DNA of 64,000 nucleotides from Sulfurimonas sp. RIFCSPLOWO2_12_36_12. Lineage in GTDB: Bacteria > Campylobacterota > Campylobacteria > Campylobacterales > Sulfurimonadaceae. A model generated the notes under the pieces. That model did no database searches. It was given only the letters and a program-made list of their open reading frames with translations, and was not told the origin of the DNA. Each line of letters starts with the position of its first letter. Within the stretch, counting starts at the first letter, position 1. The DNA lies in assembly GCF_001829675.1 (NCBI RefSeq), contig NZ_MIBZ01000065.1; one strand, given 5' to 3'. This document shows, in pieces, positions 1 through 64,000 of this stretch. Made by a program: the position numbers and the translations under genes.

Positions 1-172
1 CATGCGATTTCTTCTCCAAACTCTTCTCTAGAAGCTCTTTTTGCAGAAGAATCTCTTCAAGCTCATCCCGTAGTTTTTTTGTTCTGTTTCCTATTATATC
101 CGCAGTTACATCCTTCATCTCATGAAGATTTAATTTACCAAATTCAATATTTTGCAGCTCTTGTAAACTCAT
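1..172 (-). CDS. hypothetical coiled-coil protein, N-terminal part only (gene runs off the window start)
   Basis: Own translation of the minus strand from ATG at 170-172: MSLQELQNIEFGKLNLHEMKDVTADIIGNRTKKLRDELEEILLQKELLEKSLEKK... It stays open to position 1 and is too short for the ORF track. Confidence 0.3.
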   Translation of the reverse strand, partial: MSLQELQNIEFGKLNLHEMKDVTADIIGNRTKKLRDELEEILLQKELLEKSLEKKSH

Positions 173-184
173 TGTAAACTCCTT

Positions 185-454
185 TTAAAGTACCATTTTT
201 ATATGTTGATGAGCCTTTAGCGCCTCATAGATGAAATTTCTGTCATCTTCATTATGTACAAGTATATCAAGATTCATGCTTATATACTTACCGCCTTTGG
301 AGCTGTTTGAGTGAGCAAGCTTATGCTCTCTCTCGTAGATAACATCTCGAATAGCCTGCTTTAGCGCCTCAACTTCACTGGCAATCAGCTTGTATGACCA
401 AGAGCATGGATAGACAAGCTCCAGCTTCTCTTCTCTAGCGTTGATAATCTCCAC
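185..454 (-). CDS. DUF493 / YbeD-like small protein
   Basis: ORF 185..487. The '[14 protein letters not shown]' block and about 90 aa size fit the YbeD/DUF493 family. I prefer the GTG at 452-454, which is preceded by AGGAGG plus 5 nt; the ATG at 487 has no SD. Confidence 0.55.
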
Positions 455-905
455 TTTTGCCTCCTGCTTTTTTTTCCAGCTGAACATTGCGGATAATCAT
501 ACTTTTATCTATCGCCTTTACCATATCGTAAATCGTTAGAAGCCCGATGCTTGTTCCCGTCAGTGCTTCCATCTCAACGCCTGTTTGACCGGTAAGTTTT
601 GCCGTAACTGTCAGTTTAAATCCTGGAAGTTCTGAGAGCTCCTCGACATCGCAGTTAATCCCGCTCAAATTTAGCGGGTGGCACATCGGTATAAGTTCGC
701 TCGTCTTTTTTGTTCCCATGATTGCAGCAATTACGGCAGTTTGAAGTACGGGACCCTTTTTTGTTTTTTGCGTAACTATGGCATCGTAAGCGTCTTGACT
801 CATCTCGATTATACCGCTTGCAACGGCAACTCTAGTTGTGGAGTTTTTATCACTGACATCTACCATCTTCGGTCTGTCTTTTTCATCTAAATGGGTTAAA
901 TTCAT
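435..905 (-). CDS. moaC: cyclic pyranopterin monophosphate synthase accessory protein MoaC
   Basis: 156 aa with 'MVDVSDK..T.R.A', 'IPMCHPL' and 'GVEMEALT', all characteristic MoaC blocks. Confidence 0.9.
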
Positions 906-1007
906 ATCTTCTCATTTTATTATAAAATTGTTAAGTAAAGATTATATCAAATAGTTGATAAATAACTCTTCTCTTAAATGTGCCAAAGAAATAATGGATA
1001 AAAGCTA

Positions 1008-1466
1008 CTACTTTCTAAACTTCAGGGTCAAATCTTTATACTCTTTGAGGGTACGCTCCAGCTCATTTAAAAATACATCCGGTGCATAAATAAGCAAATC
1101 TTGGATTGCGTAAAATCTATCTTTTGGTACGCTTGAGGTAATTTTGTCTTCACAAACCTTTGCTTTTAAAAACTCTTTTTCTTCGCTTGTTATAGACTCT
1201 GCAAGGTACTTTAAAAATATTTTTCTAGCTCTCGCACTGTCATCAAAAAGCAGTTGTTCAGGAATGTTTAACACTTCTGCTATATAGGGAATAAGTTCGA
1301 TTTTTATGCCTATTCTGCCATTTAGGTAAGCGTAGATTGTATTTTCAGATGGAACTGAACCTGTATTTTTAAGCTTAACTTCCAATTGTATTAATCTCTC
1401 AGCAAATTCTTTTTTTGACATTTTTTTGTCTTTTAAATACAAATTTATCTTTTCATACACTTCCAT
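1008..1466 (-). CDS. XRE-like helix-turn-helix DNA-binding protein
   Basis: 152 aa. The N-terminal 'MSKKEFAERL....NTIYAYLNGR' segment is HTH-like. Divergent from the MBOAT operon across a GTAC-repeat region. Confidence 0.5.
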   Translation of the reverse strand: MEVYEKINLYLKDKKMSKKEFAERLIQLEVKLKNTGSVPSENTIYAYLNGRIGIKIELIPYIAEVLNIPEQLLFDDSARARKIFLKYLAESITSEEKEFLKAKVCEDKITSSVPKDRFYAIQDLLIYAPDVFLNELERTLKEYKDLTLKFRK

Positions 1467-1590
1467 AATTGTACACTACCTATCTTTTTACGAAAATAGT
1501 ACAAAATGTAACAATATCCATTGTACAATAAAGCAAATAGATAGCTAATAAATAATACAATTCTGTACTTAAAGTACAAAAGGCGTATTT

Positions 1591-3057
1591 TTGCTCTTCA
1601 ACTCCTACGAATTCATCTTTCTTTTTCTTCCTTTTACCTTTTTTATCTACTTCTATCTTTTACATAAGAGGCTTGCAACTGCAGCGAAGGGTTTTTTAGT
1701 TTTTGCATCTCTATTTTTTTATAGTTGGTGGAATATTGCCTATCTGCCCCTCATTCTCTTATCTATACTTTTTAACTATGCGGTTGGAAACTCTCTCAAT
1801 GAAAATTTTAAAAAAGTAAGAGTGAGCAAAAAAACGCTTCTTTGGTTTGGAGTAGTTGCAAATTTTGCTTTGCTAGGCTATTTCAAATACAGTGACTTTT
1901 TTATACAAAATCTCAATTTAGCTCTAAGTAGCAATGTTGGGCTTTTACATCTTGTTCTTCCTCTAGGAATTAGTTTTTTCACATTTACACAAATAGCCTA
2001 TTTAGTAGATAGTTACAAAGGTGAAACTGCAGAATATGACTTTTTAAACTACGGCTTGTTTGTGACATTTTTTCCGCATCTTTTAGCTGGACCAATTTTA
2101 CACCATAGTGAGATGATGCCTCAGTTTGCGAGTAAATGGAACATGGTAAAAAATTACCGCAATGTTGCGATGGGACTTTTTCTCTTTTCTATCGGCTTAT
2201 TTAAAAAAGTAGTTATTGCAGATACCTTTGCAGTATGGACAAACGCAGGGTTTGACACGGCGACAACGCTCAACTTATTTGAAGCATGGGCGACAAGTCT
2301 CTCTTTTACATTTCAACTCTATTTTGATTTTAGCGGTTATACGGATATGGCAATCGGTGTGGCACTTCTCTTTAACATAAGACTACCTATAAATTTCAAT
2401 TCTCCATATAAAGCTCTTAATATTCAAGATTTTTGGAGACGATGGCACATTACACTTTCTCGTTTTTTGAGAGATTATGTTTATATTTCACTAGGCGGAA
2501 ACAGAGGAAGCAGTTTCGCAACCTACAACAATCTTCTAGCAACCTTTATAATAGGAGGCATCTGGCATGGAGCTGGATGGACATTTGTGTTTTGGGGATT
2601 TTTACATGGAGTGGCTTTGGTTGTGCATAAATTCTGGAGCAGATTTGGTTTACACATGCCAAAAGTTATAGCATGGTTTATTACTTTTAATTTTGTGAAC
2701 ATCGCATGGGTGTTTTTTAGAGCCAAGGAGTGGGAGGATGCGGTTAGGGTAATATCATCCATGTTTAGTTTTGATAATGTTGTTTTAGCAAATTCTTTAT
2801 CATCTAAATTATCATTTTTACAAGATTATGGAATTACATTTGGTGGTTGGGTAGCAAATGTTGATAGTGATGGTGGTAAATTTTTACTACCTTTATTGCT
2901 ACTTGGATTTATCCTCATCTTGTTTTTCGGAAACTCAAATCAAAAACTAAAAAGTTTCAAGCTAAGCTATAAAACAGCACTATTCGCTGGAATAGCTTTT
3001 ATCGGTGGTGTTTTATCACTTAACAAAGTATCTGAATTTTTATATTTTAACTTCTAG
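1591..3057 (+). CDS. MBOAT family O-acyltransferase (AlgI/PatA/DltB-like)
   Basis: 488 aa, polytopic, TTG start. Has the typical N-terminus 'MLFNSYEFIFLFLP', 'FDFSGYTDMAIG', 'FWRRWHITLS.FLRDYVY' and the conserved His in 'GIWHGAGW'. Confidence 0.9.
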   Translation: MLFNSYEFIFLFLPFTFFIYFYLLHKRLATAAKGFLVFASLFFYSWWNIAYLPLILLSILFNYAVGNSLNENFKKVRVSKKTLLWFGVVANFALLGYFKYSDFFIQNLNLALSSNVGLLHLVLPLGISFFTFTQIAYLVDSYKGETAEYDFLNYGLFVTFFPHLLAGPILHHSEMMPQFASKWNMVKNYRNVAMGLFLFSIGLFKKVVIADTFAVWTNAGFDTATTLNLFEAWATSLSFTFQLYFDFSGYTDMAIGVALLFNIRLPINFNSPYKALNIQDFWRRWHITLSRFLRDYVYISLGGNRGSSFATYNNLLATFIIGGIWHGAGWTFVFWGFLHGVALVVHKFWSRFGLHMPKVIAWFITFNFVNIAWVFFRAKEWEDAVRVISSMFSFDNVVLANSLSSKLSFLQDYGITFGGWVANVDSDGGKFLLPLLLLGFILILFFGNSNQKLKSFKLSYKTALFAGIAFIGGVLSLNKVSEFLYFNF

Positions 3058-3062
3058 GGGCA

Positions 3063-4199
3063 ATGATGAATAGCAAAAAGTGGATTAAAATATTTCTGAT
3101 TTTTTCGGTTTTAGGGGTTGGATTTGCTGGGGCTGTTAATTTTGTTGTTGACCCAGGCTATATATACCTTAAAAAAAATTTCAATAATAATGTGGATGAA
3201 TATGCAAAAAAATTATTTACATCTGAAAAAGGGCTAATAGCAACTGGATGGAATGAAAGAGTTGTTAAATCTGCAATGGCAAAATATGCAGGTAATTTTG
3301 ATTGTGTAATTTTAGGTTCCAGCCATATTATACAAATTTCTCAAGTGCGACATACTGGAAACATTCAACAAGTTTGTCCAAAATTATTAAATTTAGGTGT
3401 AAGTGGAGCAAGCTTAGAGGATTTAATAGTATTCACTGATATTATATTTGAGAATGATTCAAAACCTAAAAAAGTGTTCATTGATATTGCTCCTTGGACA
3501 TTGAAATTCGGAATGGACAAGCGGTACCAAATCAATCAATTTCACTATGATAATTTAGTTAATATATTAAACGATAAAACGAAAAAACTAAATTATTTTG
3601 ACTATAAAGCATCTTTAATAAAAAATATTTTTAATTTGGAATATTTTATAAATAGTTTAAAAGAATTAAAAACAGCCTTTAAAATATCTAAAATCAAATA
3701 TCCAAAAACTGATTTTCAATATGTTGATGGTTATATTGAAGCAATCAATCTTGTTGATGGTAGCTATTTATATGATTCAAAAACAATTGTAAAATATAAA
3801 GAGGAAATACAAAATATTAAAGCTGGAGGCGGTGATTATAAAATTGATGGGAAAATATATGATAAAGATGCAGTTGAGTTATTTACAAGTATGCTTGATT
3901 TATATCAATCAAAAGAGATTGAAGTAAATTTTATTTTGACTCCATATCATCCAAATGTATTTAAGGCTGGGCTAACGAAACCGGTGGAGCATATTCATGA
4001 AATAGAAAAATTAGCACATCAAATTTCTAATGATTATAAAATAAAAATATATGGATCATTTTTTCCAGATAATCTTGGCTGTAAAAATGAAGAATTTTTT
4101 GATTTCATGCATGCATCAGGTGATTGTCTAAATAAAATTAAATTTTCTTCTTTAAAATTCTCAAGCGAAGCGCAGAAGCCGTCAGTTTTTATGAAGTAA
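3063..4199 (+). CDS. membrane-anchored SGNH/DltD-like partner of the MBOAT protein (putative O-acyl transfer or esterase component)
   Basis: 378 aa with one N-terminal TM. 'VILGSSH' resembles SGNH block I and C-terminal 'DFMH' resembles the DxxH block. Starts 6 nt after the MBOAT stop. Confidence 0.5.
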   Translation: MMNSKKWIKIFLIFSVLGVGFAGAVNFVVDPGYIYLKKNFNNNVDEYAKKLFTSEKGLIATGWNERVVKSAMAKYAGNFDCVILGSSHIIQISQVRHTGNIQQVCPKLLNLGVSGASLEDLIVFTDIIFENDSKPKKVFIDIAPWTLKFGMDKRYQINQFHYDNLVNILNDKTKKLNYFDYKASLIKNIFNLEYFINSLKELKTAFKISKIKYPKTDFQYVDGYIEAINLVDGSYLYDSKTIVKYKEEIQNIKAGGGDYKIDGKIYDKDAVELFTSMLDLYQSKEIEVNFILTPYHPNVFKAGLTKPVEHIHEIEKLAHQISNDYKIKIYGSFFPDNLGCKNEEFFDFMHASGDCLNKIKFSSLKFSSEAQKPSVFMK

Positions 4200-4218
4200 T
4201 AGTAAAAGACAACCTGAG

Positions 4219-4244
4219 CCCTGAGCTTGTCGAACCACGAACGG
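4219..4244. repeat. collapsed copy of the GC-rich palindromic repeat also seen at 10672-10734
   Basis: 'ccctgagcttgtcgaa' and 'ccacgaacgg' match both arms of the 10.7 kb element with one mismatch. GC-rich in an AT-rich intergenic region. Confidence 0.5.
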
Positions 4245-4320
4245 TTCGCTACAAACGAAAAGGTGAGTTATTTTTAATAAATCAAGTTTAAATTTATATC
4301 CAATAAGATATAATTTTGTC

Positions 4321-4662
4321 ATGAAATGGAAAATCAATTATTATCATAATCAAAATAATAAATCACCAGTCAAAGAGTGGCTGGAGACAGTGGGTCATGA
4401 GCCAAAAGCTGAAATATTTAAGATTTTTGAGATGCTTTCAACATATGGTGTTGAACTTGGTTTGCCATTTGTAAGACCGATTGAGAATAAGCTTTATGAA
4501 GTAAGAGCAAAAGACAAATCCGGTATTTATAGAGTTTTGTATTTTGCGTACAAAGAAAAAACTTTTGTGATGCTTCATGGGTTTCAAAAGAAAACCCAGA
4601 CAACCCCACGGAAAGAGATAGAAGTAGCATTAAAAAGAATGAAAGAGGTACAAAATGGATGA
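4321..4662 (+). CDS. type II toxin, RelE/ParE superfamily (HigB / phage Gp49-like)
   Basis: 113 aa. 'P..EWL......AK.KI...L...G..L..P..R.I...LYE.R......YRVLYF' is the classic Gp49/HigB-type layout. Toxin lies first and overlaps the downstream HTH gene by 8 nt. Confidence 0.8.
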   Translation: MKWKINYYHNQNNKSPVKEWLETVGHEPKAEIFKIFEMLSTYGVELGLPFVRPIENKLYEVRAKDKSGIYRVLYFAYKEKTFVMLHGFQKKTQTTPRKEIEVALKRMKEVQNG

Positions 4663-4927
4663 TTTTAGAACACATTTAAAAGAATCTTTACAAGATAAAG
4701 AGTTTGAAGCAGTGTATGACAATAAAGAATTACGATATAAAATCATAGATATATTGGTTGGAATCAGAATTCAATACAAACTTTCGCAAGCTGAACTTGC
4801 TAAAAAACTAGGAACGACTCAAGCGGTAATTAGCAGGATAGAAAATGGTACTGTAAATGTTGGCATAGATTTTTTGCAAAAAGTAGCAAATACTTTTGGT
4901 AAAAAAATAGATATAAAAGTGGCATAA
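4655..4927 (+). CDS. XRE-family HTH antitoxin (HigA-like)
   Basis: 90 aa with 'SQAELAKKLGTTQAVISRIENG' as a canonical XRE HTH. Coupled to the upstream toxin. Confidence 0.8.
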   Translation: MDDFRTHLKESLQDKEFEAVYDNKELRYKIIDILVGIRIQYKLSQAELAKKLGTTQAVISRIENGTVNVGIDFLQKVANTFGKKIDIKVA

Positions 4928-4964
4928 ATCCAAAGAGAGAAATCTGCAAAAAATTTAGGTGTTA

Positions 4965-5552
4965 TTACTTCAAAATTGGTTTTAAAAGTTGCAGCGCTTC
5001 TTGATATTCGTGAGGGTGGTTGAGGTTTAGAAACGGTTTTTCATCTTCAAACTCTACAAAAACAGTGTTTGATGATTTAAGTAAAAAGCCTAGTTTGTGG
5101 CTGTTTTCTTTTGACATGTAGGAAAATTTTTCACTGGTTGAGCGGTGGTAAATTCCGCACATCGGCTGAATGGCGTTTGGTGTTTTGGCTATTGTCGCAT
5201 CTGCATCTGCATTGTCTGCAAGAACTATCTTCTCTATCTCATTTTCACCGATAAATGGCGAATCAACGCTGATTGCAAAAAAACTTTCGCTAGTCAAATG
5301 TTCAAAAATTGCAATAAAACCTGCAGTCGGTGCATAAGTTAAATCGGTTTTTATATCTTCTATAAAATCGGCTTGAAAGTTGAATTTTGATTTTTCTTTG
5401 CATGAGATATATACTGTTTTGAATATTTTGCTTAGGCGGGAGAGTTGGAACTCGGCAAGTGTATTGAAAGTGCCAAAAGGGAGAAGAGATTTATCCTCCC
5501 CCATTCGGCTTGATTTGCCACCCGCAAAGATGACGCAAGGTATATCAAACAT
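4965..5552 (-). CDS. mobA: molybdenum cofactor guanylyltransferase MobA
   Basis: 195 aa with N-terminal '[19 protein letters not shown]', the MobA signature. Confidence 0.85.
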
Positions 5553-6616
5553 TACTTTTTGATAAGCTCAGCTTCAATTCTTCTATTTTCTGCTTTGCCT
5601 TCTTTTGTAGCGTTTGTAGTAGTCGGAGCTTTTTCACCCATACCTTTAGAAGTTACTCTATTTGCATCAACACCCTCTTTAATGATGAGGTTTTTAACTG
5701 CATTTGCTCTGTTTTCAGATAGAGTTTGGTTGCTCTTATCACTTCCAACGCTATCTGTATGACCTACGATTTTTGCATCATAGTTAGGCATCTCTTTTAA
5801 GAAGTCTGCAAACTCTTTTACTTTTGACTTGTATGCATCACCAACTTTGTAAGATGCAGTGTCAAAATTTACATGTAGATTTACAAGAACTGAACAACCA
5901 TCGCTATCAACTTTGTGTCCGGCAGGAGTAGTCGGGCATTTGTCAACAGAGTTTAAAACACCGTCTTTGTCATTATCTCCATCTACTGGTGCCGCTACAG
6001 GTGCCGGTTTTGGAGCAGGTGCAGGTTCTGGCTTTGGTTCAGGTTTTGGCTCAGGTGCCGGTGTAGGAACAGGAACAATTGCCGGAGCTGCTGCTTGAGC
6101 CTTAGGTCCAAACGCAAAGTTTACACCGGCTAAAAGAGCTAAGTTGCTGTCCCATCTGTTGTCGTTGTTTTTTAACATGTAAACAGCTTCAAGTTTTAAA
6201 GCTATAGCGTCGGTAAATGGAATTTTTGCTCCAACACCTGCATCAACAAAAACACTGTCTTTGTTCTGTGCTAAGTGCTTGTCGATTGTTTCGTAACCGA
6301 CACCTATTTTTGATAATGGAGTAAACATACCGATAGCATCATACTCATGAACGCCATTAAGTGCGATACGGTATATATCAGTGCTAATCGCAGAATTTTT
6401 ATAATCAGCATCTGTGTATAAAACGCTAAGTTCCGGTTTTAAAAGAGCATTACATCCGTTGTATTGGAACTCTGCTCCAACTAAAGTCTGATTCTCTAAA
6501 TCTAGATTTCCCTCGGCAATGTTATGACCTACAACCGGTGTAACCTCATATTTATAATCTTGCGCAATAGCCATACTTCCAGCTAAAAGAGCCGGAATAA
6601 GTAGTAGTTTTTTCAT
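5552..6616 (-). CDS. OmpA-family outer membrane protein (beta-barrel, Pro-rich linker, TSP3-like Ca-binding motif, OmpA_C)
   Basis: Signal peptide, then a barrel-like N-half. Linker '[21 protein letters not shown]', '[17 protein letters not shown]', and C-terminal 'GHTDS.GS...N..LS..RA..V' OmpA domain. Confidence 0.9.
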
Positions 6617-6698
6617 GTTTTTCCTTTAAACTTTTTTGGAATGTTACCTATTTTTTCTTAAAAAGAATTCATTTTCAAATATTAATATCTTTTTAGAT

Positions 6699-7958
6699 TT
6701 ATCTAGGATCTGTAATATAGCCCTCAACAGCGGAGATTGCCGCAACCGCAGAGTTAGCCAGATATACTTTTGAGCTTCTTGAACCCATTCTTCCGACAAA
6801 GTTACGGTTTGTCGTAGAGACTGCCACCTCGTTATCGCCTAAAATACCCATGTAGCCGCCAAGACAAGCCCCGCAAGTAGGATTTGAAACTACCCCGCCT
6901 GCATCTACGATTATGTCGATATAGCCGAGTTTATTTGCCTCTCTTAGTATCATCTGTGTTCCGGGAGTAACAATAAGGCGAACATCTTGATGAACTTTTT
7001 TGCCTTTAAGTATCTCTGCCGCAACTTTAAGGTCGCTAAGTCTTCCGTTTGTACAGCTTCCTATAAATGCCTGGTCTATTTTGATTCTATCTTTTTGTGC
7101 CTGAACAACGCTGTGACCGTTAGAAGGCAGGAACGGATAGGCAATAACAGGGTCAAGAGAAGCGACATCTATCTCTAAAATCTCTACATAAGAAGCATCC
7201 GCATCGGAGTAGTGGATTCTAGGCTCTCTTGCTAACTTTTTATCGCTTAAGAACTCTTTTGTAGTCTCATCATAAGCAACGATTCCGCTCTTTGCTCCCG
7301 CTTCGATAGCCATGTTGCACATAGAAAATCTATCATCCATCGTGAGGTGTTTTATTGTGCTTCCCGTAAACTCTAAAGTTCTGTAAAGCGCACCGTCAAC
7401 GCCTATCATGCGAATAATTTCTAAGATAATATCTTTGCCGGTCGTATATTTGCCCGGTTTTCCGCTGAGGACGACTTTGATAGATTCTGGGACTTTAAAC
7501 CAGTTTCCGCCAGTTACCATGGCAAATGCCAAGTCAGTTGAACCCATGCCGGTTGAGAATGCTCCAAGTGCGCCGTGCGTACAAGTGTGAGAATCTGCTC
7601 CGATGATAACATCTCCCGGAACTACAAGCCCTTTTTCAGGAAGAAGCGCATGTTCAATTCCCATATCTTTTTCGTCAAAAAAGTTTTTCAGGTTGTGTTT
7701 TTTTGCAAAATCACGACTGATTCTAGCTTGATTTGCGCTTGCAATATCTTTTGCGGGGATAAAGTGGTCAAGAACGATTGAAAAACCGTCCGGATTTGCA
7801 AGCTTTGTAGCACCGCTTAGATTAAAAGCGCTGATTGAGATAGGAGTAGTTATATCATTTCCGATAACCATGTCGATGTCGCAGCGGATAATTTCACCCG
7901 CATAAACAGCATGACCGACATGTTCAGAAAATATTTTTTCAGTTATTGTTTGTCCCAT
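6699..7958 (-). CDS. leuC: 3-isopropylmalate dehydratase large subunit (aconitase-family, short LeuC type)
   Basis: 419 aa with 'TITEKI...H', 'GADSHT', 'IGSCTNGR' and 'C.AC.G', the aconitase-family cluster ligand blocks. Confidence 0.88.
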   Translation of the reverse strand: MGQTITEKIFSEHVGHAVYAGEIIRCDIDMVIGNDITTPISISAFNLSGATKLANPDGFSIVLDHFIPAKDIASANQARISRDFAKKHNLKNFFDEKDMGIEHALLPEKGLVVPGDVIIGADSHTCTHGALGAFSTGMGSTDLAFAMVTGGNWFKVPESIKVVLSGKPGKYTTGKDIILEIIRMIGVDGALYRTLEFTGSTIKHLTMDDRFSMCNMAIEAGAKSGIVAYDETTKEFLSDKKLAREPRIHYSDADASYVEILEIDVASLDPVIAYPFLPSNGHSVVQAQKDRIKIDQAFIGSCTNGRLSDLKVAAEILKGKKVHQDVRLIVTPGTQMILREANKLGYIDIIVDAGGVVSNPTCGACLGGYMGILGDNEVAVSTTNRNFVGRMGSRSSKVYLANSAVAAISAVEGYITDPR

Positions 7959-8059
7959 AATATTAGAGTTCCTTAGATTTTACTTCTTTATTTTCGCGAT
8001 TATATCATTTTATGTTTTAATCCAAAAAATGTTATATTAAAACAAAAAAAAGATTAAAA

Positions 8060-8749
8060 ATGCAAAACAGTTATAAAAGAGTCGATGCGCACCTATCAAG
8101 CCTCGGATACTGCACGAGAAGCGAAGCAAAAAAGTTTTTGAGCAAAAATATGGTATGTATAGACGGAGTTAGGGTTTTTGATGTAAGAGAGAAAGCTTAT
8201 CACAACGATATTACAGTAGAAAATGAACCTCTTGATGCGGAGAATTTGCTGATTTTGATGAACAAGCCAAGCGGTGCAGTATGCTCTCACAATGATGTCG
8301 GAGTGCTTATCTACTCTCTTTTGCCGCAGAGATACCAAAACAGAAATCCAAAAATATCAACTGTCGGCAGGCTGGACGCCGACACAACAGGAGCGATTCT
8401 GCTTACGGACGACGGAGAGCTCAACCATAAACTAACCAGTCCAAAAAGCGATGTACTTAAAGTATATGAAGCCACTCTTGTGCAGCCACTTCGCGGCGAT
8501 GAGACGGAGATATTTGCAAGCGGAGAGCTGATGCTTCACGGCGAAAAAAAGCCGCTATTGCCGGCTAAAATGGAGATAATAAATCCGACACTTGTAAGGT
8601 TAGAGATTTGTGAGGGAAGATATCATCAAGTCAAGAGAATGTTTGGCGCAGTGGGAAACAGAGTGGTCGCACTGCACAGGGTAAGTTTTGGAGATTTTAG
8701 CGTAGAGGATTTAAAGCCCTCAGAGTATAAAGTTATAAATTTTCCGTAA
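8060..8749 (+). CDS. rRNA pseudouridine synthase, RsuA/RluB family (S4 domain plus catalytic 'GRLD')
   Basis: 229 aa with 'GRLDADTTGAILLTDDGEL.HKL' and 'EGRYHQVKRMF'. Confidence 0.85.
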   Translation: MQNSYKRVDAHLSSLGYCTRSEAKKFLSKNMVCIDGVRVFDVREKAYHNDITVENEPLDAENLLILMNKPSGAVCSHNDVGVLIYSLLPQRYQNRNPKISTVGRLDADTTGAILLTDDGELNHKLTSPKSDVLKVYEATLVQPLRGDETEIFASGELMLHGEKKPLLPAKMEIINPTLVRLEICEGRYHQVKRMFGAVGNRVVALHRVSFGDFSVEDLKPSEYKVINFP

Positions 8750-9263
8750 CAGCTAAATCATAAATCTCATATCTAAGAGCTTTTTTCATATATTCTGCCG
8801 AACAAAAAAACATTGCTGCAAAAACAGGATTTATTGTGACACAATCATCCTCGATTGTTTCAAAAATTTTAAAGTTAAATCCTGAGTGATTTTCAGTGCC
8901 TTTTGCTATAACTGTAAATTCAATAGGTGCTAAAGTTTTTACCATATTTAAAATTTTCTTCTTTTTCTTTAGACTGTCGTTTTGAAGTATGTTGAAATCT
9001 TTTCCTTCTGAGCTTTTGTGAGAGCGGATAACATCTTCTAAAACATCAAACTTATCTTTAAAAACTATCTTGTTCCACGATATTTTAAGCTCTTTTGAAT
9101 CCACTTTACATGTATTTACTATCAAAGCGTTTGGTTTTTTTTCTTTCATTGCCTCAATAAGCCCCAGAAGAAAGTTGGTGCCGCCGACTGAATCGGCACA
9201 CTTTTTCATTAATAGATGAATAAATGCTTTTGTATCTTCATTTTGTTTGCTAAAATTACACAT
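8733..9263 (-). CDS. hypothetical protein
   Basis: 176-aa ORF with no motif I recognise. Converges on and overlaps the rsuA-like 3' end by 17 nt. Confidence 0.4.
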   Translation of the reverse strand: MCNFSKQNEDTKAFIHLLMKKCADSVGGTNFLLGLIEAMKEKKPNALIVNTCKVDSKELKISWNKIVFKDKFDVLEDVIRSHKSSEGKDFNILQNDSLKKKKKILNMVKTLAPIEFTVIAKGTENHSGFNFKIFETIEDDCVTINPVFAAMFFCSAEYMKKALRYEIYDLAVTENL

Positions 9264-9423
9264 AAATTGTTCCTAATTTGTTATATATCTAAAATTATAG
9301 CTTAAATATTCCATAAATACAGTTTGGCTTAAGCATATCGTAATAACAAACCTATTATCATATCAAAACTAAAAGAAGACAAAAATTGTCTTAATTAAAA
9401 AACAACTCAAATTAATGAGGTAA

Positions 9424-10638
<1,215 letters not shown>

Positions 10639-10671
10639 ACTTCTTGATATAACCTAAATATTTACTTTATC

Positions 10672-10734
10672 CCGTTCGCCCTGAGCTCGTCGAAGGGTGA
10701 TTAATTTATGGTTCGACAGGCTCACCACGAACGG
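10672..10734. repeat. GC-rich imperfect palindromic (REP-like) element between nifS and nifU
   Basis: Arms 'ccgttcgccctgagctcgtcgaa' and 'ttcgacaggctcaccacgaacgg' are near reverse complements. A second partial copy lies at 4219-4244. Confidence 0.6.
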
Positions 10735-10792
10735 CAAACTGGTTATGCGAGAAATTTATTAAAAATATAAAAAAATTAGGAGAATTACCACT

Positions 10793-11767
10793 ATGGCAAA
10801 GAATGATTTACTAGGCGCTTCTTTATGGGATGCCTACTCAAATAAAGTAACAACTCTGATGAATAACCCAAATCATCAAGGTGAGATTACGGAACAAGAG
10901 GCAGCAGAGCATGGAAACAGACTTATTGTTGCCGATTTTGGTGCAGAGAGCTGCGGAGACGCAGTGAGGCTTTACTGGGAAGTTGACCCAAAAACTGACA
11001 TAATCGTAAACTCTAAGTTTAAGAGTTTTGGATGCGGAACGGCGATAGCGAGTTCTGACATTATGACAGAGCTTTGTATCGGCAAGACAGTTAAAGAGGC
11101 TGTAAAGATAACAAATATCGATGTTGAGTTTGCTCTTCGCGACAGTCCGGAAATTCCGGCTGTTCCGCCTCAAAAAATGCACTGTTCGGTTATGGCTTAC
11201 GATGTTATCAAAAAAGCAGCCGGACTTTACTTGGGTGTCGATTCTGAGAGTTTTGAAGATGAGATTATTGTTTGTGAGTGTGCGAGAGTTAGCTTGAAAA
11301 CCCTTCAAGAGGTTATTAAACTAAACGACTTAACAACGATTGAGCAGATTACTGATTATACAAAAGCCGGCGGTTTTTGTAAAAGCTGTATAAAACCGGG
11401 CGGACATGAAAAAAGGGAGTACTATCTAGTGGATATTTTAAGAGACACGCGTCGTGAAATGGATGAAGAGAAGATGAAAGCAGCAGCTGATGCCGGTTCA
11501 AAAGGAAATTTTGAATCTATGACTTTGGTTCAACAAATTAAAGCAATTGATGCTCAGATAGATGAGAGTATTCGCCAGTTTTTAATTATGGATGGCGGGG
11601 ATATGGAAGTAATCGATGTAAAATCAAGTGATGACTATATTGATGTTTATATCAGATATTTAGGCGCATGTAACGGATGCGCGAGTTCTGCAACCGGAAC
11701 TCTTTATGCGATTGAATCGACTTTAAAAGAGAAACTATCTAAAAAAATAAGAGTATTGCCAATATAA
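10793..11767 (+). CDS. nifU: NifU-type Fe-S cluster scaffold protein
   Basis: 324 aa. N-terminal IscU-like 'GCGTAIASS', a central [2Fe-2S] Cys module ('CECA', 'CKSC') and C-terminal NifU 'GAC.GC'. Confidence 0.92.
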   Translation: MAKNDLLGASLWDAYSNKVTTLMNNPNHQGEITEQEAAEHGNRLIVADFGAESCGDAVRLYWEVDPKTDIIVNSKFKSFGCGTAIASSDIMTELCIGKTVKEAVKITNIDVEFALRDSPEIPAVPPQKMHCSVMAYDVIKKAAGLYLGVDSESFEDEIIVCECARVSLKTLQEVIKLNDLTTIEQITDYTKAGGFCKSCIKPGGHEKREYYLVDILRDTRREMDEEKMKAAADAGSKGNFESMTLVQQIKAIDAQIDESIRQFLIMDGGDMEVIDVKSSDDYIDVYIRYLGACNGCASSATGTLYAIESTLKEKLSKKIRVLPI

Positions 11768-11770
11768 TTC

Positions 11771-12598
11771 CTACTTTTTGTAGGGATTGTTAAGCGGTGA
11801 ACTCTCACCCATATATCTCACATCTAAAACTGCAATTTCGCACTCAAGCCAAATTTTAAACTCGCCATAAACCCTTCTTTGAGCCTCTTGTATTAGATAC
11901 AGAGCCTCATCAAAAGTGCCGTTTTCTACATTTACCAAAAAGTTTGCATGCTCTAAGCTAAACTCCATTCCGCCAATTCTAAATCCTTTTAATCCAACGG
12001 CTTCAATGAGTCTGCCGGCATAATCGCCAAGAGGATTTTTAAAACAGCTTCCGGCACTTGGAGTAGATGGCTGGTTTGAACGCATTGCTTTAAACATCTC
12101 CAATTTATTTTTATCAAATCCATATGCAAGTTCAAAAGTGGCTTCTAAAATCGGAGTTTTAATATCTGTAAACCTATATCCATAGTTGATATCTTTTTTT
12201 TGTAAATTTCCACCGCATGTATTAATGGATATAAGAGTGTTAAAAATCTCAAACTCCTTTAATCCGGCATTCATAAAAACAAGTCCGCCCAGTGTTCCAG
12301 GAAGATGAGAGAGAAATTCAAAGTTGGCAATGTTATTTTTTTTACAAAAGGAGGCAATTTTTCCTGAGGGCGTAGCGGCTCCGATTTTAAGGGTGTTGTT
12401 TTCTATAATAATGAAGTTGTATTTTTTACTAAGTTTAAGAAGAGGCGGAGGCTCTGTGCCCATTAAAATGTTATTGCATGAGCCAATAATGTAGCAATCT
12501 TTATAATTTTCATTGCAATTTTCCAATATTGAAACATCCAAGGTGTCCCCGATTTTGATTGAAGAAAATTTAGAGAAGTTAATACGCTGTTTTTTCAT
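11771..12598 (-). CDS. murB: UDP-N-acetylenolpyruvoylglucosamine reductase
   Basis: 275 aa, short epsilon-type MurB with 'PGTLGG', 'PSAGS.FKNP' and 'H.NF..N'. TAATG junction with fliQ. Confidence 0.85.
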   Translation of the reverse strand: MKKQRINFSKFSSIKIGDTLDVSILENCNENYKDCYIIGSCNNILMGTEPPPLLKLSKKYNFIIIENNTLKIGAATPSGKIASFCKKNNIANFEFLSHLPGTLGGLVFMNAGLKEFEIFNTLISINTCGGNLQKKDINYGYRFTDIKTPILEATFELAYGFDKNKLEMFKAMRSNQPSTPSAGSCFKNPLGDYAGRLIEAVGLKGFRIGGMEFSLEHANFLVNVENGTFDEALYLIQEAQRRVYGEFKIWLECEIAVLDVRYMGESSPLNNPYKK

Positions 12599-12864
12599 TA
12601 CTCTGCAAATGTTGGCATCATATTAAATATATTTGTTGAATAATCTATCATAACATTTAGCATCCAAGGCATGGTTAAAATGATAACAATAACAACCCCG
12701 ATGATTTTAGGAATAAAGCTCAGTGTCATCTCGTTAATTTGCGTAGTAGCTTGAAAGATACTGACTGCCAAACCTATAAACATACCGGTTAAAAGCCCGG
12801 GAAGCGCCAGCATAAGAGCTATTTTAAATGTTTCAATTCCTAGGGCTATTAGTTTTGCTTCCAT
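12598..12864 (-). CDS. fliQ: flagellar export apparatus protein FliQ
   Basis: 88 aa, two TM, with 'SIFQATTQI.E.TLSF.PK'. Confidence 0.92.
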   Translation of the reverse strand: MEAKLIALGIETFKIALMLALPGLLTGMFIGLAVSIFQATTQINEMTLSFIPKIIGVVIVIILTMPWMLNVMIDYSTNIFNMMPTFAE

Positions 12865-13727
12865 TATGAGTTTCTTAAGCTTTTATACTCGGCAGGTATC
12901 ATAAAATCTTCAGCTTTTATGGGTGAATCGTAAAAACCGTGTTTATAGCCAATTTCAAAAAGTTTGTTTATTGCACTGTACTGAATATCACTTAGTGTAA
13001 TGGAGTCGTCATTTGCATAAAGTTCAAGGTATTTATCCAGTGTCGGCGCATCAATACGAACTAGATTTCTCTCTAAGAGCATCTCTGAGAGTTTATGCTT
13101 ATGTTCTCTTGCAACATGTACTGCTTTTGTCAGAGTCTCTTCATACTCTATGGCTTTGTTTAGTGGAATTGAGCGGCTAATTGCCATTCCGCCAAGAGGA
13201 AGAGGAAGCTCCTTGCCGGCAAGCTCCTGCCAAATATCCCACATCTCTCGTTCAACCTCAAGCTCACTGTTGTAGGTTAAAATGCTTTCGTGAATTAAGA
13301 CACCGGCATCTACTTTTCCATCAAGAACTGCATCTTCAATCTCTAAAAAATTCATATAAGTTACCCTCGCATCAGGGTAGGCTATGCGAAAAAGCATCGC
13401 ATTTGTGGTATGTTCACCGCTAAGAGCAACTTTGAAATTGCGCTTTAGCTTAGCACCTTTTTTTTTGATAACTTTAGGTCCATAACCGTTGCCAAAGCTT
13501 ACAGCAGTGCGAAGAGGCGCATAATCTTCTCTGATGTGCGGGTAAAGAGCAAAGCTTATGGCAACTATCTCATAAACTCCCTTTAGCGCTTTTTCATTTA
13601 GAGTTTGAATATCCTCTGCGATATTTTCAAACTTAACGCCACCCATATCTACCCAGCCAAACTTAATAGCATAATACATAAATATGTCATCAGCATCGGG
13701 AGAGTGAGCTATAAGAGTTTTTTTCAA
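12864..13727 (-). CDS. MqnA/MqnD-family menaquinone (futalosine pathway) biosynthesis protein
   Basis: 287 aa. N-terminal 'AHSPDADD.FM' and periplasmic-binding-like fold signatures of the VitK2 biosynthesis family. The exact step is not assignable by eye. Confidence 0.65.
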   Translation of the reverse strand: MKKTLIAHSPDADDIFMYYAIKFGWVDMGGVKFENIAEDIQTLNEKALKGVYEIVAISFALYPHIREDYAPLRTAVSFGNGYGPKVIKKKGAKLKRNFKVALSGEHTTNAMLFRIAYPDARVTYMNFLEIEDAVLDGKVDAGVLIHESILTYNSELEVEREMWDIWQELAGKELPLPLGGMAISRSIPLNKAIEYEETLTKAVHVAREHKHKLSEMLLERNLVRIDAPTLDKYLELYANDDSITLSDIQYSAINKLFEIGYKHGFYDSPIKAEDFMIPAEYKSLRNS

Positions 13728-13912
13728 ATTATCTGTCCATCTGCAATAGAGATTAAAAATATAAACTAGATTTTAACCAAATAAGGATAAAATCCCACTA
13801 ATTTATATAAAAATTTCTATGATAAAAATAATATGACAATTTGCCATATTATTTAGCGAAAATATAAAAGTGACATATAATAAGTCTAAATTTAATATTA
13901 AGTGAGCCAAAG

Positions 13913-14950
13913 ATGGACGCAAACAAACAAAAATCATTAGACTTAGCGATGAAACAGATTGATAAAGCATTTGGTAAAGGCGCTTTAATGCGACTTGGAG
14001 ATAAAGAGATTGTTCCAATAGCATCAATTAGCACCGGCTCTATCGGACTTGATTTAGCCCTTGGTATTGGCGGTGTTCCACAAGGCAGAGTCGTTGAGAT
14101 ATATGGACCGGAGAGCTCCGGTAAAACAACTTTAGCACTGCAAATAACGGCAGAGTGTCAAAAAGCAGGCGGAGTTTGTGCATTTATAGATGCTGAACAT
14201 GCTCTAGATGTCGGATATGCAAAAAATCTGGGTGTAGATGTAGCAAATCTTCTTGTTTCCCAGCCGGATTACGGCGAACAGGCTTGGGATATTGTTGAAA
14301 CTATTGCTCGCAGCGGCGCGATAGATTTGATAGTTATCGATTCAGTTGCAGCTCTTACCCCAAAGTCTGAGATTGAAGGCGAAATGTCTGATCAAAATGT
14401 CGGTGTACAGGCTCGTTTAATGTCAAAAGCACTCCGTAAACTGACGGGTATTTTGCACAAGATGAACTGTACGGTTATATTTATCAATCAAATCCGTATG
14501 AAAATCGGTATGATGGGTTATGGTTCTCCGGAGACAACAACAGGCGGAAATGCACTTAAGTTTTATGCTTCAGTTCGCATAGATGTTAGACGAATAGCAT
14601 CACTCAAACAGGGCGAAAACAGTATAGGTAACCGTGTCAAAGCAAAAGTTATAAAAAATAAAGTTGCTCCTCCGTTTCGTCAGGCTGAGTTTGATATAAT
14701 GTTCGGCGAAGGAATCTCCAAAGAGGGTGAACTTGTTGATTACGGTGTTAAGCTTGACATCATTGATAAGAGCGGTGCTTGGTTCTCTTACGGGGAAAAT
14801 AAGCTTGGTCAAGGACGCGAAAATGTTAAGGCGAAGTTTAAAGAAGACCCGATATTGGCAAAAGAAGTAGAAGAGAAAATTAAGATGGCTATGGGTATGA
14901 ATGATCTCATGGCTATGGACACGGTAGAGATAGCAGAAGCAGATTTATAA
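13913..14950 (+). CDS. recA: recombinase RecA
   Basis: 345 aa with 'GPESSGKTT' Walker A, 'FIDAEHALD' and 'IFINQIR'. Confidence 0.98.
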
Positions 14951-15013
14951 TCTTGTTTTTGATATTATAAATATAAATTTTATGAGATTTAACAGATAAA
15001 AAGAGGTGAGTAA

Positions 15014-16282
<1,269 letters not shown>

Positions 16283-16291
16283 GAATAATAT

Positions 16292-16570
16292 ATGAATAAT
16301 GAAGAACTTTTTGACGGGATAGACGATACTCAGAGTTTTACTCAAAAGTATCTCGGATTATCTTTTTCAAAGTTCTTTATTCTCGTTTTTTTGGTTCTTG
16401 TAACCGGTGTATATATAGGACTTCTTTTGTATGGAACAAACTCTTTGGAAGTATATTTGGGACTTCAAGATTATGAAGGGCAGTTACAAAAAGAGATAGG
16501 CAGACTAAAAGATGAAAATGCAGAACTTCAAAGAGAATATTTTGAGCTGAAAGAAATTTCTGCAAAATAG
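16292..16570 (+). CDS. small TM plus coiled-coil protein, possibly an FtsB/DivIC-like septation protein
   Basis: 92 aa, one TM followed by 'LQKEIGRLKDENAELQREYFELKE'. The position after eno is typical for ftsB-like genes. Confidence 0.4.
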   Translation: MNNEELFDGIDDTQSFTQKYLGLSFSKFFILVFLVLVTGVYIGLLLYGTNSLEVYLGLQDYEGQLQKEIGRLKDENAELQREYFELKEISAK

Positions 16571-16615
16571 TAATTAAACTTGATATAATACATAGAAATA
16601 TATTTAGGGGTAATT

Positions 16616-17311
16616 TTGATTAAAGTTATATTTATATCTGCTTTATTACTTTTTACACTAAATGCCAGAGAAAACCCTTTTTTCCCCTCTACGGGTGAAA
16701 AAGATATTCTTATAACTACAAACAATAATGGCTCACAAACACCACTTAAAAGAGCAACAATCGCTCTTCCCACACAAGCCAGAGTTCTTCAAAAAGTTAC
16801 AATAGAGTACAAAAATTTAGATGGTTCCGTTGAGAGCAAAAGTATAGAAGTTGAAAATTCTGTAGATTGGCACCTTCCAATCTTTATATCGCAAAGCTAC
16901 TCAGAAGTGCCAAATAGCGCTATTCAGGTAGAAGCAACCGCCGCTCCTGTGTCTCAAAAGAAAAAAATAGAGCCGGAAGTAGAAAAAAAAAGTGTACAAA
17001 AAGAGACAAAGTATGAAAATATTGCATCAATATCTTTTTTAAAACTATATTCATCCGGTAAAAAGCTAAAGCTAGTGACCGGCGATGAAATGATAAGAAA
17101 CTTTTTGATTGTAAATCCGCATAAAATTGTTATTGACTTTAAAAAAGAGACAGATATAAAAAGCTATATATATGAGATACCGAAAAATATCTTTAAAGAG
17201 GTTAGAATCGGGAATCATGATGGCTACTATAGAGTAGCCATTGAGCTTGATGGGCTTTATAGATATGATTTTAAAAAAATCTCTGACGGATACCTTATAG
17301 AGTTAAAATAA
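16616..17311 (+). CDS. AMIN-domain-like periplasmic protein
   Basis: 231 aa, TTG start with an AGGGG RBS, signal peptide. The C-terminal 'KIVIDFKK....RIGNHDGYYRVAIELDG' resembles an AMIN domain. Confidence 0.5.
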   Translation: MIKVIFISALLLFTLNARENPFFPSTGEKDILITTNNNGSQTPLKRATIALPTQARVLQKVTIEYKNLDGSVESKSIEVENSVDWHLPIFISQSYSEVPNSAIQVEATAAPVSQKKKIEPEVEKKSVQKETKYENIASISFLKLYSSGKKLKLVTGDEMIRNFLIVNPHKIVIDFKKETDIKSYIYEIPKNIFKEVRIGNHDGYYRVAIELDGLYRYDFKKISDGYLIELK

Positions 17312-17317
17312 TAGTAT

Positions 17318-19015
17318 CTAAAAATAGCAGTTTATATAAATTTTAAAACTATTTTCCTCGCTCTGAGAGTCTAATACACTTCTCTCTTTATAATCATATT
17401 TGAATTTCAGTTCGGCATTTTGTGAGAGTCTAAAGTTTTGTGAAATTCCAATGAGATTTTGAGCATCGCCCGTATCGTACCATCTTCTAGTCAGTTCTAA
17501 ATTTGTGCTCATGTAGCTAAATTTATCAAAAATAAAACCTAGAGAACTCCCTATTGCTGATTTAAACCCACCATCAAGGTAAAATAGCGGGTCAGCCATA
17601 ATGTAAAGATAGCCAAGCTCATTTCCCCAGCTTAGTCCTGCGCCGATAGTGCCGATAAAGTTTGGTGTAGAATCCAAAGAGTCTTTGTCCCACCCAAATT
17701 TTGTTCTCCAAGAGAGATTTTCAAAGAATTCAGAGCGCTGAGCAAGTGAAACAATGGAGAGGATAGTTGCATTCTCAACATCTAGTTTATTTTGTGAGTA
17801 GGAGAGTTCAAGATTTAAAAACTCAATCTGCGTGCCTCTTAAAAATCCATAATTACTGTCTTCTAGGTCATGATATGCGGGGCGCAGTCCTAAAAATCCT
17901 ATTGAGTTGCCCTCTCTAAAACCGCCACCGATAGAAGTTTTTATTGCTTGATGGCTCTCTATCGGATTTGGTGGAGTTTTAATATCTATTATATTGCCTT
18001 GCCCCAAAGCCGCTCTTGCTTTTGAGATAGCGTGAAAGAGTTTTAAATACTCCTCTTTTTTGATTTTACTTTTGCTGAAGTTATACTCCAACAACTCTAT
18101 GGAGGCTTCTAAAATATACATTTTTTGTTGAACATCAATCTTTTCTCTGTTTATAACATCGCTTACATCGATAGCAGAATTAGCCAGCATAATCGGCAGC
18201 CTGATATGCTCTTCATTAATCAGCTCTTCATATTTTAAGAGGATTGTTCTCTTTGATGGTCTGTAAAAAGTGCTGCTGATTATTTTTTCTGACTTTGTGG
18301 CATGTACGGTTTCAAGCGGAATAACCTGAAAGTTAAAATATTTTCTCAAATCCAAACCCGGTCTTGCAGCTTCTAAAAACCAGAGCATATTATAAGAGCA
18401 GTTCTCGGTAAAAAAATAGTAACTTGAGTGTGTTTCGTTGAGCTCCCAAATATGTCTAACCATCCGAAGAACTTCTTCTTCGCTCAAATCTAAATCATAC
18501 TCCCAAACATCCCTCTGCTCACTGTCTCTATACTCCTTTAGCTTGTCGTAATATGGAAGGAGCGAGTATTTTCCATAGTAACCGCCAAATAGCCCTTTAA
18601 TTGCAAAAAGCGCGCCGTTCTCTTTGTTTGGGTCTGCGTCTGCGGCATAGTTTACGGCATAGGAGAGAAGCTTTGAGTTATATGCAGAGTTTATGCGCAA
18701 AAATGTGTGTCCAAACATAGAGGCAGGAGAGTTGATGTGTGCGGATGGAAAAACTAAGGTTGCAGATTTTGGATTTAATCTTTTGAGCACTTTATCATAC
18801 TCTGTACAATTTACATCCGCAAATTTTGTAATATTTAACTGCTCTTGTAGCCAGGCTTTTCTGGCGGGAAATCTGCATGCTGTTGAGTTGTCGTCAAAAA
18901 TAGTTTCATTTAGCAGAGCGTCAATTGTAGCATTAAGCTCATTTTTTGCATTAGTTTTGCCGTTGAGGGCTAAAAAGAATCTCTTATCGTCTATTTGGCT
19001 GACTCCGTTTTCCAT
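17318..19015 (-). CDS. DUF4105 (Lnb N-terminal-like) protein with C-terminal beta-barrel-like half. The true start is probably upstream, near 19144.
   Basis: 'FPSAHINSPASMFGHTFLRI' is the DUF4105 hallmark. The C-terminus ends in an aromatic residue ('YINCYF'), as in outer membrane proteins. The in-frame upstream extension encodes a signal peptide but has no ATG/GTG/TTG (see findings). Confidence 0.75.
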   Translation of the reverse strand: MENGVSQIDDKRFFLALNGKTNAKNELNATIDALLNETIFDDNSTACRFPARKAWLQEQLNITKFADVNCTEYDKVLKRLNPKSATLVFPSAHINSPASMFGHTFLRINSAYNSKLLSYAVNYAADADPNKENGALFAIKGLFGGYYGKYSLLPYYDKLKEYRDSEQRDVWEYDLDLSEEEVLRMVRHIWELNETHSSYYFFTENCSYNMLWFLEAARPGLDLRKYFNFQVIPLETVHATKSEKIISSTFYRPSKRTILLKYEELINEEHIRLPIMLANSAIDVSDVINREKIDVQQKMYILEASIELLEYNFSKSKIKKEEYLKLFHAISKARAALGQGNIIDIKTPPNPIESHQAIKTSIGGGFREGNSIGFLGLRPAYHDLEDSNYGFLRGTQIEFLNLELSYSQNKLDVENATILSIVSLAQRSEFFENLSWRTKFGWDKDSLDSTPNFIGTIGAGLSWGNELGYLYIMADPLFYLDGGFKSAIGSSLGFIFDKFSYMSTNLELTRRWYDTGDAQNLIGISQNFRLSQNAELKFKYDYKERSVLDSQSEENSFKIYINCYF

Positions 19016-19202
19016 GTGAAGAAGAAGATTCCAATATTTTGACTTCGATAAACTTAGCTCTTCTGCTTTTTGTTTATATGTATCGGCAGAAGCGTTTAAA
19101 AAACTAATGAAAAAAATGAGAATAAAAAGAGATTTTTTTAAAATGAAAAGTTCCTAAGACAGAGAGATTTCCTTGTAGCTCTCGAAAAACATTGTTTTTC
19201 CG

Positions 19203-19276
19203 TAGCTTCAGGGGGTTGGAAGGGACTTTAGTCCCTCACACTAAAACGAACTCGTCCGTTTTAGTGTGTAACATCA
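19203..19276. repeat. double-hairpin intergenic repeat, copy A
   Basis: 'tagcttcagggggttggaagggactttagtccctcacactaaaacgaactcgtccgttttagtgtgtaacat' aligns with copies at 43257-43328 and 62345-62417. Confidence 0.75.
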
Positions 19277-19277
19277 A

Positions 19278-19724
19278 CTATAAAGAAGTAGTTGAGATAT
19301 TATCTAAAACATCAGCCATTGTAGCGTTTTGGCTAGTGTAGATGCTGTTGTAGTTTTCTTGAAGTGATGCTGAGAAAGTTGCTTTATCAGATATTTTTAA
19401 CAGCTCTGCCAAAGTATCAACAGACTCGCCATGACCAATTGCAATCTCTTTTGCAAGCTGATCCATATTTGAAGCTACAAACTCCTGAGCTTGTTCATTC
19501 ATAACGAATTGAGTTTTTTTACAACCCAAAGTTCCTGAAGTAATACCAAAAGTCTGATTACCGAATATACCGTTTGTAGTAGCTTGAAGCGCTAACATTA
19601 TCGCCGTTGAATCATCTTTTATTATTAAAGAACCAAGACCACAACCAGTTTGACTATTTACACCCGCCATTGCAGATGAGCTTAACGCCACAACTGCCAC
19701 TATGCTTACTAAAATTTTTTTCAT
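19278..19724 (-). CDS. DUF3015-family periplasmic protein
   Basis: 148 aa, signal peptide, with 'TGCGLGS' and 'FGITSGT.GC', typical DUF3015 blocks. Confidence 0.65.
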   Translation of the reverse strand: MKKILVSIVAVVALSSSAMAGVNSQTGCGLGSLIIKDDSTAIMLALQATTNGIFGNQTFGITSGTLGCKKTQFVMNEQAQEFVASNMDQLAKEIAIGHGESVDTLAELLKISDKATFSASLQENYNSIYTSQNATMADVLDNISTTSL

Positions 19725-19782
19725 AGAACATTCCTCCGAATTAAGATAAAATTATTGTAAGATTAATTAGCTTAATGAAAAA

Positions 19783-20373
19783 TTAGTTTTTATTTAACTC
19801 TTCGTCTTTCCAATATTTTGTGCCCTGAACGGTAGCTTGCAGAGCAAGTCCGTTTTGCGTCATTTTGTAGAGTCTTATCCCCGGTGCAACAGTCTCAGCG
19901 GCATTTATAGCTCCGCCAGTCTCTTCATATTTTGCAGCAGCGTCAGCTTGTGCGTTTGCTTCCCAACCTGAGTTTACAAAAGTATCATATGTTTTTTTAT
20001 CTTCAAATAAAAATACCGCCCTGAAATCTTTAACGCCAAGACCAAGACCTAAGCCGCCCGAAGCCATATTCATGTAGGTATTTATGCCGGTTCTATTGTT
20101 GTGCGCCATCCCTTTTCCGCCCTCAGCCGAAAGCAAAACAAGATTAACCCCGATGTTGGTAAAAGTCGCATATCCGTAAGAGCTAAGTATCATGTTTTTT
20201 GCTTCAGGTGCATATTTATAGAGCAGTTGCAGAGTTTCATTATTTGTCATGATGCGATTTACTCTCTCCAATCTATTCTCTTCTCTTATCTCTTTCTTGG
20301 TTTTTCCTGACCAGAAACCGGAGAATAAAACAACAACAAGAAGCAAACCGAAAATTAATTTTAAATGTTTCAT
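19783..20373 (-). CDS. SYLF (DUF500/Ysc84-like) lipid-binding domain protein
   Basis: 196 aa with an N-terminal anchor and Gly-rich blocks 'AEGGKGM', 'ASGGLGLGLGVKDFRAVFLF' and 'GLALQATVQGTKY'. Confidence 0.5.
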   Translation of the reverse strand: MKHLKLIFGLLLVVVLFSGFWSGKTKKEIREENRLERVNRIMTNNETLQLLYKYAPEAKNMILSSYGYATFTNIGVNLVLLSAEGGKGMAHNNRTGINTYMNMASGGLGLGLGVKDFRAVFLFEDKKTYDTFVNSGWEANAQADAAAKYEETGGAINAAETVAPGIRLYKMTQNGLALQATVQGTKYWKDEELNKN

Positions 20374-20513
20374 TATGGCAACCTTTATTTATGGCAATAA
20401 TAATATCATAATTTATTAAAATAGATAAACTGCTTAATACAGACAGATTTTAATCTATAATGTTATTATTATGAAAAATAATAATGGGTGCTTAACCCGC
20501 TAAAAGGATTAAA

Positions 20514-21170
20514 TTGAAACTACAAAAAATATTGAGCGTTGCTGTTTTTGGTGTGATGTTTTTAATGAACGGTTGTGCAGGCAAGAGCGTGGAAGCAAAA
20601 AACACGGGATTTTTTAAAGATTATGAGCAATTTGGCAACTCTGCAGGTTTAAGTGCAACAAAAAGTTCAAAAGATGTTGACATGTCAAAATATAAAACCG
20701 TTTTTGTCTCTCCGGTTGAGGTTATATCGGCAATTCCGCAAGAGCAGCAGACGCCTTTGCAAAAAAAACTTTATAAAGAGATTTCAGATTATTTAACGGA
20801 CGGATATAAAAAAGAGATTCAAAAAAGCGCAAGATACATGTTAGCTGAAACAAAAAGCCCAAATACATTAAAGCTAGAATCTGCAATTTCAACAGTCGAA
20901 GTACATTTTGATGATGATAAATGGAACCAATTTTCGCCCATAGCAATGGATATTACGGTAACTTCTTACAACTCTTATGCGGATGAAAATGTTCGAATTT
21001 TGGGTGAAAAGCGCATTGTTGATTCAGTGACGCAAGAGGTGCTGTTTGAGAGTATGGATATAATCAAAGATGAAAAAATCAGTTTAAATGGCGACACTTT
21101 AGAGTTTCAAAACATTAAACCTGCTCTTGATAGATGGATAGAGCATATAAAAAATTATTTTGCCAAATAA
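20514..21170 (+). CDS. DUF3313-like lipoprotein
   Basis: 218 aa, TTG start, lipobox 'LMNGC', then 'GFFKDYEQF' soon after the Cys as in DUF3313. Confidence 0.5.
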   Translation: MKLQKILSVAVFGVMFLMNGCAGKSVEAKNTGFFKDYEQFGNSAGLSATKSSKDVDMSKYKTVFVSPVEVISAIPQEQQTPLQKKLYKEISDYLTDGYKKEIQKSARYMLAETKSPNTLKLESAISTVEVHFDDDKWNQFSPIAMDITVTSYNSYADENVRILGEKRIVDSVTQEVLFESMDIIKDEKISLNGDTLEFQNIKPALDRWIEHIKNYFAK

Positions 21171-21182
21171 GCCAAAACAGCG

Positions 21183-21929
21183 ATGTCTCTGCAAATAGGC
21201 TGGAACTACTTTCCGCTTGAGGAGATTGCAATAGAGAGCGACACTTTTTGCAGCTCTTTAAATGGGCTTCGCATTGTCCAGCTCTCAGATTTGCATCTTA
21301 CAAAAGATGTCAAAATTGACTATCTTAAAAAGCTTGTAAAAAAAATCAATAATATAAAACCTGACCTTGTCCTCTTTAGCGGAGATATTCTTCAAACCTC
21401 TGCTGTTAACTTAAGGGAACATATAAAATGTTTTAAAGATTTAGAAGCCCCCTCCTACTATGTCACGGGCAATCACGATATCGTTTATGGACCAAAACAT
21501 CTTCAAGAGATTATGCATGAGAGCGGAGTTATATGTTTGGATAATAAAATAGCGGAGATAGAGATTAAAGGCTCTCTTTTGCAGCTAGTCGGCTTAAGCG
21601 ATAGATATGGCTTTATGCGTGGAATCAAGAGACCTATCAAAGAGCTCTTCTGCAAACTAAATCCGGATATATCAACGATACTTCTTACACACCAGCCAAA
21701 AGATATTCTACATGTAGATAATTTTCGCGTTGATATTCAACTAAGTGGGCATACCCATGGCGGGCAAATCTACCCCCTAACTATTATCGTAAAATATTTT
21801 CAGCCATATATATCTGGACTATACAGGTATAAAAACACTCTTTTGTATGTAACAAGAGGATTGGGATATTGGGGCGTAAGGGTTAGATATAAGGCACCAA
21901 GTGAAATACCGATTTTTACCATCAATTAA
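21183..21929 (+). CDS. metallophosphoesterase (YkuE/YaeI-like)
   Basis: 248 aa with 'SDLHL', 'SGDI', 'GNHD' and 'GHTHGGQ'. Confidence 0.88.
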   Translation: MSLQIGWNYFPLEEIAIESDTFCSSLNGLRIVQLSDLHLTKDVKIDYLKKLVKKINNIKPDLVLFSGDILQTSAVNLREHIKCFKDLEAPSYYVTGNHDIVYGPKHLQEIMHESGVICLDNKIAEIEIKGSLLQLVGLSDRYGFMRGIKRPIKELFCKLNPDISTILLTHQPKDILHVDNFRVDIQLSGHTHGGQIYPLTIIVKYFQPYISGLYRYKNTLLYVTRGLGYWGVRVRYKAPSEIPIFTIN

Positions 21930-21972
21930 CATAACAGTAGTATAATTTTTAATTACTTAATTAGGAAAAAAA

Positions 21973-22443
21973 ATGAATAAATTTTTAGTAGCTTTAACTC
22001 TCAGCGTTGCAGTTTTAAGTGCGGCTCCACTTAAAATAGACTCTCCGCTTAGTATCTTGGAGAGTTTTAAATATGAGACGCCGCAAGGGCGACAGATGAA
22101 AATTCCAAACAAAACAAAGTTGGTTATAGTTGCTTTTGAAAAAGATACGGGAGCTCTTGTTAATGAGTATCTAAACACCCAAAGTCCATTCTATCTTCCA
22201 AAAAATAACACTATTTTTATTGCCGACATAAACAAGATGCCTGCAATCGTTACTAACATGTTTGCGTTGCCTAAACTTCAAAAATATAAACATCTTATAT
22301 ATCTGCATTACAGCGATAAACTACAAGATGCAGTGCCTAACAAAGAGCAGAAAATCACCCTTCTTCGTGTTGAGGATTCAAAAATAAAAGAGATATCTTA
22401 TATCTCGACCGTACTAGAACTCAAAACAGCGATTGAGAAGTGA
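21973..22443 (+). CDS. secreted hypothetical protein, first gene of the ABC/HCO-like operon
   Basis: 156 aa with signal peptide 'MNKFLVALTLSVAVLSA'. Its stop overlaps the GTG start of the permease. Confidence 0.5.
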   Translation: MNKFLVALTLSVAVLSAAPLKIDSPLSILESFKYETPQGRQMKIPNKTKLVIVAFEKDTGALVNEYLNTQSPFYLPKNNTIFIADINKMPAIVTNMFALPKLQKYKHLIYLHYSDKLQDAVPNKEQKITLLRVEDSKIKEISYISTVLELKTAIEK

Positions 22444-23513
22444 TAGCGCTAAAAGCACTAAGCAAAAATCCTTTTAAAAGTCTGTTGATATTTTCATCTA
22501 TTACCATTGCGGTAATGGCTATTTTCCTCATAAGCTCGGTTTCACAGGGCGTAATCGGAATGTACTCAAAGATGATTAAAACAGATGGGGATATTATAAT
22601 TACCCAAAAAGGCATCTCTGATACTTTTTTCTCAAATGTTGATATCTCTTTGCTGGAGAAAATAGATAAGCTGGAACATGTAACCTCAAGTTATGCCATG
22701 ATTGTCGGAGCTTCTCCTATCGGGCATATCCCGATAGCCGGTATTTACGGAACAACAGCCAACCACTTTTCTCACTATAAGCTCTCAAGCGGAAAGTACC
22801 CTAAAGAGGGAGAGGTGATTTTAGGAGCAAATCTGGCTAAGCAGTTTGCAACAGTAGGTGTAAATATAGGAAATAAGCGTTTTAGAATCTCTGGAGTTTA
22901 CAGCAGTGATATAGGCTTCGAGGAGGGCGGCGTTGTTATGAACATAGAAGATGCCGGAGTGCTTTTTAACCGCTCGGCTTCTTTTATTTTAGTCTCTTCT
23001 GATTCGCCCAATAAAATAGATAATATTGTAAAAAAAATCTCCGGCATGGATAGCGCTATAGAGGTAAAAACTACAAAAAACTTTGTAAAAGAGTACAACC
23101 AGTTTAAAATCATTGAAAATTCATCATTTGTTATCTCTACGCTTGCTTTTGCAATGGGTCTGATGGGGATTGCCTCAGTCATGAGTATGATTGTGAACTC
23201 TCGCAAAGAGGAGTTTGGCATTATGCGAGCACTTGGCAAAAGCCGGTTTTTTATCATAAAAAATCTCTTTTTTGAGACACTTATAATGAGTCTTTCGGCT
23301 TATCTTTTTGCCCTTGTTCTTAGCCTCGGAATTTTAGCTATGCTTCCGCACATAGAGATGTTGCAGGGGTATGTAAACGGCACGCTATCGCTCTCAACTG
23401 CTCTGTATGTTTTAGCTTCAACGCTCTTTATGGCGCTTTTAGGCTCGCTCATTCCCGCATGGATAGCTTCAAAAACAGACCCGATACTTTTAATAAATCA
23501 AGGATGTGCATGA
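22440..23513 (+). CDS. ABC transporter permease, FtsX/MacB type
   Basis: 357 aa. TM1, a large extracytoplasmic loop, then a C-terminal 3-TM FtsX domain ('R..E.GI.RALG'). Confidence 0.85.
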   Translation: MIALKALSKNPFKSLLIFSSITIAVMAIFLISSVSQGVIGMYSKMIKTDGDIIITQKGISDTFFSNVDISLLEKIDKLEHVTSSYAMIVGASPIGHIPIAGIYGTTANHFSHYKLSSGKYPKEGEVILGANLAKQFATVGVNIGNKRFRISGVYSSDIGFEEGGVVMNIEDAGVLFNRSASFILVSSDSPNKIDNIVKKISGMDSAIEVKTTKNFVKEYNQFKIIENSSFVISTLAFAMGLMGIASVMSMIVNSRKEEFGIMRALGKSRFFIIKNLFFETLIMSLSAYLFALVLSLGILAMLPHIEMLQGYVNGTLSLSTALYVLASTLFMALLGSLIPAWIASKTDPILLINQGCA

Positions 23514-24133
23514 TAAAAGCGTCTAATATTTCACATTTTTACGGGGCAGAGCAGGTGTTATACAACCTCTCATTTGAGATTAAAGAGGGTGGATTTGTTT
23601 TTTTAAGCGGAGAGAGCGGAAGCGGTAAATCAACACTTCTCTCAATTCTCTCAACGCTCTTAAAACCCTCAAGCGGAGAGCTTTTGATAGATGAGGTGTC
23701 AATTGATAAAATTAAAAATATAGACAGTTTTCGCCAAAACAGGATAGGTTTTGTTTTTCAGTTTCACTATCTCATAAACTATCTAAGTGTTTATGAAAAC
23801 ATAGCTCTGGCAGCACTGGAAGAGAAAAAACAGAACATAAACAAAATACTCGAAGAGCTTGGAATTTTGGAATTCTCATCTCGTTACCCAAATGAGATTT
23901 CAGGCGGTCAAAGACAGCGTGTTGCCGTAGCCAGAGCACTTGTAAACGAGCCAAAAATCATCTTTGCGGATGAGCCGACCGGCAGTTTGGATTCTAAAAA
24001 CAGCACAATAGTGTATGAACTGCTGCGTGAGGCGGTAAAAAATGGAACAACCGTCGTGGTCGCTTCTCATGATATGCAGATAGAAAGTTATGCAACACAA
24101 ATTATAAGGCTTAAAGATGGACAAATTTTATAA
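23510..24133 (+). CDS. ABC transporter ATP-binding protein
   Basis: Walker A 'GESGSGKST', signature 'ISGGQRQRVAVARAL' and Walker B 'IIFADEPT'. I prefer the ATG at 23510 (ATGA overlap with the permease stop) over the track start at 23459. Confidence 0.9.
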   Translation: MIKASNISHFYGAEQVLYNLSFEIKEGGFVFLSGESGSGKSTLLSILSTLLKPSSGELLIDEVSIDKIKNIDSFRQNRIGFVFQFHYLINYLSVYENIALAALEEKKQNINKILEELGILEFSSRYPNEISGGQRQRVAVARALVNEPKIIFADEPTGSLDSKNSTIVYELLREAVKNGTTVVVASHDMQIESYATQIIRLKDGQIL

Positions 24134-25658
24134 ATTAATAGAGCAGGTTATGCCTATTTGGGCTTTTATATTTCTTGGCTCTATTTTGGCTGGTGCAATT
24201 TATGGGGCACAGATGTTGGGATTTTCCTCTTTGGACAACACGCTTCTAAATGCTCCGACTGCTAGGTCGCTCCACATAACGCTAATGCTTTACGGACCGA
24301 TTATGCTTGCTTTGTCTCTGCTTCCGTTTGCCCTTTTTGCAAAGGATAAATTAGATTTAAGCGAGGCAGTAGAGCCGTTAAAGAACTACTTTTTGTTATG
24401 GCATCTGTTTCTTTTTATGGCTGTTGTCTCTATCTCTTTGGGAGCCCAGAGAGGTTTGCCTTTTTATGATTTTGCATATGAACTAAACTTTATACTTGCA
24501 GCTTCGGGCATATTTTATATTATTGCAATTTTTAAGAGTATTAAGCATTATGAAATCACACCGCTTTGGGTAAAGGTTTCAAAAGTACTTCTTTTTGTAG
24601 CACCTTTGGCTCTTTTGGTTTTGATGAATCCGACTTACGGGCAGGTTGAAAAGACACTTATCGGACCTCATGGAGACAATACTCTTGGGATGAGTTTTAC
24701 GCTGATTCCTCTCTTTTATCTTATGATAAAACTGCACACAAAAGAGAATTTTATTCCAAAGTGGCATATCTTTTGGATTCTTCCGTTAGCGGGATATGCT
24801 CTCTCCGTCGCAACACGCATATTTATAGGGGAGCTTTCATACAATGAAGAGTGGGTTTATCAATGGCTGACTTTTGCTTATGCTCCGCTTCTGATTAAGT
24901 GGTACAAAGATGCAAAAATAACATACAGACAAAATCCCTATCTTCTCATCTCAATCTGGGCATTTTTGTTTGTAATGATTCAAGGAAATATACTTTTTAT
25001 CCCTGAAATCCGTTGGCCATTCCATAGAAATGATTTGATTGTCGCTCATGCGCATGTCGCTATCGGGCTTGGTATATTTTTTATGTCGCTAAGTATTTTA
25101 AAATATTTTTATAAACTTCCGGAAAAATTTATACATTTTTGGCTTTTAGTAATCGGACTTATTTTTGTTTCTCTCTCTCTTGCCGGTTTTGATGAAGCCG
25201 CTGTTTTTGCAGTCGATGTAATTTTTATGTGGCAGATTCGTCTTATCGCTGGGATAGTTGCTGTTATTGGTTTGACCTACTACATTGTAAAAAAGATGAA
25301 AATTGCCAGATTGTCTAGGCTTCAGTTCTACCATCTAAACGGTTTTTTATCTGATGGCTTGGGTGCGTTGATACTCTTCTTGTCAGCGCCGCTGCTGTTT
25401 GAGTTTTTAGGACTCTCCTTTAGCCCGTACTACTATCTGGTATTTGGGTTTATGGGATTTGTAGGTATTTTACATCTGATAGGAGTAACAAAAGAGGCGC
25501 ACTTTTTGGCATATTTGACATCAATCGCACGCCTCATTACGGGAACAGTTTTCTTTTCTCTCTTTTATTTGGGAACAATAGACTCTCTAGGCTTGCTTGT
25601 AGGGTTTTATGACATCTCGTATGCTCTCTTGTATCTTATTTTTAGAAGCCGTCTATGA
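24117..25658 (+). CDS. polytopic membrane protein (about 14 TM) with heme-copper-oxidase subunit I-like histidine motifs; function unknown
   Basis: 513 aa. 'ARSLHITLMLYGP' and 'IVAHAHVAIGLGIFF' resemble the helix II His and helix X HxH of the NorB encoded in this same window. Confidence 0.6.
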   Translation: MDKFYKLIEQVMPIWAFIFLGSILAGAIYGAQMLGFSSLDNTLLNAPTARSLHITLMLYGPIMLALSLLPFALFAKDKLDLSEAVEPLKNYFLLWHLFLFMAVVSISLGAQRGLPFYDFAYELNFILAASGIFYIIAIFKSIKHYEITPLWVKVSKVLLFVAPLALLVLMNPTYGQVEKTLIGPHGDNTLGMSFTLIPLFYLMIKLHTKENFIPKWHIFWILPLAGYALSVATRIFIGELSYNEEWVYQWLTFAYAPLLIKWYKDAKITYRQNPYLLISIWAFLFVMIQGNILFIPEIRWPFHRNDLIVAHAHVAIGLGIFFMSLSILKYFYKLPEKFIHFWLLVIGLIFVSLSLAGFDEAAVFAVDVIFMWQIRLIAGIVAVIGLTYYIVKKMKIARLSRLQFYHLNGFLSDGLGALILFLSAPLLFEFLGLSFSPYYYLVFGFMGFVGILHLIGVTKEAHFLAYLTSIARLITGTVFFSLFYLGTIDSLGLLVGFYDISYALLYLIFRSRL

Positions 25659-26563
25659 CACACTCTTTAGCACTGGTTTTACTTCTTGGATTTGAGTTAA
25701 GCTACTATCTTTTAATAGTTCAAACAGGAATAGCCGGACACTACAATTCTGATTTGATAACACTTTTTCCAATGTTTGCGGGCGGTGTTTTGGGAACTTT
25801 TTTGGGTGGAAGATCTTGGGGTGCGATAAATAATCCAATTCATAAAATAATGATTGCCTTGGCTCTACAGTTAGGGCTATCGTTTCTTTATCCAAATTAC
25901 AATGTTTTTACTCTGCTGCTCTTGGGTATTGCGGTCGGTGTTATGGCTCCTTTGGGAATATATCTTTTTAAAGCAAAACAGCAAAAAGAGCTTCTGCTTG
26001 CACTTGCAATAGCCTATACGACAGGTACATTCTTTTTTACATCCGTAGTGGATGATAGATTGTGGATGGCAGTTCTTTTTACTTCAATTACGCTTCTTAG
26101 TGTTTTTATACTTAAAGATTATAGAGTTGAAACGGATGCCAAGGTAGTCTCACACTCGTTTTTATCATATACCCCGTTAATGTTATGGATACTTCTGGAT
26201 TCAAATCTTTTTGAAACACTCGCTCGTCATGCGAGTTTGGATATCTGGTCAAAATATACATTTATTATAATTACATTTCATCTGCTTGGGCTGATTGCGT
26301 CCTACTTTACGCGTACATCAAAGATAAAACAGCATATCTTTATAGCATTTCTCTTCATAGGAAGCTATACATTCTCTTATTTTGAGTATCCAATTGCTTT
26401 GGCTATGATATACCCTTTTGTAATCTCATACTACAATGTTGTCGTCTTTACGACACTGAGCCAAGAGATGAGTGTATCAAAGCTTTCATTTATGATGATT
26501 TTTGTCGGTTGGATAGCTTCAGGGCTTGGTTTAGCAATTGCACTTTCAAAACTTCTACATTAA
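25655..26563 (+). CDS. polytopic membrane protein, unknown function
   Basis: 302 aa, roughly 8-10 hydrophobic segments. ATGA-type 4-nt overlap with the upstream gene. Confidence 0.6.
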   Translation: MTHSLALVLLLGFELSYYLLIVQTGIAGHYNSDLITLFPMFAGGVLGTFLGGRSWGAINNPIHKIMIALALQLGLSFLYPNYNVFTLLLLGIAVGVMAPLGIYLFKAKQQKELLLALAIAYTTGTFFFTSVVDDRLWMAVLFTSITLLSVFILKDYRVETDAKVVSHSFLSYTPLMLWILLDSNLFETLARHASLDIWSKYTFIIITFHLLGLIASYFTRTSKIKQHIFIAFLFIGSYTFSYFEYPIALAMIYPFVISYYNVVVFTTLSQEMSVSKLSFMMIFVGWIASGLGLAIALSKLLH

Positions 26564-26612
26564 AATAAAATATATGTTAGAATTGTGCCATTTTATATAA
26601 TAAGGATTTACG

Positions 26613-27137
26613 ATGAAAAAAATATTAGTTGGATTACTTTTGACCCTTCCTCTTTTTGCTATTAATTTAGAGTTAAAGAGCGGTTCTGTCGCTGCACACA
26701 CAGAGATGATGATGGATAGTACGATTGATCCAAAAAATGACGCTTTGAAAGCCGATATAAGCATAAACAACAATGACATAGCAACCATAAAAGGAAAATT
26801 CTGGGTTGAGACGGGTCTCTTTAAAAGTGATAAGAGCGATAGAGATAAGAGTATGTATAAAGATATTGAAGCAGATAAATTTAAATTGGCTACATATACT
26901 GTCTCAAGCGTAAAAAAAGCAGATGGTCAAGATAGCTATATTATTGAGGGTGTCTTGAATTTTCATGGAAAAGAGAAGCAACTTAGTGCAAAGGCTAAGA
27001 TAACAACGATAGACGGCAGTTTGAGCATCAATGCCGCTTCAATGATTTTAATGAGTGATTATGGCATTAAAATGCCGTGTATGGTCTTTATGTGTGTTCG
27101 TGACAGGGTAGATCTTTTAATAGATGCCAAATTTTAA
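26613..27137 (+). CDS. YceI-family periplasmic (polyisoprenoid/lipid-binding) protein
   Basis: 174 aa, signal peptide. 'F.S.K..RD..M......FE..K...A.F......G.L..HG' is the YceI-like layout. Confidence 0.75.
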   Translation: MKKILVGLLLTLPLFAINLELKSGSVAAHTEMMMDSTIDPKNDALKADISINNNDIATIKGKFWVETGLFKSDKSDRDKSMYKDIEADKFKLATYTVSSVKKADGQDSYIIEGVLNFHGKEKQLSAKAKITTIDGSLSINAASMILMSDYGIKMPCMVFMCVRDRVDLLIDAKF

Positions 27138-27172
27138 AGACTTTTGCGACATATATTTTATTGTAAACAATT

Positions 27173-28357
27173 TTACATTTTAGGAATGCGCGGTATTTTA
27201 TTTAATTTTGAGAGTTTATAATAGATGCCCCATCCCTTTTTAAGCCAGTGCCCTACAACAGGCAGCGGGATTATAAAATCTTTTGAATCATCTCTATAAA
27301 TTAAAGAAGCGCCATCTCCGGTGTCCATCACACAAAGAATATTTATATGCTCCCTGTAGCCTTTGAACTCATCTTTGTTGTTATCTTTTTGCATAATATT
27401 AAAAGCTACATTTCTTGCCATAACTTCGGCGACATGCCCCTGTTTTGCTCTCCATGGAGCTCCATCAAGAGCCGCTATATCGCCAATCGCATATATATTG
27501 CTTGATTCATTTGAGTCTTGAAGCCTAACTTGACAAAAATCATCAATTGTAATAAATCCAGCTTCATTTGTCGGCAAATCCGAGTTTCTTACGAGGTCGT
27601 GCCCGTCTCCTGCGGGAGTAAATATTGTAAAATCTGATTCTAATTTGGAGTCGTCTTCAAATATAATACCGTCCTCTTCAAAGCGTTTTATATTTTTACC
27701 GATGTGCTGTTTTATATTTAGTTTTTTTAAAAAAATATTTAAAGTTTTAAGAGCTTTTGGACCCATCTTCTTTCCAGGGTCGGGCATCGGTGCAAAAAAT
27801 GTCAGTTCAAAATTATCCCTAATACCTTTTTTCTTTAACATGTTATGAACATTAAAAAGCAGCTCAAATGTAGGACCGCCGCGAACCGCAGATGTATCAT
27901 TAGGGTTGTTGCCAAAACCAAAATAGATTTTTCCGGAGCCTTTTTTTATAAGGGCATCAATTTTATCCCGTATTAGAAGCGATTGTTCAGGAGCTCCACA
28001 GATGGAGAGGGTATTTTCAAGACCATCATGTTTGATTTTAGAACTGCCCATCGCTAAAATTACATGTGAAAAGTTACTTAAAATTTTTTTGCTTTTTAGC
28101 GTATAACTACCGCTCTTTACATCTATTTTTTCAACACTATCTATTATAAGATTAAATCCGTGGATATCTTTTAACTTATCTAAATCAATACAGGCATCAG
28201 AAAAATCAATCTCCCTTGTAGGTATCCATATTGAAGTAGGATAAACATAGAGGTAATTTCTATCGCTTACCAGTGTTACATCGTAAGCAGCTTTTCTTAA
28301 AAATATAGCTGCTTCTAAGCCGGCAAATCCACCGCCCAGTATAAGAACGCTTTTCAC
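27173..28357 (-). CDS. FAD-dependent pyridine nucleotide-disulfide oxidoreductase, sulfide:quinone oxidoreductase-like
   Basis: 394 aa with 'VLILGGGFAGLEAA' and 'IYAIGDIA'. Candidate redox Cys in 'SICGAPE' and 'LCVMDTGDGA', placed as in SQRs. Confidence 0.6.
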   Translation of the reverse strand: MKSVLILGGGFAGLEAAIFLRKAAYDVTLVSDRNYLYVYPTSIWIPTREIDFSDACIDLDKLKDIHGFNLIIDSVEKIDVKSGSYTLKSKKILSNFSHVILAMGSSKIKHDGLENTLSICGAPEQSLLIRDKIDALIKKGSGKIYFGFGNNPNDTSAVRGGPTFELLFNVHNMLKKKGIRDNFELTFFAPMPDPGKKMGPKALKTLNIFLKKLNIKQHIGKNIKRFEEDGIIFEDDSKLESDFTIFTPAGDGHDLVRNSDLPTNEAGFITIDDFCQVRLQDSNESSNIYAIGDIAALDGAPWRAKQGHVAEVMARNVAFNIMQKDNNKDEFKGYREHINILCVMDTGDGASLIYRDDSKDFIIPLPVVGHWLKKGWGIYYKLSKLNKIPRIPKM

Positions 28358-28515
28358 AAAATCCCTCGCATAATATTATTTGATAAGAAATATTACTACA
28401 GATGATGTTAAAATATCGTTAAATATCTTTATAATCTAGAATTTTATAACATCTTAATTTGTATCAATATTTCTTTACTAGGTTAATGTATAATAATATT
28501 ACTAATTATGTAAGG

Positions 28516-29223
28516 ATGATGATGTTTAAATTAATAATAGTCGGGTTTTTAATGCTGCTTAACTTGGAGGCTAGCACTGATGAGGCGCTTAAAGCTTTTA
28601 AGAATAAAGATTATGCAACAGCTTTTAGGTTATATGAAAAAAGCGCAATAGAGGGTGATGCAAAGGCTCAAAGCGCACTTAGTTATCTATTTTCAAATGG
28701 ATTAGGTACTAAACAAGACTCAACAAAGGCGATGTTTTGGCTTGAAAAAGCGGCAAAAGGCGCCAATTCCACGGCTCAATATGATTTGGGTATGATGTAT
28801 TTGAGCGGATACAAGGTAGAAAAAGACAGTAAAAAGGCTTTTGAGCTTCTAAGCAAATCAGCTGAACAAAATAATCCCAATGCCCAGTATAATCTCTCTC
28901 TTATGTACTACAACGGTGATACGGTAGATTTAAATGTAACAAAAGCTGCCCAGTTGCTAGAGAGTGCGGCAAATCAGGGTCATAAAGTTGCCGAACAGAA
29001 TATAGGCCGCGTATATATGCAGCTTTTAAAGTTTGAAGAAGCATCTAAGTGGCTTGAAAAAAATGCCGCAAATGGAGATGATAGCGCTTACTATTTTTTA
29101 GCAGAGGTTTATTGTCAGCTAGAAGAGTTTAAAAAAGCAAAAGAGTGGGCGCAAAAAGCTATTGATACTGGAAACAAAGAGGCTAAGCTGCTTTATGAAA
29201 AGCATGAGCTGCAGAAATATTGA
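28516..29223 (+). CDS. Sel1-repeat (SLR/TPR-like) secreted protein
   Basis: Repeats of 'A...Y..SA..G...AQ..LG.MY..G.GV..D..KA' with signal peptide 'MMMFKLIIVGFLMLLNLEA'. Start is probably one of the ATGs at 28516-28524 rather than the TTG at 28459. Confidence 0.8.
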   Translation: MMMFKLIIVGFLMLLNLEASTDEALKAFKNKDYATAFRLYEKSAIEGDAKAQSALSYLFSNGLGTKQDSTKAMFWLEKAAKGANSTAQYDLGMMYLSGYKVEKDSKKAFELLSKSAEQNNPNAQYNLSLMYYNGDTVDLNVTKAAQLLESAANQGHKVAEQNIGRVYMQLLKFEEASKWLEKNAANGDDSAYYFLAEVYCQLEEFKKAKEWAQKAIDTGNKEAKLLYEKHELQKY

Positions 29224-29226
29224 TAA

Positions 29227-29916
29227 TTAAACAGGAACTATTTTATATCCGGAGCCGTAGATATTGTAAATTATATCATTTGGTAACTTCACGCGTATTC
29301 GTTTCATAAGAGATGTTATGGCGTGAATTGAAAACTCTTTTTCATCTTTACCCTCATGAAGATAATCAAAAATCTCTTTTGCTCCAAAGCAGTGATTTGG
29401 CTCGGAAAACAGCAATTTAAGCAGTAGATTTTCCATTTTTCTTAATTTAATCTCTTTTGAATTTCCCCAAAGAGTATTTGTATCATTATCCCAGTAGATG
29501 GTATCAGTTACATAAGTACGGTTTGTTGTTTTTCTTATAAGCTCTACGGTTTCAAGCAAAACATTTTTTAGCGTATCATTTTTTATCGGTTTTATCAGAT
29601 AACTCTCAAGATGCAGTTTGATTGCTTGAAGAAGTTTTTCCTGTTCAGAGTGAGCGCTCATAACTATTATTTTTGTATCTTTATCATGCTCTCTTATTTT
29701 AGCAATCATATCTAAGCCGTCAAGATTTGGCATACTAATATCTGTTAAAATAATATTTGGTCTCTTTTGTTGATAGATATCATATGCTTCATTTCCGCAT
29801 GCCGCAGAGTAGACTCTATTAAAAAAGAGTTGTAAATATTCGCATAGCATTTCGCGCAGTTCCGCTTCATCTTCAGCCAGTAAAATCGATATATCTCTAA
29901 TTTTTTCAGTTTTCAT
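29227..29916 (-). CDS. response regulator with OmpR-like winged-helix output
   Basis: 229 aa. Receiver domain 'ILLAEDE', 'ILTDISMPNLDG', 'SAHSE' and 'YL.KP'. C-terminal 'L.KRIRVKL......I.NIYGSGYKI'. Confidence 0.85.
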   Translation of the reverse strand: MKTEKIRDISILLAEDEAELREMLCEYLQLFFNRVYSAACGNEAYDIYQQKRPNIILTDISMPNLDGLDMIAKIREHDKDTKIIVMSAHSEQEKLLQAIKLHLESYLIKPIKNDTLKNVLLETVELIRKTTNRTYVTDTIYWDNDTNTLWGNSKEIKLRKMENLLLKLLFSEPNHCFGAKEIFDYLHEGKDEKEFSIHAITSLMKRIRVKLPNDIIYNIYGSGYKIVPV

Positions 29917-31432
29917 TTTTTATCTTTATGATGAATTCGGCTCCAAGCTTTACATTATTACTATTGTAGATGTTTTTTGCGCTTAAACTCCCATTCATAT
30001 TCTCCTCTATAATCATTTTTGCTATATGTAAACCAAGACCGGTTCCCATTGATTTGTGTTTTGTCGTGAAGTATGGGTCAAATATTTTGCTTAAATTCTC
30101 GTCATTTATTCCTCCACAATTATCCGCTATTGTAAGAGTTGTGTATTCGTCATTTCTATATAGAGCAATTGTAATATTTGCATCTGCCAGATTTTTGGTT
30201 GTTATTAAATCATCTATATTAGATAAAATTGAAACAAGTACCTGAATAAACTCATTTATTAATCCATAAATCTTATATTCGCTATTAAGTAGAAGATTTA
30301 TCTTAACGCCTCTGTTATTTTGTTCCAAATTGACAATATCTAGTGCTTTTTCTACGGCTGTATTGATGCTAAACCAAGATTTTTGCTTGTCAGGACTGTA
30401 GTAGTTCATAAAGTCTTCTATTGTTTCAGACATATATGTTACTCGTTTTTCCATTTTTTCAAGTTTATCGTCAATTTCATCTTTGCTCAACACATCTGCT
30501 CTATTTTTTTCTTTGAGTATTGCCAGCGAAGTGTTGATAATTGCCAGAGGTTGACGCCATTGATGTGCAATATTTCCAATCATCTCGCCAATCTCTGCTC
30601 TTTTTGATTGTTCAAAGAGCAATAAATTTCGCTCTTTTATGGTGTGTTCTTTCCTTTGTAACTCGTCTATGGTGTCTATAAGTTCACGATTGTACTTCTC
30701 TTCTATATACAATCCGCAATCAAGATTTTTCATGTCTTTAATCAGTTCGCTGATATATTTTTTCTCTATTATAGAACCATGCTGAGGAGCTATTAAACTT
30801 ATATCAAGCTTTTCGATTTTACCAAGAGCATAATTGAAAATATCTTTGCTTGGCATATACTCCTGATGAAACTGTTTTGCTTTGTCAAAGTATGTCTCAT
30901 CTGCATAAAAATCCCAAGATTCGTCAATCCCTCCAAAAATATCACCTGAAAAAAGAGTTTTTGAGCTAGATTCATAACTTACAAATGCTCCGGGAGAGTG
31001 GCAGTATGGAGTAGTCAAAAAATCAAGTTTAAACCCACTAGCTGTTACTAATTTATTGTCATGTTTATCTATCTCATAGTAGCTTGAAGTTACCAAATAG
31101 TGCTTGATTAAAACCGACATTCTGGAGTGGGTTACAATTTGGAGGTCATCTCTGTTTATCAGTTTTTCTATCTCTGGTACTGCTGCTGCTAAATCAGGGT
31201 CTTGGTGATGCAGTATGATGTATTTTATAGATTTGATATCAATAATAGTTTTTACTTTTCTAACAGTTTCGCTAAACTCAATCATAGAGCCGGGGTCTAT
31301 GAGAATCGACTCGTCACCATTTTTTATCAAGTACGGGTGGCACTGAAATGGGTCATTTTTTAAGTGCATGCCAACCCAATAGATGTTTGGCGCTATTAGC
31401 ACTGCTTCCGAGGTATTAAGCTCTTTAGGCAT
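29906..31432 (-). CDS. soluble sensor histidine kinase with an N-terminal flavodiiron/ODP-like metallo-beta-lactamase domain
   Basis: N-half: 'IYWVG', 'ILHHQDPD', 'PYCHSPG', 'LFSGDIFG' and 'IAPQHG'. C-half: H-box 'IAHQWRQPL', 'DNCGGI' and 'GTGLGLHIAKMI'. No TM segment. Start is ATG 31432 (no overlap) or ATG 31471 (47-nt overlap with nirE). Confidence 0.8.
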   Translation of the reverse strand: MPKELNTSEAVLIAPNIYWVGMHLKNDPFQCHPYLIKNGDESILIDPGSMIEFSETVRKVKTIIDIKSIKYIILHHQDPDLAAAVPEIEKLINRDDLQIVTHSRMSVLIKHYLVTSSYYEIDKHDNKLVTASGFKLDFLTTPYCHSPGAFVSYESSSKTLFSGDIFGGIDESWDFYADETYFDKAKQFHQEYMPSKDIFNYALGKIEKLDISLIAPQHGSIIEKKYISELIKDMKNLDCGLYIEEKYNRELIDTIDELQRKEHTIKERNLLLFEQSKRAEIGEMIGNIAHQWRQPLAIINTSLAILKEKNRADVLSKDEIDDKLEKMEKRVTYMSETIEDFMNYYSPDKQKSWFSINTAVEKALDIVNLEQNNRGVKINLLLNSEYKIYGLINEFIQVLVSILSNIDDLITTKNLADANITIALYRNDEYTTLTIADNCGGINDENLSKIFDPYFTTKHKSMGTGLGLHIAKMIIEENMNGSLSAKNIYNSNNVKLGAEFIIKIKNEN

Positions 31433-32165
31433 TTTCCTCAAACCACTGTAACTGTTCTCTAAGTTCGACAACTTTTCCTACAACTATAAGAGCAGGAGTC
31501 GGAACATCTTTAGTTTTTTGAACAATATTTTCCAATGTTCCAACAACCACGCTCTGCTCTTTAGTTGTTCCTTTGGAGATTACCGCACATGGGTAATCTT
31601 TTGCCTTGCCAATCTCCATAAGTTTTTTACTTATTTTTGGAAGATTGTGCAATCCCATCAAAAATACGATTGTATCATCGGTTTTAAATGTATCCCATGG
31701 AATCTGAGACTCTTTTTTATGAGGAGATTCATGCCCCGTTACTACTCTAAAGCTAACGGCAACACCGCGGTGGGTTACAGGTATGCCCGCATATGCCGGA
31801 GCACTGATGGCCGATGTAATACCGGGAATAATTTCAAATTTAATGCCTCTTTCATAAAGATACTGAGCCTCTTCGCCGCCGCGTCCAAAAACAAAAGGGT
31901 CACCGCCTTTTAGACGAACTACATTGTCATATTTTAAAGCATTTTGATATATAACCTCATTAATGTCATCTTGAGGGACAATATGGCGTCCATCCTCTTT
32001 GCCGACATAGACAAACTCACACCCATTTTTGGCTTCACTTAAAATATCTGGGTTGGCTAAACGGTCGTAAATAATTACATCCGCTTCTTTAATTACACGA
32101 AGCGCTTTTAGAGTTAATAACTCTATATCCCCGGGGCCTGCACCCGTTAAATAAACTTTACCCAT
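31425..32165 (-). CDS. cobA: uroporphyrinogen-III C-methyltransferase (SUMT; NirE role in heme d1 synthesis)
   Basis: 246 aa with 'VYLTGAGPGD.ELLT.KA', 'DVIIYDRL' and 'RLKGGDPFVFGRGGEE'. Confidence 0.9.
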   Translation of the reverse strand: MGKVYLTGAGPGDIELLTLKALRVIKEADVIIYDRLANPDILSEAKNGCEFVYVGKEDGRHIVPQDDINEVIYQNALKYDNVVRLKGGDPFVFGRGGEEAQYLYERGIKFEIIPGITSAISAPAYAGIPVTHRGVAVSFRVVTGHESPHKKESQIPWDTFKTDDTIVFLMGLHNLPKISKKLMEIGKAKDYPCAVISKGTTKEQSVVVGTLENIVQKTKDVPTPALIVVGKVVELREQLQWFEENA

Positions 32166-33301
32166 TATTTAGCCTCTTCGTAAACAAATATACCGGACGG
32201 TTTTTTAATATTGAACATCTCACGAGCTAAATACCACTCTTTTGTGTTTATAACGGCAACTTTGTTTGTGTCATTAACTGACACATAAAGGTTTGGTCTA
32301 AGATTTGACCATCTTGCATGAAGAACTTTTCCGTCAAATTCAAATCTCTTGACGACCTCTAGAGTTTGTGTATCTATGATTTGAACAACCGGAAACTTAT
32401 CACCGCTAAAAGTTACAGCCATATATTTTTGGTCAGGACTGAGTGCCGTAAAAACAGGCAAGCCTTCAACTTCTATATTTTTCACAAATTTAAAATCTGA
32501 AGTGTAAACTAAAACTTTGTTGTTTCCAACCGCAGGTATAAAGACATTGCCGTCACTGATGCTCCAAAAGCCAAAGTGAGGAACTTTCAGCACAGGTTTT
32601 CTATCTTCAAGCAAAATTTTAATTTTTGAGTATGTCATCGTATCTAGGTCAACTACGCCAAAAAAATCACTTTTGAAAAATCCAGTAATGAAATTGTTGT
32701 TTTTTATCATCGCGTCAAAAGGCATCACCCCGACATCTTCAAACTCTTTGTATATTTCAAAATTCGGAAGACCTTTGCCCTCATTTTTATCTTTTAGTAC
32801 AGTGATTTTATCATTATCCATTTGAGAAAAAATAAGATAATCTTTATACTTTTTAATACCTACATTTTTAGAGTTTGTTTCAAAAGATTTGATTGGGTTT
32901 AGGTTTCTGTCCAGTATATCAACGCTCTTTTTGGCATAATTTGCAACGGCTATATAATTTTCCTCTACCGTAAAACCGATAGCACTGTCGCTTGTTTTGT
33001 ACTCTTTGATTATTTTTTCACTCTCAGGGTCAAACTTTATAATATATCCGTCGCGGGAGATAGCATAACCGTCTTTGCCATAGAACTTTACAACTCCATG
33101 ACTCATATCGCGCATACCTTCTATGTGCCCTTTCGTCATTCCTTGTTCGATAACTGCTAAAGAACTGTTCTCTCTCTCAACTACAAATATTTTTTCGTTG
33201 CCTTTTAGTTCCGCAAATATAGGATTTACACCTTTTGCATGTGCATTTATAAAAAGTGTTGCTATTAAAGAAGCACCTAGTAGTACTTTGTTTATTTTCA
33301 T
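32165..33301 (-). CDS. nirF: NirF-like heme d1 biosynthesis protein (cytochrome d1-type beta-propeller without a c-heme motif)
   Basis: Signal peptide 'MKINKVLLGASLIATLFINAHA', a propeller-like repeat pattern, no CxxCH, and a position between nirJ and nirE. The ATG at 33299-33301 shares one nt with the nirJ stop (TAATG). Confidence 0.7.
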   Translation of the reverse strand: MKINKVLLGASLIATLFINAHAKGVNPIFAELKGNEKIFVVERENSSLAVIEQGMTKGHIEGMRDMSHGVVKFYGKDGYAISRDGYIIKFDPESEKIIKEYKTSDSAIGFTVEENYIAVANYAKKSVDILDRNLNPIKSFETNSKNVGIKKYKDYLIFSQMDNDKITVLKDKNEGKGLPNFEIYKEFEDVGVMPFDAMIKNNNFITGFFKSDFFGVVDLDTMTYSKIKILLEDRKPVLKVPHFGFWSISDGNVFIPAVGNNKVLVYTSDFKFVKNIEVEGLPVFTALSPDQKYMAVTFSGDKFPVVQIIDTQTLEVVKRFEFDGKVLHARWSNLRPNLYVSVNDTNKVAVINTKEWYLAREMFNIKKPSGIFVYEEAK

Positions 33302-34422
33302 TAATTTTTCCTTCTTTCTTGCTCGCTTAAGTAGCATGATGGATCTTCGCTCCATAAATCACCGGTTATCGCATAAGCTCTTGATCTTGAGCCGCCGTTG
33401 CAGATGTCTATCTGTTCGCACTCGGCACATATACCGCTAATACGTTTTCTTGGATGAATTCGTAATTGGTCTAGCAGCTCGCCGCTTTGCCAAATATCAC
33501 CAAAATTTTGATTTATTATATTTCCGACAGTTAGAGGAAAGAATGGGTCGGGACGCACATCTCCCTCACTGTTAATATTTAAAAGTTTGCGTCCTGCACT
33601 GTTCCCGCCCCAAGCAACCAAACGATTGCGCATTGTCTCTTTTAATTCCGGATACTTTAGAGCAAATCTATTTAAAAAAAGAATTGCATCTTGTTCCATA
33701 TTGCCCGTTACAATCTCAATATCTCTGCCTGTTTCGTAGTACTCAAATGCTTTATCAAGAATAAATTCTACAGACTCTCTTCTTTGCTCTTTTGTTAAAT
33801 CCATTTTTAAATTGTCCAGTCCGCGACCGGAGTATACAAGATGAGAGATGTAGATTTTTGAGATATTCTCTTTTTCAGCTAAATCAAAAATATACTCTAA
33901 TGAGTTTATAGTCTCTTTTGTGATTGTAAAACGAATCCCGACTTTAGCTCCGGTCTCATTTGCAAGACGAACTGCCTTGAGCGTTTCTCTAAAAGCGCCT
34001 TTTAAACCGCGGAAGTGGTCATGTGTAGGCTCATCGCCGTCTATGCTTATTCCGACATAATTAAAAGTGTCAACAATTCTTTTTACATTACTTGTAGTAA
34101 AGTATAAACCGTTGCTAGAGAGGTATGTAATTATGCCGTTAGCTTTGCAAAAATCAGCAATCTCAAATAAATCTTTTCTTGTGAGCGGTTCCCCGCCGGA
34201 GAAGATTATAAATTTCACCCCATTGGCTTTCATTTCCAGAATAGTTTTTTTAATCTGCTCGGTCGTTAATGTGTCAACTTCATCTAGCGTAGATTTCGAG
34301 TAACAGTGCAAACAAGAAAGGTTGCAGCGATTTGTAAAATTCCATATAGCAATTGAACCATCAAGCACTCTCTCAGGTTTTCCTTCGACTACGGATGAAA
34401 TTAGATTTGATAGCCTAAACAT
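33301..34422 (-). CDS. nirJ: radical SAM heme d1 biosynthesis protein NirJ
   Basis: 373 aa with 'CNLSCLHC' (CxxxCxxC) and a C-terminal Cys cluster 'CAECEQIDICNGG' (SPASM-like). Confidence 0.85.
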   Translation of the reverse strand: MFRLSNLISSVVEGKPERVLDGSIAIWNFTNRCNLSCLHCYSKSTLDEVDTLTTEQIKKTILEMKANGVKFIIFSGGEPLTRKDLFEIADFCKANGIITYLSSNGLYFTTSNVKRIVDTFNYVGISIDGDEPTHDHFRGLKGAFRETLKAVRLANETGAKVGIRFTITKETINSLEYIFDLAEKENISKIYISHLVYSGRGLDNLKMDLTKEQRRESVEFILDKAFEYYETGRDIEIVTGNMEQDAILFLNRFALKYPELKETMRNRLVAWGGNSAGRKLLNINSEGDVRPDPFFPLTVGNIINQNFGDIWQSGELLDQLRIHPRKRISGICAECEQIDICNGGSRSRAYAITGDLWSEDPSCYLSEQERRKN

Positions 34423-34728
34423 TTATTTGCCTTTGTATGAGAGAACATATTTAGCAATATCTTCTCTCTCTTTATCGGTTAATTTTAATTTTGTCATAAC
34501 GGTTCGTTTATATCCAAAAGCTTTATACATAGACTCTGGGTCTATAATGTAAGCCTGAATCTCTTCATTCGTTCTCTTCTGCGCAATTTCGCTAAAAGGC
34601 GGACCAAATGCAACAGCTGTCTGATGGTGACATCCCCAGCAGTATGTTTCAAAAACTTTCTTCCCATCCGTATCGTTTGCCAATAAAAATGAGGTGAGTG
34701 CTAACGCTATCAATATACTTTTTTTCAT
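34423..34728 (-). CDS. monoheme c-type cytochrome (NirC/c55X- or c551-like)
   Basis: 101 aa, signal peptide, single 'CWGCH' heme motif, and a Met-containing C-half. Its stop directly abuts the nirJ start. Confidence 0.75.
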   Translation of the reverse strand: MKKSILIALALTSFLLANDTDGKKVFETYCWGCHHQTAVAFGPPFSEIAQKRTNEEIQAYIIDPESMYKAFGYKRTVMTKLKLTDKEREDIAKYVLSYKGK

Positions 34729-34898
34729 ACTTTTTCTTTTGTTTATTTTATTATTCTAGCCTAAGTAAGCTTGAATAATGGCTTATAAATGTCATAAATT
34801 AAAATTTTTATATTAATTGTTAAGATGTGAATAGCTGCTGAATTATAGATTTTTATTATAATGTATAGGTAATTTTAATTAAATGGTTGAATGATTTT

Positions 34899-34928
34899 AA
34901 AAAGCATTCTCTCCGCAAAGGGAGAGAA
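34899..34928 (-). terminator. Rho-independent terminator after nirS
   Basis: Minus strand reads 'ttctctcc-ctttgc-ggagagaa' followed by 'tgcttttt', 13 nt past the nirS stop. Confidence 0.6.
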
Positions 34929-34940
34929 AACAAGTGCAAA

Positions 34941-36584
34941 TTATGCACCTGGAATAGTTTGTCTGTGCTCGATTGAGTAAGTAAATGTAGGAGTTGTTAA
35001 ACCAGTAATGTATTTAACAAATTTACCTGTTTTAGATTCGTATACACCGATACGACCTGCATTCCACTCAGAAATCATAGTCCAGTAACCATGGTTAGCC
35101 GGCTCAGCGTGAAGAATTCTAGGAACAAGTGCTTCGCCCTTCTCATTTTTTACAGTTGGAACATCCCATTTGTATAGTACTTTGTGAGTTACAGGGTCTA
35201 TTACTGTACCTTCAGTTGTACCAACAGTTATGATTCTATCAACTTCAAGAGTTTGCTTGTTGATCAAGTGAACTTGATTCCAAACTTCGCTTGATCCAAG
35301 TACATTGTCTGCCCATAGGAAAGGAGTGTGCTCAGATGTACCGATAAATAGACCGCCACCGCCGATTGGAATTTGACGAATAACATCAAAGTTATCATCC
35401 CAAATTGTTACTTGACCTAAGTTCATGTTAACAGTAGCGCCAAGTTGTTGACCTAAGCCCTCATTGTACCAAGAAGAACCTTGACCTGGGTGTGGTTTAG
35501 ATGCTGGACCTGTATAGATTTTAGTAACTAAAGATTTAGTTTTAAAGTCTACAACACCAACAACGTCACTTCCTTGAGAAGCGATAAATAGGTAACGACC
35601 AATCTCTTTACCTTCATTTAAGAAACCATCATGAAGAATATCTCCAATGTTTGGAATATCTCCAACAATTGGGTAGTTTGGTTTAGAGTAATCTACGATA
35701 TAAACGTGACCACCGTCTTTAAGTGCGAATGCAATATAAGGACCGTACGGAGTATCAAAAATACCAGCTACACGAGATGAATCGATGTCACCGTTTGGTT
35801 TGATAACGCTTGAAGTCGGGTAAACTTTTAACGGCTCAAGAGTCATAGCATCAAGTAGAATAGCTCCGCCCGGTACATAGTTACCAGCCATTAGGAATTT
35901 ACCATCCGGAGATACTGCAAGACCGCGAGATTCAGAACCAACTTGAACTTCAGCAATTTTTTGTTGACCCGGTGTATTTAAGTCAAACATTGTTACTAAA
36001 CCTGAACGAGAGATTGAGTAAGCATAACGAGGTTGACGCTTGTTTGTAACTGTTACGTGAACAGCGAAACCAGCTGGGTGCTTAGATAAAATTTTACCGT
36101 TTGTACCATCAACGAATGCAACGCGCTCAGCATCTCTTTCTGTTACGAAACAGATATCTGTGTTTTTCTTAACATCAGCAGGATTTGGATATTTTGTAAA
36201 AAATGCTGCTCTGTCATTAAGAGGCTTCCAACCAGCTTTAACTGTCTCTAAAGTAAGTTGTTTAATAACTCTGCCTTTAAAGTGTTGAATATAATCAACC
36301 ATTTTATCAGCATCGTCTTTAGAGAACTTATCTTTAAATGAAGGCATAGCAGTACCTGCACGGCCATTTAAAATAACTTCAGTAAGTGCATAAGCATTTT
36401 TCTTAGCAGTAACCGCTGGACGTAAATCAGAACCAACACCACCCTCTAAGTTAGGACCGTGACAACCTTGACACTCTTTTTCGAAAACTTTCTCTACGTC
36501 CATCGTACTAGCCGCTTGAACAAGCATACCTGAACCAACAACTGCCATAGCAGCAACTGACATAACTAATTTATTTAATCTCAT
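34941..36584 (-). CDS. nirS: cytochrome cd1 nitrite reductase NirS
   Basis: Signal peptide, 'CQGCHG' heme c site, and a d1 eight-bladed propeller region. Start set to ATG 36582-36584, with AAGGAGA 7 nt upstream. The track's extra 17 codons are a translated GC hairpin. Confidence 0.95.
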   Translation of the reverse strand: MRLNKLVMSVAAMAVVGSGMLVQAASTMDVEKVFEKECQGCHGPNLEGGVGSDLRPAVTAKKNAYALTEVILNGRAGTAMPSFKDKFSKDDADKMVDYIQHFKGRVIKQLTLETVKAGWKPLNDRAAFFTKYPNPADVKKNTDICFVTERDAERVAFVDGTNGKILSKHPAGFAVHVTVTNKRQPRYAYSISRSGLVTMFDLNTPGQQKIAEVQVGSESRGLAVSPDGKFLMAGNYVPGGAILLDAMTLEPLKVYPTSSVIKPNGDIDSSRVAGIFDTPYGPYIAFALKDGGHVYIVDYSKPNYPIVGDIPNIGDILHDGFLNEGKEIGRYLFIASQGSDVVGVVDFKTKSLVTKIYTGPASKPHPGQGSSWYNEGLGQQLGATVNMNLGQVTIWDDNFDVIRQIPIGGGGLFIGTSEHTPFLWADNVLGSSEVWNQVHLINKQTLEVDRIITVGTTEGTVIDPVTHKVLYKWDVPTVKNEKGEALVPRILHAEPANHGYWTMISEWNAGRIGVYESKTGKFVKYITGLTTPTFTYSIEHRQTIPGA

Positions 36585-36612
36585 TTTATTTCTCCTTCTA
36601 AAATAGATAAAC

Positions 36613-36635
36613 GTGCAGGCCCGAAGGCCCGGCAC
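36613..36635 (-). other. GC-rich RNA hairpin with a cUUCGg tetraloop between the small ORF and nirS
   Basis: Minus strand 'gtgccgggcc-ttcg-ggcctgcac'. There is no following U-run, so it is not a canonical terminator. Confidence 0.5.
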
Positions 36636-36649
36636 AACTTAGTAACTGA

Positions 36650-36802
36650 TTAACTCTCTTGCTCTAGACGAGCTTTTTCTTGTTTGTAAATCCAAAACAT
36701 TGGAAGTACGATAACAGTATGTAAAAAAATTGTTAGAGTCAAAGGACCTTGGTTTAACCAACCAAAGAAACTTGGAACTACATCTACAAATGGTTCAAAC
36801 AT
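36650..36802 (-). CDS. unannotated 50-aa membrane protein between norB and nirS
   Basis: Own translation: MFEPFVDVVPSFFGWLNQGPLTLTIFLHTVIVLPMFWIYKQEKARLEQES. AAGGAGA lies 5 nt upstream of the ATG, and the ORF starts 11 nt after the norB stop. Confidence 0.55.
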   Translation of the reverse strand: MFEPFVDVVPSFFGWLNQGPLTLTIFLHTVIVLPMFWIYKQEKARLEQES

Positions 36803-36812
36803 AACTTTCTCC

Positions 36813-38237
36813 TTAACGTTTGTGATGAGTAGCTTTGCCGATACTCAACAAATCTGCAACTAGAACAAAGAAACCTAAGAATGTAACAACACCCATAATA
36901 AGTCTCCAATCCATACCTTGCATAAACCACATACTAGCTTGACCTTCGAAGTAACCTGACCAAGTAGCACCCATTTGTGCACGAGATACAAGAACATCTA
37001 CATATCCAGAAAGTGTTAGCGCCGCTGTCATACCAAGAACACCACCAAAAATCATACTAGTTCCCCAGATTGATTTCTTAGTTGCATTCATTACTTTAAT
37101 ACCGTTTTTACCTTGAACTGCAAGGTAGAACATACCGATAAGAAGAGTTCCATAAGCTCCAAAGAACGCTAAGTGTCCGTGTGCCGATGTAAACTGTGTA
37201 CCGTGTGTATAAAGGTTAACTTGTGGGAATGTATGGAAGAAACCCCAAACACCAGCACCTAAGAAGTTACCGATTGCATTAAGAACAAACCAAGTAAACG
37301 CAGGCTTGTTTGCAATAACAGAAACATCTTGACCTTTTGCACTCTCTTCACCTTGCATTTTTCCCCAGTCATAAAGAACGTGGATAAACATAGCAACAAG
37401 TGGTAATGGCTCTAATGCAGAGAAAAGTGCTCCAATTTCCCACCAGTATTCAGGTGTACCGATCCAGAAGTAGTGGTGACCCATACCAAGGATACCAGAA
37501 CCAAATAGCATAGCTACTTCAATCCATAACCACATTTCAACAACTTTACGGTGTGCACCAATCATAGTGATTAGACCATAAGCTGCAATTGAACCAACGA
37601 AAACTTCCCAAGTAGCTTCAACCCAAAGGTGAATAACCCACCACCACCAGAATTGATCAATAGAGATGTTGTCAGTATAACCCATACCTGCCAAGTAGAT
37701 ACCAGCAAACGCTAGCATGTCAGCCATAAGTACAGTAACGATACCTGAACGGTTACCTTTCATTCCTGTTGCATAAAGGTTATAGATAAAACCAAGAACA
37801 ACAACAACGATACCGATATCAGCCCAACGAGGTGCTTCAATATACTCACGACCTTCATGTATCAACCAAAGAGATGTTTCATCTGCCGGTCCAACTTGAA
37901 CTAGTAAGTAAACAAGAACAACAACAACGATAGCAGCAGCAAAAACCCAGAAAAGAAGTTTTCCTAAGCCAATACCTACTGTTTCGATACCAGTTTCATC
38001 CGGTAATAACCAATAAACTGAACCAATCATCGCAAATACCATCCATACAACAAGCGCATTGATGTGTATCATTCTTGCAACAGAAAAGTCCACGATTTCA
38101 AATAGGAATCCCGGTATTACATATTGTGTCGCAGCTACTAAACCAAAAAGTAGTTGTGCACCAAAAATAATCGCAGCAAAAGTAAAATACCATGTTGCTA
38201 ATTTTTTTGATTCTGTCGTTAAATAACTATTTGCCAT
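36813..38237 (-). CDS. norB: nitric oxide reductase large subunit NorB (cNOR)
   Basis: 'ARMIHINALVVW', 'WWWWVIHLWVE', 'GMGHHYFW' and 'TSAHGHLAFFGAYG'. Start moved to ATG 38235-38237, which has AAGGAG plus 6 nt and an N-terminus 'MANSYL..SKKLATWYF' typical of NorB. Confidence 0.93.
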   Translation of the reverse strand: MANSYLTTESKKLATWYFTFAAIIFGAQLLFGLVAATQYVIPGFLFEIVDFSVARMIHINALVVWMVFAMIGSVYWLLPDETGIETVGIGLGKLLFWVFAAAIVVVVLVYLLVQVGPADETSLWLIHEGREYIEAPRWADIGIVVVVLGFIYNLYATGMKGNRSGIVTVLMADMLAFAGIYLAGMGYTDNISIDQFWWWWVIHLWVEATWEVFVGSIAAYGLITMIGAHRKVVEMWLWIEVAMLFGSGILGMGHHYFWIGTPEYWWEIGALFSALEPLPLVAMFIHVLYDWGKMQGEESAKGQDVSVIANKPAFTWFVLNAIGNFLGAGVWGFFHTFPQVNLYTHGTQFTSAHGHLAFFGAYGTLLIGMFYLAVQGKNGIKVMNATKKSIWGTSMIFGGVLGMTAALTLSGYVDVLVSRAQMGATWSGYFEGQASMWFMQGMDWRLIMGVVTFLGFFVLVADLLSIGKATHHKR

Positions 38238-38880
38238 GTACTGCTCCTTGAATTTTTCCAAAGTTTCTTGGGAAACCATTTGTATCTATTGATGACATAT
38301 GTTTTAAGAAAGCAACTAAGCCTTTAGCCTCTTCAGCAGTAATACCAAGATCTGGCATCATACGAGCATGAGTAGGATATTGAGATGGGTTTTGTAAAAA
38401 CTCAGACATCGCCTCTTCTTTTGTACTTTTACCTGTCATAGCTTGCATTGAACCCTCAGGACCCCATGCCGGATCTAGCCAAGCTTTTGTTAAGTCTGGA
38501 GCATAGTATGCACCATTTCCAAGAAGTGTATGACAGTTCATACAGTTTTTAACTTGTGAACCCAATTTTCCTAAATGAAGTAATTCTGCAGCTTCTTCTT
38601 CGCTCCAGTCATCTCTTCCGAAAAACATCTCTTTTTCACCAATTACTGGAATTTCATGGCCACGTTTTTTGTCCATTTCATAAGTAATTTTATAATTAAT
38701 AACTGTAGGTCCTGGAACCCTTTTTGTTACACCATTTTGTAAATCTGCATTCGTACCCATCGTTATTTGTGGTATCGTATCAAACGTTAACCAAATAAGA
38801 AGCATTGATGCGAAACCTGTAACCCACGCCGCTGACCGTTGCCAGAAACGATTGTCACTCCATACGGATTTTTTAGCCAC
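38227..38880 (-). CDS. norC: nitric oxide reductase cytochrome c subunit NorC
   Basis: 217 aa with an N-terminal TM anchor and 'CMNCHT'. Overlaps the norB start by 11 nt. Confidence 0.85.
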   Translation of the reverse strand: MAKKSVWSDNRFWQRSAAWVTGFASMLLIWLTFDTIPQITMGTNADLQNGVTKRVPGPTVINYKITYEMDKKRGHEIPVIGEKEMFFGRDDWSEEEAAELLHLGKLGSQVKNCMNCHTLLGNGAYYAPDLTKAWLDPAWGPEGSMQAMTGKSTKEEAMSEFLQNPSQYPTHARMMPDLGITAEEAKGLVAFLKHMSSIDTNGFPRNFGKIQGAVHGK

Positions 38881-38917
38881 TGTACCCTCCTATAAATTAT
38901 GGGTCAATATATATAAG

Positions 38918-39244
38918 TTAGTGTTCATTCTCTTCGTGAACACGATCTTGCATGTAATAGACTGCATGTGGAAGTAATAATATTCCAATAGCAGCAACAA
39001 CTAAAGCCTTGGCTGTAAATTCATTTACATGCATGTAGCTTCCCATAAGATATAAACAGTAAGCTGTCAATATCCAAAAAAGGTAGCTAAAAGGCATAGC
39101 CCAATTTTTAAGCAGTTTAACTTTTACAGCTGTATATATACCAACATAGAATCCTCCAAATACTAAAACAAGAGTAGAAGATACAAATATTGTTAAGAAC
39201 TCATCAACAAGAATATCTTTTGTCATTAAGACTTCACCAACCAT
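38918..39244 (-). CDS. 3-TM membrane protein, first gene of the nor-nir transcription unit
   Basis: 108 aa with an AGGGGA RBS. Lies 37 nt upstream of norC and downstream of an FNR-type box. Confidence 0.55.
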   Translation of the reverse strand: MVGEVLMTKDILVDEFLTIFVSSTLVLVFGGFYVGIYTAVKVKLLKNWAMPFSYLFWILTAYCLYLMGSYMHVNEFTAKALVVAAIGILLLPHAVYYMQDRVHEENEH

Positions 39245-39314
39245 TTTGCTTCCCCTTCAATCATCAAATTTTTCAGAATCAAGAGAAGTTTAGTCCTATT
39301 TAGTTTAAAATCAG

Positions 39315-39328
39315 TTGATATAAATCAA
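39315..39328 (-). promoter_or_regulatory. perfect Crp/Fnr-family (DNR/NNR-type) box TTGAT-N4-ATCAA
   Basis: 'ttgatataaatcaa'. On the minus strand a TAAACT -10-like hexamer follows about 30 nt from the box centre, giving class II geometry. Confidence 0.55.
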
Positions 39329-39444
39329 TTTTTTTACTTAATTTAAAATTTAAGGTTTGTTTTATTATTTCTGTAACAATCTGAAACATATTGTACTTTT
39401 TAATATCAATTTTAGTAATACAGTATGCTTATTTTTTAGCTTGG

Positions 39445-39639
39445 CTAAATGAAGTGCAGAAGAGATGAGAGGGTAAAAGCAAATATAAGCGTTGACACTA
39501 TTGTAGCGACTCGCTTCTGCCTTTCTGTAATGTTATATTTTTCTTCAAGATACTCCCCGATTTTTATTCCGGGAAATACAGAAAATATTAACATAGGAAC
39601 ACTCATAACACAAATAATTAGAATATCTTGAGGTATCAT
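39445..39639 (-). CDS. small 2-TM hypothetical protein
   Basis: 64-aa ORF that is hydrophobic at both ends. No RBS check was possible beyond the AT-rich upstream sequence. Confidence 0.3.
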   Translation of the reverse strand: MIPQDILIICVMSVPMLIFSVFPGIKIGEYLEEKYNITERQKRVATIVSTLIFAFTLSSLLHFI

Positions 39640-39760
39640 TTAAAACTCTTTTGTTAAATTTAAATTTTATTTTATCTCAATTATTATATCATTGATTAAT
39701 TAATTTTTTTTAAATAGAATTAATTTTACATGTAATTTAGATAAAACAAAAGGATTCAAA

Positions 39761-40171
39761 GTGGGGAAAATGCTATCAAATGTTGCTATATTAGTTGCAA
39801 CACTTGGATTATCGGTAGGTTGTAGTTCGACTTCAGGCGGTTCTGTCGGACCAAGTAAATTAGAGATGGGCGCTCATATCGAAAAAGGTGATGAGTCAAC
39901 ACCTAAAACAGCAATATTTGTTGGTCATCACAAAAGTGAAGATGTTTTAAAAGCTATAAAAAGAGCGGCACTTAAAGAGGGATGGGATGTAACGGAGTAT
40001 AAGAGTGAGGCTGTTATAGTGGAAAAAACTCTTGCTGATAAGACTATCTCTTCAACAATAATCTATCACAATCAACATATCTCAGGTGACAGTGAGCATG
40101 CACCGATGGATGAGTTATTAAAACTTAGACATGCAATTGTAGAAGAGTTGAAAAAAGAAGAAAAACACTAG
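39761..40171 (+). CDS. hypothetical lipoprotein
   Basis: 136 aa, lipobox 'LSVGC', GTG start with AAGGA plus 6 nt. Confidence 0.6.
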   Translation: MGKMLSNVAILVATLGLSVGCSSTSGGSVGPSKLEMGAHIEKGDESTPKTAIFVGHHKSEDVLKAIKRAALKEGWDVTEYKSEAVIVEKTLADKTISSTIIYHNQHISGDSEHAPMDELLKLRHAIVEELKKEEKH

Positions 40172-40186
40172 TCCCTGCCACTATTT

Positions 40187-40219
40187 ATTCTCCAACTTCC
40201 TTAACAAAAGTTGGAGAAT
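40187..40219. terminator. bidirectional 12-bp hairpin between convergent genes
   Basis: 'attctccaactt-ccttaacaa-aagttggagaat'. Confidence 0.55.
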
Positions 40220-40226
40220 GAAATTT

Positions 40227-41039
40227 TTAAATCCCAAAAGTCTCTCTAATCTTCTGCTCAAACTCTTTGTCACCGAGTTGTTTTCTTAGCGGAACAAATG
40301 TTGTAGCTTCGACACCTACGGGAATTGATATATCCGCATTCTCATTTTCAATAATCATTTTTATCGTCTGTGCGATAGGTTCCGGTTTTGGTCCCTCATT
40401 AATCGCCTTTGCAACAATCGGAACAAAGTGAGATACCAAATCTTTGTACGGTGAATTCTCGCTTGTGGTTTGCGCGTTTGCAACTAAACCCTTTTTTACA
40501 AAGTTTGTACCGAAAAGTCCTGATTGAATGGAGTGAACTCTTATACCAAAAGGGAGCGTTTCAAATCTAAGTGAATCAACAATTCCCTCAACCGCATACT
40601 TTGAAGCATTATAATGAGATAAAAGAGGAAGCCCCATTTTGCCCAAAAATGAACTAATGTTAATTATAACTCCGCTCTTCGCCTCTCTCATATATGGAAG
40701 AACTTCTCTTGTTGTTTTGATAAGTCCAAAAACATTTACATCGAACTGGTTGAAAATTTCCTCATCAGTTCCCTCTTCAAGCGTTGCTAAAAGTCCGTAA
40801 CCTGCATTGTTTACAAGCACATCTATTTTACCCTCGTTTTTTATAATCGCAGCAACAGCATTTTTGATGCTATCTGTTTTTGTAACATCTATATAGATAT
40901 GCTTAAGGTTGCCGTTACCGATTTTTACATTTTCATCTCTTGAACCTGCATAAACAATATATCCGTTATCGGATAACAGTTTGGCTGTAAGCTCGCCCAT
41001 TCCCGATGTTGCACCCGTTATTAGGACTACTTTTGACAT
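40227..41039 (-). CDS. SDR-family oxidoreductase
   Basis: 270 aa with 'ITGATSGMG', 'NNAG' and 'YNASKYA'. Confidence 0.9.
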   Translation of the reverse strand: MSKVVLITGATSGMGELTAKLLSDNGYIVYAGSRDENVKIGNGNLKHIYIDVTKTDSIKNAVAAIIKNEGKIDVLVNNAGYGLLATLEEGTDEEIFNQFDVNVFGLIKTTREVLPYMREAKSGVIINISSFLGKMGLPLLSHYNASKYAVEGIVDSLRFETLPFGIRVHSIQSGLFGTNFVKKGLVANAQTTSENSPYKDLVSHFVPIVAKAINEGPKPEPIAQTIKMIIENENADISIPVGVEATTFVPLRKQLGDKEFEQKIRETFGI

Positions 41040-41124
41040 GTTAATTTCCTTTTTTATCTTAGTATTAATGAAATGATTATATCATACGAATAAATAAATA
41101 AAATTGTAAAAGTAGAGAAAAGAG

Positions 41125-42021
41125 ATGGATTTTTTTAAGTATATACATGCGGTTGGAACGGGCGTTAAAGGAAACAGAGATTTGACTTTTGAAGAGTCAA
41201 AAACAATGATGGAAGAGATTTTAAAGCAAGAAGTTCATAATGAACAAATAGCCGCATTTTTGCTTGGATGGAGACTTAAGCCTGAGACAACCGATGAGTT
41301 TAGAGGAGTTGTGGAAGCGAGCGATTTGTTTATCAAAAGAACGGCTGTGCCAAACTCAATTGAGCTTGGTTATCCGTTTGACGGCAAGGCAAATAACCCT
41401 TTTATATTTCCGCTTGTTGCCAAAGTGCTTGAGAATTCAGAACTGAATCTTGTCGTAGTAGGCGATGATTTGGCGCCGGCAAAAGCAGGTATAACTCTGA
41501 AAGAAGTAGCAACAAATATAGAGCTAAATAAAAATATTCACTATTTTGACAGAGCAGATTTTTTTAAAGAGATGCATTATTTAACACCGCTTCGCATGAG
41601 GCTAGGTCTTAGAACAGGTCTTAATACGATTGAGAAATTAACACGCGTAGCAAATAGTGAATTTGCTATAACTGGTGTTTTTCATAAACCGTATGTAAAA
41701 AAATATGTAGAAGTTTTTGCAGACAGATATAAAAGATTTGCACTTATTCAAGGAAACGAAGGCACTCCAGAGCTTTTTAGCAAAGGCCGTTTATGGATTG
41801 CAAACGGCAGCGATGTCGAAGAGTTTATAGTTGACCCAGCCCACTATGGTATAAATTACACAAAATCTTGGGAAAAAATTACCATAGAAGAGTCAATAGA
41901 ACAATTAAATAATCCCTCAAACGAATTTTTAAAACTGGCACGACTTAATGCGGCTGTTTTTCTTTTTGTTGCGCAAAAAGCCTCTAGCATAGACGAAGCT
42001 TACGAAAAACTAAATGGATAA
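41125..42021 (+). CDS. TrpD-like (anthranilate phosphoribosyltransferase family / TrpD2-YbiB-like) protein
   Basis: 298 aa. N-terminal helical 'LT.EES...M..IL.......QIAAFL...R.K.ET..E' is typical of the glycosyl transferase family 3 N-domain. Shorter than a bona fide TrpD. Confidence 0.55.
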   Translation: MDFFKYIHAVGTGVKGNRDLTFEESKTMMEEILKQEVHNEQIAAFLLGWRLKPETTDEFRGVVEASDLFIKRTAVPNSIELGYPFDGKANNPFIFPLVAKVLENSELNLVVVGDDLAPAKAGITLKEVATNIELNKNIHYFDRADFFKEMHYLTPLRMRLGLRTGLNTIEKLTRVANSEFAITGVFHKPYVKKYVEVFADRYKRFALIQGNEGTPELFSKGRLWIANGSDVEEFIVDPAHYGINYTKSWEKITIEESIEQLNNPSNEFLKLARLNAAVFLFVAQKASSIDEAYEKLNG

Positions 42022-43219
42022 ATTCTCCAGCCATGTAAAAAATATCTTGCATGGCTTCTTTTTGGCAATAGGTACAACCATTGCCGAGCCATCAACTATT
42101 TTACCGCTTATTGTAAACTACTTCGGCGGAAGCTCTATGCTTGTAGGACTGTTTGCTGCACTTCTTCGGGGCGGAGCCGTGATAGTACAGCTTTTTGCGG
42201 CTTTTCACGCACAGAGCTACAAGCTTATGATGCCGTATCTTCGCAGAATCTTCTTTGTAAGATTTTTATCATGGTTTTTTATCGGTGCCGCAATTCTTCT
42301 TTTTGGCAAAGATTATCCGAATATTACGCTTGCTTCTATCGGTTTTGGGCTATTTATCTTCTCATTTAGCGCGGGTTTTGCCGCGATATATTTTAGGGAG
42401 ATTATGGCAAAGATTTTTAGTCATAAATTTCGCGGCAAAACTATGGCATATCGTCAGTTTTTCAGCGGTGCCGGCGGTCTTTTGAGCGGTGCGCTTGCTG
42501 CTTGGATACTGGAGTCGTTTGATGCACCTCAGAGTTATGGATACCTCTTTATAATAAGCTCGTTTATTATGGCTCTAGGATATATAGCGTTTGCATTAGT
42601 TGATGAGCCTATAAAAGAGGAGGTTTCCAAAAAAGAGCGCTCGTTTAAAGAGTTTTTGAAGAATTCGTATGCGATTTTAAGGGCAGATAAAAACCTGCAA
42701 ATTCAAGTTACGACTTTTCTTTTGGCATATGGATACTTAATCGCGCTGCCGTTTATAATACTCGATGCCCAGCAAAAAATAGAGCTTGACGGTGTTGCAA
42801 TCGGTTCTTTGATTACTATTCAGATGGTAGGAGCAATGCTTAGTAACTTTTTATGGGGCACTCTTAGCGGAAATGGGCGAAATAGATTAACTGCAAAACT
42901 CTCTATATTTTTCCAGATAGTTGCCATTATTTTAGCTTTTAACGGCTCTTCTCTTTATGAGTATATGATTATCTTCTTTTTGGTCGGTGCTTCAATGGAC
43001 GGCAGCCGCATAGCGTCCAGCAACTTAATACTGAAGATTGCTCCTGTTGAAAAAAGACCGGTTTACATTGCCCTTCAGATGAATATCGTCTCTTTGGGAA
43101 TGTTTTTCTCGATTATAGGGGGTGTTATTTTGCACTACCTAAACTATACGGTTCTCTACAGCAGTGCGATTTTAATGCTTCTTGGGGCACTTTACTTGTC
43201 TTTTAAATTAAGAGACTGA
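42014..43219 (+). CDS. MFS-type transporter
   Basis: 401 aa, about 12 TM. Overlaps the TrpD-like gene by 8 nt. Confidence 0.7.
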   Translation: MDKFSSHVKNILHGFFLAIGTTIAEPSTILPLIVNYFGGSSMLVGLFAALLRGGAVIVQLFAAFHAQSYKLMMPYLRRIFFVRFLSWFFIGAAILLFGKDYPNITLASIGFGLFIFSFSAGFAAIYFREIMAKIFSHKFRGKTMAYRQFFSGAGGLLSGALAAWILESFDAPQSYGYLFIISSFIMALGYIAFALVDEPIKEEVSKKERSFKEFLKNSYAILRADKNLQIQVTTFLLAYGYLIALPFIILDAQQKIELDGVAIGSLITIQMVGAMLSNFLWGTLSGNGRNRLTAKLSIFFQIVAIILAFNGSSLYEYMIIFFLVGASMDGSRIASSNLILKIAPVEKRPVYIALQMNIVSLGMFFSIIGGVILHYLNYTVLYSSAILMLLGALYLSFKLRD

Positions 43220-43256
43220 TTTATAAAACTTTGTAAATCTCCAGCATTTATGCTGG

Positions 43257-43328
43257 TAGCTTTAGGGGGATGCAAGGGACAAATTTGTCCCTGCCACATA
43301 AAACGGACGCGTCCGTTTTAGTGCGTAA
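43257..43328. repeat. double-hairpin intergenic repeat, copy B
   Basis: 'tagctttagggggatgcaagggacaaatttgtccctgccacataaaacggacgcgtccgttttagtgcgtaa'. Preceded by another hairpin, 'ccagca-ttta-tgctgg', at 43241-43256. Confidence 0.8.
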
Positions 43329-43335
43329 AATAATT

Positions 43336-43713
43336 TTAAAGTCCGTAAAATCTCTTAACAAAATCTCGCTCTTTTTCTGTTTCAATGAAGATTCTGGCAA
43401 CAGTTTGATTGTTTTCGCCAAGTATAAGAACTTCATTATTTTCAATACTTAGATGCTCTTTTCCCCACTTTTTGTCTAGCTCATCTACTCTGTGAAAAAA
43501 CTCTTGAGAGCTTGGGCTCTCTTTTTCTCCATTTCGTTTATCTATGATTGTTAATCCGCCAACTTTTTTCTCAACTATATATGGACTGTAAACTTTTATA
43601 GCCGTATATATGCGATCCTCTTTTGCCTCCGGCATCGCTCGTTTCATAGAGAGCATCCCCAAAACCAAAAAGGCTGTAAAAAACCCAAATATTAAAGCTT
43701 TCTTCATATTCAT
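43336..43713 (-). CDS. membrane-anchored hypothetical protein coupled to the sirC-like gene
   Basis: 125 aa with one N-terminal TM. ATGA overlap with the upstream sirC-like stop. Confidence 0.55.
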   Translation of the reverse strand: MNMKKALIFGFFTAFLVLGMLSMKRAMPEAKEDRIYTAIKVYSPYIVEKKVGGLTIIDKRNGEKESPSSQEFFHRVDELDKKWGKEHLSIENNEVLILGENNQTVARIFIETEKERDFVKRFYGL

Positions 43714-44279
43714 TTACTACTCCATGTATTTATATAATCGTGTGCTTTTTTATCAAGCATTTTCATTCGCTCCTTGCCTTTTGGCAAGGTTTTTCTTAAC
43801 TCTTTCATCTCTTGCAAAAATTCACCGATGCTAGAGGGAATTAACTCTTGAAGATATTTTCTTAAATGTTTTGCAACTGCCGGAGATGCCCCGGATGTAG
43901 AAACTGCAATTGTCAAATCACCTTTTTTAATATATGATGGAAAAATAAAGTCGCAATAATCTACAGAATCGACAGAGTTGCAAAGACAATTATACTCTTT
44001 GGACTCTGCAAATATCCGTGCCTGAAGAGGGATATCATCAACCGCAACTATAACAATTGCAAAATCTTTGATGTCGCCTTTTTGGTAGCCTCTTTTTTCA
44101 AAATTAAGACTCTTTTCTTCAATAACTCTCTTCATATTATCTGAAAGTTCGAGCGCTATTATGGAGATGTTTGAACTAAAATCTAAAAGATGTTCCAACT
44201 TCTCATAAGCAATATAACCACCGCCGACGATTAGGATTTTTTTATTGTCAAGTTTTAGGAAAGCCGGAAAATAACTCAT
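43710..44279 (-). CDS. precorrin-2 dehydrogenase / sirohydrochlorin ferrochelatase (CysG N-terminal / SirC / Met8-like)
   Basis: 'FPAFLKL..KKILIVGGG.IA..K...LL' is the family's classic N-terminus. Start set to ATG 44277-44279. Confidence 0.8.
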   Translation of the reverse strand: MSYFPAFLKLDNKKILIVGGGYIAYEKLEHLLDFSSNISIIALELSDNMKRVIEEKSLNFEKRGYQKGDIKDFAIVIVAVDDIPLQARIFAESKEYNCLCNSVDSVDYCDFIFPSYIKKGDLTIAVSTSGASPAVAKHLRKYLQELIPSSIGEFLQEMKELRKTLPKGKERMKMLDKKAHDYINTWSSK

Positions 44280-44419
44280 CTGTCTCTTTTTGTCTATTTT
44301 TCTACGACATAATATCATAGTTTTTTGAAAACTCTTATTGATAGAAATCAACTTGGATTAATTGAAATTAGATTACAATCGACAAAATAAAAATAAAAAA
44401 ATGAATGGAATAATAATAG

Positions 44420-45418
44420 ATGAAAGACGAAATTTTATCACGAATTCAGAAGAAATTTCCTTTGGTTGCAAGACCGTTTAAAGTGATAGCAGATGAGTTA
44501 GATATGAGTGAAGATGAGGTTCTTAGCATTTTACAAGAGCAGAAAAAAAGCAATATTATACGCCAAACATCGGCAATATTCGATACAAAAAGGTTGGGTT
44601 ATGTATCCTCCTTGGTAGCATTTAAAATTCCATCAGACAAAATAAGCGATGCCGTAAAAATTATAAATTCTCATCCTGGAATATCGCATAATTATGAGAG
44701 AAACCATGATTTTAATATCTGGTTTACCGTTGCAGTCTCTCCAACATCTGTACTTGGCCTTGAAAAAACAGTTGAAATTTTGGCAAAAGCTACAGGAGCG
44801 GAGGATTACATTATGCTTCCGACACTCAAACTGTTTAAAATAAATGTAAAGCTAAATACGACCGGAAACGATGAGAAAAAAGAGCATGTTAAAAAAGTTG
44901 TGCATACTGAAATAGAGATGACTCCTCTTCATCATGCAATTGTAAGACGCACCCAATACGATATAGAGATGGTAGGTGAGCCGTTTAAAAAGATTGTTGA
45001 TGAGCTAAATATTGATTACGATACATTTTTTAGCATTTTAAATGAACTCCAAGAAGCGGGTGTAATGAGAAGATTTGCTTCAATTCTTAATCATAGAAAA
45101 GCAGGTTTTGGCGCAAATGCGATGGTTGTTTGGGATGTTGATGAAGAAAAAGGAGAAGCAATAGGGGAAAAAGCTGCTACATTTAGTGCAGTAAGCCACT
45201 GCTATCTTCGCCCAAAATATGCAAATTGGCCATATAATCTTTTTACAATGGTTCATGGCAAGAGTACTGAAGAGACAAATGGCATTATCGCAGAGATGGC
45301 TTCAGAGATAGAGTCGAAAAAACATATGCCTCTTTATAGCTCAAGAGAGTTTAAAAAAGTGCGCATTGAGTACTTTACGCCTGAGTTTGAAGCTTGGGAA
45401 GAAAAATATAGTATATAA
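44420..45418 (+). CDS. fused Lrp/AsnC-like siroheme decarboxylase subunit pair (NirD-NirL / AhbA-AhbB type)
   Basis: 332 aa made of two tandem halves. Each half has an N-terminal wHTH ('L...Q..FPL..RPF..IA.EL..SE.EV') and a C-terminal 'SHCY.R' / 'SHNYER'-type module. Confidence 0.75.
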   Translation: MKDEILSRIQKKFPLVARPFKVIADELDMSEDEVLSILQEQKKSNIIRQTSAIFDTKRLGYVSSLVAFKIPSDKISDAVKIINSHPGISHNYERNHDFNIWFTVAVSPTSVLGLEKTVEILAKATGAEDYIMLPTLKLFKINVKLNTTGNDEKKEHVKKVVHTEIEMTPLHHAIVRRTQYDIEMVGEPFKKIVDELNIDYDTFFSILNELQEAGVMRRFASILNHRKAGFGANAMVVWDVDEEKGEAIGEKAATFSAVSHCYLRPKYANWPYNLFTMVHGKSTEETNGIIAEMASEIESKKHMPLYSSREFKKVRIEYFTPEFEAWEEKYSI

Positions 45419-45498
45419 TTGACACATAAGTGTCAAGCTTTAGTGCCATAGCGGCCAGCGAAGTAAAAGGGACTTTGTTCCTTTTACGGATAAGTAAG

Positions 45499-45522
45499 TG
45501 AAGGGTTTCCTTCATTTTATTT
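45499..45522 (+). terminator. Rho-independent terminator after the nirDL-like gene
   Basis: 'tgaagg-gttt-ccttca' followed by 'ttttatttta'. Preceded by a second 10-bp hairpin, 'gtaaaaggga-ctttg-ttccttttac'. Confidence 0.5.
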
Positions 45523-45542
45523 TATAAAATTAAGGAGTGGCC

Positions 45543-45962
45543 ATGGAACTTTTTTTTGAATTAGAGATAGTCTATATAGTTATAGGTATTTTTATACTGA
45601 GCATAACCGCAATTGTAACAACAAGAGATTTTGTGCCAAAGGGCGCATTTAAAAAAGGGATGATAGGCGTTGGCACATTTGTCGTGATTATGATAGCTCT
45701 TCACTACAATGTAACAACATCAAGAATGGAAGGGGTTGAAGAGATGTTCAACTCCGGTAAAGAGATAATTTGTGAAAACAAGATGAAAAGAACTGTCGCA
45801 AGATCTGTAATTTTGTCTAAAGAGTTAGGCTGGAGAGTTGAGGATCATTTATTTAAAAATAGTGATTATGAGAGGGATTTTCATACTTCAAGATGTATTG
45901 AGTGGACCAATAGCAATCTTAAGCTAGAAGAAGAAGAAAAGCAAAAAAAAGAGACAAAGTAG
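45543..45962 (+). CDS. 2-TM hypothetical membrane protein
   Basis: Track ORF is 45537..45962. The ATG at 45543 has AGGAG plus 5 nt. The C-terminus is charged. Confidence 0.5.
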   Translation: MELFFELEIVYIVIGIFILSITAIVTTRDFVPKGAFKKGMIGVGTFVVIMIALHYNVTTSRMEGVEEMFNSGKEIICENKMKRTVARSVILSKELGWRVEDHLFKNSDYERDFHTSRCIEWTNSNLKLEEEEKQKKETK

Positions 45963-46124
45963 ATGATGGCAATATTTAAGCGGTATTCGTTAGCGATGTT
46001 TTTTTTACTGCTGATTTGCGGATTGATGGTGCTTGCGACTATAGGTGTTAAATCTTTTAGCGATAAAATGGTCAAAGATGCCGGAATTGTAGTAGAGCCA
46101 AAAGAGGAGCCTTTAACAAAATGA
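45963..46124 (+). CDS. unannotated 53-aa single-TM protein
   Basis: Own translation: MMAIFKRYSLAMFFLLLICGLMVLATIGVKSFSDKMVKDAGIVVEPKEEPLTK. It starts directly after the upstream TAG, and its TGA overlaps the next ATG (ATGA). Confidence 0.45.
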   Translation: MMAIFKRYSLAMFFLLLICGLMVLATIGVKSFSDKMVKDAGIVVEPKEEPLTK

Positions 46125-46414
46125 GTCTAACTGTTATACTAATAATTGCCATAGCTTTAAGTCTTGCTTTTCACTTTGTCGGTGTTTATGCCGGTGCGAA
46201 AAAAACTGTTTGGGTTATGCTTGTTTTTGTATGGGCGATTGTTGTAGGCACTGCGATGAATGAGATTAAACCTGCCGGATACAAAGATATTGAGAAGATG
46301 AAGGGTCAGTTTAGCGACACCGATAAACTCATAGAAGAAGCAGGAGAGGAAGTCTCACTCTATGAGATGATAACAATTAAGAAAAGCTATCAAACAAACA
46401 AACCTAAGCAATGA
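46121..46414 (+). CDS. 2-TM hypothetical membrane protein
   Basis: 97 aa, coupled on both sides by 4-nt overlaps. Confidence 0.55.
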   Translation: MSLTVILIIAIALSLAFHFVGVYAGAKKTVWVMLVFVWAIVVGTAMNEIKPAGYKDIEKMKGQFSDTDKLIEEAGEEVSLYEMITIKKSYQTNKPKQ

Positions 46415-47106
46415 ACAAAACAAAGAGTGTCAGTATTATCGGATGTGGTTGGCTAGGCAAACCGCTTTCTGATGAGCTTTCTAAAAATCTACATGTAGAG
46501 TGTTTTTCCAGACAAACTACCCACGACAACTCCCCCTTTTGGCAGAGCGATATTGTTATAATCGCAATAAACACAAAAGACAACTATCTAGAAACACTTA
46601 AAAAAATAGCCACTTTAACCAAACCAGCATCTAATATCATTTTAATGAGCTCAATATCCATCTATAGAGAGTTTGATGAAGAGGTAGATGAGAGTTTTGA
46701 AATCACCAAACCATCGCTTATAAAAGAGGCCGAAGAGTTAGTTCTTAGCTTAAGGGATAATGTCATTATTTTAAGACTTGGCGGGCTTATGGGGGATGAC
46801 AGAGTTGCCGGAAAATGGAAGAGTGCGACTGATTTCAGTGACGGTTATGTAAACTATATTCACAAAGACGATGTTATAAATATTGTAAAAAATATAATTG
46901 AAAATATTGTACATATCGGCATATACAACGCAGTAGCGCCACAGCATCCGACAAGAGAAGAGGTTCATATAAAAAACAGCCAAAAGTTTGGTTATGACAT
47001 TGGGAATTTTAATGGATTCTCTAATCGCATCGTTTCGTCAGATAAGCTGATTGAAGAGTTAAATTATACTTTTTTACACCCTAATCCGCTTGAATTTTGG
47101 GATTAA
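46411..47106 (+). CDS. NAD(P)-binding Rossmann-fold protein (atypical SDR / epimerase-like)
   Basis: 231 aa with N-terminal 'VSIIGCGWLGKPL' and 'RLGGLMG'. Confidence 0.55.
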   Translation: MNKTKSVSIIGCGWLGKPLSDELSKNLHVECFSRQTTHDNSPFWQSDIVIIAINTKDNYLETLKKIATLTKPASNIILMSSISIYREFDEEVDESFEITKPSLIKEAEELVLSLRDNVIILRLGGLMGDDRVAGKWKSATDFSDGYVNYIHKDDVINIVKNIIENIVHIGIYNAVAPQHPTREEVHIKNSQKFGYDIGNFNGFSNRIVSSDKLIEELNYTFLHPNPLEFWD

Positions 47107-47297
47107 TGACTTTTTGCCAAAGCCGCAAAATCAATCTCCTCTTTTTCCTTATCAGCAGCTTTTTTATCCTCTTCAAAACTGCCTGTGCTAAAAGTATATT
47201 CGCTGCTCTTTAGTATGCACCCCCTCATTCCCGGAACGCACTCTTTTTTAACAAGCTTGCAGTAACCCTTATAATCATGTTGGCAAGTCCAACCCAT
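47103..47297 (-). CDS. small Cys-rich protein
   Basis: 64 aa from ATG 47295-47297, with a GGAGG RBS. Sequence 'MGWTCQHDYKGYCKLVKKECVPGMRGCILK' carries 4 Cys, followed by an acidic tail. Confidence 0.5.
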   Translation of the reverse strand: MGWTCQHDYKGYCKLVKKECVPGMRGCILKSSEYTFSTGSFEEDKKAADKEKEEIDFAALAKSH

Positions 47298-47366
47298 AAT
47301 AAGCCTCCGTTTAGAAAATAATAATGAATTATGATACAATTTTTTAAACAAATAACTAGGGAAATT

Positions 47367-48593
47367 ATGAATTACAAAGTATTAGATGTTTCAAGCGTAG
47401 TTGAGTATATATTAAACATCAAAAGTGTTATGAACTATTTTGGCTCTGATGATATAAGAGCTGAGGAGATAGGCGACGGAAATTTAAACTATGTTTACAG
47501 GTTAAGTTCTGTGTTAAATCCGCAAAAAGTTCTTATTGTTAAACAAGCAGTGCCATATCTTAGATGCGTAGGCGAAGATTTCCTGCTTAGCAGGGAGAGA
47601 ATGACCTATGAAATAAGGGCTTTGCAAAAATTTTATACTATATGTCCAAGTTTTGTGCCTAAGATTTACTATGCAAGCCAAGAGATGAGTTTGGTTGTTA
47701 TGGAGTATTTGGGCAATCATATTATTATGAGAAAAGGGCTTATAAATAGCGTAAAGTATAAGAATTTTAGCGACCACATCTCAACATATATGGCGGCTAC
47801 GCTTTTTTACACATCATCTTTATATCTTAGCAGCAGTGACAAAAGAGAGCTCATGGATAAGTTTAATGGCAATACCGAGCTATGCAAGTTGAGCGAGGAT
47901 TTGGTTTTTAGTTTTGCTTTTATGGAGCATGAAACCAACGACAATGAGAATGTAAAAGATAATCCAGAAGCAGAAAAATTATTTGCGGATATGGAGTTTA
48001 AAGAGAGGGTTTTAGAGCTTAAATATAAGTTTATGACTCAAAGCGACGCGCTTCTTCACGGGGATTTGCATACGGGCTCGATTATGATTAATGAAAAAGA
48101 GACCTATGTTATAGACCCTGAATTTGCATTTGTCGGTCCGTTTGGTTTTGATGTCGGGGCGCTTTTGGCAAACTTAGTAAACAACTATATTCATCATAGT
48201 GTTGTTACAAAAGATGAGGATTTTAAAGAGTGGCTTCTTTTAACCATAAAAGAGGTTTTGGAGAAGTTTAGTGCGGAGTTTTTAAATTTTTGGAATCAAA
48301 ACAAAAATTCCGCACTGCTTGTTGACGGTTATCTGGATGAGAGCGCACTTCAAAACTTCAAAAAGAGATTTATAAAAAATATTATAAGAGATAGTGTTGG
48401 CTTTGCCGGTTGCAAGATGGCAAGAAGGGTTTACGGTGTTGCAGGGGTTGAAGAGATAAGAGGGATTGAAGATAAAATTCTAAGAGCCGAAGCGGAAAAA
48501 ACGGCTCTGAAAATTGCAAGAGAGTTCGTAATAAAGCACGATAAAATAGAGAGTGTAGATGAGATATTGGAGATTATGAAAAATGCAGGGTAA
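47367..48593 (+). CDS. mtnK: S-methyl-5-thioribose kinase
   Basis: 'EEIGDGNLNYVYR' and 'LLHGDLHTGSIM' are MtnK hallmarks. Start set to ATG 47367. Confidence 0.9.
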   Translation: MNYKVLDVSSVVEYILNIKSVMNYFGSDDIRAEEIGDGNLNYVYRLSSVLNPQKVLIVKQAVPYLRCVGEDFLLSRERMTYEIRALQKFYTICPSFVPKIYYASQEMSLVVMEYLGNHIIMRKGLINSVKYKNFSDHISTYMAATLFYTSSLYLSSSDKRELMDKFNGNTELCKLSEDLVFSFAFMEHETNDNENVKDNPEAEKLFADMEFKERVLELKYKFMTQSDALLHGDLHTGSIMINEKETYVIDPEFAFVGPFGFDVGALLANLVNNYIHHSVVTKDEDFKEWLLLTIKEVLEKFSAEFLNFWNQNKNSALLVDGYLDESALQNFKKRFIKNIIRDSVGFAGCKMARRVYGVAGVEEIRGIEDKILRAEAEKTALKIAREFVIKHDKIESVDEILEIMKNAG

Positions 48594-49671
48594 CTATAAA
48601 GCGCTATGGCTAAATGATGAGATGTTTGATGAGTGTCTGGAGGTAATTGACCAGAGACAGCTCCCGTTTGTTTATGACACAAGACATCTCACAAATACCG
48701 AGGAAGTTGTAAATGCAATAAAAAATATGACTGTTCGCGGTGCCGGAGTTATCGGAAGCGTTGCGGCATTTGGTATATATATAGCCGCAATCGAGGTTGA
48801 AGGTGACTATGAAGCGTTAAAAGCCAAAGCGGCTTTGATAAGAGAGTCGCGTCCGACTGCCGTGAACTTGATGTGGGCGGTTGACAGGATGATGGAGCTT
48901 TTAAAAAACTCTGACGATTTAGTAAATGATGCAAGAGAAGAGGCTATAAAACTAAATGATGAAGAAGCACTGGAGAGCCAGAAGATTGCAGAGTATGGCT
49001 GTGATATCATAGAAGATATATTGAAAAAAAGCGGCAAAACAGAGATAAATATTTTAACTCACTGCAACGCTGGCTGGCTGGCGGTGATAGATGAGGGAAC
49101 AGCATTGGCACCCATCTATGAGGCAAAAAGAAGAGGAATAGATGTACATGTTTGGGTTGATGAGACAAGACCGAGAAATCAAGGCGCATCACTTACCGCA
49201 TGGGAACTCTCTCAAAGCGGCATAAAGCATACAATCATAGCCGACAATACAGGCGGACATCTTATGCAGCACGGCATGGTAGATATGGTGATTGTCGGAG
49301 CGGACAGGGTAGGTGCGAACGGCGACGCGGCAAACAAGATAGGAACTTACCTAAAAGCGCTGGCAGCGTATGATAACGGTGTTCCTTTTTATGTGGCAAT
49401 CCCCGCTTCAACATTTGACTTTGAGATAAGAGACGGAGTAAAAGAGATTCCGATAGAGGAGCGAAGCCCTGATGAGGTTAAGTTTATAAAAGGAGTGGAC
49501 AGCGAGGGTGTGGTTCGTGAGGTGCGCATTACTCCCGAAGGTTCGCCTGCCATCAACTACGGGTTTGATGTAACTCCCGCAAGGTTAATAACAGGACTTA
49601 TTACAAACAGAGGCGTTTGCGAAGCAGATTTCGATAAAATTGCAGAAAAATTTAAAAAGAGCAGCCAATGA
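48583..49671 (+). CDS. mtnA: S-methyl-5-thioribose-1-phosphate isomerase
   Basis: 362 aa with 'MTVRGAGVIG', 'THCNAG' and 'VGADRVGANGDAANKIGTY' (eIF-2B family). Confidence 0.92.
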   Translation: MQGNYKALWLNDEMFDECLEVIDQRQLPFVYDTRHLTNTEEVVNAIKNMTVRGAGVIGSVAAFGIYIAAIEVEGDYEALKAKAALIRESRPTAVNLMWAVDRMMELLKNSDDLVNDAREEAIKLNDEEALESQKIAEYGCDIIEDILKKSGKTEINILTHCNAGWLAVIDEGTALAPIYEAKRRGIDVHVWVDETRPRNQGASLTAWELSQSGIKHTIIADNTGGHLMQHGMVDMVIVGADRVGANGDAANKIGTYLKALAAYDNGVPFYVAIPASTFDFEIRDGVKEIPIEERSPDEVKFIKGVDSEGVVREVRITPEGSPAINYGFDVTPARLITGLITNRGVCEADFDKIAEKFKKSSQ

Positions 49672-51629
49672 AGAGTTTATACGACGATAAAGAAGCAAAG
49701 AATTACAAAACAGATTTAGATTTGAGGGTTTATACTTCAAGATTGCTGGGACGGGATGCCTCTTTGGTTCTTCACGGCGGCGGAAATACATCCGTAAAAT
49801 CGACTGCTACTAATCTTTTTGGAGAGGTTGAAGAGATACTTTATGTCAAAGGGAGCGGCTGGGATTTGGCTACAATCGAGGCGGAGGGATTTGCTCCCGT
49901 AAAGATGGATATGCTTTTAAAGATGGCGGAGTTAAAAGTACTGAGCGACACCGACATGGTAAAGTACCAAAGATTGGCGATGATAAATCCATCCGCTCCA
50001 AACCCGTCAGTTGAAGCTATTTTACACGCGATTATTCCTTTTAAATTTGTTGACCACACGCATACCGATGCTGTTGTAACCATTACGAACACTGATGGCG
50101 GCGAAGATAAAATAAAAGAGCTTTACGGCGATAAAGTGCTAGTTATTCCATACATTATGCCTGGATTTGTTCTTGCAAAACTTGTATATGATATGACAGT
50201 AGGCATTGATTGGAGCAAGTTGGAGGGGATGATTCTTATGAATCACGGTCTTTTCACATTCAGCGACGATGCAAAGAAATCTTACGAGAAGACGATAGAA
50301 CTTGTTGATAGGGCAGAGAAATACCTTGAAGCTAAGGGTGCGGTTTTAAATGTAGAAAAAGCTGAAGTAAATATAGAGCTATTAACTCTTGCAAAAATCC
50401 GTAAAGAGGTCTCAACGCTAAAAGGAAATGCGATAATCTCTATCTTAAACGACAGCGATTTGGCAGTGCACTTTTCAAAGCAAAATATTGAGAAGATAGC
50501 AGTTCAAGGACCTTTAACGCCCGACCATGTCATAAGAACAAAAAGAGTTCCGGCTATTTTGGGAGATGATTTTACCGCCGATTTGGCAAATTTTGTAAAA
50601 GAGTACAAAGAGTATTTCGAAGCAAATAAAAGAGACGAAACTCTTCTAAATCCTGCACCCAATTTTGCGATACTCAAAGGAGGCGGAACTCTCTCTTTTG
50701 GAGCAAATGCAAAAGAGGCAAATATCATCAAAGATATAAATGAGCATACTTACGAGGCTATTTTAAAAGCCCAGATGCTCGGCGGTTACAAAGCTCTTAG
50801 TGCTTCAAATATCTTTGAAGTTGAGTATTGGTCGCTTGAGCAAGCTAAACTAAAGGGCGGCGGCAAATTGCCTGAATTTAGCGGAAAAGTAGCAGTTGTA
50901 ACGGGAGCGGCAAGCGGAATAGGTTTGGCGATAGCAAAGATGTTAAACGCTAGAGGTGCGGCAGTAGTTGCACTTGACATCAACCCAGATGTAGAGATGA
51001 TGTTTAACAAGGCGGATTTTATAGGCGTTAAATGCGATTTGACATCTAGCGAAGATATTCAAAAAGCGGTAGCAAAAACGGTTAAATCTTTTGGGGGAAT
51101 AGACATAGTCGTAAGCAATGCCGGAATTTTTACTCCGAGTGAGAATCTTGAGAGTTTGAGCGATGAAAATTGGCAAAGAAGCATGAACATAAACCTTACT
51201 TCACACCAAAAACTTATCAAATACACGGCACCGTTTCTAAAACTTGGTGTCGATGCTACTATAATCATGGTTGCTTCAAAGAACTTTCCAGCTCCGGGAA
51301 AAGGTGCGGCAGCCTACTCTGTGGCAAAAGCAGGACAGACTCAACTGGGAAGAATTGCGGCGCTTGAACTGGGGGAGTTTGGAGTGCGAGTAAATACACT
51401 TCATCCGCATGCGGTCTTTGACACGGCAATATGGAGTGATGAAGTTTTGGCTAGTCGTGCGAAAGCCTACAATATGAGCGTGGAGGAGTACAAAACAAAT
51501 AATGTTCTTAAAACGGAGATAAAATCAAACGATGTTGCAGAGTTGGTATGTGCGATGGCAGGAGCGCCGTTTGCAAAAACAACCGGCTCTCAAGTCGCAA
51601 TAGACGGCGGAAGCGACAGAATAATCTAA
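49668..51629 (+). CDS. bifunctional class II aldolase/adducin-domain plus short-chain dehydrogenase protein (YuxG/RhaEW-like architecture)
   Basis: 653 aa. N-part has 'GGGNTS.K' and 'DHTHTDAVV'. C-part has 'VTGAASGIGLA', 'NAG' and 'YSVAKAG'. ATGA overlap with mtnA. Confidence 0.85.
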   Translation: MKSLYDDKEAKNYKTDLDLRVYTSRLLGRDASLVLHGGGNTSVKSTATNLFGEVEEILYVKGSGWDLATIEAEGFAPVKMDMLLKMAELKVLSDTDMVKYQRLAMINPSAPNPSVEAILHAIIPFKFVDHTHTDAVVTITNTDGGEDKIKELYGDKVLVIPYIMPGFVLAKLVYDMTVGIDWSKLEGMILMNHGLFTFSDDAKKSYEKTIELVDRAEKYLEAKGAVLNVEKAEVNIELLTLAKIRKEVSTLKGNAIISILNDSDLAVHFSKQNIEKIAVQGPLTPDHVIRTKRVPAILGDDFTADLANFVKEYKEYFEANKRDETLLNPAPNFAILKGGGTLSFGANAKEANIIKDINEHTYEAILKAQMLGGYKALSASNIFEVEYWSLEQAKLKGGGKLPEFSGKVAVVTGAASGIGLAIAKMLNARGAAVVALDINPDVEMMFNKADFIGVKCDLTSSEDIQKAVAKTVKSFGGIDIVVSNAGIFTPSENLESLSDENWQRSMNINLTSHQKLIKYTAPFLKLGVDATIIMVASKNFPAPGKGAAAYSVAKAGQTQLGRIAALELGEFGVRVNTLHPHAVFDTAIWSDEVLASRAKAYNMSVEEYKTNNVLKTEIKSNDVAELVCAMAGAPFAKTTGSQVAIDGGSDRII

Positions 51630-51630
51630 T

Positions 51631-52074
51631 TTATTTTAGATATAACATTCTTTTTATATTTTCAGGCATATTTTCAAGAGCAAACTCTTTTTGACTTTTG
51701 ATATAGCTTGGATATTTGAAATCTTTTGAAGTCATAAGCGCAAAAAGTCTCTCTAGATGTTCATTTTCTATCGTTTTGTATTTAACCCTCATCTCTTTGG
51801 CAATGCGAAGAAAAAATATAAGCAGTATGGATTGGGCTTTTTCATCAACGGCGTTGCCGTAAATAACGCTCTCAAACTCTTTTCTCATAGTTAAGATGTT
51901 GTATTCACACTTCTCATCAAGTTTGTCGGCATCTTCCGTGCCCAAATAGTCTAAAATATCTAAAATCAAATTCAAAAACATTAGGTTTGTTTTGTCGATA
52001 GTAATGTTGTTTTTGTCCAATTTTTCTCTGTATGCAAGTATGTCCGGTTGTATATTTTTAAAATAAGCCAACAT
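51631..52074 (-). CDS. hypothetical protein
   Basis: 147-aa ORF with no recognisable motif. Confidence 0.4.
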   Translation of the reverse strand: MLAYFKNIQPDILAYREKLDKNNITIDKTNLMFLNLILDILDYLGTEDADKLDEKCEYNILTMRKEFESVIYGNAVDEKAQSILLIFFLRIAKEMRVKYKTIENEHLERLFALMTSKDFKYPSYIKSQKEFALENMPENIKRMLYLK

Positions 52075-52108
52075 GTTAATCCTTTCAAAAATAAAAGTAT
52101 AACATAAC

Positions 52109-52408
52109 TTAGTTACCCGTAAACTCTGTACCTTTTTGAGTTAACACCAGCGTAACCCCGTCCTCTTTTACCTCAACCAAACCCTCTTTTCTAAGTTCAT
52201 TCATAGCTTTTTCCAAGGCATCGTTTTGCTTTGCGTCCAGTTTGGCGATGATATTTTCTACAACATCGCGCTTAGTCATAATCTGACCGACACTGTTGTT
52301 TTTTTTGAACCATTTCATAAACATCTCTTTAACCTCTTTTTTAGGAGCCGTATCCAAAACTTTGTTTTTAGGAGCTGTTTTTATCTTATTTTTGCGAGCT
52401 GATTTCAT
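52109..52408 (-). CDS. hypothetical protein with Lys-rich N-terminus
   Basis: 99-aa ORF. The C-terminal 'LRKEGLVEVKEDGVTLVLT.KG' is winged-helix-like. Confidence 0.4.
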   Translation of the reverse strand: MKSARKNKIKTAPKNKVLDTAPKKEVKEMFMKWFKKNNSVGQIMTKRDVVENIIAKLDAKQNDALEKAMNELRKEGLVEVKEDGVTLVLTQKGTEFTGN

Positions 52409-52522
52409 AATAGACCTTCAATTTTTTATCTTGACATTGTCACATAATTTTACTAAAAAAATAGAATTAAGAGACCTATTGTTGTATACTCTCGGTTATA
52501 AAAAAGAACCCAGAGGAGGAGA

Positions 52523-53056
52523 ATGATGGCTGCTAATGCGACTATTTACAAAGCTTCGCTAAACATCGCAGATATGGACCGTAACTATTATGCGGAGCAT
52601 AACTTTACTCTTGCCAAACACCCTTCCGAGACAGATTTGCGCCTAATGGTAAAGCTAGTTGCATTTATGTTAAACGCCGATGAGAAACTGCTATTTACTA
52701 AAGGAATTACGCAAGACGATGAGCCGGATTTATGGCAAAAAGCTCTAAATGGAGACATAAAACTCTGGATAGATTTGGGTCAGCCGGATGAAAAGCGGAT
52801 TAGAAAAGCGTGCGGACGCTCCCAAAAAGTTATTATCTATATGTACCAAGAGGGGAGCGCTTTGGCGTGGTGGAAGCAGATGCAAAACTCGCTTGGGCGT
52901 TTTAAAAATCTCTCTGTAATTTATCTGAATATTGATGGAGATATAGAGCTTTTGGCGAAGAGAGCAATGACACTGCAGTGCAATATCAGCGACTTTGAAC
53001 TTACTATAATCGACAATGACAACAGCGTGAGTGTAAAAGAAGAGAGATGGAAATAG
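52523..53056 (+). CDS. YaeQ-family protein
   Basis: 177 aa with 'ATIYKA.L.I.DMDR.YY......LA.HPSET..R.M' typical of YaeQ. Confidence 0.85.
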   Translation: MMAANATIYKASLNIADMDRNYYAEHNFTLAKHPSETDLRLMVKLVAFMLNADEKLLFTKGITQDDEPDLWQKALNGDIKLWIDLGQPDEKRIRKACGRSQKVIIYMYQEGSALAWWKQMQNSLGRFKNLSVIYLNIDGDIELLAKRAMTLQCNISDFELTIIDNDNSVSVKEERWK

Positions 53057-53072
53057 AAATGGAGACGGTTTA

Positions 53073-53561
53073 ATGGCACTATTTGGAGCATTGGAAGTTG
53101 TGAAAAATCAGGCAGACAGAGAGAAATTTGCAACGGCATTTCTTTATCTTGAAAAATTGATTGATAAAAACAGTGTTGAGCATAAGAGAGTTATGGGCAC
53201 TGCTTTGGATGTTTGCGTAAAAATAGAGTTGGATGAGAATAGCTTTGTGCTTGAACAGGTATATGATGCCAAAGATAGAAAAGAGTGTTTTTTTGAGTCT
53301 CACAGAAAATATATAGATGTGCAGTTCATACTTGGCGGCGAAGAGATTATAGAGGTGTCAAATACAAATCTTTTGGCGGTAGCTTTAGCTTACAATGAGG
53401 AGCTGGACTTTATAAAATATGAAGAGACAAAAGGAATTTCATCTATTGTTTTAAAAGCGGGCGATGTTGCTATTTTTTATCCGCAAGATGCACATATGCC
53501 GTGCATAAAAGCAGGTAGCGGCGCAAAAGTTGTAAAAGCTGTTGTTAAGGTACGCGTCTGA
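53073..53561 (+). CDS. YhcH/YjgK/YiaL (DUF386) family protein
   Basis: 162 aa with 'ESHRKYIDVQ....GEE' and 'F.PQD.HMP'. Confidence 0.8.
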   Translation: MALFGALEVVKNQADREKFATAFLYLEKLIDKNSVEHKRVMGTALDVCVKIELDENSFVLEQVYDAKDRKECFFESHRKYIDVQFILGGEEIIEVSNTNLLAVALAYNEELDFIKYEETKGISSIVLKAGDVAIFYPQDAHMPCIKAGSGAKVVKAVVKVRV

Positions 53562-53646
53562 GTCAAGCTATTTAAAATTTATGAAAGTAGCTTGTTTATA
53601 GAGTTTTATACAAACATTAATTACAATGATGAAATTAGGAGTTTTT

Positions 53647-53889
53647 ATGCACACGATACAATTAAATGTTGATGACTCGATTTTTGACAAATTTATGGGC
53701 TTGATTGAAATATTACCAAGAGATAAAGTTGAAATTACGAGCCAGATGGATTATCCGTCTATCTCTTTTGAAGAAGCAAAAGAAAAAGTTCATAGAGCTG
53801 TAAATAGTATCTCTGCTAACAAAGGCATACCTCTAAATCAAGCTATTGAAAAAGTTACTACATTGACAACGAAGATAGTAGAGATTTGA
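53647..53889 (+). CDS. small hypothetical protein, possibly an orphan antitoxin
   Basis: 80 aa from ATG 53647 (AGGAG plus 8 nt). 'IQLNVDDSIFDKFMGLIEILPRDKVEI' resembles small antitoxin-like proteins of epsilonproteobacteria. Confidence 0.4.
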   Translation: MHTIQLNVDDSIFDKFMGLIEILPRDKVEITSQMDYPSISFEEAKEKVHRAVNSISANKGIPLNQAIEKVTTLTTKIVEI

Positions 53890-53930
53890 TATATAAAAAA
53901 TATACCATCGTTTTTAAAATTATTGATTAG
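53886..53930 (+). pseudogene. possible 14-codon remnant of a RelE/ParE-type toxin gene
   Basis: TTG overlaps the upstream TGA (TTGA) and reads (M)IYKKYTIVFKIID-stop, resembling the 'YxIxF' N-terminus of RelE/ParE toxins. About 300 nt of non-coding DNA follows. Confidence 0.2.
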
Positions 53931-54218
53931 AATATACATATATTGACACTCTTTAGACAGAGAACTTTTTAAAATGGTTTTTCTGAAATAATCAAACCCA
54001 AACCATTTTTTACCAATACAACCATGATTATTACATTTCAAGTTGAAATTTATCAAAATAAGACAAGTTTTGAGACATGCTATTCTGACAGAAGTGCTTG
54101 AAACATAGGCAGACAGAGCGTTTGTGAGAATCTCCTTGCCGAATATGAGAATTGTGCAGTTTTGTTCTCTTTTACTTCATGTTTTATGATATTTACACTT
54201 TATTTATGATTTTTTATT

Positions 54219-54932
54219 TCAAGATTTTAATTTAACTCCATCGTGGACAAGTGCTTTTAGAAGAGAGCTTACAGCCTCATTCTTGATGGCATCAAAACTC
54301 AAATCTACCCTATCCCTCTCGCTTAGATAAACTGCTTCATCGTCTTTAGGCTCTTTTTTTGATTTGATAAAATTGATAACATCATTAATCGAAGTGATTT
54401 TGCTATCAACTTTAGAAAATGAGTCTATTACCTCATTGTAAGAGAGTACTTCATGTTCTAAAATAGCTCCAAAATCAAATAAATCTCTTGATTTATCCCT
54501 CATAATGAGAGCAACTAATTTCAACTTTGCAACAGATTTGACATCAAGTATTTTTAGTTTTGAATTTTCATAGTATGAAAATGAAGATTGTGAAAGTATC
54601 TCTTTTTGAATTGGTCTATTGGCTTGAAAAAACTCTAATTTGACATTGTCAAGCACAAACTTTATCATATACTCATCTGGGAACAATCCAGCTAATCTTA
54701 GAGCAGTTACATTTTCATCTTGAAGTTTTGTAGCTCCAGTAACACTCATGCTTGGGATAATATTTCTATGATTTAATGTTTTGGCAGATACTATATCTAC
54801 ATCCTCAGAAATTCGGTGGTTTAAATAAAAGGCAAGAGCCGTACCTCCAATGAAGTACAGCTCATCGTTAAAGATTTCATTATTGCAGATTTTATCTAGT
54901 GCATTTTTGACATTAATAGTCATTGATTGCAC
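54219..54932 (-). CDS. nucleotidyltransferase AbiEii/AbiGii-family toxin (DUF1814)
   Basis: 237 aa with 'FIGGTALAFYLNHRISEDVDI' (GG...S.D.D NTase motif) and a helical C-half. Confidence 0.78.
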   Translation of the reverse strand: MQSMTINVKNALDKICNNEIFNDELYFIGGTALAFYLNHRISEDVDIVSAKTLNHRNIIPSMSVTGATKLQDENVTALRLAGLFPDEYMIKFVLDNVKLEFFQANRPIQKEILSQSSFSYYENSKLKILDVKSVAKLKLVALIMRDKSRDLFDFGAILEHEVLSYNEVIDSFSKVDSKITSINDVINFIKSKKEPKDDEAVYLSERDRVDLSFDAIKNEAVSSLLKALVHDGVKLKS

Positions 54933-55362
54933 CTAAGAGTTTTTTATATACCCCATTCTCTTCATATTTGCCACTTAATGGTATATCTATCCCGCTTGTA
55001 GCGATATAACCTTTTGCGTACATTTTTTTATATTTATCTTTGAGCACACTTTTGACTAGATTTTTCCCAAACTCATCACATAAGGTTTTTATATCACTCT
55101 CATTCATGCTTGATAGATAATTCGAGATAATAGAGTAAACCTTCTGCTGGCTCTGCTCGTTTGTCTGCCAAAAAAGGTTATGAGAGTATTTTTTAGGGTT
55201 AAATACTACTATATCATCAATATCAACTGCGTTTATTTTCTCTTTTGCTTCATCATACTCTAGGGATTCAAGCAGATTATAAAGCCTGTGACGATTTTTT
55301 TTCCAATCTCTTAGAGTTCTATCCGGTACATCCAATAATTTACTAATTTGTTGTTGCGTCAT
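54913..55362 (-). CDS. HTH protein, putative AbiEi-like antitoxin/regulator
   Basis: 149 aa with N-terminal 'TQQQISKLLDVPDRTLRDWKKN'. Overlaps the AbiEii-like gene by 20 nt. Shorter than typical AbiEi. Confidence 0.5.
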   Translation of the reverse strand: MTQQQISKLLDVPDRTLRDWKKNRHRLYNLLESLEYDEAKEKINAVDIDDIVVFNPKKYSHNLFWQTNEQSQQKVYSIISNYLSSMNESDIKTLCDEFGKNLVKSVLKDKYKKMYAKGYIATSGIDIPLSGKYEENGVYKKLLGAINDY

Positions 55363-55391
55363 GTTAGTACCTTTCTAGTTTTTTATTATTA

Positions 55392-55408
55392 TAGGCGAAT
55401 ATCGCCTA
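55392..55408. promoter_or_regulatory. inverted repeat TAGGCG-N5-CGCCTA upstream of the AbiEi-like gene
   Basis: 'taggcgaatatcgccta', about 30 nt upstream of the ATG at 55362. GC-rich half-sites in an AT-rich leader. Confidence 0.4.
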
Positions 55409-55497
55409 ATAGTCAATATGTATTAAAATTCAATTACGAAATCTTATGCAGCAGTTTAACTAGGTGTTGCACTTACTATTTGAATTGCGCTATTTGA

Positions 55498-55514
55498 TGG
55501 TGCGGCTGGGGGGG
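55498..55514 (-). other. fragment resembling a tRNA 3' end (acceptor plus CCA)
   Basis: 'tggtgcggctggggggg' is the reverse complement of ...CCCCCCCAGCCGCACCA. No T-arm or body follows, and it matches none of the four intact tRNAs nearby. Confidence 0.3.
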
Positions 55515-55653
55515 AAAGAGTAAGTTTCTAAAACTATCTATTTGCAAAGTTTTACAAAAGATGCTGACGAATAGCTGACGAAAATGATTTTCTTGATTTC
55601 TTAAAAAGTGTGTTTTGATTCGTTATTTATGGGTGTTTAGAGATTTAAAGTAG

Positions 55654-55742
55654 TGGTGGACCCTCAGAGATTCGAACTCTGGGAGGTATAACCCTCGCCG
55701 GTTTTCAAGACCGGTGCTATCGACCAACTCAGCCAAAGATCC
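55654..55742 (-). tRNA. tRNA-Ser (anticodon UGA)
   Basis: Reverse complement GGATCTTTGGCTGAGTTGGT...CT-TGA-AA...long variable arm...GGTTCGAATC...AGGGTCC-A-CCA. The cloverleaf was folded by eye and CCA is encoded. Confidence 0.85.
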
Positions 55743-55770
55743 ACATTTGTAAAGAAGTTATTATAAAAAC

Positions 55771-55844
55771 TGGAGGTGCCACCCAGATTTGAACTGGGGA
55801 TAGCAGCTTTGCAGGCTGCGGCCTTACCACTTGGCGATGGCACC
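55771..55844 (-). tRNA. tRNA-Cys (anticodon GCA)
   Basis: Reverse complement GGTGCCATCGCCAAGTGGTAAGGC CGCAGCCT-GCA-AAGCTGC ... CCCAGTTCAAATCTGGG TGGCACC-T-CCA. Confidence 0.88.
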
Positions 55845-55868
55845 AGTTTCAACAATAATTTATAATAA

Positions 55869-55955
55869 TGGTGCCCGAAGCCGGACTTGAACCGGCACAC
55901 CCTTACGAGCGAGGGATTTTAAATCCCTTGTGTCTACCGATTTCACCACCCGGGC
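55869..55955 (-). tRNA. tRNA-Leu (anticodon UAA)
   Basis: Reverse complement GCCCGGGTGGTGAAATCGGTAGACAC AAGGGATT-TAA-AATCCCT, long variable arm, GCCGGTTCAAGTCCGGC TTCGGGC-A-CCA. Confidence 0.88.
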
Positions 55956-56002
55956 TTTGGGTTTTTTTTAAGATATCGGGTATCTTGTCTATTTTATATT
56001 TA

Positions 56003-56077
56003 TGGAGCGGGAAACGAGGTTCGAACTCGCGACCCCAACCTTGGCAAGGTTGTGCTCTACCACTGAGCTATTCCCGC
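56003..56077 (-). tRNA. tRNA-Gly (anticodon GCC)
   Basis: Reverse complement GCGGGAATAGCTCAGTGGTAGAGC ACAACCTT-GCC-AAGGTTG ... GCGAGTTCGAACCTCGT TTCCCGC-T-CCA. Confidence 0.9.
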
Positions 56078-56219
56078 AATTTGTACACTTAAATTTTAAG
56101 TGAGCGGAATTATAGCCACTTTATTTTTGTTTGTAAAGAGTTTTTATTATAAAATCTAAAAAAAATGTTATAATCGCATCAATAATACAAAGATAACAAC
56201 TATAAAGTTAAGGATTTCA

Positions 56220-57905
56220 ATGAGAAGCGATATCATAAAAAAGGGCTTTGATAAGGCTCCTCACCGTTCACTGCTTCGTGCAACAGGTCTAAAAGATGAA
56301 GATTTTGACAAGCCGTTTATCGGGATAGCCAACAGTTATATAGACATTATTCCGGGGCATTTTTTCTTGCATGAATATGGAGAAATTGTTAAACAAGCTA
56401 TTCGCGAAGCCGGCGGTGTTCCGTTTGTGTTCAACACGATTGGCGTTGATGACGGAATTGCAATGGGGCATGACGGTATGCTTTACTCTCTTCCTTCACG
56501 CGAGATTATTGCAGACTCTATTGAAACGGTTATGAATGCTCACAAGTTAGATGCGATGATATGTATCCCAAACTGTGACAAAATTGTTCCAGGTATGATA
56601 ATGGGAGCGCTTCGCGTAAATGTTCCGACTATTTTTGTTTCAGGCGGTCCGATGCCTGCAGGTCATAAAAAAGATGGTACGCCGATAGATTTATCTACTG
56701 CTTTTGAAGCTGTTGGTGTCCACGCTGAGGGAAAAATGACGGATGAAGAGCTTTATGAGATAGAGTGTAACGCATGTCCGAGTGGTGGAAGCTGTTCTGG
56801 AATGTTTACGGCAAACTCCATGAACACTCTTTGTGAAGCTATGGGTATTGCACTTCCCGGAAACGGAACTGTTTTAGCTATGACTCCGGCGCGTATTGAA
56901 ATGGTTAAAAAAGCTGCCAAGAGAATTGTAGAGATGGCAAAAGCAGATGACAGCAAGTATAATCTACGAAATGTTTTGAATGAAAAAGCAGTTCACAATG
57001 CCTTTGTAGTTGATATGGCAATGGGCGGAAGCTCAAATACGGTTTTACACATGTTAGCAATCGCTAAAGAGGCCGGAGTTGATTTCCCAATCGAAAAAAT
57101 AAACGAAATAGCGGACAATGTAGCGCACATTGCTAAAATATCTCCATCATTAACAACTGTTCATATGGATGACATTGATAAAGCCGGCGGTGTAAATGCG
57201 GTTATGAAAGAGGTGAGCCGCAGAGGCGGGTTGCTTTATCTTGATAATCCGACTGTAACAGGTGAAACACTTGGCGAACGCATAGCAGATGCTAAAATTT
57301 TAAATGAAAATATCATCCATAGAAATGAGAATGCTTACTCTCAAGTTGGCGGATTGTCAATTCTTTTTGGAAATTTAGCTTTAGAGGGGGCGGTTGTAAA
57401 AACTGCCGGAATTGAAGCAAATATGCGTCAGTTCAAAGGCAGAGCAATCTGTTTTAACTCCCAAGCAGAGGCGATAACTGGGATAATGAGCCACAAAGTT
57501 AAACCTGGCAGTGTTGTAGTTATCCGTTATGAGGGTCCAAAAGGCGGTCCGGGAATGCAAGAGATGCTTGCTCCTACTGCACTTATTCAAGGTATGGGAC
57601 TTGGAGACAGCGTGGCTCTTATTACCGATGGCAGATTTTCCGGAGCAACAAAAGGCGCCAGCATAGGGCATGTTTCTCCTGAGGCTGCTGAGGGCGGTTT
57701 GATAGCATTTGTAGAAGATGGCGATGAGATAGAGCTGGATACTGACAAGCATCTACTTAGATTAAATGTTAGTGATGAAGAGATAGCAAAAAGAAAAGCC
57801 AACTACAAACCTTATAAAAATGAGGTTAAATCAAAGTGGCTTAAGCGCTATCAACTTTTAGTTTCAAATGCTTCAAACGGGGCAGTTTTAAAAACAGAAC
57901 TTTAA
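56220..57905 (+). CDS. ilvD: dihydroxy-acid dehydratase
   Basis: 561 aa with 'CDK..PG', '[14 protein letters not shown]' and '[12 protein letters not shown]'. Confidence 0.96.
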
Positions 57906-57933
57906 TAGAATAAATGAAAGACAGGAATATATT

Positions 57934-59742
57934 TTGAATGCAATTGCAATAAAACATAACGGCGAAATAATAGATTTACAAACTGCTTCAGAGCTTGGTT
58001 TTGAGGGAGAGCAGATACTTCTTGACAACTCACCGGACTCTTTGGAAGTTCTTCGTCACTCAGCAGCTCATCTTATGGCACAAGCCATAAAATCACTCTA
58101 TCCCGATGCAAAGTTTTTTGTTGGCCCAAATGTTAAAGAGGGTTTTTACTACGACTTTAAAACTTCTAGTGAAATTGGCGAGGGCGACCTTAAGACAATA
58201 GAAAAAGAGATGCTTTCTCTTGCCAAAAAGAAATATCCGATAGAGAAATATGAAATCTCTATGGATGAGGCAAAAGAGAAGTTTAAAAATGACCATTTGA
58301 AACTCTTTGTTATGCAAAGAATACCAAGCAGCACAGTTTCTATCTATAAGCAAGGCGATTTTGAAGATTTGTGCCGCGGACCGCACCTCCCAAACATCGG
58401 ACTGATTAGATATTTTAAACTTACTAAAATAGCCGGTGCCTACCTTGGCGGAGATTCTAAAAACGAAATGCTTACTCGTATATACGGTATAGCATTTGCG
58501 GATAAAGAGAGTCTAAAAGCGTATTTGGATCAAATGGCTGAAGCTGAGAAGAGAGATCACCGCAAGCTTGGCGCAGAGATGAAAATGTTTACATTCCGTG
58601 AAGAGGTAGGGGCCGGTTTTCCTATCTGGCTTCCGGCAGGGGGGCGACTTCGCGCAAGATTGGAGTCACTTCTGTTTAAAGCTCACCGTAAACGCGGATA
58701 TGAGCCCGTTCGCGGTCCAGAGATGCTTAGAAGCGACCTTTGGAAAACATCTGGCCATTACCAAAACTATGGCGAAAACATGTACTTTACAAACATAGAC
58801 GAGATAGAGTTTGGTGTAAAACCGATGAACTGTGTCGGTCATATTAAGATATATGAAGATGAACTGCACTCTTATAGAGATTTGCCGATTAAATATTTTG
58901 AGTACGGCGTGGTTCATCGTCATGAGATGACAGGTGCGCTTCATGGGCTTTTCCGTGTTCGTGAATTTACTCAAGATGATGCGCATATATTTTGTAGAGC
59001 TGACCAGATAGAAGAGCAGATAATAGAGGTTGTTGATTTTGTCGATAAAATTATGTCCACATTTGAGTTTAACTATAAAATGATGCTCTCAACGAGACCG
59101 CAAAAAGCTGTTGGAAGTGATGAAGTGTGGGAAGTTTCTACACAGGCACTAAAAAATGCAATGGATAAAAATAGTCTTGTTTATGAGATAGATGAGGGCG
59201 GAGGGGCTTTTTACGGTCCTAAAATCGATATTAAAATAACTGACGCAATTGGGCGTGAGTGGCAATGTGGTACAATACAGCTAGACTTTAATTTACCAGA
59301 TAGATTTAAACTCGAATATAATGACGAAAGTAATGATAAAATACAGCCGGTTATGATTCATAGAGCAATTTTAGGTTCGTTTGAGCGTTTTATTGGTATA
59401 TTAACGGAGCATTACGCTGGAGAGTTTCCAATGTTTATCGCTCCAACTCAGGTTGCAATCGTGCCTATCGCATCTACGCACAATGATTATGCTAAAGAGT
59501 TGTCAGATAAATTGATAGATTTAGGGGCTGATAGTGAAATCTACTCTAAAAATGATTCTTTAAATAAAAGAATTAGAACAGCGGAAAAAACAAGGGTGCC
59601 TATGCTTGTAGTTATAGGCGATGAAGAGGTTGAGTCTCGCACTGTTGCAATCCGCGACAGAAGAACGAGAGAACAATATAACCTAAGTGAAAGTGAATTT
59701 CTTTCTCTTATACAAACTAAAATAAATGAGGTAAATTTTTGA
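57934..59742 (+). CDS. thrS: threonine--tRNA ligase
   Basis: 602 aa, TTG start, with 'RHSAAH.MAQA', 'HRHE.SG.L.GL.RVR.FTQDDAH' and '[11 protein letters not shown]'. Confidence 0.96.
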
Positions 59743-60254
59743 GTAAAAAAGACCGTGTAATAATGAATGACGATATTCGTGTACCTGAGGTGCGTTGTAA
59801 TGTAGATGGAGCGGAATCTTTAGGGGTAATTTCTACTGATGCAGCTATGGAAAAAGCAAATGAGTTGGGTTTAGATTTAGTTCTTATTGCTCCTGACGCA
59901 AAACCGCCTGTTGCAAAAATTATGGATTACGGCAAGTACAGATATCAAGAAGAGAAAAAACAAAAAGAGCAGAGAAAAAATCAAGTTAAAATTGATATTA
60001 AAGAGATTAAACTTTCTGTAAAAATTGCTGAAAATGATATTAACTACAAAGTAAAACATGCAAGAGAATTTCTCTCTGAAGGTAAACATGTAAGATTTCG
60101 TGTATTTCTAAAAGGTCGTGAGATGGCTAACCCGGATTCAGCAAAAGATGTTCTTTTAAAGGTTTGGTCAATGATAGAGGATGTTGCAGTTATGGATAAA
60201 GAGCCTAAATTTGAGGGTCGTTATTATAATATGTATGTTTTACCTCAAAAGTAG
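59739..60254 (+). CDS. infC: translation initiation factor IF-3
   Basis: 171 aa with 'PPV.KIMDYGK.RY' and 'KEIK......E.D...K'. TTG start with GAGG plus 7 nt, sharing TTGA with the thrS stop. Confidence 0.93.
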
Positions 60255-60294
60255 TATACTTTCTTTAGAAAAATAGCGAACGCGTTATATTTAA

Positions 60295-60311
60295 GGGGTA
60301 AAATTTACCCC
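60295..60311. terminator. hairpin between convergent infC and MFS genes
   Basis: 'ggggtaaaatttacccc', a near-perfect palindrome flanked by A/T. Confidence 0.45.
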
Positions 60312-60317
60312 TCTCTT

Positions 60318-61634
60318 CTACTTAGCTATTTTAGCTATCAAATCTTCTTTTTGAATTGCATCGGTTACATATTTTACAATCACAAGTTTTTCTGTATCGT
60401 TTATATACCACTCTGCAACATGTGCGCTTTCAAAGCCTTTTAGTTTTGAAAGGTCTACATCTGCTAATGGAAGATAAAGATGAGAGTGTTTAGTAGGGTT
60501 TTGAAGCTTCAATGTCCACAATAGCCATATGGTTGCAACAACCGCAACAGATATCCCTATTGTCTCTCTATCGCTATATCCTAATAGTAATCCAGCTGAA
60601 GTACCGCCGATAAATGTAGCAAAGTAGGCAACAGAGTTAGCGATACCAAGTGCAGCACCTTTTTGGTGTACTTTTGCAAATTTTGTTATCATTGACTGAA
60701 CCAGAGGCTCCATCATATTAAAAGCTATGAAAAACATCACAACGCCAACTATAAAAACTGTACTTGAAGCAGTAAGTCCCATAATTAAAAATGAGCCTAT
60801 AAACAGAACAATTGAGAGCAAAAATATCTGCTTTGGTTTATTGTATTTTTCGCCAAATACAGCAGCGGGTCCCATGGCAACTAGACCAAAAACCATAGCT
60901 GGCATATAAGCCATATATAAATCAGATTTTTGCCAAGCAAAATCACTGCTTGTTAAAATAATAGGAATAAGAACAAAGGCAATAGTCATAAGACCTTTTT
61001 GCATAGCATTTATAATAATCATATTTAAGAGATTCGGATCTTTCAGAATATCTGAAGTTTTTGCGGCTGCATGGTAGGTATGCTTGATTTTTGGAGGTGT
61101 CGGCACTTTAGTAAAAAGAAGAACTATTGCTAAAACTGCAAAAATAGCCGTTAATACAAAAAGAAATTCAACACCGAATTTTGCACCTAAAACAGGACCA
61201 AGACCCATAGCAAGAGCAAAACTCATGGCAATCGAAGCTCCCATGATTGCCATCGCTTTACCGCGAATCTCCTCTTCAACCAAATCAGAAATCATGGCAG
61301 CAATAACAGAACCTATCGCACCTGCACCTTGAAGAAAACGACCAATCATAAGAGTGTATATATCAGTAGTAAAAGCACAAATAATAGAGCCGACTAAAAA
61401 TATAAGAAGACCGACAAGAAGAGTAGGTTTTCTGCCTATTTTGTCACTCATAGCACCAAAAGGAACTTGAAAAATTGCTTGAGTTAGCGCATAACCGCCA
61501 ACAACTATACCTACAAGCAAGGGCGTAGAACCCTCAAGCTCAAGGGCATAAACAGAAATAACAGGTAAAACTAAAAATAGACCCAAAAACCTAAGTGATA
61601 GAATTGCCGAGAGAGGAAAGACTTTTTTGAACAT
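60318..61634 (-). CDS. MFS transporter
   Basis: 438 aa with 12 TM, 'G.LSDK.GRK' (here 'GAMSDKIGRKP') motif A, plus a soluble C-terminal extension. Confidence 0.8.
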   Translation of the reverse strand: MFKKVFPLSAILSLRFLGLFLVLPVISVYALELEGSTPLLVGIVVGGYALTQAIFQVPFGAMSDKIGRKPTLLVGLLIFLVGSIICAFTTDIYTLMIGRFLQGAGAIGSVIAAMISDLVEEEIRGKAMAIMGASIAMSFALAMGLGPVLGAKFGVEFLFVLTAIFAVLAIVLLFTKVPTPPKIKHTYHAAAKTSDILKDPNLLNMIIINAMQKGLMTIAFVLIPIILTSSDFAWQKSDLYMAYMPAMVFGLVAMGPAAVFGEKYNKPKQIFLLSIVLFIGSFLIMGLTASSTVFIVGVVMFFIAFNMMEPLVQSMITKFAKVHQKGAALGIANSVAYFATFIGGTSAGLLLGYSDRETIGISVAVVATIWLLWTLKLQNPTKHSHLYLPLADVDLSKLKGFESAHVAEWYINDTEKLVIVKYVTDAIQKEDLIAKIAK

Positions 61635-61741
61635 TGTGCACCTTAAATATTATATAATGCGCAATTATATTGAAAAGATTGTTTACACAAACTTTTTAAA
61701 TCAAGAAAACTTATGTTCAAAGTAAATTGTAAGGATTATAT

Positions 61742-62347
61742 GTGAAATTAATATTGGCTACATCAAACAAAGGAAAAGTAAGAGAAATTAAAGCACTCTG
61801 TGAAGATTTTGAAGTAATTCCATATAGTGAACTTATTGATGAGTTTGAAATAATCGAAGATGGAAGCAGTTTTAAAGAGAATGCTCTTATAAAAGCCAGA
61901 GCGGTTTTTAAGGCTTTAAATGAGGAGATGGCAGGAGAGCTAAAAGATATTGTAGTTATAGCAGATGACAGCGGAATCAGTGTTGATGTTCTTGATGGCA
62001 AACCTGGCATTTATAGCGCAAGACATGCCGGAAAAAACGCAAATGACAAAGATAATCTTCACAAACTTATTCAAGATATAAAAGATAAAAATGTTACATC
62101 TTCACCGGCACACTACACCGCAGCAATAGCGATAGTTACAAAAAACAGCGAGTATGTTGTTCATGGCTGGATGTATGGAACGGCTATAAGCGAAGCTATC
62201 GGCGATGGCGGTTTTGGGTATGATCCTTCATTTATCCCTCTGGGGCATGATAAAACATTAGGTCAGTTGGATGATGAGGTTAAAAAGAGGTTGTCTCATC
62301 GTTCAAAAGCGCTTGAGTTAGCTAGAGTGATTATAAAATCATTATAG
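61742..62347 (+). CDS. rdgB: RdgB/HAM1-family non-canonical purine NTP pyrophosphatase
   Basis: 201 aa, GTG start, with 'ATSN.GK..E', 'DDSG..VD.L.G.PG.YSAR' and 'GFGYDP.F'. Confidence 0.9.
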   Translation: MKLILATSNKGKVREIKALCEDFEVIPYSELIDEFEIIEDGSSFKENALIKARAVFKALNEEMAGELKDIVVIADDSGISVDVLDGKPGIYSARHAGKNANDKDNLHKLIQDIKDKNVTSSPAHYTAAIAIVTKNSEYVVHGWMYGTAISEAIGDGGFGYDPSFIPLGHDKTLGQLDDEVKKRLSHRSKALELARVIIKSL

Positions 62348-62417
62348 CTTTAGGGGGATGCAAGGGACATTTGTCCCTGCCATTAAAACGGACAAGTTCG
62401 TTTTAGTGCGTAACATC
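62345..62417. repeat. double-hairpin intergenic repeat, copy C
   Basis: 'tagctttagggggatgcaagggacatttgtccctgccattaaaacggacaagttcgttttagtgcgtaacat'. Its first three bases are the rdgB stop codon. Confidence 0.8.
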
Positions 62418-62430
62418 AGTAAGTAAAAAA

Positions 62431-63195
62431 TCAGGCAAAAAACCAAAAAACAACCCCGACAACTATTCTATAGATTCCAAAGCCCACAAATGTGTGGGTT
62501 GTAAGAAATTTCATCATCGCTTTTACGGTTATAAATGCAACAACAAATGCTGTTATAAATCCGACTGCCAAAAGGGAGTAGTCATCTACAACAAGCTCGT
62601 GGCGGTTTTTAAAGAGATCGTAAGCAGTTGCCGCAAACATAGTTGGGATTGCCAGTAAAAAAGAGAATTCGGCGGCACTTTTGCGTGACAATCCGCTAAA
62701 AAGACCTCCAATCATGGTGGCTCCGGAGCGGCTGGTTCCCGGTATCATTGAAAAAGTTTGAAAGAGTCCTATCATCAGAGACTCTTTTATGGTCAGTTCA
62801 TCTACGGTTTTGTCGCTGCTCTCATCATGGTCTCTTCTAAAATATTCTATAATCAAAAATACAATACCGCCGAGGATGAGCATTATTGCAACGGTTTCTA
62901 TTCCAAAAAGTCCTTTAATCGTTTTATAAAATAAAAATCCAAAAACAGCTGTCGGTAAAAATGCCACCGCGATTTTAAGCCATAAATTTTTGTTTGCCAG
63001 AAGCCTTTGTGAAAATAGAAACAAGACTGCCAAAATGCTGCCCAGCTGAATAGAGATTTCGAATGTTTTGTGCGCAATTGTTTGCTCAAGTCCTAATAGA
63101 TGTGAAACAAGTATCAGATGCCCCGTAGAAGAGATTGGCAAAAATTCAGTCAAGCCTTCAATTACGCCTAAAATTATCGAATCAAGTATGGTCAT
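62431..63195 (-). CDS. uppP: undecaprenyl-diphosphate phosphatase
   Basis: 'GV.EG.TEFLPISSTGHL' and 'PGTSRSG.T'. Start set to ATG 63193-63195. Confidence 0.9.
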   Translation of the reverse strand: MTILDSIILGVIEGLTEFLPISSTGHLILVSHLLGLEQTIAHKTFEISIQLGSILAVLFLFSQRLLANKNLWLKIAVAFLPTAVFGFLFYKTIKGLFGIETVAIMLILGGIVFLIIEYFRRDHDESSDKTVDELTIKESLMIGLFQTFSMIPGTSRSGATMIGGLFSGLSRKSAAEFSFLLAIPTMFAATAYDLFKNRHELVVDDYSLLAVGFITAFVVAFITVKAMMKFLTTHTFVGFGIYRIVVGVVFWFFA

Positions 63196-63320
63196 AAAAG
63201 CCCTTAATATATTTGCAATTTGCAATTCTTGTTGAAATTCTAGCATAAAAATAAAGAGTCACTTTATCTTATTTGGATATAATGCGAGGTTTTAAATTAT
63301 AATTTATTAGGAACTTTTAC

Positions 63321-64000
63321 ATGTTACTTTTTACGCCTGGACCTACTCCGGTACCTCAAAACGTTCGCAACGCAATGTCAGACGAGACTATGCACCACCG
63401 CACACCTGAATTTGAAGCTATTTTTGAAAAAACAAGAAAACATCTTTTTAATTTATTTAAGAGCGATGAAGTTGTAATGCTTGCATCTAGCGGAACGGGT
63501 GCTATGGAAGCTGCTGTTATAAATTTGTGTCATAACACTCTTTTAAATGTAAATTCCGGAAAATTCGGCGAGAGATTTGGCAAAATTGCAACGGCTCATG
63601 GACTTGGCAATGTTGAGATAAAAAATGAGTGGGATACTCCGGTAACTGTTAAAGAAGTTGTAGAAGCGGTTAAAAACAACTCCAATATAGATGCTATTGC
63701 CATTCAGATAAGCGAATCAGCAGGCGGACTTCGTCACCCTGTTGAAGAGATTGCAAAGGCCGTAAAAGAGATAAATCCAAACATTATGATTATTGCTGAC
63801 GGAATTACTGCCGTGGGTGTTGAAGAGATTGATGTTACAAATATCGACTGTTTGATTGCAGGAAGCCAAAAAGCTCTTATGCTTCCTCCCGGACTTGCAA
63901 TTTTGGGACTTAGCAACGCTGCAATAGAGAAGATAGGAAAAGGGAGAGGTTACTACTTCAACCTTGCAACCGAGATAAAATCTCAAAGAAAAAACACTAC
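63321..64000 (+). CDS. class V PLP-dependent aminotransferase (SerC/AGXT-like), 5' part only (runs off the window end)
   Basis: Own translation from ATG 63321: MLLFTPGPTPVPQNVRNAMSDETMHHRTPEFEAIFEKTRKHLF...SGTGAMEAAV...GSQKALMLPPGLA. Open to position 64000 and absent from the ORF track because there is no stop. Confidence 0.8.
   Translation, partial: MLLFTPGPTPVPQNVRNAMSDETMHHRTPEFEAIFEKTRKHLFNLFKSDEVVMLASSGTGAMEAAVINLCHNTLLNVNSGKFGERFGKIATAHGLGNVEIKNEWDTPVTVKEVVEAVKNNSNIDAIAIQISESAGGLRHPVEEIAKAVKEINPNIMIIADGITAVGVEEIDVTNIDCLIAGSQKALMLPPGLAILGLSNAAIEKIGKGRGYYFNLATEIKSQRKNT

Follow-up and report, generated by a model that had tools for sequence, protein, structure and literature searches.

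The C-family heme-copper oxidase (HCO) subunit CcoN of cbb3 oxidases (e.g., PDB 3mk7) has a 12-TM core in which helices II and X provide the His ligands of low-spin heme b and high-spin heme b3 and helix VII provides an HH pair, and is accompanied by the CcoO and CcoP subunits. NorB of cNOR and qNOR (PDB 3o0r, 4xyd) has an FeB site of three His, among them H258/H259 (P. aeruginosa numbering), plus Glu, and comes with NorC or a fused N-terminal domain. In the MacB-type class of ABC transporters, cytoplasmic ATP drives work at the outer leaflet or the periplasmic face; LolCDE, FtsEX, and HrtBA belong to this type, without an outer-membrane channel, and we know of no described member of this group that is operon-coupled to an HCO-like protein. 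A respiratory-type metalloenzyme is encoded with an ABC system in cydABCD and nosZ-nosDFY, where the ABC proteins adopt the type IV exporter or the ABC-2 fold and supply cofactors. In E. coli yceI-yceJ, a periplasmic YceI protein is encoded beside a membrane cytochrome b561.

Here we describe an operon that shares features with these systems. It lies in Sulfurimonas sp. RIFCSPLOWO2_12_36_12 (contig NZ_MIBZ01000065.1), within the 64,000-nt stretch of DNA that was analyzed (the window). As in cydABCD and nosZ-nosDFY, a respiratory-type protein is encoded with an ABC system, but the module differs in the MacB-type fold, gene order, and overlapping codons. As in yceI-yceJ, YceI is encoded next to a (here predicted) di-heme b-type integral membrane protein; unlike yceI-yceJ, the predicted heme protein has the HCO fold and not the four-helix b561 fold, and an ABC transporter, an MFS-like protein, and a secreted protein (g1) are added.

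Gene layout and conservation

Six + strand ORFs (g1 to g6, 21973-27137) make up the operon, and a Metallophos gene (g0) lies upstream (Table 1). The first five are chained by overlaps read directly from the sequence: GTGA at 22440 (g1/g2), ATGA at 23510 (g2/g3), 17 nt at 24117-24133 (g3/g4), and ATGA at 25655 (g4/g5). The g6 gene follows after a 49-nt spacer with an AAGGA ribosome-binding site. The six co-directional genes and four start/stop overlaps agree in position with an earlier note on this DNA.

Table 1. Features of the operon and its upstream neighbor, in window positions
Feature	Position	Strand	Description	Evidence
g0	21183..21929	+	Cytoplasmic calcineurin-like metallophosphoesterase, YaeI/LpxG-like	Pfam/NCBIfam scores
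g1	21973..22443	+	156 aa, secreted, unannotated family	Signal-peptide-like N-terminus
g2	22440..23513	+	357 aa, GTG start; MacB-type (type VII ABC) permease, FtsX	Pfam
g3	23510..24133	+	207 aa from ATG at 23510; ABC ATPase, partner of g2	Pfam
g4, whole ORF	24117..25658	+	513 aa, polytopic	
g4 core, residues 1-395	24117..25301	+	12-TM HCO-subunit-I-like domain	AF2, Foldseek, hhalign
g4 C-terminal extension, residues about 396-513	25302..25658	+	4-TM extension	AF2 helices, HMM match to sister clade
g5	25655..26563	+	302 aa, compact polytopic, 11 helices, MFS-like fold	AF2, Foldseek
g6	26613..27137	+	174 aa, periplasmic YceI-like protein	Pfam

We examined 82 Campylobacterota loci from Sulfurimonas, Sulfurovum, Sulfuricurvum, Sulfurospirillum, Arcobacter, Halarcobacter, Malaciobacter, and Poseidonibacter. 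The order FtsX–ABC–HCO-like–302-aa protein–YceI was kept in almost all of them, and the linkage of ABC genes directly upstream of g4 was near-universal. The g2, g5, g6, and g1 genes were found in 78, 73, 70, and 55 of the 82 loci, respectively, g1 being either upstream of FtsX or downstream of YceI. No module protein of these loci contains a CxxCH motif, and no prenyl synthase is encoded in the Campylobacterota operons. The same module was also detected in a distant sister clade, which comprises one Acidobacteriota MAG and at least 239 metagenome loci, in the order YceI - FPP-synthase-like - FtsX - ABC - HCO-like - 4-TM - MFS-like::CcoO - RR - HK - MBL. HMM comparison supported homology between the clades for g1 (E = 4e-33; proteins in 12 sister-clade loci), FtsX (4e-63), ABC (1e-55), YceI (1e-19), g5 (6e-11), and the 4-TM protein (2e-4). 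Gene order, one of the points on which the earlier note would stand or fall, was kept in every Campylobacterota genus sampled and beyond the phylum.

Among the 38 sister-clade loci with enough upstream sequence, YceI was present in 31 and the FPP-synthase-like gene in 29. The latter encodes a short-chain prenyl-diphosphate synthase (NF045485, 130 bits; cut-off 275); a prenyltransferase gene was found in the gene cluster of neither clade. In a single sister-clade locus, FtsX/ABC is replaced by an MMPL/sterol-sensing-domain transporter. In the sister clade and the Arcobacter group, the genes immediately after the module are RR-HK, and this two-component system resembles heavy-metal/envelope-stress sensors (TIGR01386, 211-224 bits, under cut-off). 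It is not adjacent in the Sulfurimonas loci including the window, where the neighboring RR/HK pair is of a different type.

Similarity of g4 to HCO subunit I

The g4 protein of the window matched Pfam COX1 (PF00115) over residues 16-356 at 16.1 bits and E = 0.005 (gathering score 34.8 bits). COX1 was matched at E <= 0.01 by 37 of 46 family members (best 1e-9), and two sister-clade members (P0298 and P0299) exceeded the cut-off. The alignment of the g4 family profile to a small NorB/CcoN profile by hhalign reached a probability of 98.1% (E = 8e-14, 394 columns) and paired exactly those g4 and NorB motifs that the earlier note had matched up by reading; its g4 motifs and the numbering of H53, H311, and H313 are correct, and its NorB motifs lie in an ORF at 36813-38279 (-) of the same window. 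The g4 family profile gave no matches among PDB sequences. A template-free AF2 model of g4 (pLDDT 85.6) was searched by Foldseek, which returned CcoN, NorB, and CoxI chains only. The best hits were to cbb3 CcoN (E = 6e-7 to 8e-6, TM 0.55-0.61; top match E = 6e-7, TM 0.56/0.60), with which the 12-TM core is shared at a sequence identity of only 13-16%; the fold match to NorB was weaker (cNOR, E = 1e-3). The g4 core has the 12-TM subunit-I fold of the HCO superfamily in the AF2 model, and the loop charge agrees with HCO topology. About 95 residues are invariant across 46 orthologs of 46-86% identity. We concluded from profile comparison and the modeled structure that g4 is a genuine, if highly divergent, HCO subunit I, which bears out the HCO-like assignment of the earlier note. 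In a Pfam scan at E <= 1, COX1 was the sole match of g4, and g5 had none; NnrS was not matched, and this assignment was rejected for both proteins.

Predicted heme ligands and the metal-site region of g4

Invariant residues of g4 include H53 (24273), H185 (24669), R234 (24816), H303 (25023), H311 (25047), and H313 (25053), as well as D187, Y227, E245, W246, and R375. H53, H311, and H313, the three residues singled out in the earlier note, are invariant in the 46 orthologs (down to 46% identity) and in the sister clade. H53 (helix II) and H313 (the second His of the helix X HxH) align with NorB H60/H349 (P. aeruginosa numbering) as the predicted bis-His pair of the low-spin heme, and H311, the first His of HxH, aligns with H347 as the predicted proximal ligand of the high-spin heme. 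Also retained are the His at -8 (H303, paired with NorB H339) and the helix XII Arg (R375).

The three-His CuB/FeB set, of which helix VI holds one and helix VII the other two, is absent from g4. Only H185 of helix VI aligns with it (H185-H207; D187 pairs with E211), and the helix VII HH positions of CcoN and NorB are occupied by T233/R234, the invariant R234 aligning with the second His (NorB H259). The hhalign stretch of helices VI-VIII, on which the metal-site positions of H185, D187, and R234 depend, is of low confidence, and helix counting in the AF2 model is consistent with it. In the sister clade H185 is replaced by Thr. The earlier note had found no counterparts of the metal ligands, only 'GPHGDN' and 'KWHIFW'. 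It was right about the canonical set; of the two motifs, H217 of 'KWHIFW' varies among orthologs and was dropped as a candidate ligand, whereas H185 of 'GPHGDN' is invariant among them. From ligand conservation, g4 appears to be an HCO relative that keeps two predicted heme sites and has lost the copper/iron site, in support of the suggestion of a two-heme membrane protein lacking the catalytic metal.

The operon does not encode a cbb3 oxidase, since CcoO/CcoP subunits are absent and no CxxCH was found in the 82 Campylobacterota loci. It is also not a cNOR or qNOR, because the HH pair is replaced and no NorC-like gene is present in the operon. Unlike CcoN, g4 is extended by four C-terminal helices, is paired with an MFS-like subunit, and has an ABC transporter as its obligatory neighbor; what the sister clade shares with cbb3 oxidase is a mono-heme cytochrome c partner of CcoO type.

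The C-terminal extension and the partner protein g5

The extension of g4 is modeled as four helices (residues 401-430, 439-458, 461-484, and 490-509) with invariant D413, H453, R472, and D499. In most sister-clade loci it is a separate small gene: the HMM of the extension matched a 125-145-aa protein encoded right after the HCO-like gene.

The g5 protein, a conserved partner of g4, has no Pfam or NCBIfam family. Its AF2 model (pLDDT 92.3) matched many MFS transporters in Foldseek (E = 5e-6, TM 0.55-0.67), but g5 has just 11 helices in its 302 aa and lacks a Pfam or NCBIfam MFS match. Invariant polar residues are Q23, T24, Q72, D182, E187, R191, and H209. In the sister clade, the g5 HMM matches the membrane domain of proteins with a C-terminal CcoO-type cytochrome c; the g5 homolog is fused or adjacent to this domain, and CxxCH is found in 28 of 50 g5-like proteins or in a separate FixO gene. 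The CcoO domain (TIGR00781, E = 4e-26, 92 bits; cut-off 200.65 bits) is confined to the sister clade. The modeled MFS-like fold could signify that g5 has a role in transport instead of a structural or electron-entry role.

The ABC transporter g2/g3

The g2 protein consists of an FtsX 4-TM domain (57.3 bits) and a periplasmic MacB_PCD domain (57.6 bits), both over the Pfam cut-off, and the NBD is encoded separately by g3 (ABC_tran, 124 bits, over cut-off) with intact Walker A, Q-loop, signature, Walker B (DEP), and H-loop motifs. With both Pfam domains and an intact NBD, g2/g3 are a MacB-type (type VII) ABC transporter. No MacA-type membrane-fusion adaptor or outer-membrane channel is encoded in or beside the module (window and recurrent neighbors), and a tripartite MacAB-TolC pump was rejected on this basis. 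In the 4-TM FtsX permease with MacB_PCD, the separate NBD, and the lack of fusion and TolC genes, g2/g3 are like LolCDE, FtsEX, and HrtBA, and the periplasmic YceI could take the part of the carrier LolA. No NCBIfam equivalog cut-off was reached: g2 scored 60.7 bits against LolCE (cut-off 362) and g3 scored 185.7 bits against LolD (cut-off 307.75), and LolCDE itself was rejected. The best PDB sequence matches of g2 are generic MacB-type permeases.

Periplasmic proteins and neighboring genes

Inspection by eye showed signal-peptide-like N-termini without a lipobox Cys in both g1 and the YceI protein. The g1 family has no Pfam, NCBIfam, or PDB match and contains the invariant motif FIA-I--MP----FA-PK. 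The g6 protein belongs to the YceI family (50.8 bits, cut-off 23.7). Proteins of this family (Pfam PF04264) bind polyisoprenoids or lipids, and g6 would have a putative ligand of this kind.

The upstream g0 protein (Metallophos, 56.8 bits) scored 112 bits for YaeI and 121 bits for LpxG in NCBIfam, both under cut-off. Its gene adjoins one end of the module or the other in 45 of the 82 Campylobacterota loci and is mutually exclusive with an MBL-fold hydrolase gene, which takes over in the sister clade and in 19 further Campylobacterota loci; g0 is probably an accessory gene of the module. Two hints of the earlier note did not hold. The SQR-like gene adjoins the module in only 2 of 80 loci, and the nir/nor region is 8-12 kb away and outside the conserved neighborhood. 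Bona fide norCB genes are present elsewhere in the window.

Proposed function and alternatives

Based on homology, fold, conserved ligands, operon structure, and synteny in two clades, we propose with middling confidence that the operon encodes an uncharacterized copper-less heme reductase complex, alongside which a MacB-type extractor and a YceI carrier work at the periplasmic face, and that the system probably handles a hydrophobic isoprenoid-type molecule. The redox core of this inner-membrane machine would be g4, with its fused 4-TM module, and the MFS-like g5. A low-spin heme would be held by H53/H313 and a five-coordinate heme by the proximal H311; the metal site would be lost, with H185 and D187 remaining and R234 at a CuB His position. 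Since the sister-clade g5 homolog carries a CcoO-type heme c, electrons would enter that core from the periplasm, like in cbb3 oxidase and cNOR, and something would be reduced at the open heme. The Campylobacterota version, which has no c-type heme, may receive electrons from menaquinol or another donor. Genetically the core is coupled to g2/g3, g6, and g1, and a physical coupling is probable as well. Most likely an isoprenoid-type molecule would be handled at the periplasmic face as substrate, product, or cofactor of the heme enzyme, and the extractor might pass it to YceI by analogy to the transfer of lipoproteins from LolCDE to LolA. The isoprenoid link is drawn because of the sister-clade prenyl synthase, which the Campylobacterota operons lack, and the known ligands of the YceI family. 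ABC and YceI might just as well form a maturation system that stands outside the catalytic cycle.

It is possible, if doubtful, that g4-g5 form a copper-independent terminal reductase for O2, NO, or H2O2/organic peroxide, and that the ABC transporter, YceI, and g1 serve in its dedicated maturation or cofactor delivery, like CydDC or NosDFY/NosL. The CcoO-type partner of the sister clade, the nearest folds (cbb3 oxidase and NOR), the stress-sensor-like two-component system, and the precedents of ABC-plus-oxidase operons all point this way, as does the conserved charged distal set at the metal-site positions, in which His185/Asp187/Arg234 resembles peroxidase distal pockets. However, to our knowledge the known O2- or NO-reducing HCOs all have three CuB/FeB His and none functions without a second metal. 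Codon overlaps and the near-universal ABC linkage suggest stoichiometric co-assembly and not transient maturation, and a maturation role leaves the dedicated FPP-synthase-like gene unexplained.

Two further readings, in which g4 is not an enzyme, seem improbable to a similar degree. MacAB and HrtBA handle porphyrin and heme, and the module might serve heme/porphyrin handling and detoxification, with the pump extracting membrane heme like HrtBA and g4 as a heme reservoir or chaperone. The HrtB/HrtA-like architecture of g2 (357 aa) and g3 (207 aa) without adaptor or TolC and the two predicted heme sites of g4 would fit; but the PDB matches of g2 are none of them HrtB-specific, a CcoO-type electron-entry domain is unexpected in a heme store, and YceI and the prenyl synthase are not accounted for. 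Alternatively, g4 might sense gas or redox state in the membrane through its heme and either gate the ABC transporter or signal to the neighboring two-component system. A five-coordinate heme that is open and has no second metal beside it is suited to ligand sensing, and the adjoining RR-HK genes of the Arcobacter group and sister clade agree with signaling, but these are not adjacent in Sulfurimonas, and CcoO electron input and a full two-heme wire would be superfluous in a sensor. That the genes are juxtaposed by chance, or that g4 is a decaying oxidase pseudogene, as its 16 bits against COX1 might suggest, is refuted by a gene order that about 80 genomes from many genera share with a distant clade, the intact and overlapping reading frames, and the invariant residues among orthologs, and has next to no probability.

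The earlier note knew of no described system in which an HCO-like protein is paired with a MacB-type transporter, and our literature search likewise found no description of one. The gene set of the proposed copper-less heme reductase complex, for which no published description was found, is shared by hundreds of genomes that belong to two or more phyla.

Operon structure and genomic surroundings

The module consists of six same-strand ORFs encoding a secreted 156-aa protein, an FtsX/MacB-type permease (357 aa), an ABC ATPase (207 aa), a 513-aa protein related to heme-copper oxidases (HCO), a 302-aa MFS-like membrane protein and a YceI protein (174 aa). An earlier note had described these ORFs and the overlaps that chain the first five; all were found again, the overlaps on direct reading of the junctions, and the YceI gene starts after a spacer of 49 nt that contains an AAGGA site. 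Pfam matches above cut-off were obtained for the permease (FtsX and MacB_PCD), for the ATPase (ABC_tran), which carries a complete set of catalytic motifs, and for the YceI protein (YceI). The base composition of the region is not unusual. Rfam gave zero matches in 19-29.5 kb of the window, the anti-phage defence models returned generic ATPase matches and no system match in the region, and the promoter scan stayed at chance level (28 seen, 27.4 expected). Terminator-like sites were somewhat commoner than in shuffled sequences (12 vs. 5.2 +/- 2.6); nearly all of them are intragenic, and no inference was made from them.

Features of the module and its surroundings in the window
Feature	Position	Strand	Remarks
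MBOAT-family O-acyltransferase gene and gene of 378-aa protein	1591-4199	+	488 aa, 139 bits; 378-aa protein without Pfam match
Envelope-gene block	17318-21170		Lnb-like with DUF7840/7843 (565 aa), DUF3015, Ysc84-like, DUF3313 lipoprotein
Calcineurin-like metallophosphoesterase gene	21183-21929	+	43 nt upstream of module
Six-gene module	21973-27137	+	
156-aa protein/FtsX junction	22440	+	GTGA; sequence read
Antisense ORF within FtsX gene	22898-23257	-	119 aa; most likely spurious
FtsX/ABC ATPase junction	23510	+	ATGA; sequence read
ABC ATPase/513-aa protein junction	24117-24133	+	17-nt overlap; sequence read
Antisense ORF within start of 302-aa gene	25653-25895	-	80 aa; most likely spurious
513-aa/302-aa protein junction	25655	+	ATGA; sequence read
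SQR-like/pyridine-nucleotide-disulfide oxidoreductase gene	27173-28357	-	GTG start; convergent with YceI gene
Response regulator/histidine kinase pair	29227-31471	-	521-aa kinase; 11-nt overlap with OmpR-like regulator
NirS cytochrome cd1 nitrite reductase, NorB and NorC genes	34941-38880	-	564 aa; 488 aa (COX1 174 bits); 217 aa

The genes around the module were considered in turn. The SQR-like gene, to which the earlier note had drawn attention, was left out of the system since it adjoins the module in just 2 of 80 related loci; its product, at 70 bits, falls well short of the 525 bits set as cut-off for type III SQR. Nor did the suggested link to the nir/nor genes hold, as 8-12 kb separate these from the module, whose conserved neighbourhood does not include them. 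The response regulator/histidine kinase pair, which is located between nirS/norCB and the module, may be a two-component system that senses NO/O2: over its N-terminal ~190 residues the kinase is similar to the di-iron metallo-beta-lactamase-like domain found in flavodiiron NO/O2 reductases (NorV model, E = 8e-13). As the module's own two-component system this pair was rejected, its type being different from that of the CusS-like systems in the Arcobacter group and the sister clade. The upstream envelope-gene block, whose DUF3313 lipoprotein gene has the same direction as the metallophosphoesterase gene, is kept in 13-16 Sulfurimonas loci only and is thus probably a lineage-specific neighbour. 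Far upstream, the MBOAT gene and its partner look like a polysaccharide/teichoic-acid-type O-acylation pair unrelated to the module.

The 513-aa protein is a divergent homologue of HCO subunit I

Searched alone against Pfam COX1, the 513-aa protein gave 16 bits only (residues 16-356), and 37 of its 46 orthologues matched COX1 at E <= 0.01 (best 1e-9). A profile of the family run against 1.8 billion representative proteins gave only 78 matches, which indicates that the family is small and tight; further out, the search picked up the distant HCO-like proteins P0293, P0298, P0299, P0303, P0310 and P0311, and after these genuine cbb3-type sequences (P0308 and the CcoNOP fusion P0314). In hhalign the family aligned to a small NorB/CcoN profile with 98% probability (E = 8e-14), and still with 97.6% after three PDB NOR sequences had been added to it. 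The relation is significant only through this small profile and by fold: against a single NorB sequence the probability was 0.6%, and the family profile found no HCO match among all PDB sequences.

The template-free AlphaFold2 model (pLDDT 85.6) matched HCO catalytic subunits only in the PDB, with cbb3 CcoN ranked first (E = 6e-7, TM about 0.6), followed by cNOR. It has 16 helices with loop charges in line with HCO topology, and the conserved His residues all lie in its periplasmic half. The last four helices match a separate small gene of the sister clade (HMM E = 2e-4), and this 4-TM module belongs to no annotated family. We concluded that, as judged from profiles and the predicted fold, the 513-aa protein is a divergent HCO subunit I.

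The 302-aa and 156-aa proteins had no family in Pfam, NCBIfam or PDB searches. The model of the former (pLDDT 92.3) shows 11 helices in an MFS-like fold, with invariant polar residues within the membrane. The JGI label 'beta-carotene 15,15'-dioxygenase' carried by some of its homologues was rejected, as neither a Pfam match at E <= 1 nor a match to NCBIfam Brp/Blh backs it. As a lead, a Cys-less thioredoxin/YtfJ-like fold was noted by eye in the 156-aa protein, without support from any search.

Predicted heme ligands and the missing metal site

Residues invariant in the 46 orthologues (46-86% identity) include H53, H185, D187, Y227, R234, E245, W246, H303, H311, H313 and R375, several of which could be paired with NorB residues by profile alignment.

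Residues of the 513-aa protein paired with NorB (P. aeruginosa numbering)
513-aa protein	NorB	Role in NorB	Remarks
H53	H60	Low-spin heme ligand	
H185	H207	Helix VI metal ligand	Low-confidence alignment part
D187	E211	FeB Glu	Low-confidence alignment part
T233	H258	Helix VII metal ligand	Low-confidence alignment part
R234	H259	Helix VII metal ligand	Low-confidence alignment part
H303	H339	Conserved His	8 residues N-terminal to HxH
H311	H347	High-spin heme ligand	
H313	H349	Low-spin heme ligand	
R375	Arg of helix XII 'W-R' motif		From the NorB of the window

The alignment of helices VI-VIII is uncertain, and the four placements in this part are consistent with an independent count of the helices (TM6 = 186-207, TM7 = 218-236). 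The earlier note had seen no counterparts of the metal ligands in the motifs 'KWHIFW' and 'GPHGDN'; this stands for the former, whose H217 is not conserved; the His of the latter is probably the helix VI counterpart. In this uncertain region no more than one metal ligand out of three is kept, and the position of a CuB His is taken by an invariant Arg. In the sister clade H185 is replaced by Thr, and the residues shared by the two clades are limited to the three predicted heme-ligand His, a helix VIII Gln and the helix XII Arg.

The notion of two hemes without a catalytic non-heme metal fits this pattern, because the His residues of the predicted heme sites are kept and the metal ligands are mostly replaced. 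To our knowledge, every characterised HCO branch retains a binuclear centre of heme and CuB/FeB, the set that defines functional HCOs and that the 513-aa protein does not have. On its ligand pattern it is best described as a new branch of the HCO superfamily, one without copper.

Conservation of the module in Campylobacterota

Relatives of the 513-aa protein turned up in 209 stretches when one genome per species was scanned. The best 80 of the 209 were analysed, nearly all of them labelled as Campylobacterota and one only as 'Proteobacteria bacterium', and two further loci were added to make 82. Gene counts rest on our own ORF calling and single-linkage clustering, and contig ends account at least partly for the missing permease, MFS-like and YceI genes in some loci.

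Occurrence of module genes in 82 loci, and E values of HMMs from Campylobacterota proteins against sister-clade proteins
Gene product	Loci	Cross-clade HMM E
HCO-like protein (core in HMM)	82/82	2e-13
ABC ATPase	81/82	1e-55
FtsX permease	78/82	4e-63
MFS-like protein	73/82	6e-11
YceI	about 69/82	1e-19
Secreted protein (156 aa)	55/82	4e-33
Metallophosphoesterase	45/82	
MBL-fold hydrolase	19/82	

The order FtsX-ABC-HCO-like-MFS-like-YceI is fixed. In Sulfurimonas and Sulfuricurvum the secreted-protein gene is found upstream; in the Arcobacter group it follows YceI, and there genes for an OmpR-type regulator and a CusS-like kinase come next in the same direction. Metallophosphoesterase and MBL-fold hydrolase genes never occur together at one locus (e.g., L002 and L044-L068 vs. 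L004-L043) and look like alternative enzymes, a non-orthologous replacement of one role. A link to isoprenoid synthesis in Campylobacterota through ispA-dxs beside the module (locus L002) was dropped, since it was seen in one genome only (L002/L049).

A distant sister clade carries the same module

The metagenome scan detected at least 239 sister loci, of which 80 were retrieved. Their order is YceI, FPP-synthase-like, FtsX, ABC, HCO-like, 4-TM protein, MFS-like/CcoO, response regulator, CusS-like kinase and MBL hydrolase, with a CcoO-type cytochrome c fused to the MFS-like membrane domain or encoded next to it, and a 'NPDSGGATG' motif in the HCO-like protein. Among the 38 loci with >4 kb upstream, YceI was found in 31, the prenyl synthase in 29 and FtsX in 32, the last count being affected by antisense ORFs in high-GC loci that acted on the ORF filter: five of the six loci with no called FtsX have antisense ORFs at the FtsX/ABC site, and only L088 is clearly without the gene. 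Downstream, 35 of 39 loci with >2.5 kb of sequence have the MFS-like and/or a FixO gene. Locus L084 additionally encodes a PEMT/ICMT-type methyltransferase. One member comes from an Acidobacteriota MAG, the one genome of known taxonomy; at its locus (L088), and at no other, an MMPL/sterol-sensing-domain transporter takes the place of the ABC pair.

Since synteny and homology hold across both clades, the pairing of the transporter with the HCO-like protein is an old, conserved association, and a chance juxtaposition of genes is excluded. We are confident of this narrower claim, a conserved module of several components with a copper-less HCO homologue at its centre.

Proposed mechanism and alternatives

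The CcoO-type domain on the sister MFS-like homologue (TIGR00781, E = 4e-26; 28 of 50 have CxxCH, and in the others FixO is a gene of its own) indicates which way electrons would flow: as in cbb3 oxidase and cNOR, they would come in on the periplasmic side and move through the low-spin heme to the open one, a route that would make the core a reductase. No component of the Campylobacterota module has a c-type heme, which, in parallel to the difference between cNOR and qNOR, suggests a quinol or other donor there.

MacB-type transporters that work without adaptor and TolC (LolCDE, FtsEX, HrtBA) use ATP to extract or move molecules at the outer face of the inner membrane, and YceI proteins bind polyisoprenoid-type lipids. 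The transporter may extract a hydrophobic isoprenoid-type ligand and pass it to YceI, the ligand being a substrate, product or cofactor of the heme enzyme. An isoprenoid-type ligand is suggested by the dedicated short-chain prenyl-diphosphate synthase added in the sister clade, by the phosphodiesterase-type hydrolase nearby, and by the lipid-type RND transporter at the single locus without FtsX/ABC. We give this whole reading, a heme reductase with extractor and YceI acting on one such ligand, an even chance of being right.

The main alternative sees in the core a reductase of a small oxidant and in the ABC/YceI part its maturation system. The set of His, Asp and Arg at the former metal site bears a resemblance, and a resemblance only, to peroxidase distal pockets; we consider this alternative rather improbable. 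Heme detoxification and sensing are weaker explanations of the module.

Comparison with known systems and significance

The closest known relatives are CcoN and NorB for the 513-aa protein and LolCDE, FtsEX and HrtBA for the permease and ATPase; the YceI-cytochrome b561 pair is among the closest systems, and in cydABCD and nosZDFY, too, an ABC system is encoded together with an oxidase or reductase. The module is absent from the literature found by full-text search, including a 2024 survey of HCO/NOR diversity (PMC11214002), and an earlier description elsewhere is possible.

The branch is strongly conserved and spread over at least 209 Campylobacterota species genomes and at least 239 sister-clade metagenome loci, Acidobacteriota included, and its gene nearly always stands directly behind MacB-type ABC transporter genes with YceI alongside. 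This arrangement points to either a novel chemistry on the HCO scaffold or a transporter-enzyme coupling of a new type. In a bolder and tentative version, which we think possible but unlikely, the module would be an ancient envelope machine of a new kind in at least two phyla: a copper-less HCO scaffold with Arg where a CuB ligand would stand, in physical association with a mechanotransmitting MacB-type ABC transporter as well as an MFS-like subunit and a YceI carrier, with heme redox and ATP-driven extraction acting on the same isoprenoid, quinone or peroxidised-lipid molecule. If this is true, the HCO superfamily, which underlies aerobic respiration and NO reduction, would gain a function beyond O2/NO respiration, and YceI and an orphan MacB subfamily would gain a defined role. 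The module provides a genetic handle on two orphans, the YceI proteins and the MacB-type transporters without an outer-membrane partner. Its hosts are sulfur-oxidising, denitrifying Campylobacterota that dominate at oxic-anoxic interfaces, and an extra redox/envelope module could bear on their handling of O2, NO, sulfide or peroxide stress.

Follow-up and report, generated by a model that had tools for sequence, protein, structure and literature searches.

A predicted sensor kinase with an ODP-family di-iron domain, encoded at the end of the haem d1 genes of Sulfurimonas, is a good candidate for sensing oxygen, iron or nitric oxide

Sulfurimonas species rank among the major chemolithoautotrophic denitrifiers of redox interfaces in the sea and in groundwater, and cross gradients of oxygen and nitrate there all the time. 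What, then, controls their nirS and nor genes? A review of respiratory regulation in Campylobacterota names no regulator for them (PMC6682613). In a 64,000-nucleotide stretch of DNA from Sulfurimonas sp. RIFCSPLOWO2_12_36_12, hereafter the window, genes for a histidine kinase and a response regulator lie at the end of a group of haem d1 genes, and an earlier note on this DNA proposed that the kinase carries a di-iron domain akin to those of flavodiiron proteins (FDPs) or ODPs. The question taken up here is what such a kinase might sense and whether it might act on its neighbours.

The kinase gene occupies 29906..31432 (-) in the 508-aa form chosen by gene callers, which starts with the ATG at 31432. 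The 521-aa ORF originally described, 29906..31471 (-), exists as well and begins at an alternative TTG at 31471, giving the 47 nt overlap with nirE that had been offered as one of two possible starts; at the other, 4 nt past the nirE stop, there is no start codon. From the ATG, the overlap with the nirE stop is 8 nt (ATGCCTAA), and the nirE-kinase junction, ATGNCTAA, is kept in related genomes. At its other end the kinase stop overlaps the start of a gene for an OmpR-like regulator by 11 nt, as had been stated; the range 29227-31471 given in the earlier note takes in this regulator gene (29227..29916 (-)) too. All the motifs quoted for the kinase could be found (IYWVG, ILHHQDPD, PYCHSPG, LFSGDIFG, IAPQHG, IAHQWRQPL, DNCGGI and GTGLGLHIAKMI), and hydropathy agrees with the claim that it has no transmembrane segment, the highest 19-residue Kyte-Doolittle mean being 1.46, within the ATPase N-box helix.

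The first 243 residues of the 508-aa form (30704..31432 (-)) match the Pfam ODP family, PF19583, over its whole length (profile positions 1-194 of 194; E = 8.9e-62; 208.9 bits against a cut-off of 27.2). ODPs were also the best matches in the PDB, both by sequence search (6qrq, 3.6e-27; 6qnm, 1.4e-21) and by profile search (6qrq, 1.7e-31; 6qnm, 2e-25). Flavodiiron proteins appeared in these searches with E values of about 1e-10 to 1e-15, and no hydrolytic metallo-β-lactamase (MBL) was retrieved at E<=1e-5 in the PDB profile search with the kinase. The full-length AF2 model is of low confidence (pLDDT 67.7) and was used only qualitatively, a model of the domain by itself (pLDDT 86.7) being preferred. 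Foldseek comparison of this domain model returned ODP structures at all of ranks 1-10 (TMt 0.77-0.84, rmsd 2.6-3.0 Å), headed by 6r9n, the peroxo-diiron form; FDP cores came next (TMq 0.65-0.76) and hydrolytic MBLs only from rank 43, with TMq <=0.59. Profile, PDB sequence search and predicted structure thus bear out the proposed FDP/ODP-like domain and support its placement in the ODP/flavodiiron branch of the MBL fold, not among the hydrolytic MBLs.

The putative metal ligands point the same way. In the motifs HQDPD (76-80), PYCH (145), FSGD (164) and PQHG (217-218), the ligand positions H76, D78, D80, H145, D164, Q217 and H218 correspond to identical residues in 6qrq and 6qnm; all seven are invariant in 59 and 65 homologues (two alignments) and at least 90% conserved across 150 distant ODP clusters. 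Six of seven ligands had been counted previously, by comparison with FDPs; judged by ODPs, all seven are present. In ODPs, according to PMC7785958, the Gln of PQHG replaces the second His of motif 2, so that the apparent lack of a His is a family trait. We infer the geometry of the predicted binuclear site from alignment together with global superposition.

The domain is accordingly neither of two better known relatives. FDPs such as FprA, ROO and the flavorubredoxin NorV have a homologous MBL-like di-iron domain and, as the kinase presumably does, deal with O2 and NO, yet the kinase has neither flavodoxin nor rubredoxin domain and its motif 2 reads H-Q-D-P-D-L, not H-x-E-x-D-H. A Pfam scan of the kinase confirmed that no flavodoxin (FMN) domain is detectable, as had been claimed, and it was rejected as a flavodiiron protein; having no electron-supply module, its ODP domain is not expected to work as a reductase. 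A hydrolytic MBL of the glyoxalase II or RNase Z kind, among others, was likewise rejected, the motif being H-x-D-x-D-L, not H-x-H-x-D-H, and the hydrolases distant.

Beyond the conserved L-x-C-G end of the ODP domain, a helical linker (30608..30700 (-), residues about 245-275) leads to the DHp helices. Both the full-length and the domain models predict a helix at 245-265, and stand-alone ODP chains stop directly after the aligned LKCG motif. The HisKA (DHp) domain (30392..30589 (-)), with His290 of IAHQWRQPL as phospho-acceptor, scores 31.2 bits in Pfam against a cut-off of 26.9, and HATPase_c (29915..30253 (-)) scores 57.5 bits (E = 2.2e-15), its boxes lying at N393, DNCGG 437 (G1), FDPYF 451 (F) and GTGLGL 463 (G2). 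With H, N, G1, F and G2 boxes all present, the core, which matches those of HK853, KinB and ZraS and resembles FixL-type chimeras, appears to be an intact class I (HisKA) kinase; here too Pfam and motifs uphold the earlier description, of a complete HisKA/HATPase core fused to a sensor domain. The same is true of the partner, an OmpR-family regulator made of a receiver (Response_reg, 90.7 bits, E = 8.6e-26; residues E15/D16, D59 and K109) and a winged-helix domain (Trans_reg_C, 32.5 bits against a cut-off of 26.2), whose gene adjoins that of the kinase in nearly all related loci. Domain assignments and models together therefore describe a predicted cytoplasmic two-component sensor kinase with an ODP-family sensor domain.

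Its logic is like that of FixL/FixJ (haem-PAS), AfGcHK (globin-coupled) and DcrH (hemerythrin di-iron), in which a cytoplasmic O2 sensor with a metal cofactor controls a fused output. The sensor differs, being a predicted non-haem di-iron domain of the MBL αββα fold with no hemerythrin four-helix bundle. Family and fold are instead shared with the ODPs of Treponema denticola and Thermotoga maritima (PDB 6qnm, 6r9n, 6qrq and 6qwo; PF19583), with which the kinase domain has in common the ligand set H-x-D-x-D, H, D, Q-H, the absence of a flavodoxin domain and a role that is sensory, not catalytic. Those proteins, as described in the literature, are stand-alone chains of about 250 aa whose signal passes non-covalently to CheA and a cytoplasmic chemoreceptor that is itself sensor-less, whereas the present protein has a covalent class I kinase, a transcription factor as partner and linkage to respiratory genes. 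A chemotaxis-type ODP was rejected, the domain being fused to HisKA/HATPase_c and flanked by nirE and the OmpR-type regulator; the flanks examined around the kinase held no detectable MCP or che genes.

The fusion itself is not new, contrary to the earlier impression that it was undescribed. According to the TREND paper, Muok et al. listed ODPs fused to signal-transduction domains in 2019 (PMC7319448), and fusions dominate the nearest ODP clusters: a Pfam scan of representatives of the nearest 150 finds GGDEF in 82, HATPase_c in 11, and MCP and SpoIIE in 4 each. By sequence, then, ODP looks to be a general sensor module. Among the cluster members, almost all of which carry no taxonomy, the sole named ODP kinase from outside Campylobacterota is a hybrid from Magnetococcales. 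Literature searches on ODP kinases, PF19583, a Sulfurimonas nir regulator or nir linkage returned nothing relevant, and to our knowledge neither an ODP kinase nor any other of the surveyed fusions has been characterised.

The genomic setting is where the Sulfurimonas kinase stands apart. Upstream of it lie, all on the same strand, cobA/nirE (uroporphyrinogen-III C-methyltransferase; 31425..32165 (-); NCBIfam TIGR01469, 309 bits), a nirF-like gene for a cytochrome-d1-domain protein (32165..33355 (-)), nirJ (33301..34422 (-)) and a cytochrome c gene (34423..34728 (-)), the last three assigned by Pfam and NCBIfam, and beyond them an orf108-norC-norB-(50-aa ORF)-nirS unit (34941..39244 (-); Pfam Cytochrom_D1, COX1 and Cytochrom_C) that is colinear in 36 related loci. 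These are the upstream genes that the earlier note had named. The junctions from cytochrome c through nirE (32165..34728 (-)) are tight or overlapping, and cytochrome c-nirJ-nirF-nirE-kinase-regulator is probably one unit. Judged by its junction, the kinase is translationally coupled to nirE, and the two-component pair to the 3' end of cytochrome c-nirJ-nirF-nirE, directly downstream of norCB-nirS. The order norC-norB-nirS-cytochrome c-nirJ-nirF-nirE-kinase-regulator recurs in all Sulfurimonas species genomes whose flanks are long enough to show it. Where upstream sequence is available, nirE directly precedes the kinase in 47/47 Sulfurimonas-type species loci, with nirS in 42 and norCB in 36 of them, the remainder being truncated contigs. 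The order persists while downstream genes vary and regulator identity drops to about 51%. An Rfam scan of the window yielded four tRNAs only, far from the cluster.

The link to denitrification genes, which it had been proposed to survey in other Campylobacterota, holds in Sulfurimonas and not in Sulfurovum. There, orthologues of the kinase with 55-59% identity sit among housekeeping genes, the pair lying between ilvBH/lpxD and ppx/selD with no nir or nor genes within 10 kb on either side in two complete genomes; a further Sulfurovum locus (L047) has the orthologous pair likewise without adjacent nir or nor genes. Adjacency to nir thus belongs to a single lineage, in which it could go back to one event that was inherited. 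A different arrangement also occurs, in which an ODP-PAS-kinase/regulator variant adjoins a GT3-MFS-orf125-sirohaem synthase-nirDL block, itself also present in the window, and then nrdDG (anaerobic reductase).

Promoter elements bring a second kind of regulator into the picture. A perfect Crp/Fnr-type palindrome, TTGATATAAATCAA (39315..39328, no strand assigned), lies about 84 nt upstream of orf108, and this box of the nor-nirS promoter keeps the same position in many Sulfurimonas loci; since it is conserved, another regulator is implied there. The second and last intergenic perfect Fnr box in the window is at 44338-44351, in the nirDL promoter region; one at 3895, inside an ORF with no family match, was set aside as probably due to chance. 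A scan of those window ORFs that were of suitable size turned up no Crp/Fnr gene. The Sulfurovum pair bears an Fnr-like box in its own promoter, at -47/-48 in 5 of the 7 loci whose upstream sequence reaches 122 nt or more, against a background of 0.02 per 200 nt. The OmpR-type regulator has one weak candidate site, a 10-bp-spaced direct repeat, TGTTTCAGA-T-TGTTACAGA (39370..39388 (-)), kept in the closer clade only (about L001-L021); a single copy in 64 kb is not significant, being reached by 27 of 100 shuffles. Directly 3' of nirS is a terminator-like hairpin (34907..34928 (-)). The spacer downstream of it is AT-rich and has a conserved TAGAAT about 25 nt upstream of the ATG of cytochrome c. 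Both elements are consensus matches only, and shuffled sequence yields promoter-like and terminator-like sites at least as often.

On balance we lean, with a little better than even confidence, towards an ODP two-component system that tunes the haem d1 and nirS-nor genes in response to O2 with Fe(II) availability as co-signal, by analogy the most likely input. The di-iron site would load Fe(II) and bind O2 as a peroxo adduct, as in the Treponema and Thermotoga ODPs, and the altered conformation or subunit association would be relayed via the C-terminal helix to the DHp bundle, where it might shift the balance of kinase and phosphatase activities. The phosphorylated regulator could then adjust transcription of the haem d1 and nirS-nor genes, and possibly of its own operon, working beside a Crp/Fnr-type regulator at the TTGAT-N4-ATCAA boxes of the nor-nirS and nirDL promoters. 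For metal content, ligand and direction of regulation alike, this picture is extrapolated from two stand-alone ODPs. FNR/ANR, DNR/NnrR and, in Campylobacterota, NssR and NssA-C are the classical O2/NO switches of nir and nor genes, and the Crp/Fnr consensus is conserved here at both promoters. Such factors are one-component and unrelated in sequence, so the ODP system would add a two-component input; against it, the conserved nor-nirS box would suffice for O2/NO control alone. The stronger proposal, that expression of nirS/nor and the haem d1 genes in Sulfurimonas and related sulfur-oxidising Campylobacterota is switched primarily by the ODP pair in response to O2 (or NO), is tentative and rather doubtful; it would call for a hierarchy with the Fnr-type factor, whose boxes occur at nor-nirS, at nirDL and at the Sulfurovum kinase operon.

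The main alternative for the signal is NO, which might form a di-iron nitrosyl as in FDP sites and so induce nor/nirS or haem d1 synthesis. It is common for denitrification clusters to include an NO-responsive regulator, the kinase gene is directly downstream of NO-producing nirS and NO-consuming norCB, and the nearest structural relatives after ODPs are NO-reducing flavodiiron proteins. We nevertheless consider it unlikely: the ligands are of ODP type (H-x-D-x-D plus Q-H), not FDP type (H-x-E-x-D-H), published accounts describe the characterised ODPs as sensors of O2 and Fe(II), the Fnr-type boxes at nor-nirS and nirDL suggest that a Crp/Fnr factor already conveys an NO or O2 signal, and the Sulfurovum and nrdDG contexts suit O2 better.

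It is more improbable still that denitrification lies outside the control of the pair, which would then be a regulator of general redox or O2 responses in Sulfurimonadaceae and Sulfurovaceae whose place behind nirJFE dates from a chance capture by that operon in the ancestor of Sulfurimonas. The housekeeping neighbours of the Sulfurovum orthologues and the nor-nirS promoter's own Fnr-type box would fit this, and the confinement of nir linkage to a single genus may mean that it arose only once. Yet the stop/start overlaps persist although the proteins have diverged by about 35% and the downstream neighbours have changed, in the second arrangement an ODP kinase pair again lies next to haem d1 genes and nrdDG, and the Sulfurovum pair's own promoter bears its Fnr-like box. 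Least probable, if narrowly, is iron availability as the signal proper, with Fe(II) occupancy reporting cytoplasmic iron and fitting the synthesis of haem d1, cytochromes and NirS/NorB, all costly in iron, to supply: published accounts do describe ODP as an Fe(II) as well as O2 sensor, and the kinase is probably co-transcribed with the tetrapyrrole/haem d1 genes nirE, nirJ and nirF, not with structural reductase genes, but no iron-uptake or iron-storage gene lies near the pair in the three contexts examined, and since Fe and O2 sensing are not exclusive in ODP, iron is more a co-signal than a separate model.

A predicted di-iron sensor of the ODP family tied to a transcription factor, and present at the end of the haem d1 operon in all the Sulfurimonas species genomes examined, is a concrete candidate regulator, and the pair a good candidate sensor of O2, iron or NO in sulfur-oxidising denitrifiers. 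Since most close ODP relatives are fused and none of these fusions is characterised, one well-chosen kinase whose physiological read-out is obvious could serve as a model for the whole class. Were the pair the primary switch, control of a respiratory pathway would have been shown for the first time for an MBL-fold non-haem di-iron sensor kinase; and if it does regulate the genes beside it, ODP biology would reach beyond chemotaxis.

The 521-aa open reading frame described in the earlier note (29906..31471, minus strand) is present in the window, and every motif quoted there was found in its translation. Gene callers place the start at an ATG at 31432, giving a 508-aa form and an 8-nt overlap with the end of nirE (junction sequence ATGCCTAA); a start 4 nt past the nirE stop, as formerly suggested, had to be abandoned since no start codon occurs there. 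The nirE-kinase junction, ATGNCTAA, is kept in divergent relatives. At the other end the kinase ORF overlaps a 229-aa ORF (29227..29916, minus strand) by 11 nt, which was correctly anticipated, and this second ORF is assigned as an OmpR-type regulator because it contains both Response_reg and Trans_reg_C in Pfam. The pair is coupled to the nirE operon. The genes upstream on the same strand are cobA/nirE (TIGR01469, 309 bits), a gene for a nirF-like cytochrome-d1-domain protein, nirJ (TIGR04051, 378 bits), a cytochrome c gene (cytc), nirS, norB (COX1 family), norC and an ORF for a 108-aa membrane protein. With its motifs intact, the kinase core matches HisKA (31.2 bits against a cut-off of 26.9) and HATPase_c (E=2.2e-15), and Pfam finds no flavodoxin domain in the protein. 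It also has no membrane segment, since the highest 19-residue hydropathy mean is only 1.46 and falls within the N-box helix of the ATPase. A Sel1-repeat protein gene (28459-29223, plus strand) converges on the regulator gene with 3 nt between the stop codons, and keeps this position in most Sulfurimonas loci though its identity is down to 45-57%.

The N-terminal domain is that of the oxygen-binding di-iron proteins (ODPs). The ODP model of Pfam (PF19583) matches with E=8.9e-62 over its entire 194 positions, the generic Lactamase_B model with only 2e-11. When residues 1-275 were searched against the sequences of the PDB, both ODPs came top (6qrq, 3.6e-27; 6qnm, 1.4e-21), flavodiiron proteins (FDPs) followed at around 1e-10, and no ordinary metallo-beta-lactamase (MBL) matched significantly. 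A profile of 65 homologues found the ODPs at 1.7e-31 and 2e-25 and the best FDP at 3.6e-15, with no hydrolytic MBL at E<=1e-5. Using a confident domain-only AlphaFold model (pLDDT 86.7, pTM 0.86), Foldseek ranked ten ODP chains first (TMt 0.77-0.84, rmsd 2.6-3.0 A), the best match being the peroxo-diiron form 6r9n; FDP cores came after them, and hydrolytic MBLs (GIM-1, PqsE) appeared only from rank 43, with TMq 0.59 or less. The full-length model is weak (pLDDT 67.7), but its matches too were ODPs and kinase cores of the HK853 type. Set against ordinary hydrolytic MBLs, the domain thus groups with ODP and then FDP in PDB searches and Foldseek alike, an outcome favouring the original assignment.

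The predicted metal ligands, in 508-aa numbering, are H76, D78, D80, H145, D164 and H218. The alignment pairs them with H, E, D, H, D and H, the ligands of the FDP 1ycf, and with identical residues in both ODP structures. The second His of motif 2 in FDP is represented by L81 here and by Val in the ODPs. In the ODP of T. maritima a Gln from motif 5 takes the place of this His (MBL superfamily survey, PMC7785958). The counterpart in the kinase is Q217 of the PQHG motif. The earlier note, counting by the FDP yardstick, had six of seven ligands present or conservatively replaced, with Leu for the last His of the first motif; by that of ODP all seven positions are present, since Q217 replaces the missing His. 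The ligand positions do not vary among 59 nir-linked homologues, nor in a set of 65 sequences to which Sulfurovum and PAS-containing forms belong, and across 150 representatives from distant ODP clusters their conservation is 90% or higher. We infer the geometry of a binuclear site from the alignment and the global superposition. The best-supported reading, and on balance a probable one, is that the protein is a cytoplasmic di-iron sensor kinase tuning haem d1, nirS and nor. NO, put forward with O2 in the earlier note, seems rather unlikely as the ligand.

Synteny of this Sulfurimonas window was assessed by comparing its proteins with 80 loci from species-representative genomes; the best genome locus is 95% identical at the protein level. 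An orthologue is present in Sulfurimonas gotlandica GD1 and in Sulfurimonas sp. CS5. Among Sulfurimonas-type orthologues (66-95% identity), nirE is immediately upstream of the kinase in each of the 47 loci whose sequence extends upstream at all; 42 of these have nirS and 36 norCB, every locus lacking them being a truncated contig. The order orf108-norC-norB-nirS-cytc-nirJ-nirF-nirE-kinase-regulator is constant, and remains unchanged as regulator identity drops to about 51% and the downstream genes vary. The proposed association of the fusion with nirS and nor holds for these loci but not for the Sulfurovum-type orthologues (55-59% identical overall, 65-70% in the ODP domain), in which the kinase-regulator pair is kept between ilvBH/lpxD and ppx/selU/selD. 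In the complete genomes of Sulfurovum sp. NBC37-1 and S. lithotrophicum no nir or nor genes lie within 10 kb on either side of the pair. Adjacency to nir is thus a trait of one lineage and may go back to one event. We consider it quite improbable that the pair is a general redox regulator which only hitch-hikes on the nir operon. In two further loci (L056 and L083) an ODP kinase pair once more neighbours haem d1 genes and genes specific to anaerobic growth, in a second and distinct arrangement: an ODP-PAS-kinase and its regulator immediately adjoin a GT3-MFS-orf125-sirohaem synthase-nirDL block and are followed by nrdD, and in L083 also by nrdG, genes of anaerobic ribonucleotide reductase. The same block, with GT3-like and sirohaem-synthase-like members, occurs in the window at 41125-45418, and in comparison with L056 and L083 it looks as if SDR, orf136, nor-nirS and nirJFE have been inserted there between GT3 and the kinase.

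Several small or unassigned genes also lie in the window. A 50-aa ORF (MFEPFVDVVPSFFGWLNQGPLTLTIFLHTVIVLPMFWIYKQEKARLEQES; 36650-36802, minus strand), with its own AAGGAG ribosome-binding site, fills the gap between norB and nirS, is highly conserved across 36 related loci and appears to encode a small membrane protein belonging to the nor-nirS operon. Upstream of norC are two small hydrophobic ORFs on the minus strand, of 108 aa (orf108, 38918-39244) and 64 aa (39445-39639), with no family match; all related loci conserve orf108 in colinear order. On the plus strand two multi-pass membrane ORFs overlap, one of 513 aa (24117-25658, with a His-rich HAHVAIG motif) and one of 302 aa (25655-26563), and neither has a Pfam match at E<=1e-3. 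A Gp49-like toxin-family gene (4321-4662, plus strand), an AbiEii-type nucleotidyltransferase toxin gene (54219-54932, minus strand) and a cluster of four tRNA genes (55657-56077, minus strand) could represent defence-related or mobile islets that have nothing to do with the kinase.

The unit from cytc to the regulator may have its own promoter in addition to read-through, because a terminator-like hairpin lies 3' of nirS (34928-34907) and a conserved TAGAAT stands at the end of the spacer preceding cytc; both are consensus matches, which are no commoner here than in shuffled DNA. Upstream of orf108 conservation is strong, and this region includes, about 84 nt from that gene, a perfect TTGAT-N4-ATCAA palindrome (39315-39328) that recurs genus-wide. 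Such a palindrome is the classical site of the Crp/Fnr family. There are only three perfect boxes in the window, another being at 44338-44351, in the divergent promoter between the sirohaem-synthase-like gene and nirDL, and the third inside an unrelated ORF. The two promoter boxes imply that nor-nirS and nirDL are under the control of a one-component regulator as well. The window ORFs scanned included no gene of the Crp/Fnr family, so this regulator would be encoded elsewhere. A further 60 nt or so upstream of the 39315-39328 box, TGTTTCAGA-T-TGTTACAGA forms a direct repeat spaced at 10 bp (39370-39388, minus strand). OmpR-family regulators bind direct repeats so spaced, and TGTTTCAGATTGTTACAGA is a weak candidate for a site of the OmpR-type regulator; the repeat has a fixed position, is conserved in the closer Sulfurimonas clade only and alone is not significant. 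Equally unproven are two TTGACA-N4-TGACA direct repeats between the regulator gene and nrdD in L083 (12540-12580 and 12725-12765), each followed by a T-run and TATACT; they may act as promoters, dependent on the regulator, for the genes of anaerobic ribonucleotide reductase. Where the Sulfurovum-type pair has a promoter of its own, five (L047, L048, L051, L081 and L082) of the seven loci whose upstream sequence reaches 122 nt or more carry an Fnr-like box with one mismatch (e.g. TTGATTAGAATCAT) at -47/-48 from the kinase start codon, against a background of 0.02 per 200 nt. This box, at a fixed distance from the start, suggests that the ODP system is itself in an Fnr-type regulon.

The identities of the domains, the intact motifs, the coupling to the operon and the synteny are established; what the di-iron sensor kinase binds, which way it signals and which genes it targets we infer as follows. 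Loading of the site with Fe(II) would be a precondition, and O2 binding to the Fe(II)2 site would then change the ODP domain. The signal would pass to the DHp bundle through a helix starting right after the conserved L-x-C-G motif, the point at which stand-alone ODPs end and the kinase linker helix begins. The altered bundle would set the phosphorylation state of the OmpR-type regulator, which, together with the Fnr-type factor, would tune expression of haem d1, nirS and nor genes. Iron, although needed for loading in this scheme, is very doubtful as the main signal. A catalytic reductase role is unlikely because Pfam shows no electron-input domain.

An exhaustive HMMER search with the ODP domain yielded 1267 clusters at 50% identity (E<=1e-3), and the best 150 were analysed. 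Most of these proteins are long and have ODP as their N-terminal domain, and Pfam scans found ODP in 150 clusters, GGDEF in 82, Response_reg in 47, HATPase_c in 11, HisKA in eight, Guanylate_cyc in five, MCPsignal and SpoIIE in four each and EAL in two. ODP is therefore a general cytoplasmic sensor module. The Campylobacterota kinases take several forms: ODP-HK (508 aa), ODP-PAS-HK (about 611-653 aa), another ODP-HK (745 aa; locus L057, 9998-12235) amid REC-GGDEF/EAL genes, and an ODP-GAF-HK-REC-REC hybrid (961 aa; locus L055, 1839-4724). A hybrid from Magnetococcales was also found. The earlier impression that the fusion was undescribed does not stand: kinase fusions make up some 7% of the best 150 of the 1267 clusters, and the TREND paper (PMC7319448) states that Muok et al. 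2019 listed ODPs fused to signal-transduction domains, so the architecture was already catalogued. Both the domain family and its occurrence in fusions were known before. Our literature searches found no paper on a characterised ODP kinase, and in the literature searched no description of the kinase output, the OmpR partner or the tight genus-wide coupling to haem d1/nirS-nor; annotations in public records are no more specific than "ATP-binding protein", "MBL fold metallo-hydrolase" or "flavorubredoxin". The pair offers a clean, testable candidate for how O2, NO or Fe feeds into denitrification in a group of ecological importance, and the kinase would make a good model for ODP fusions, of which many are uncharacterised.
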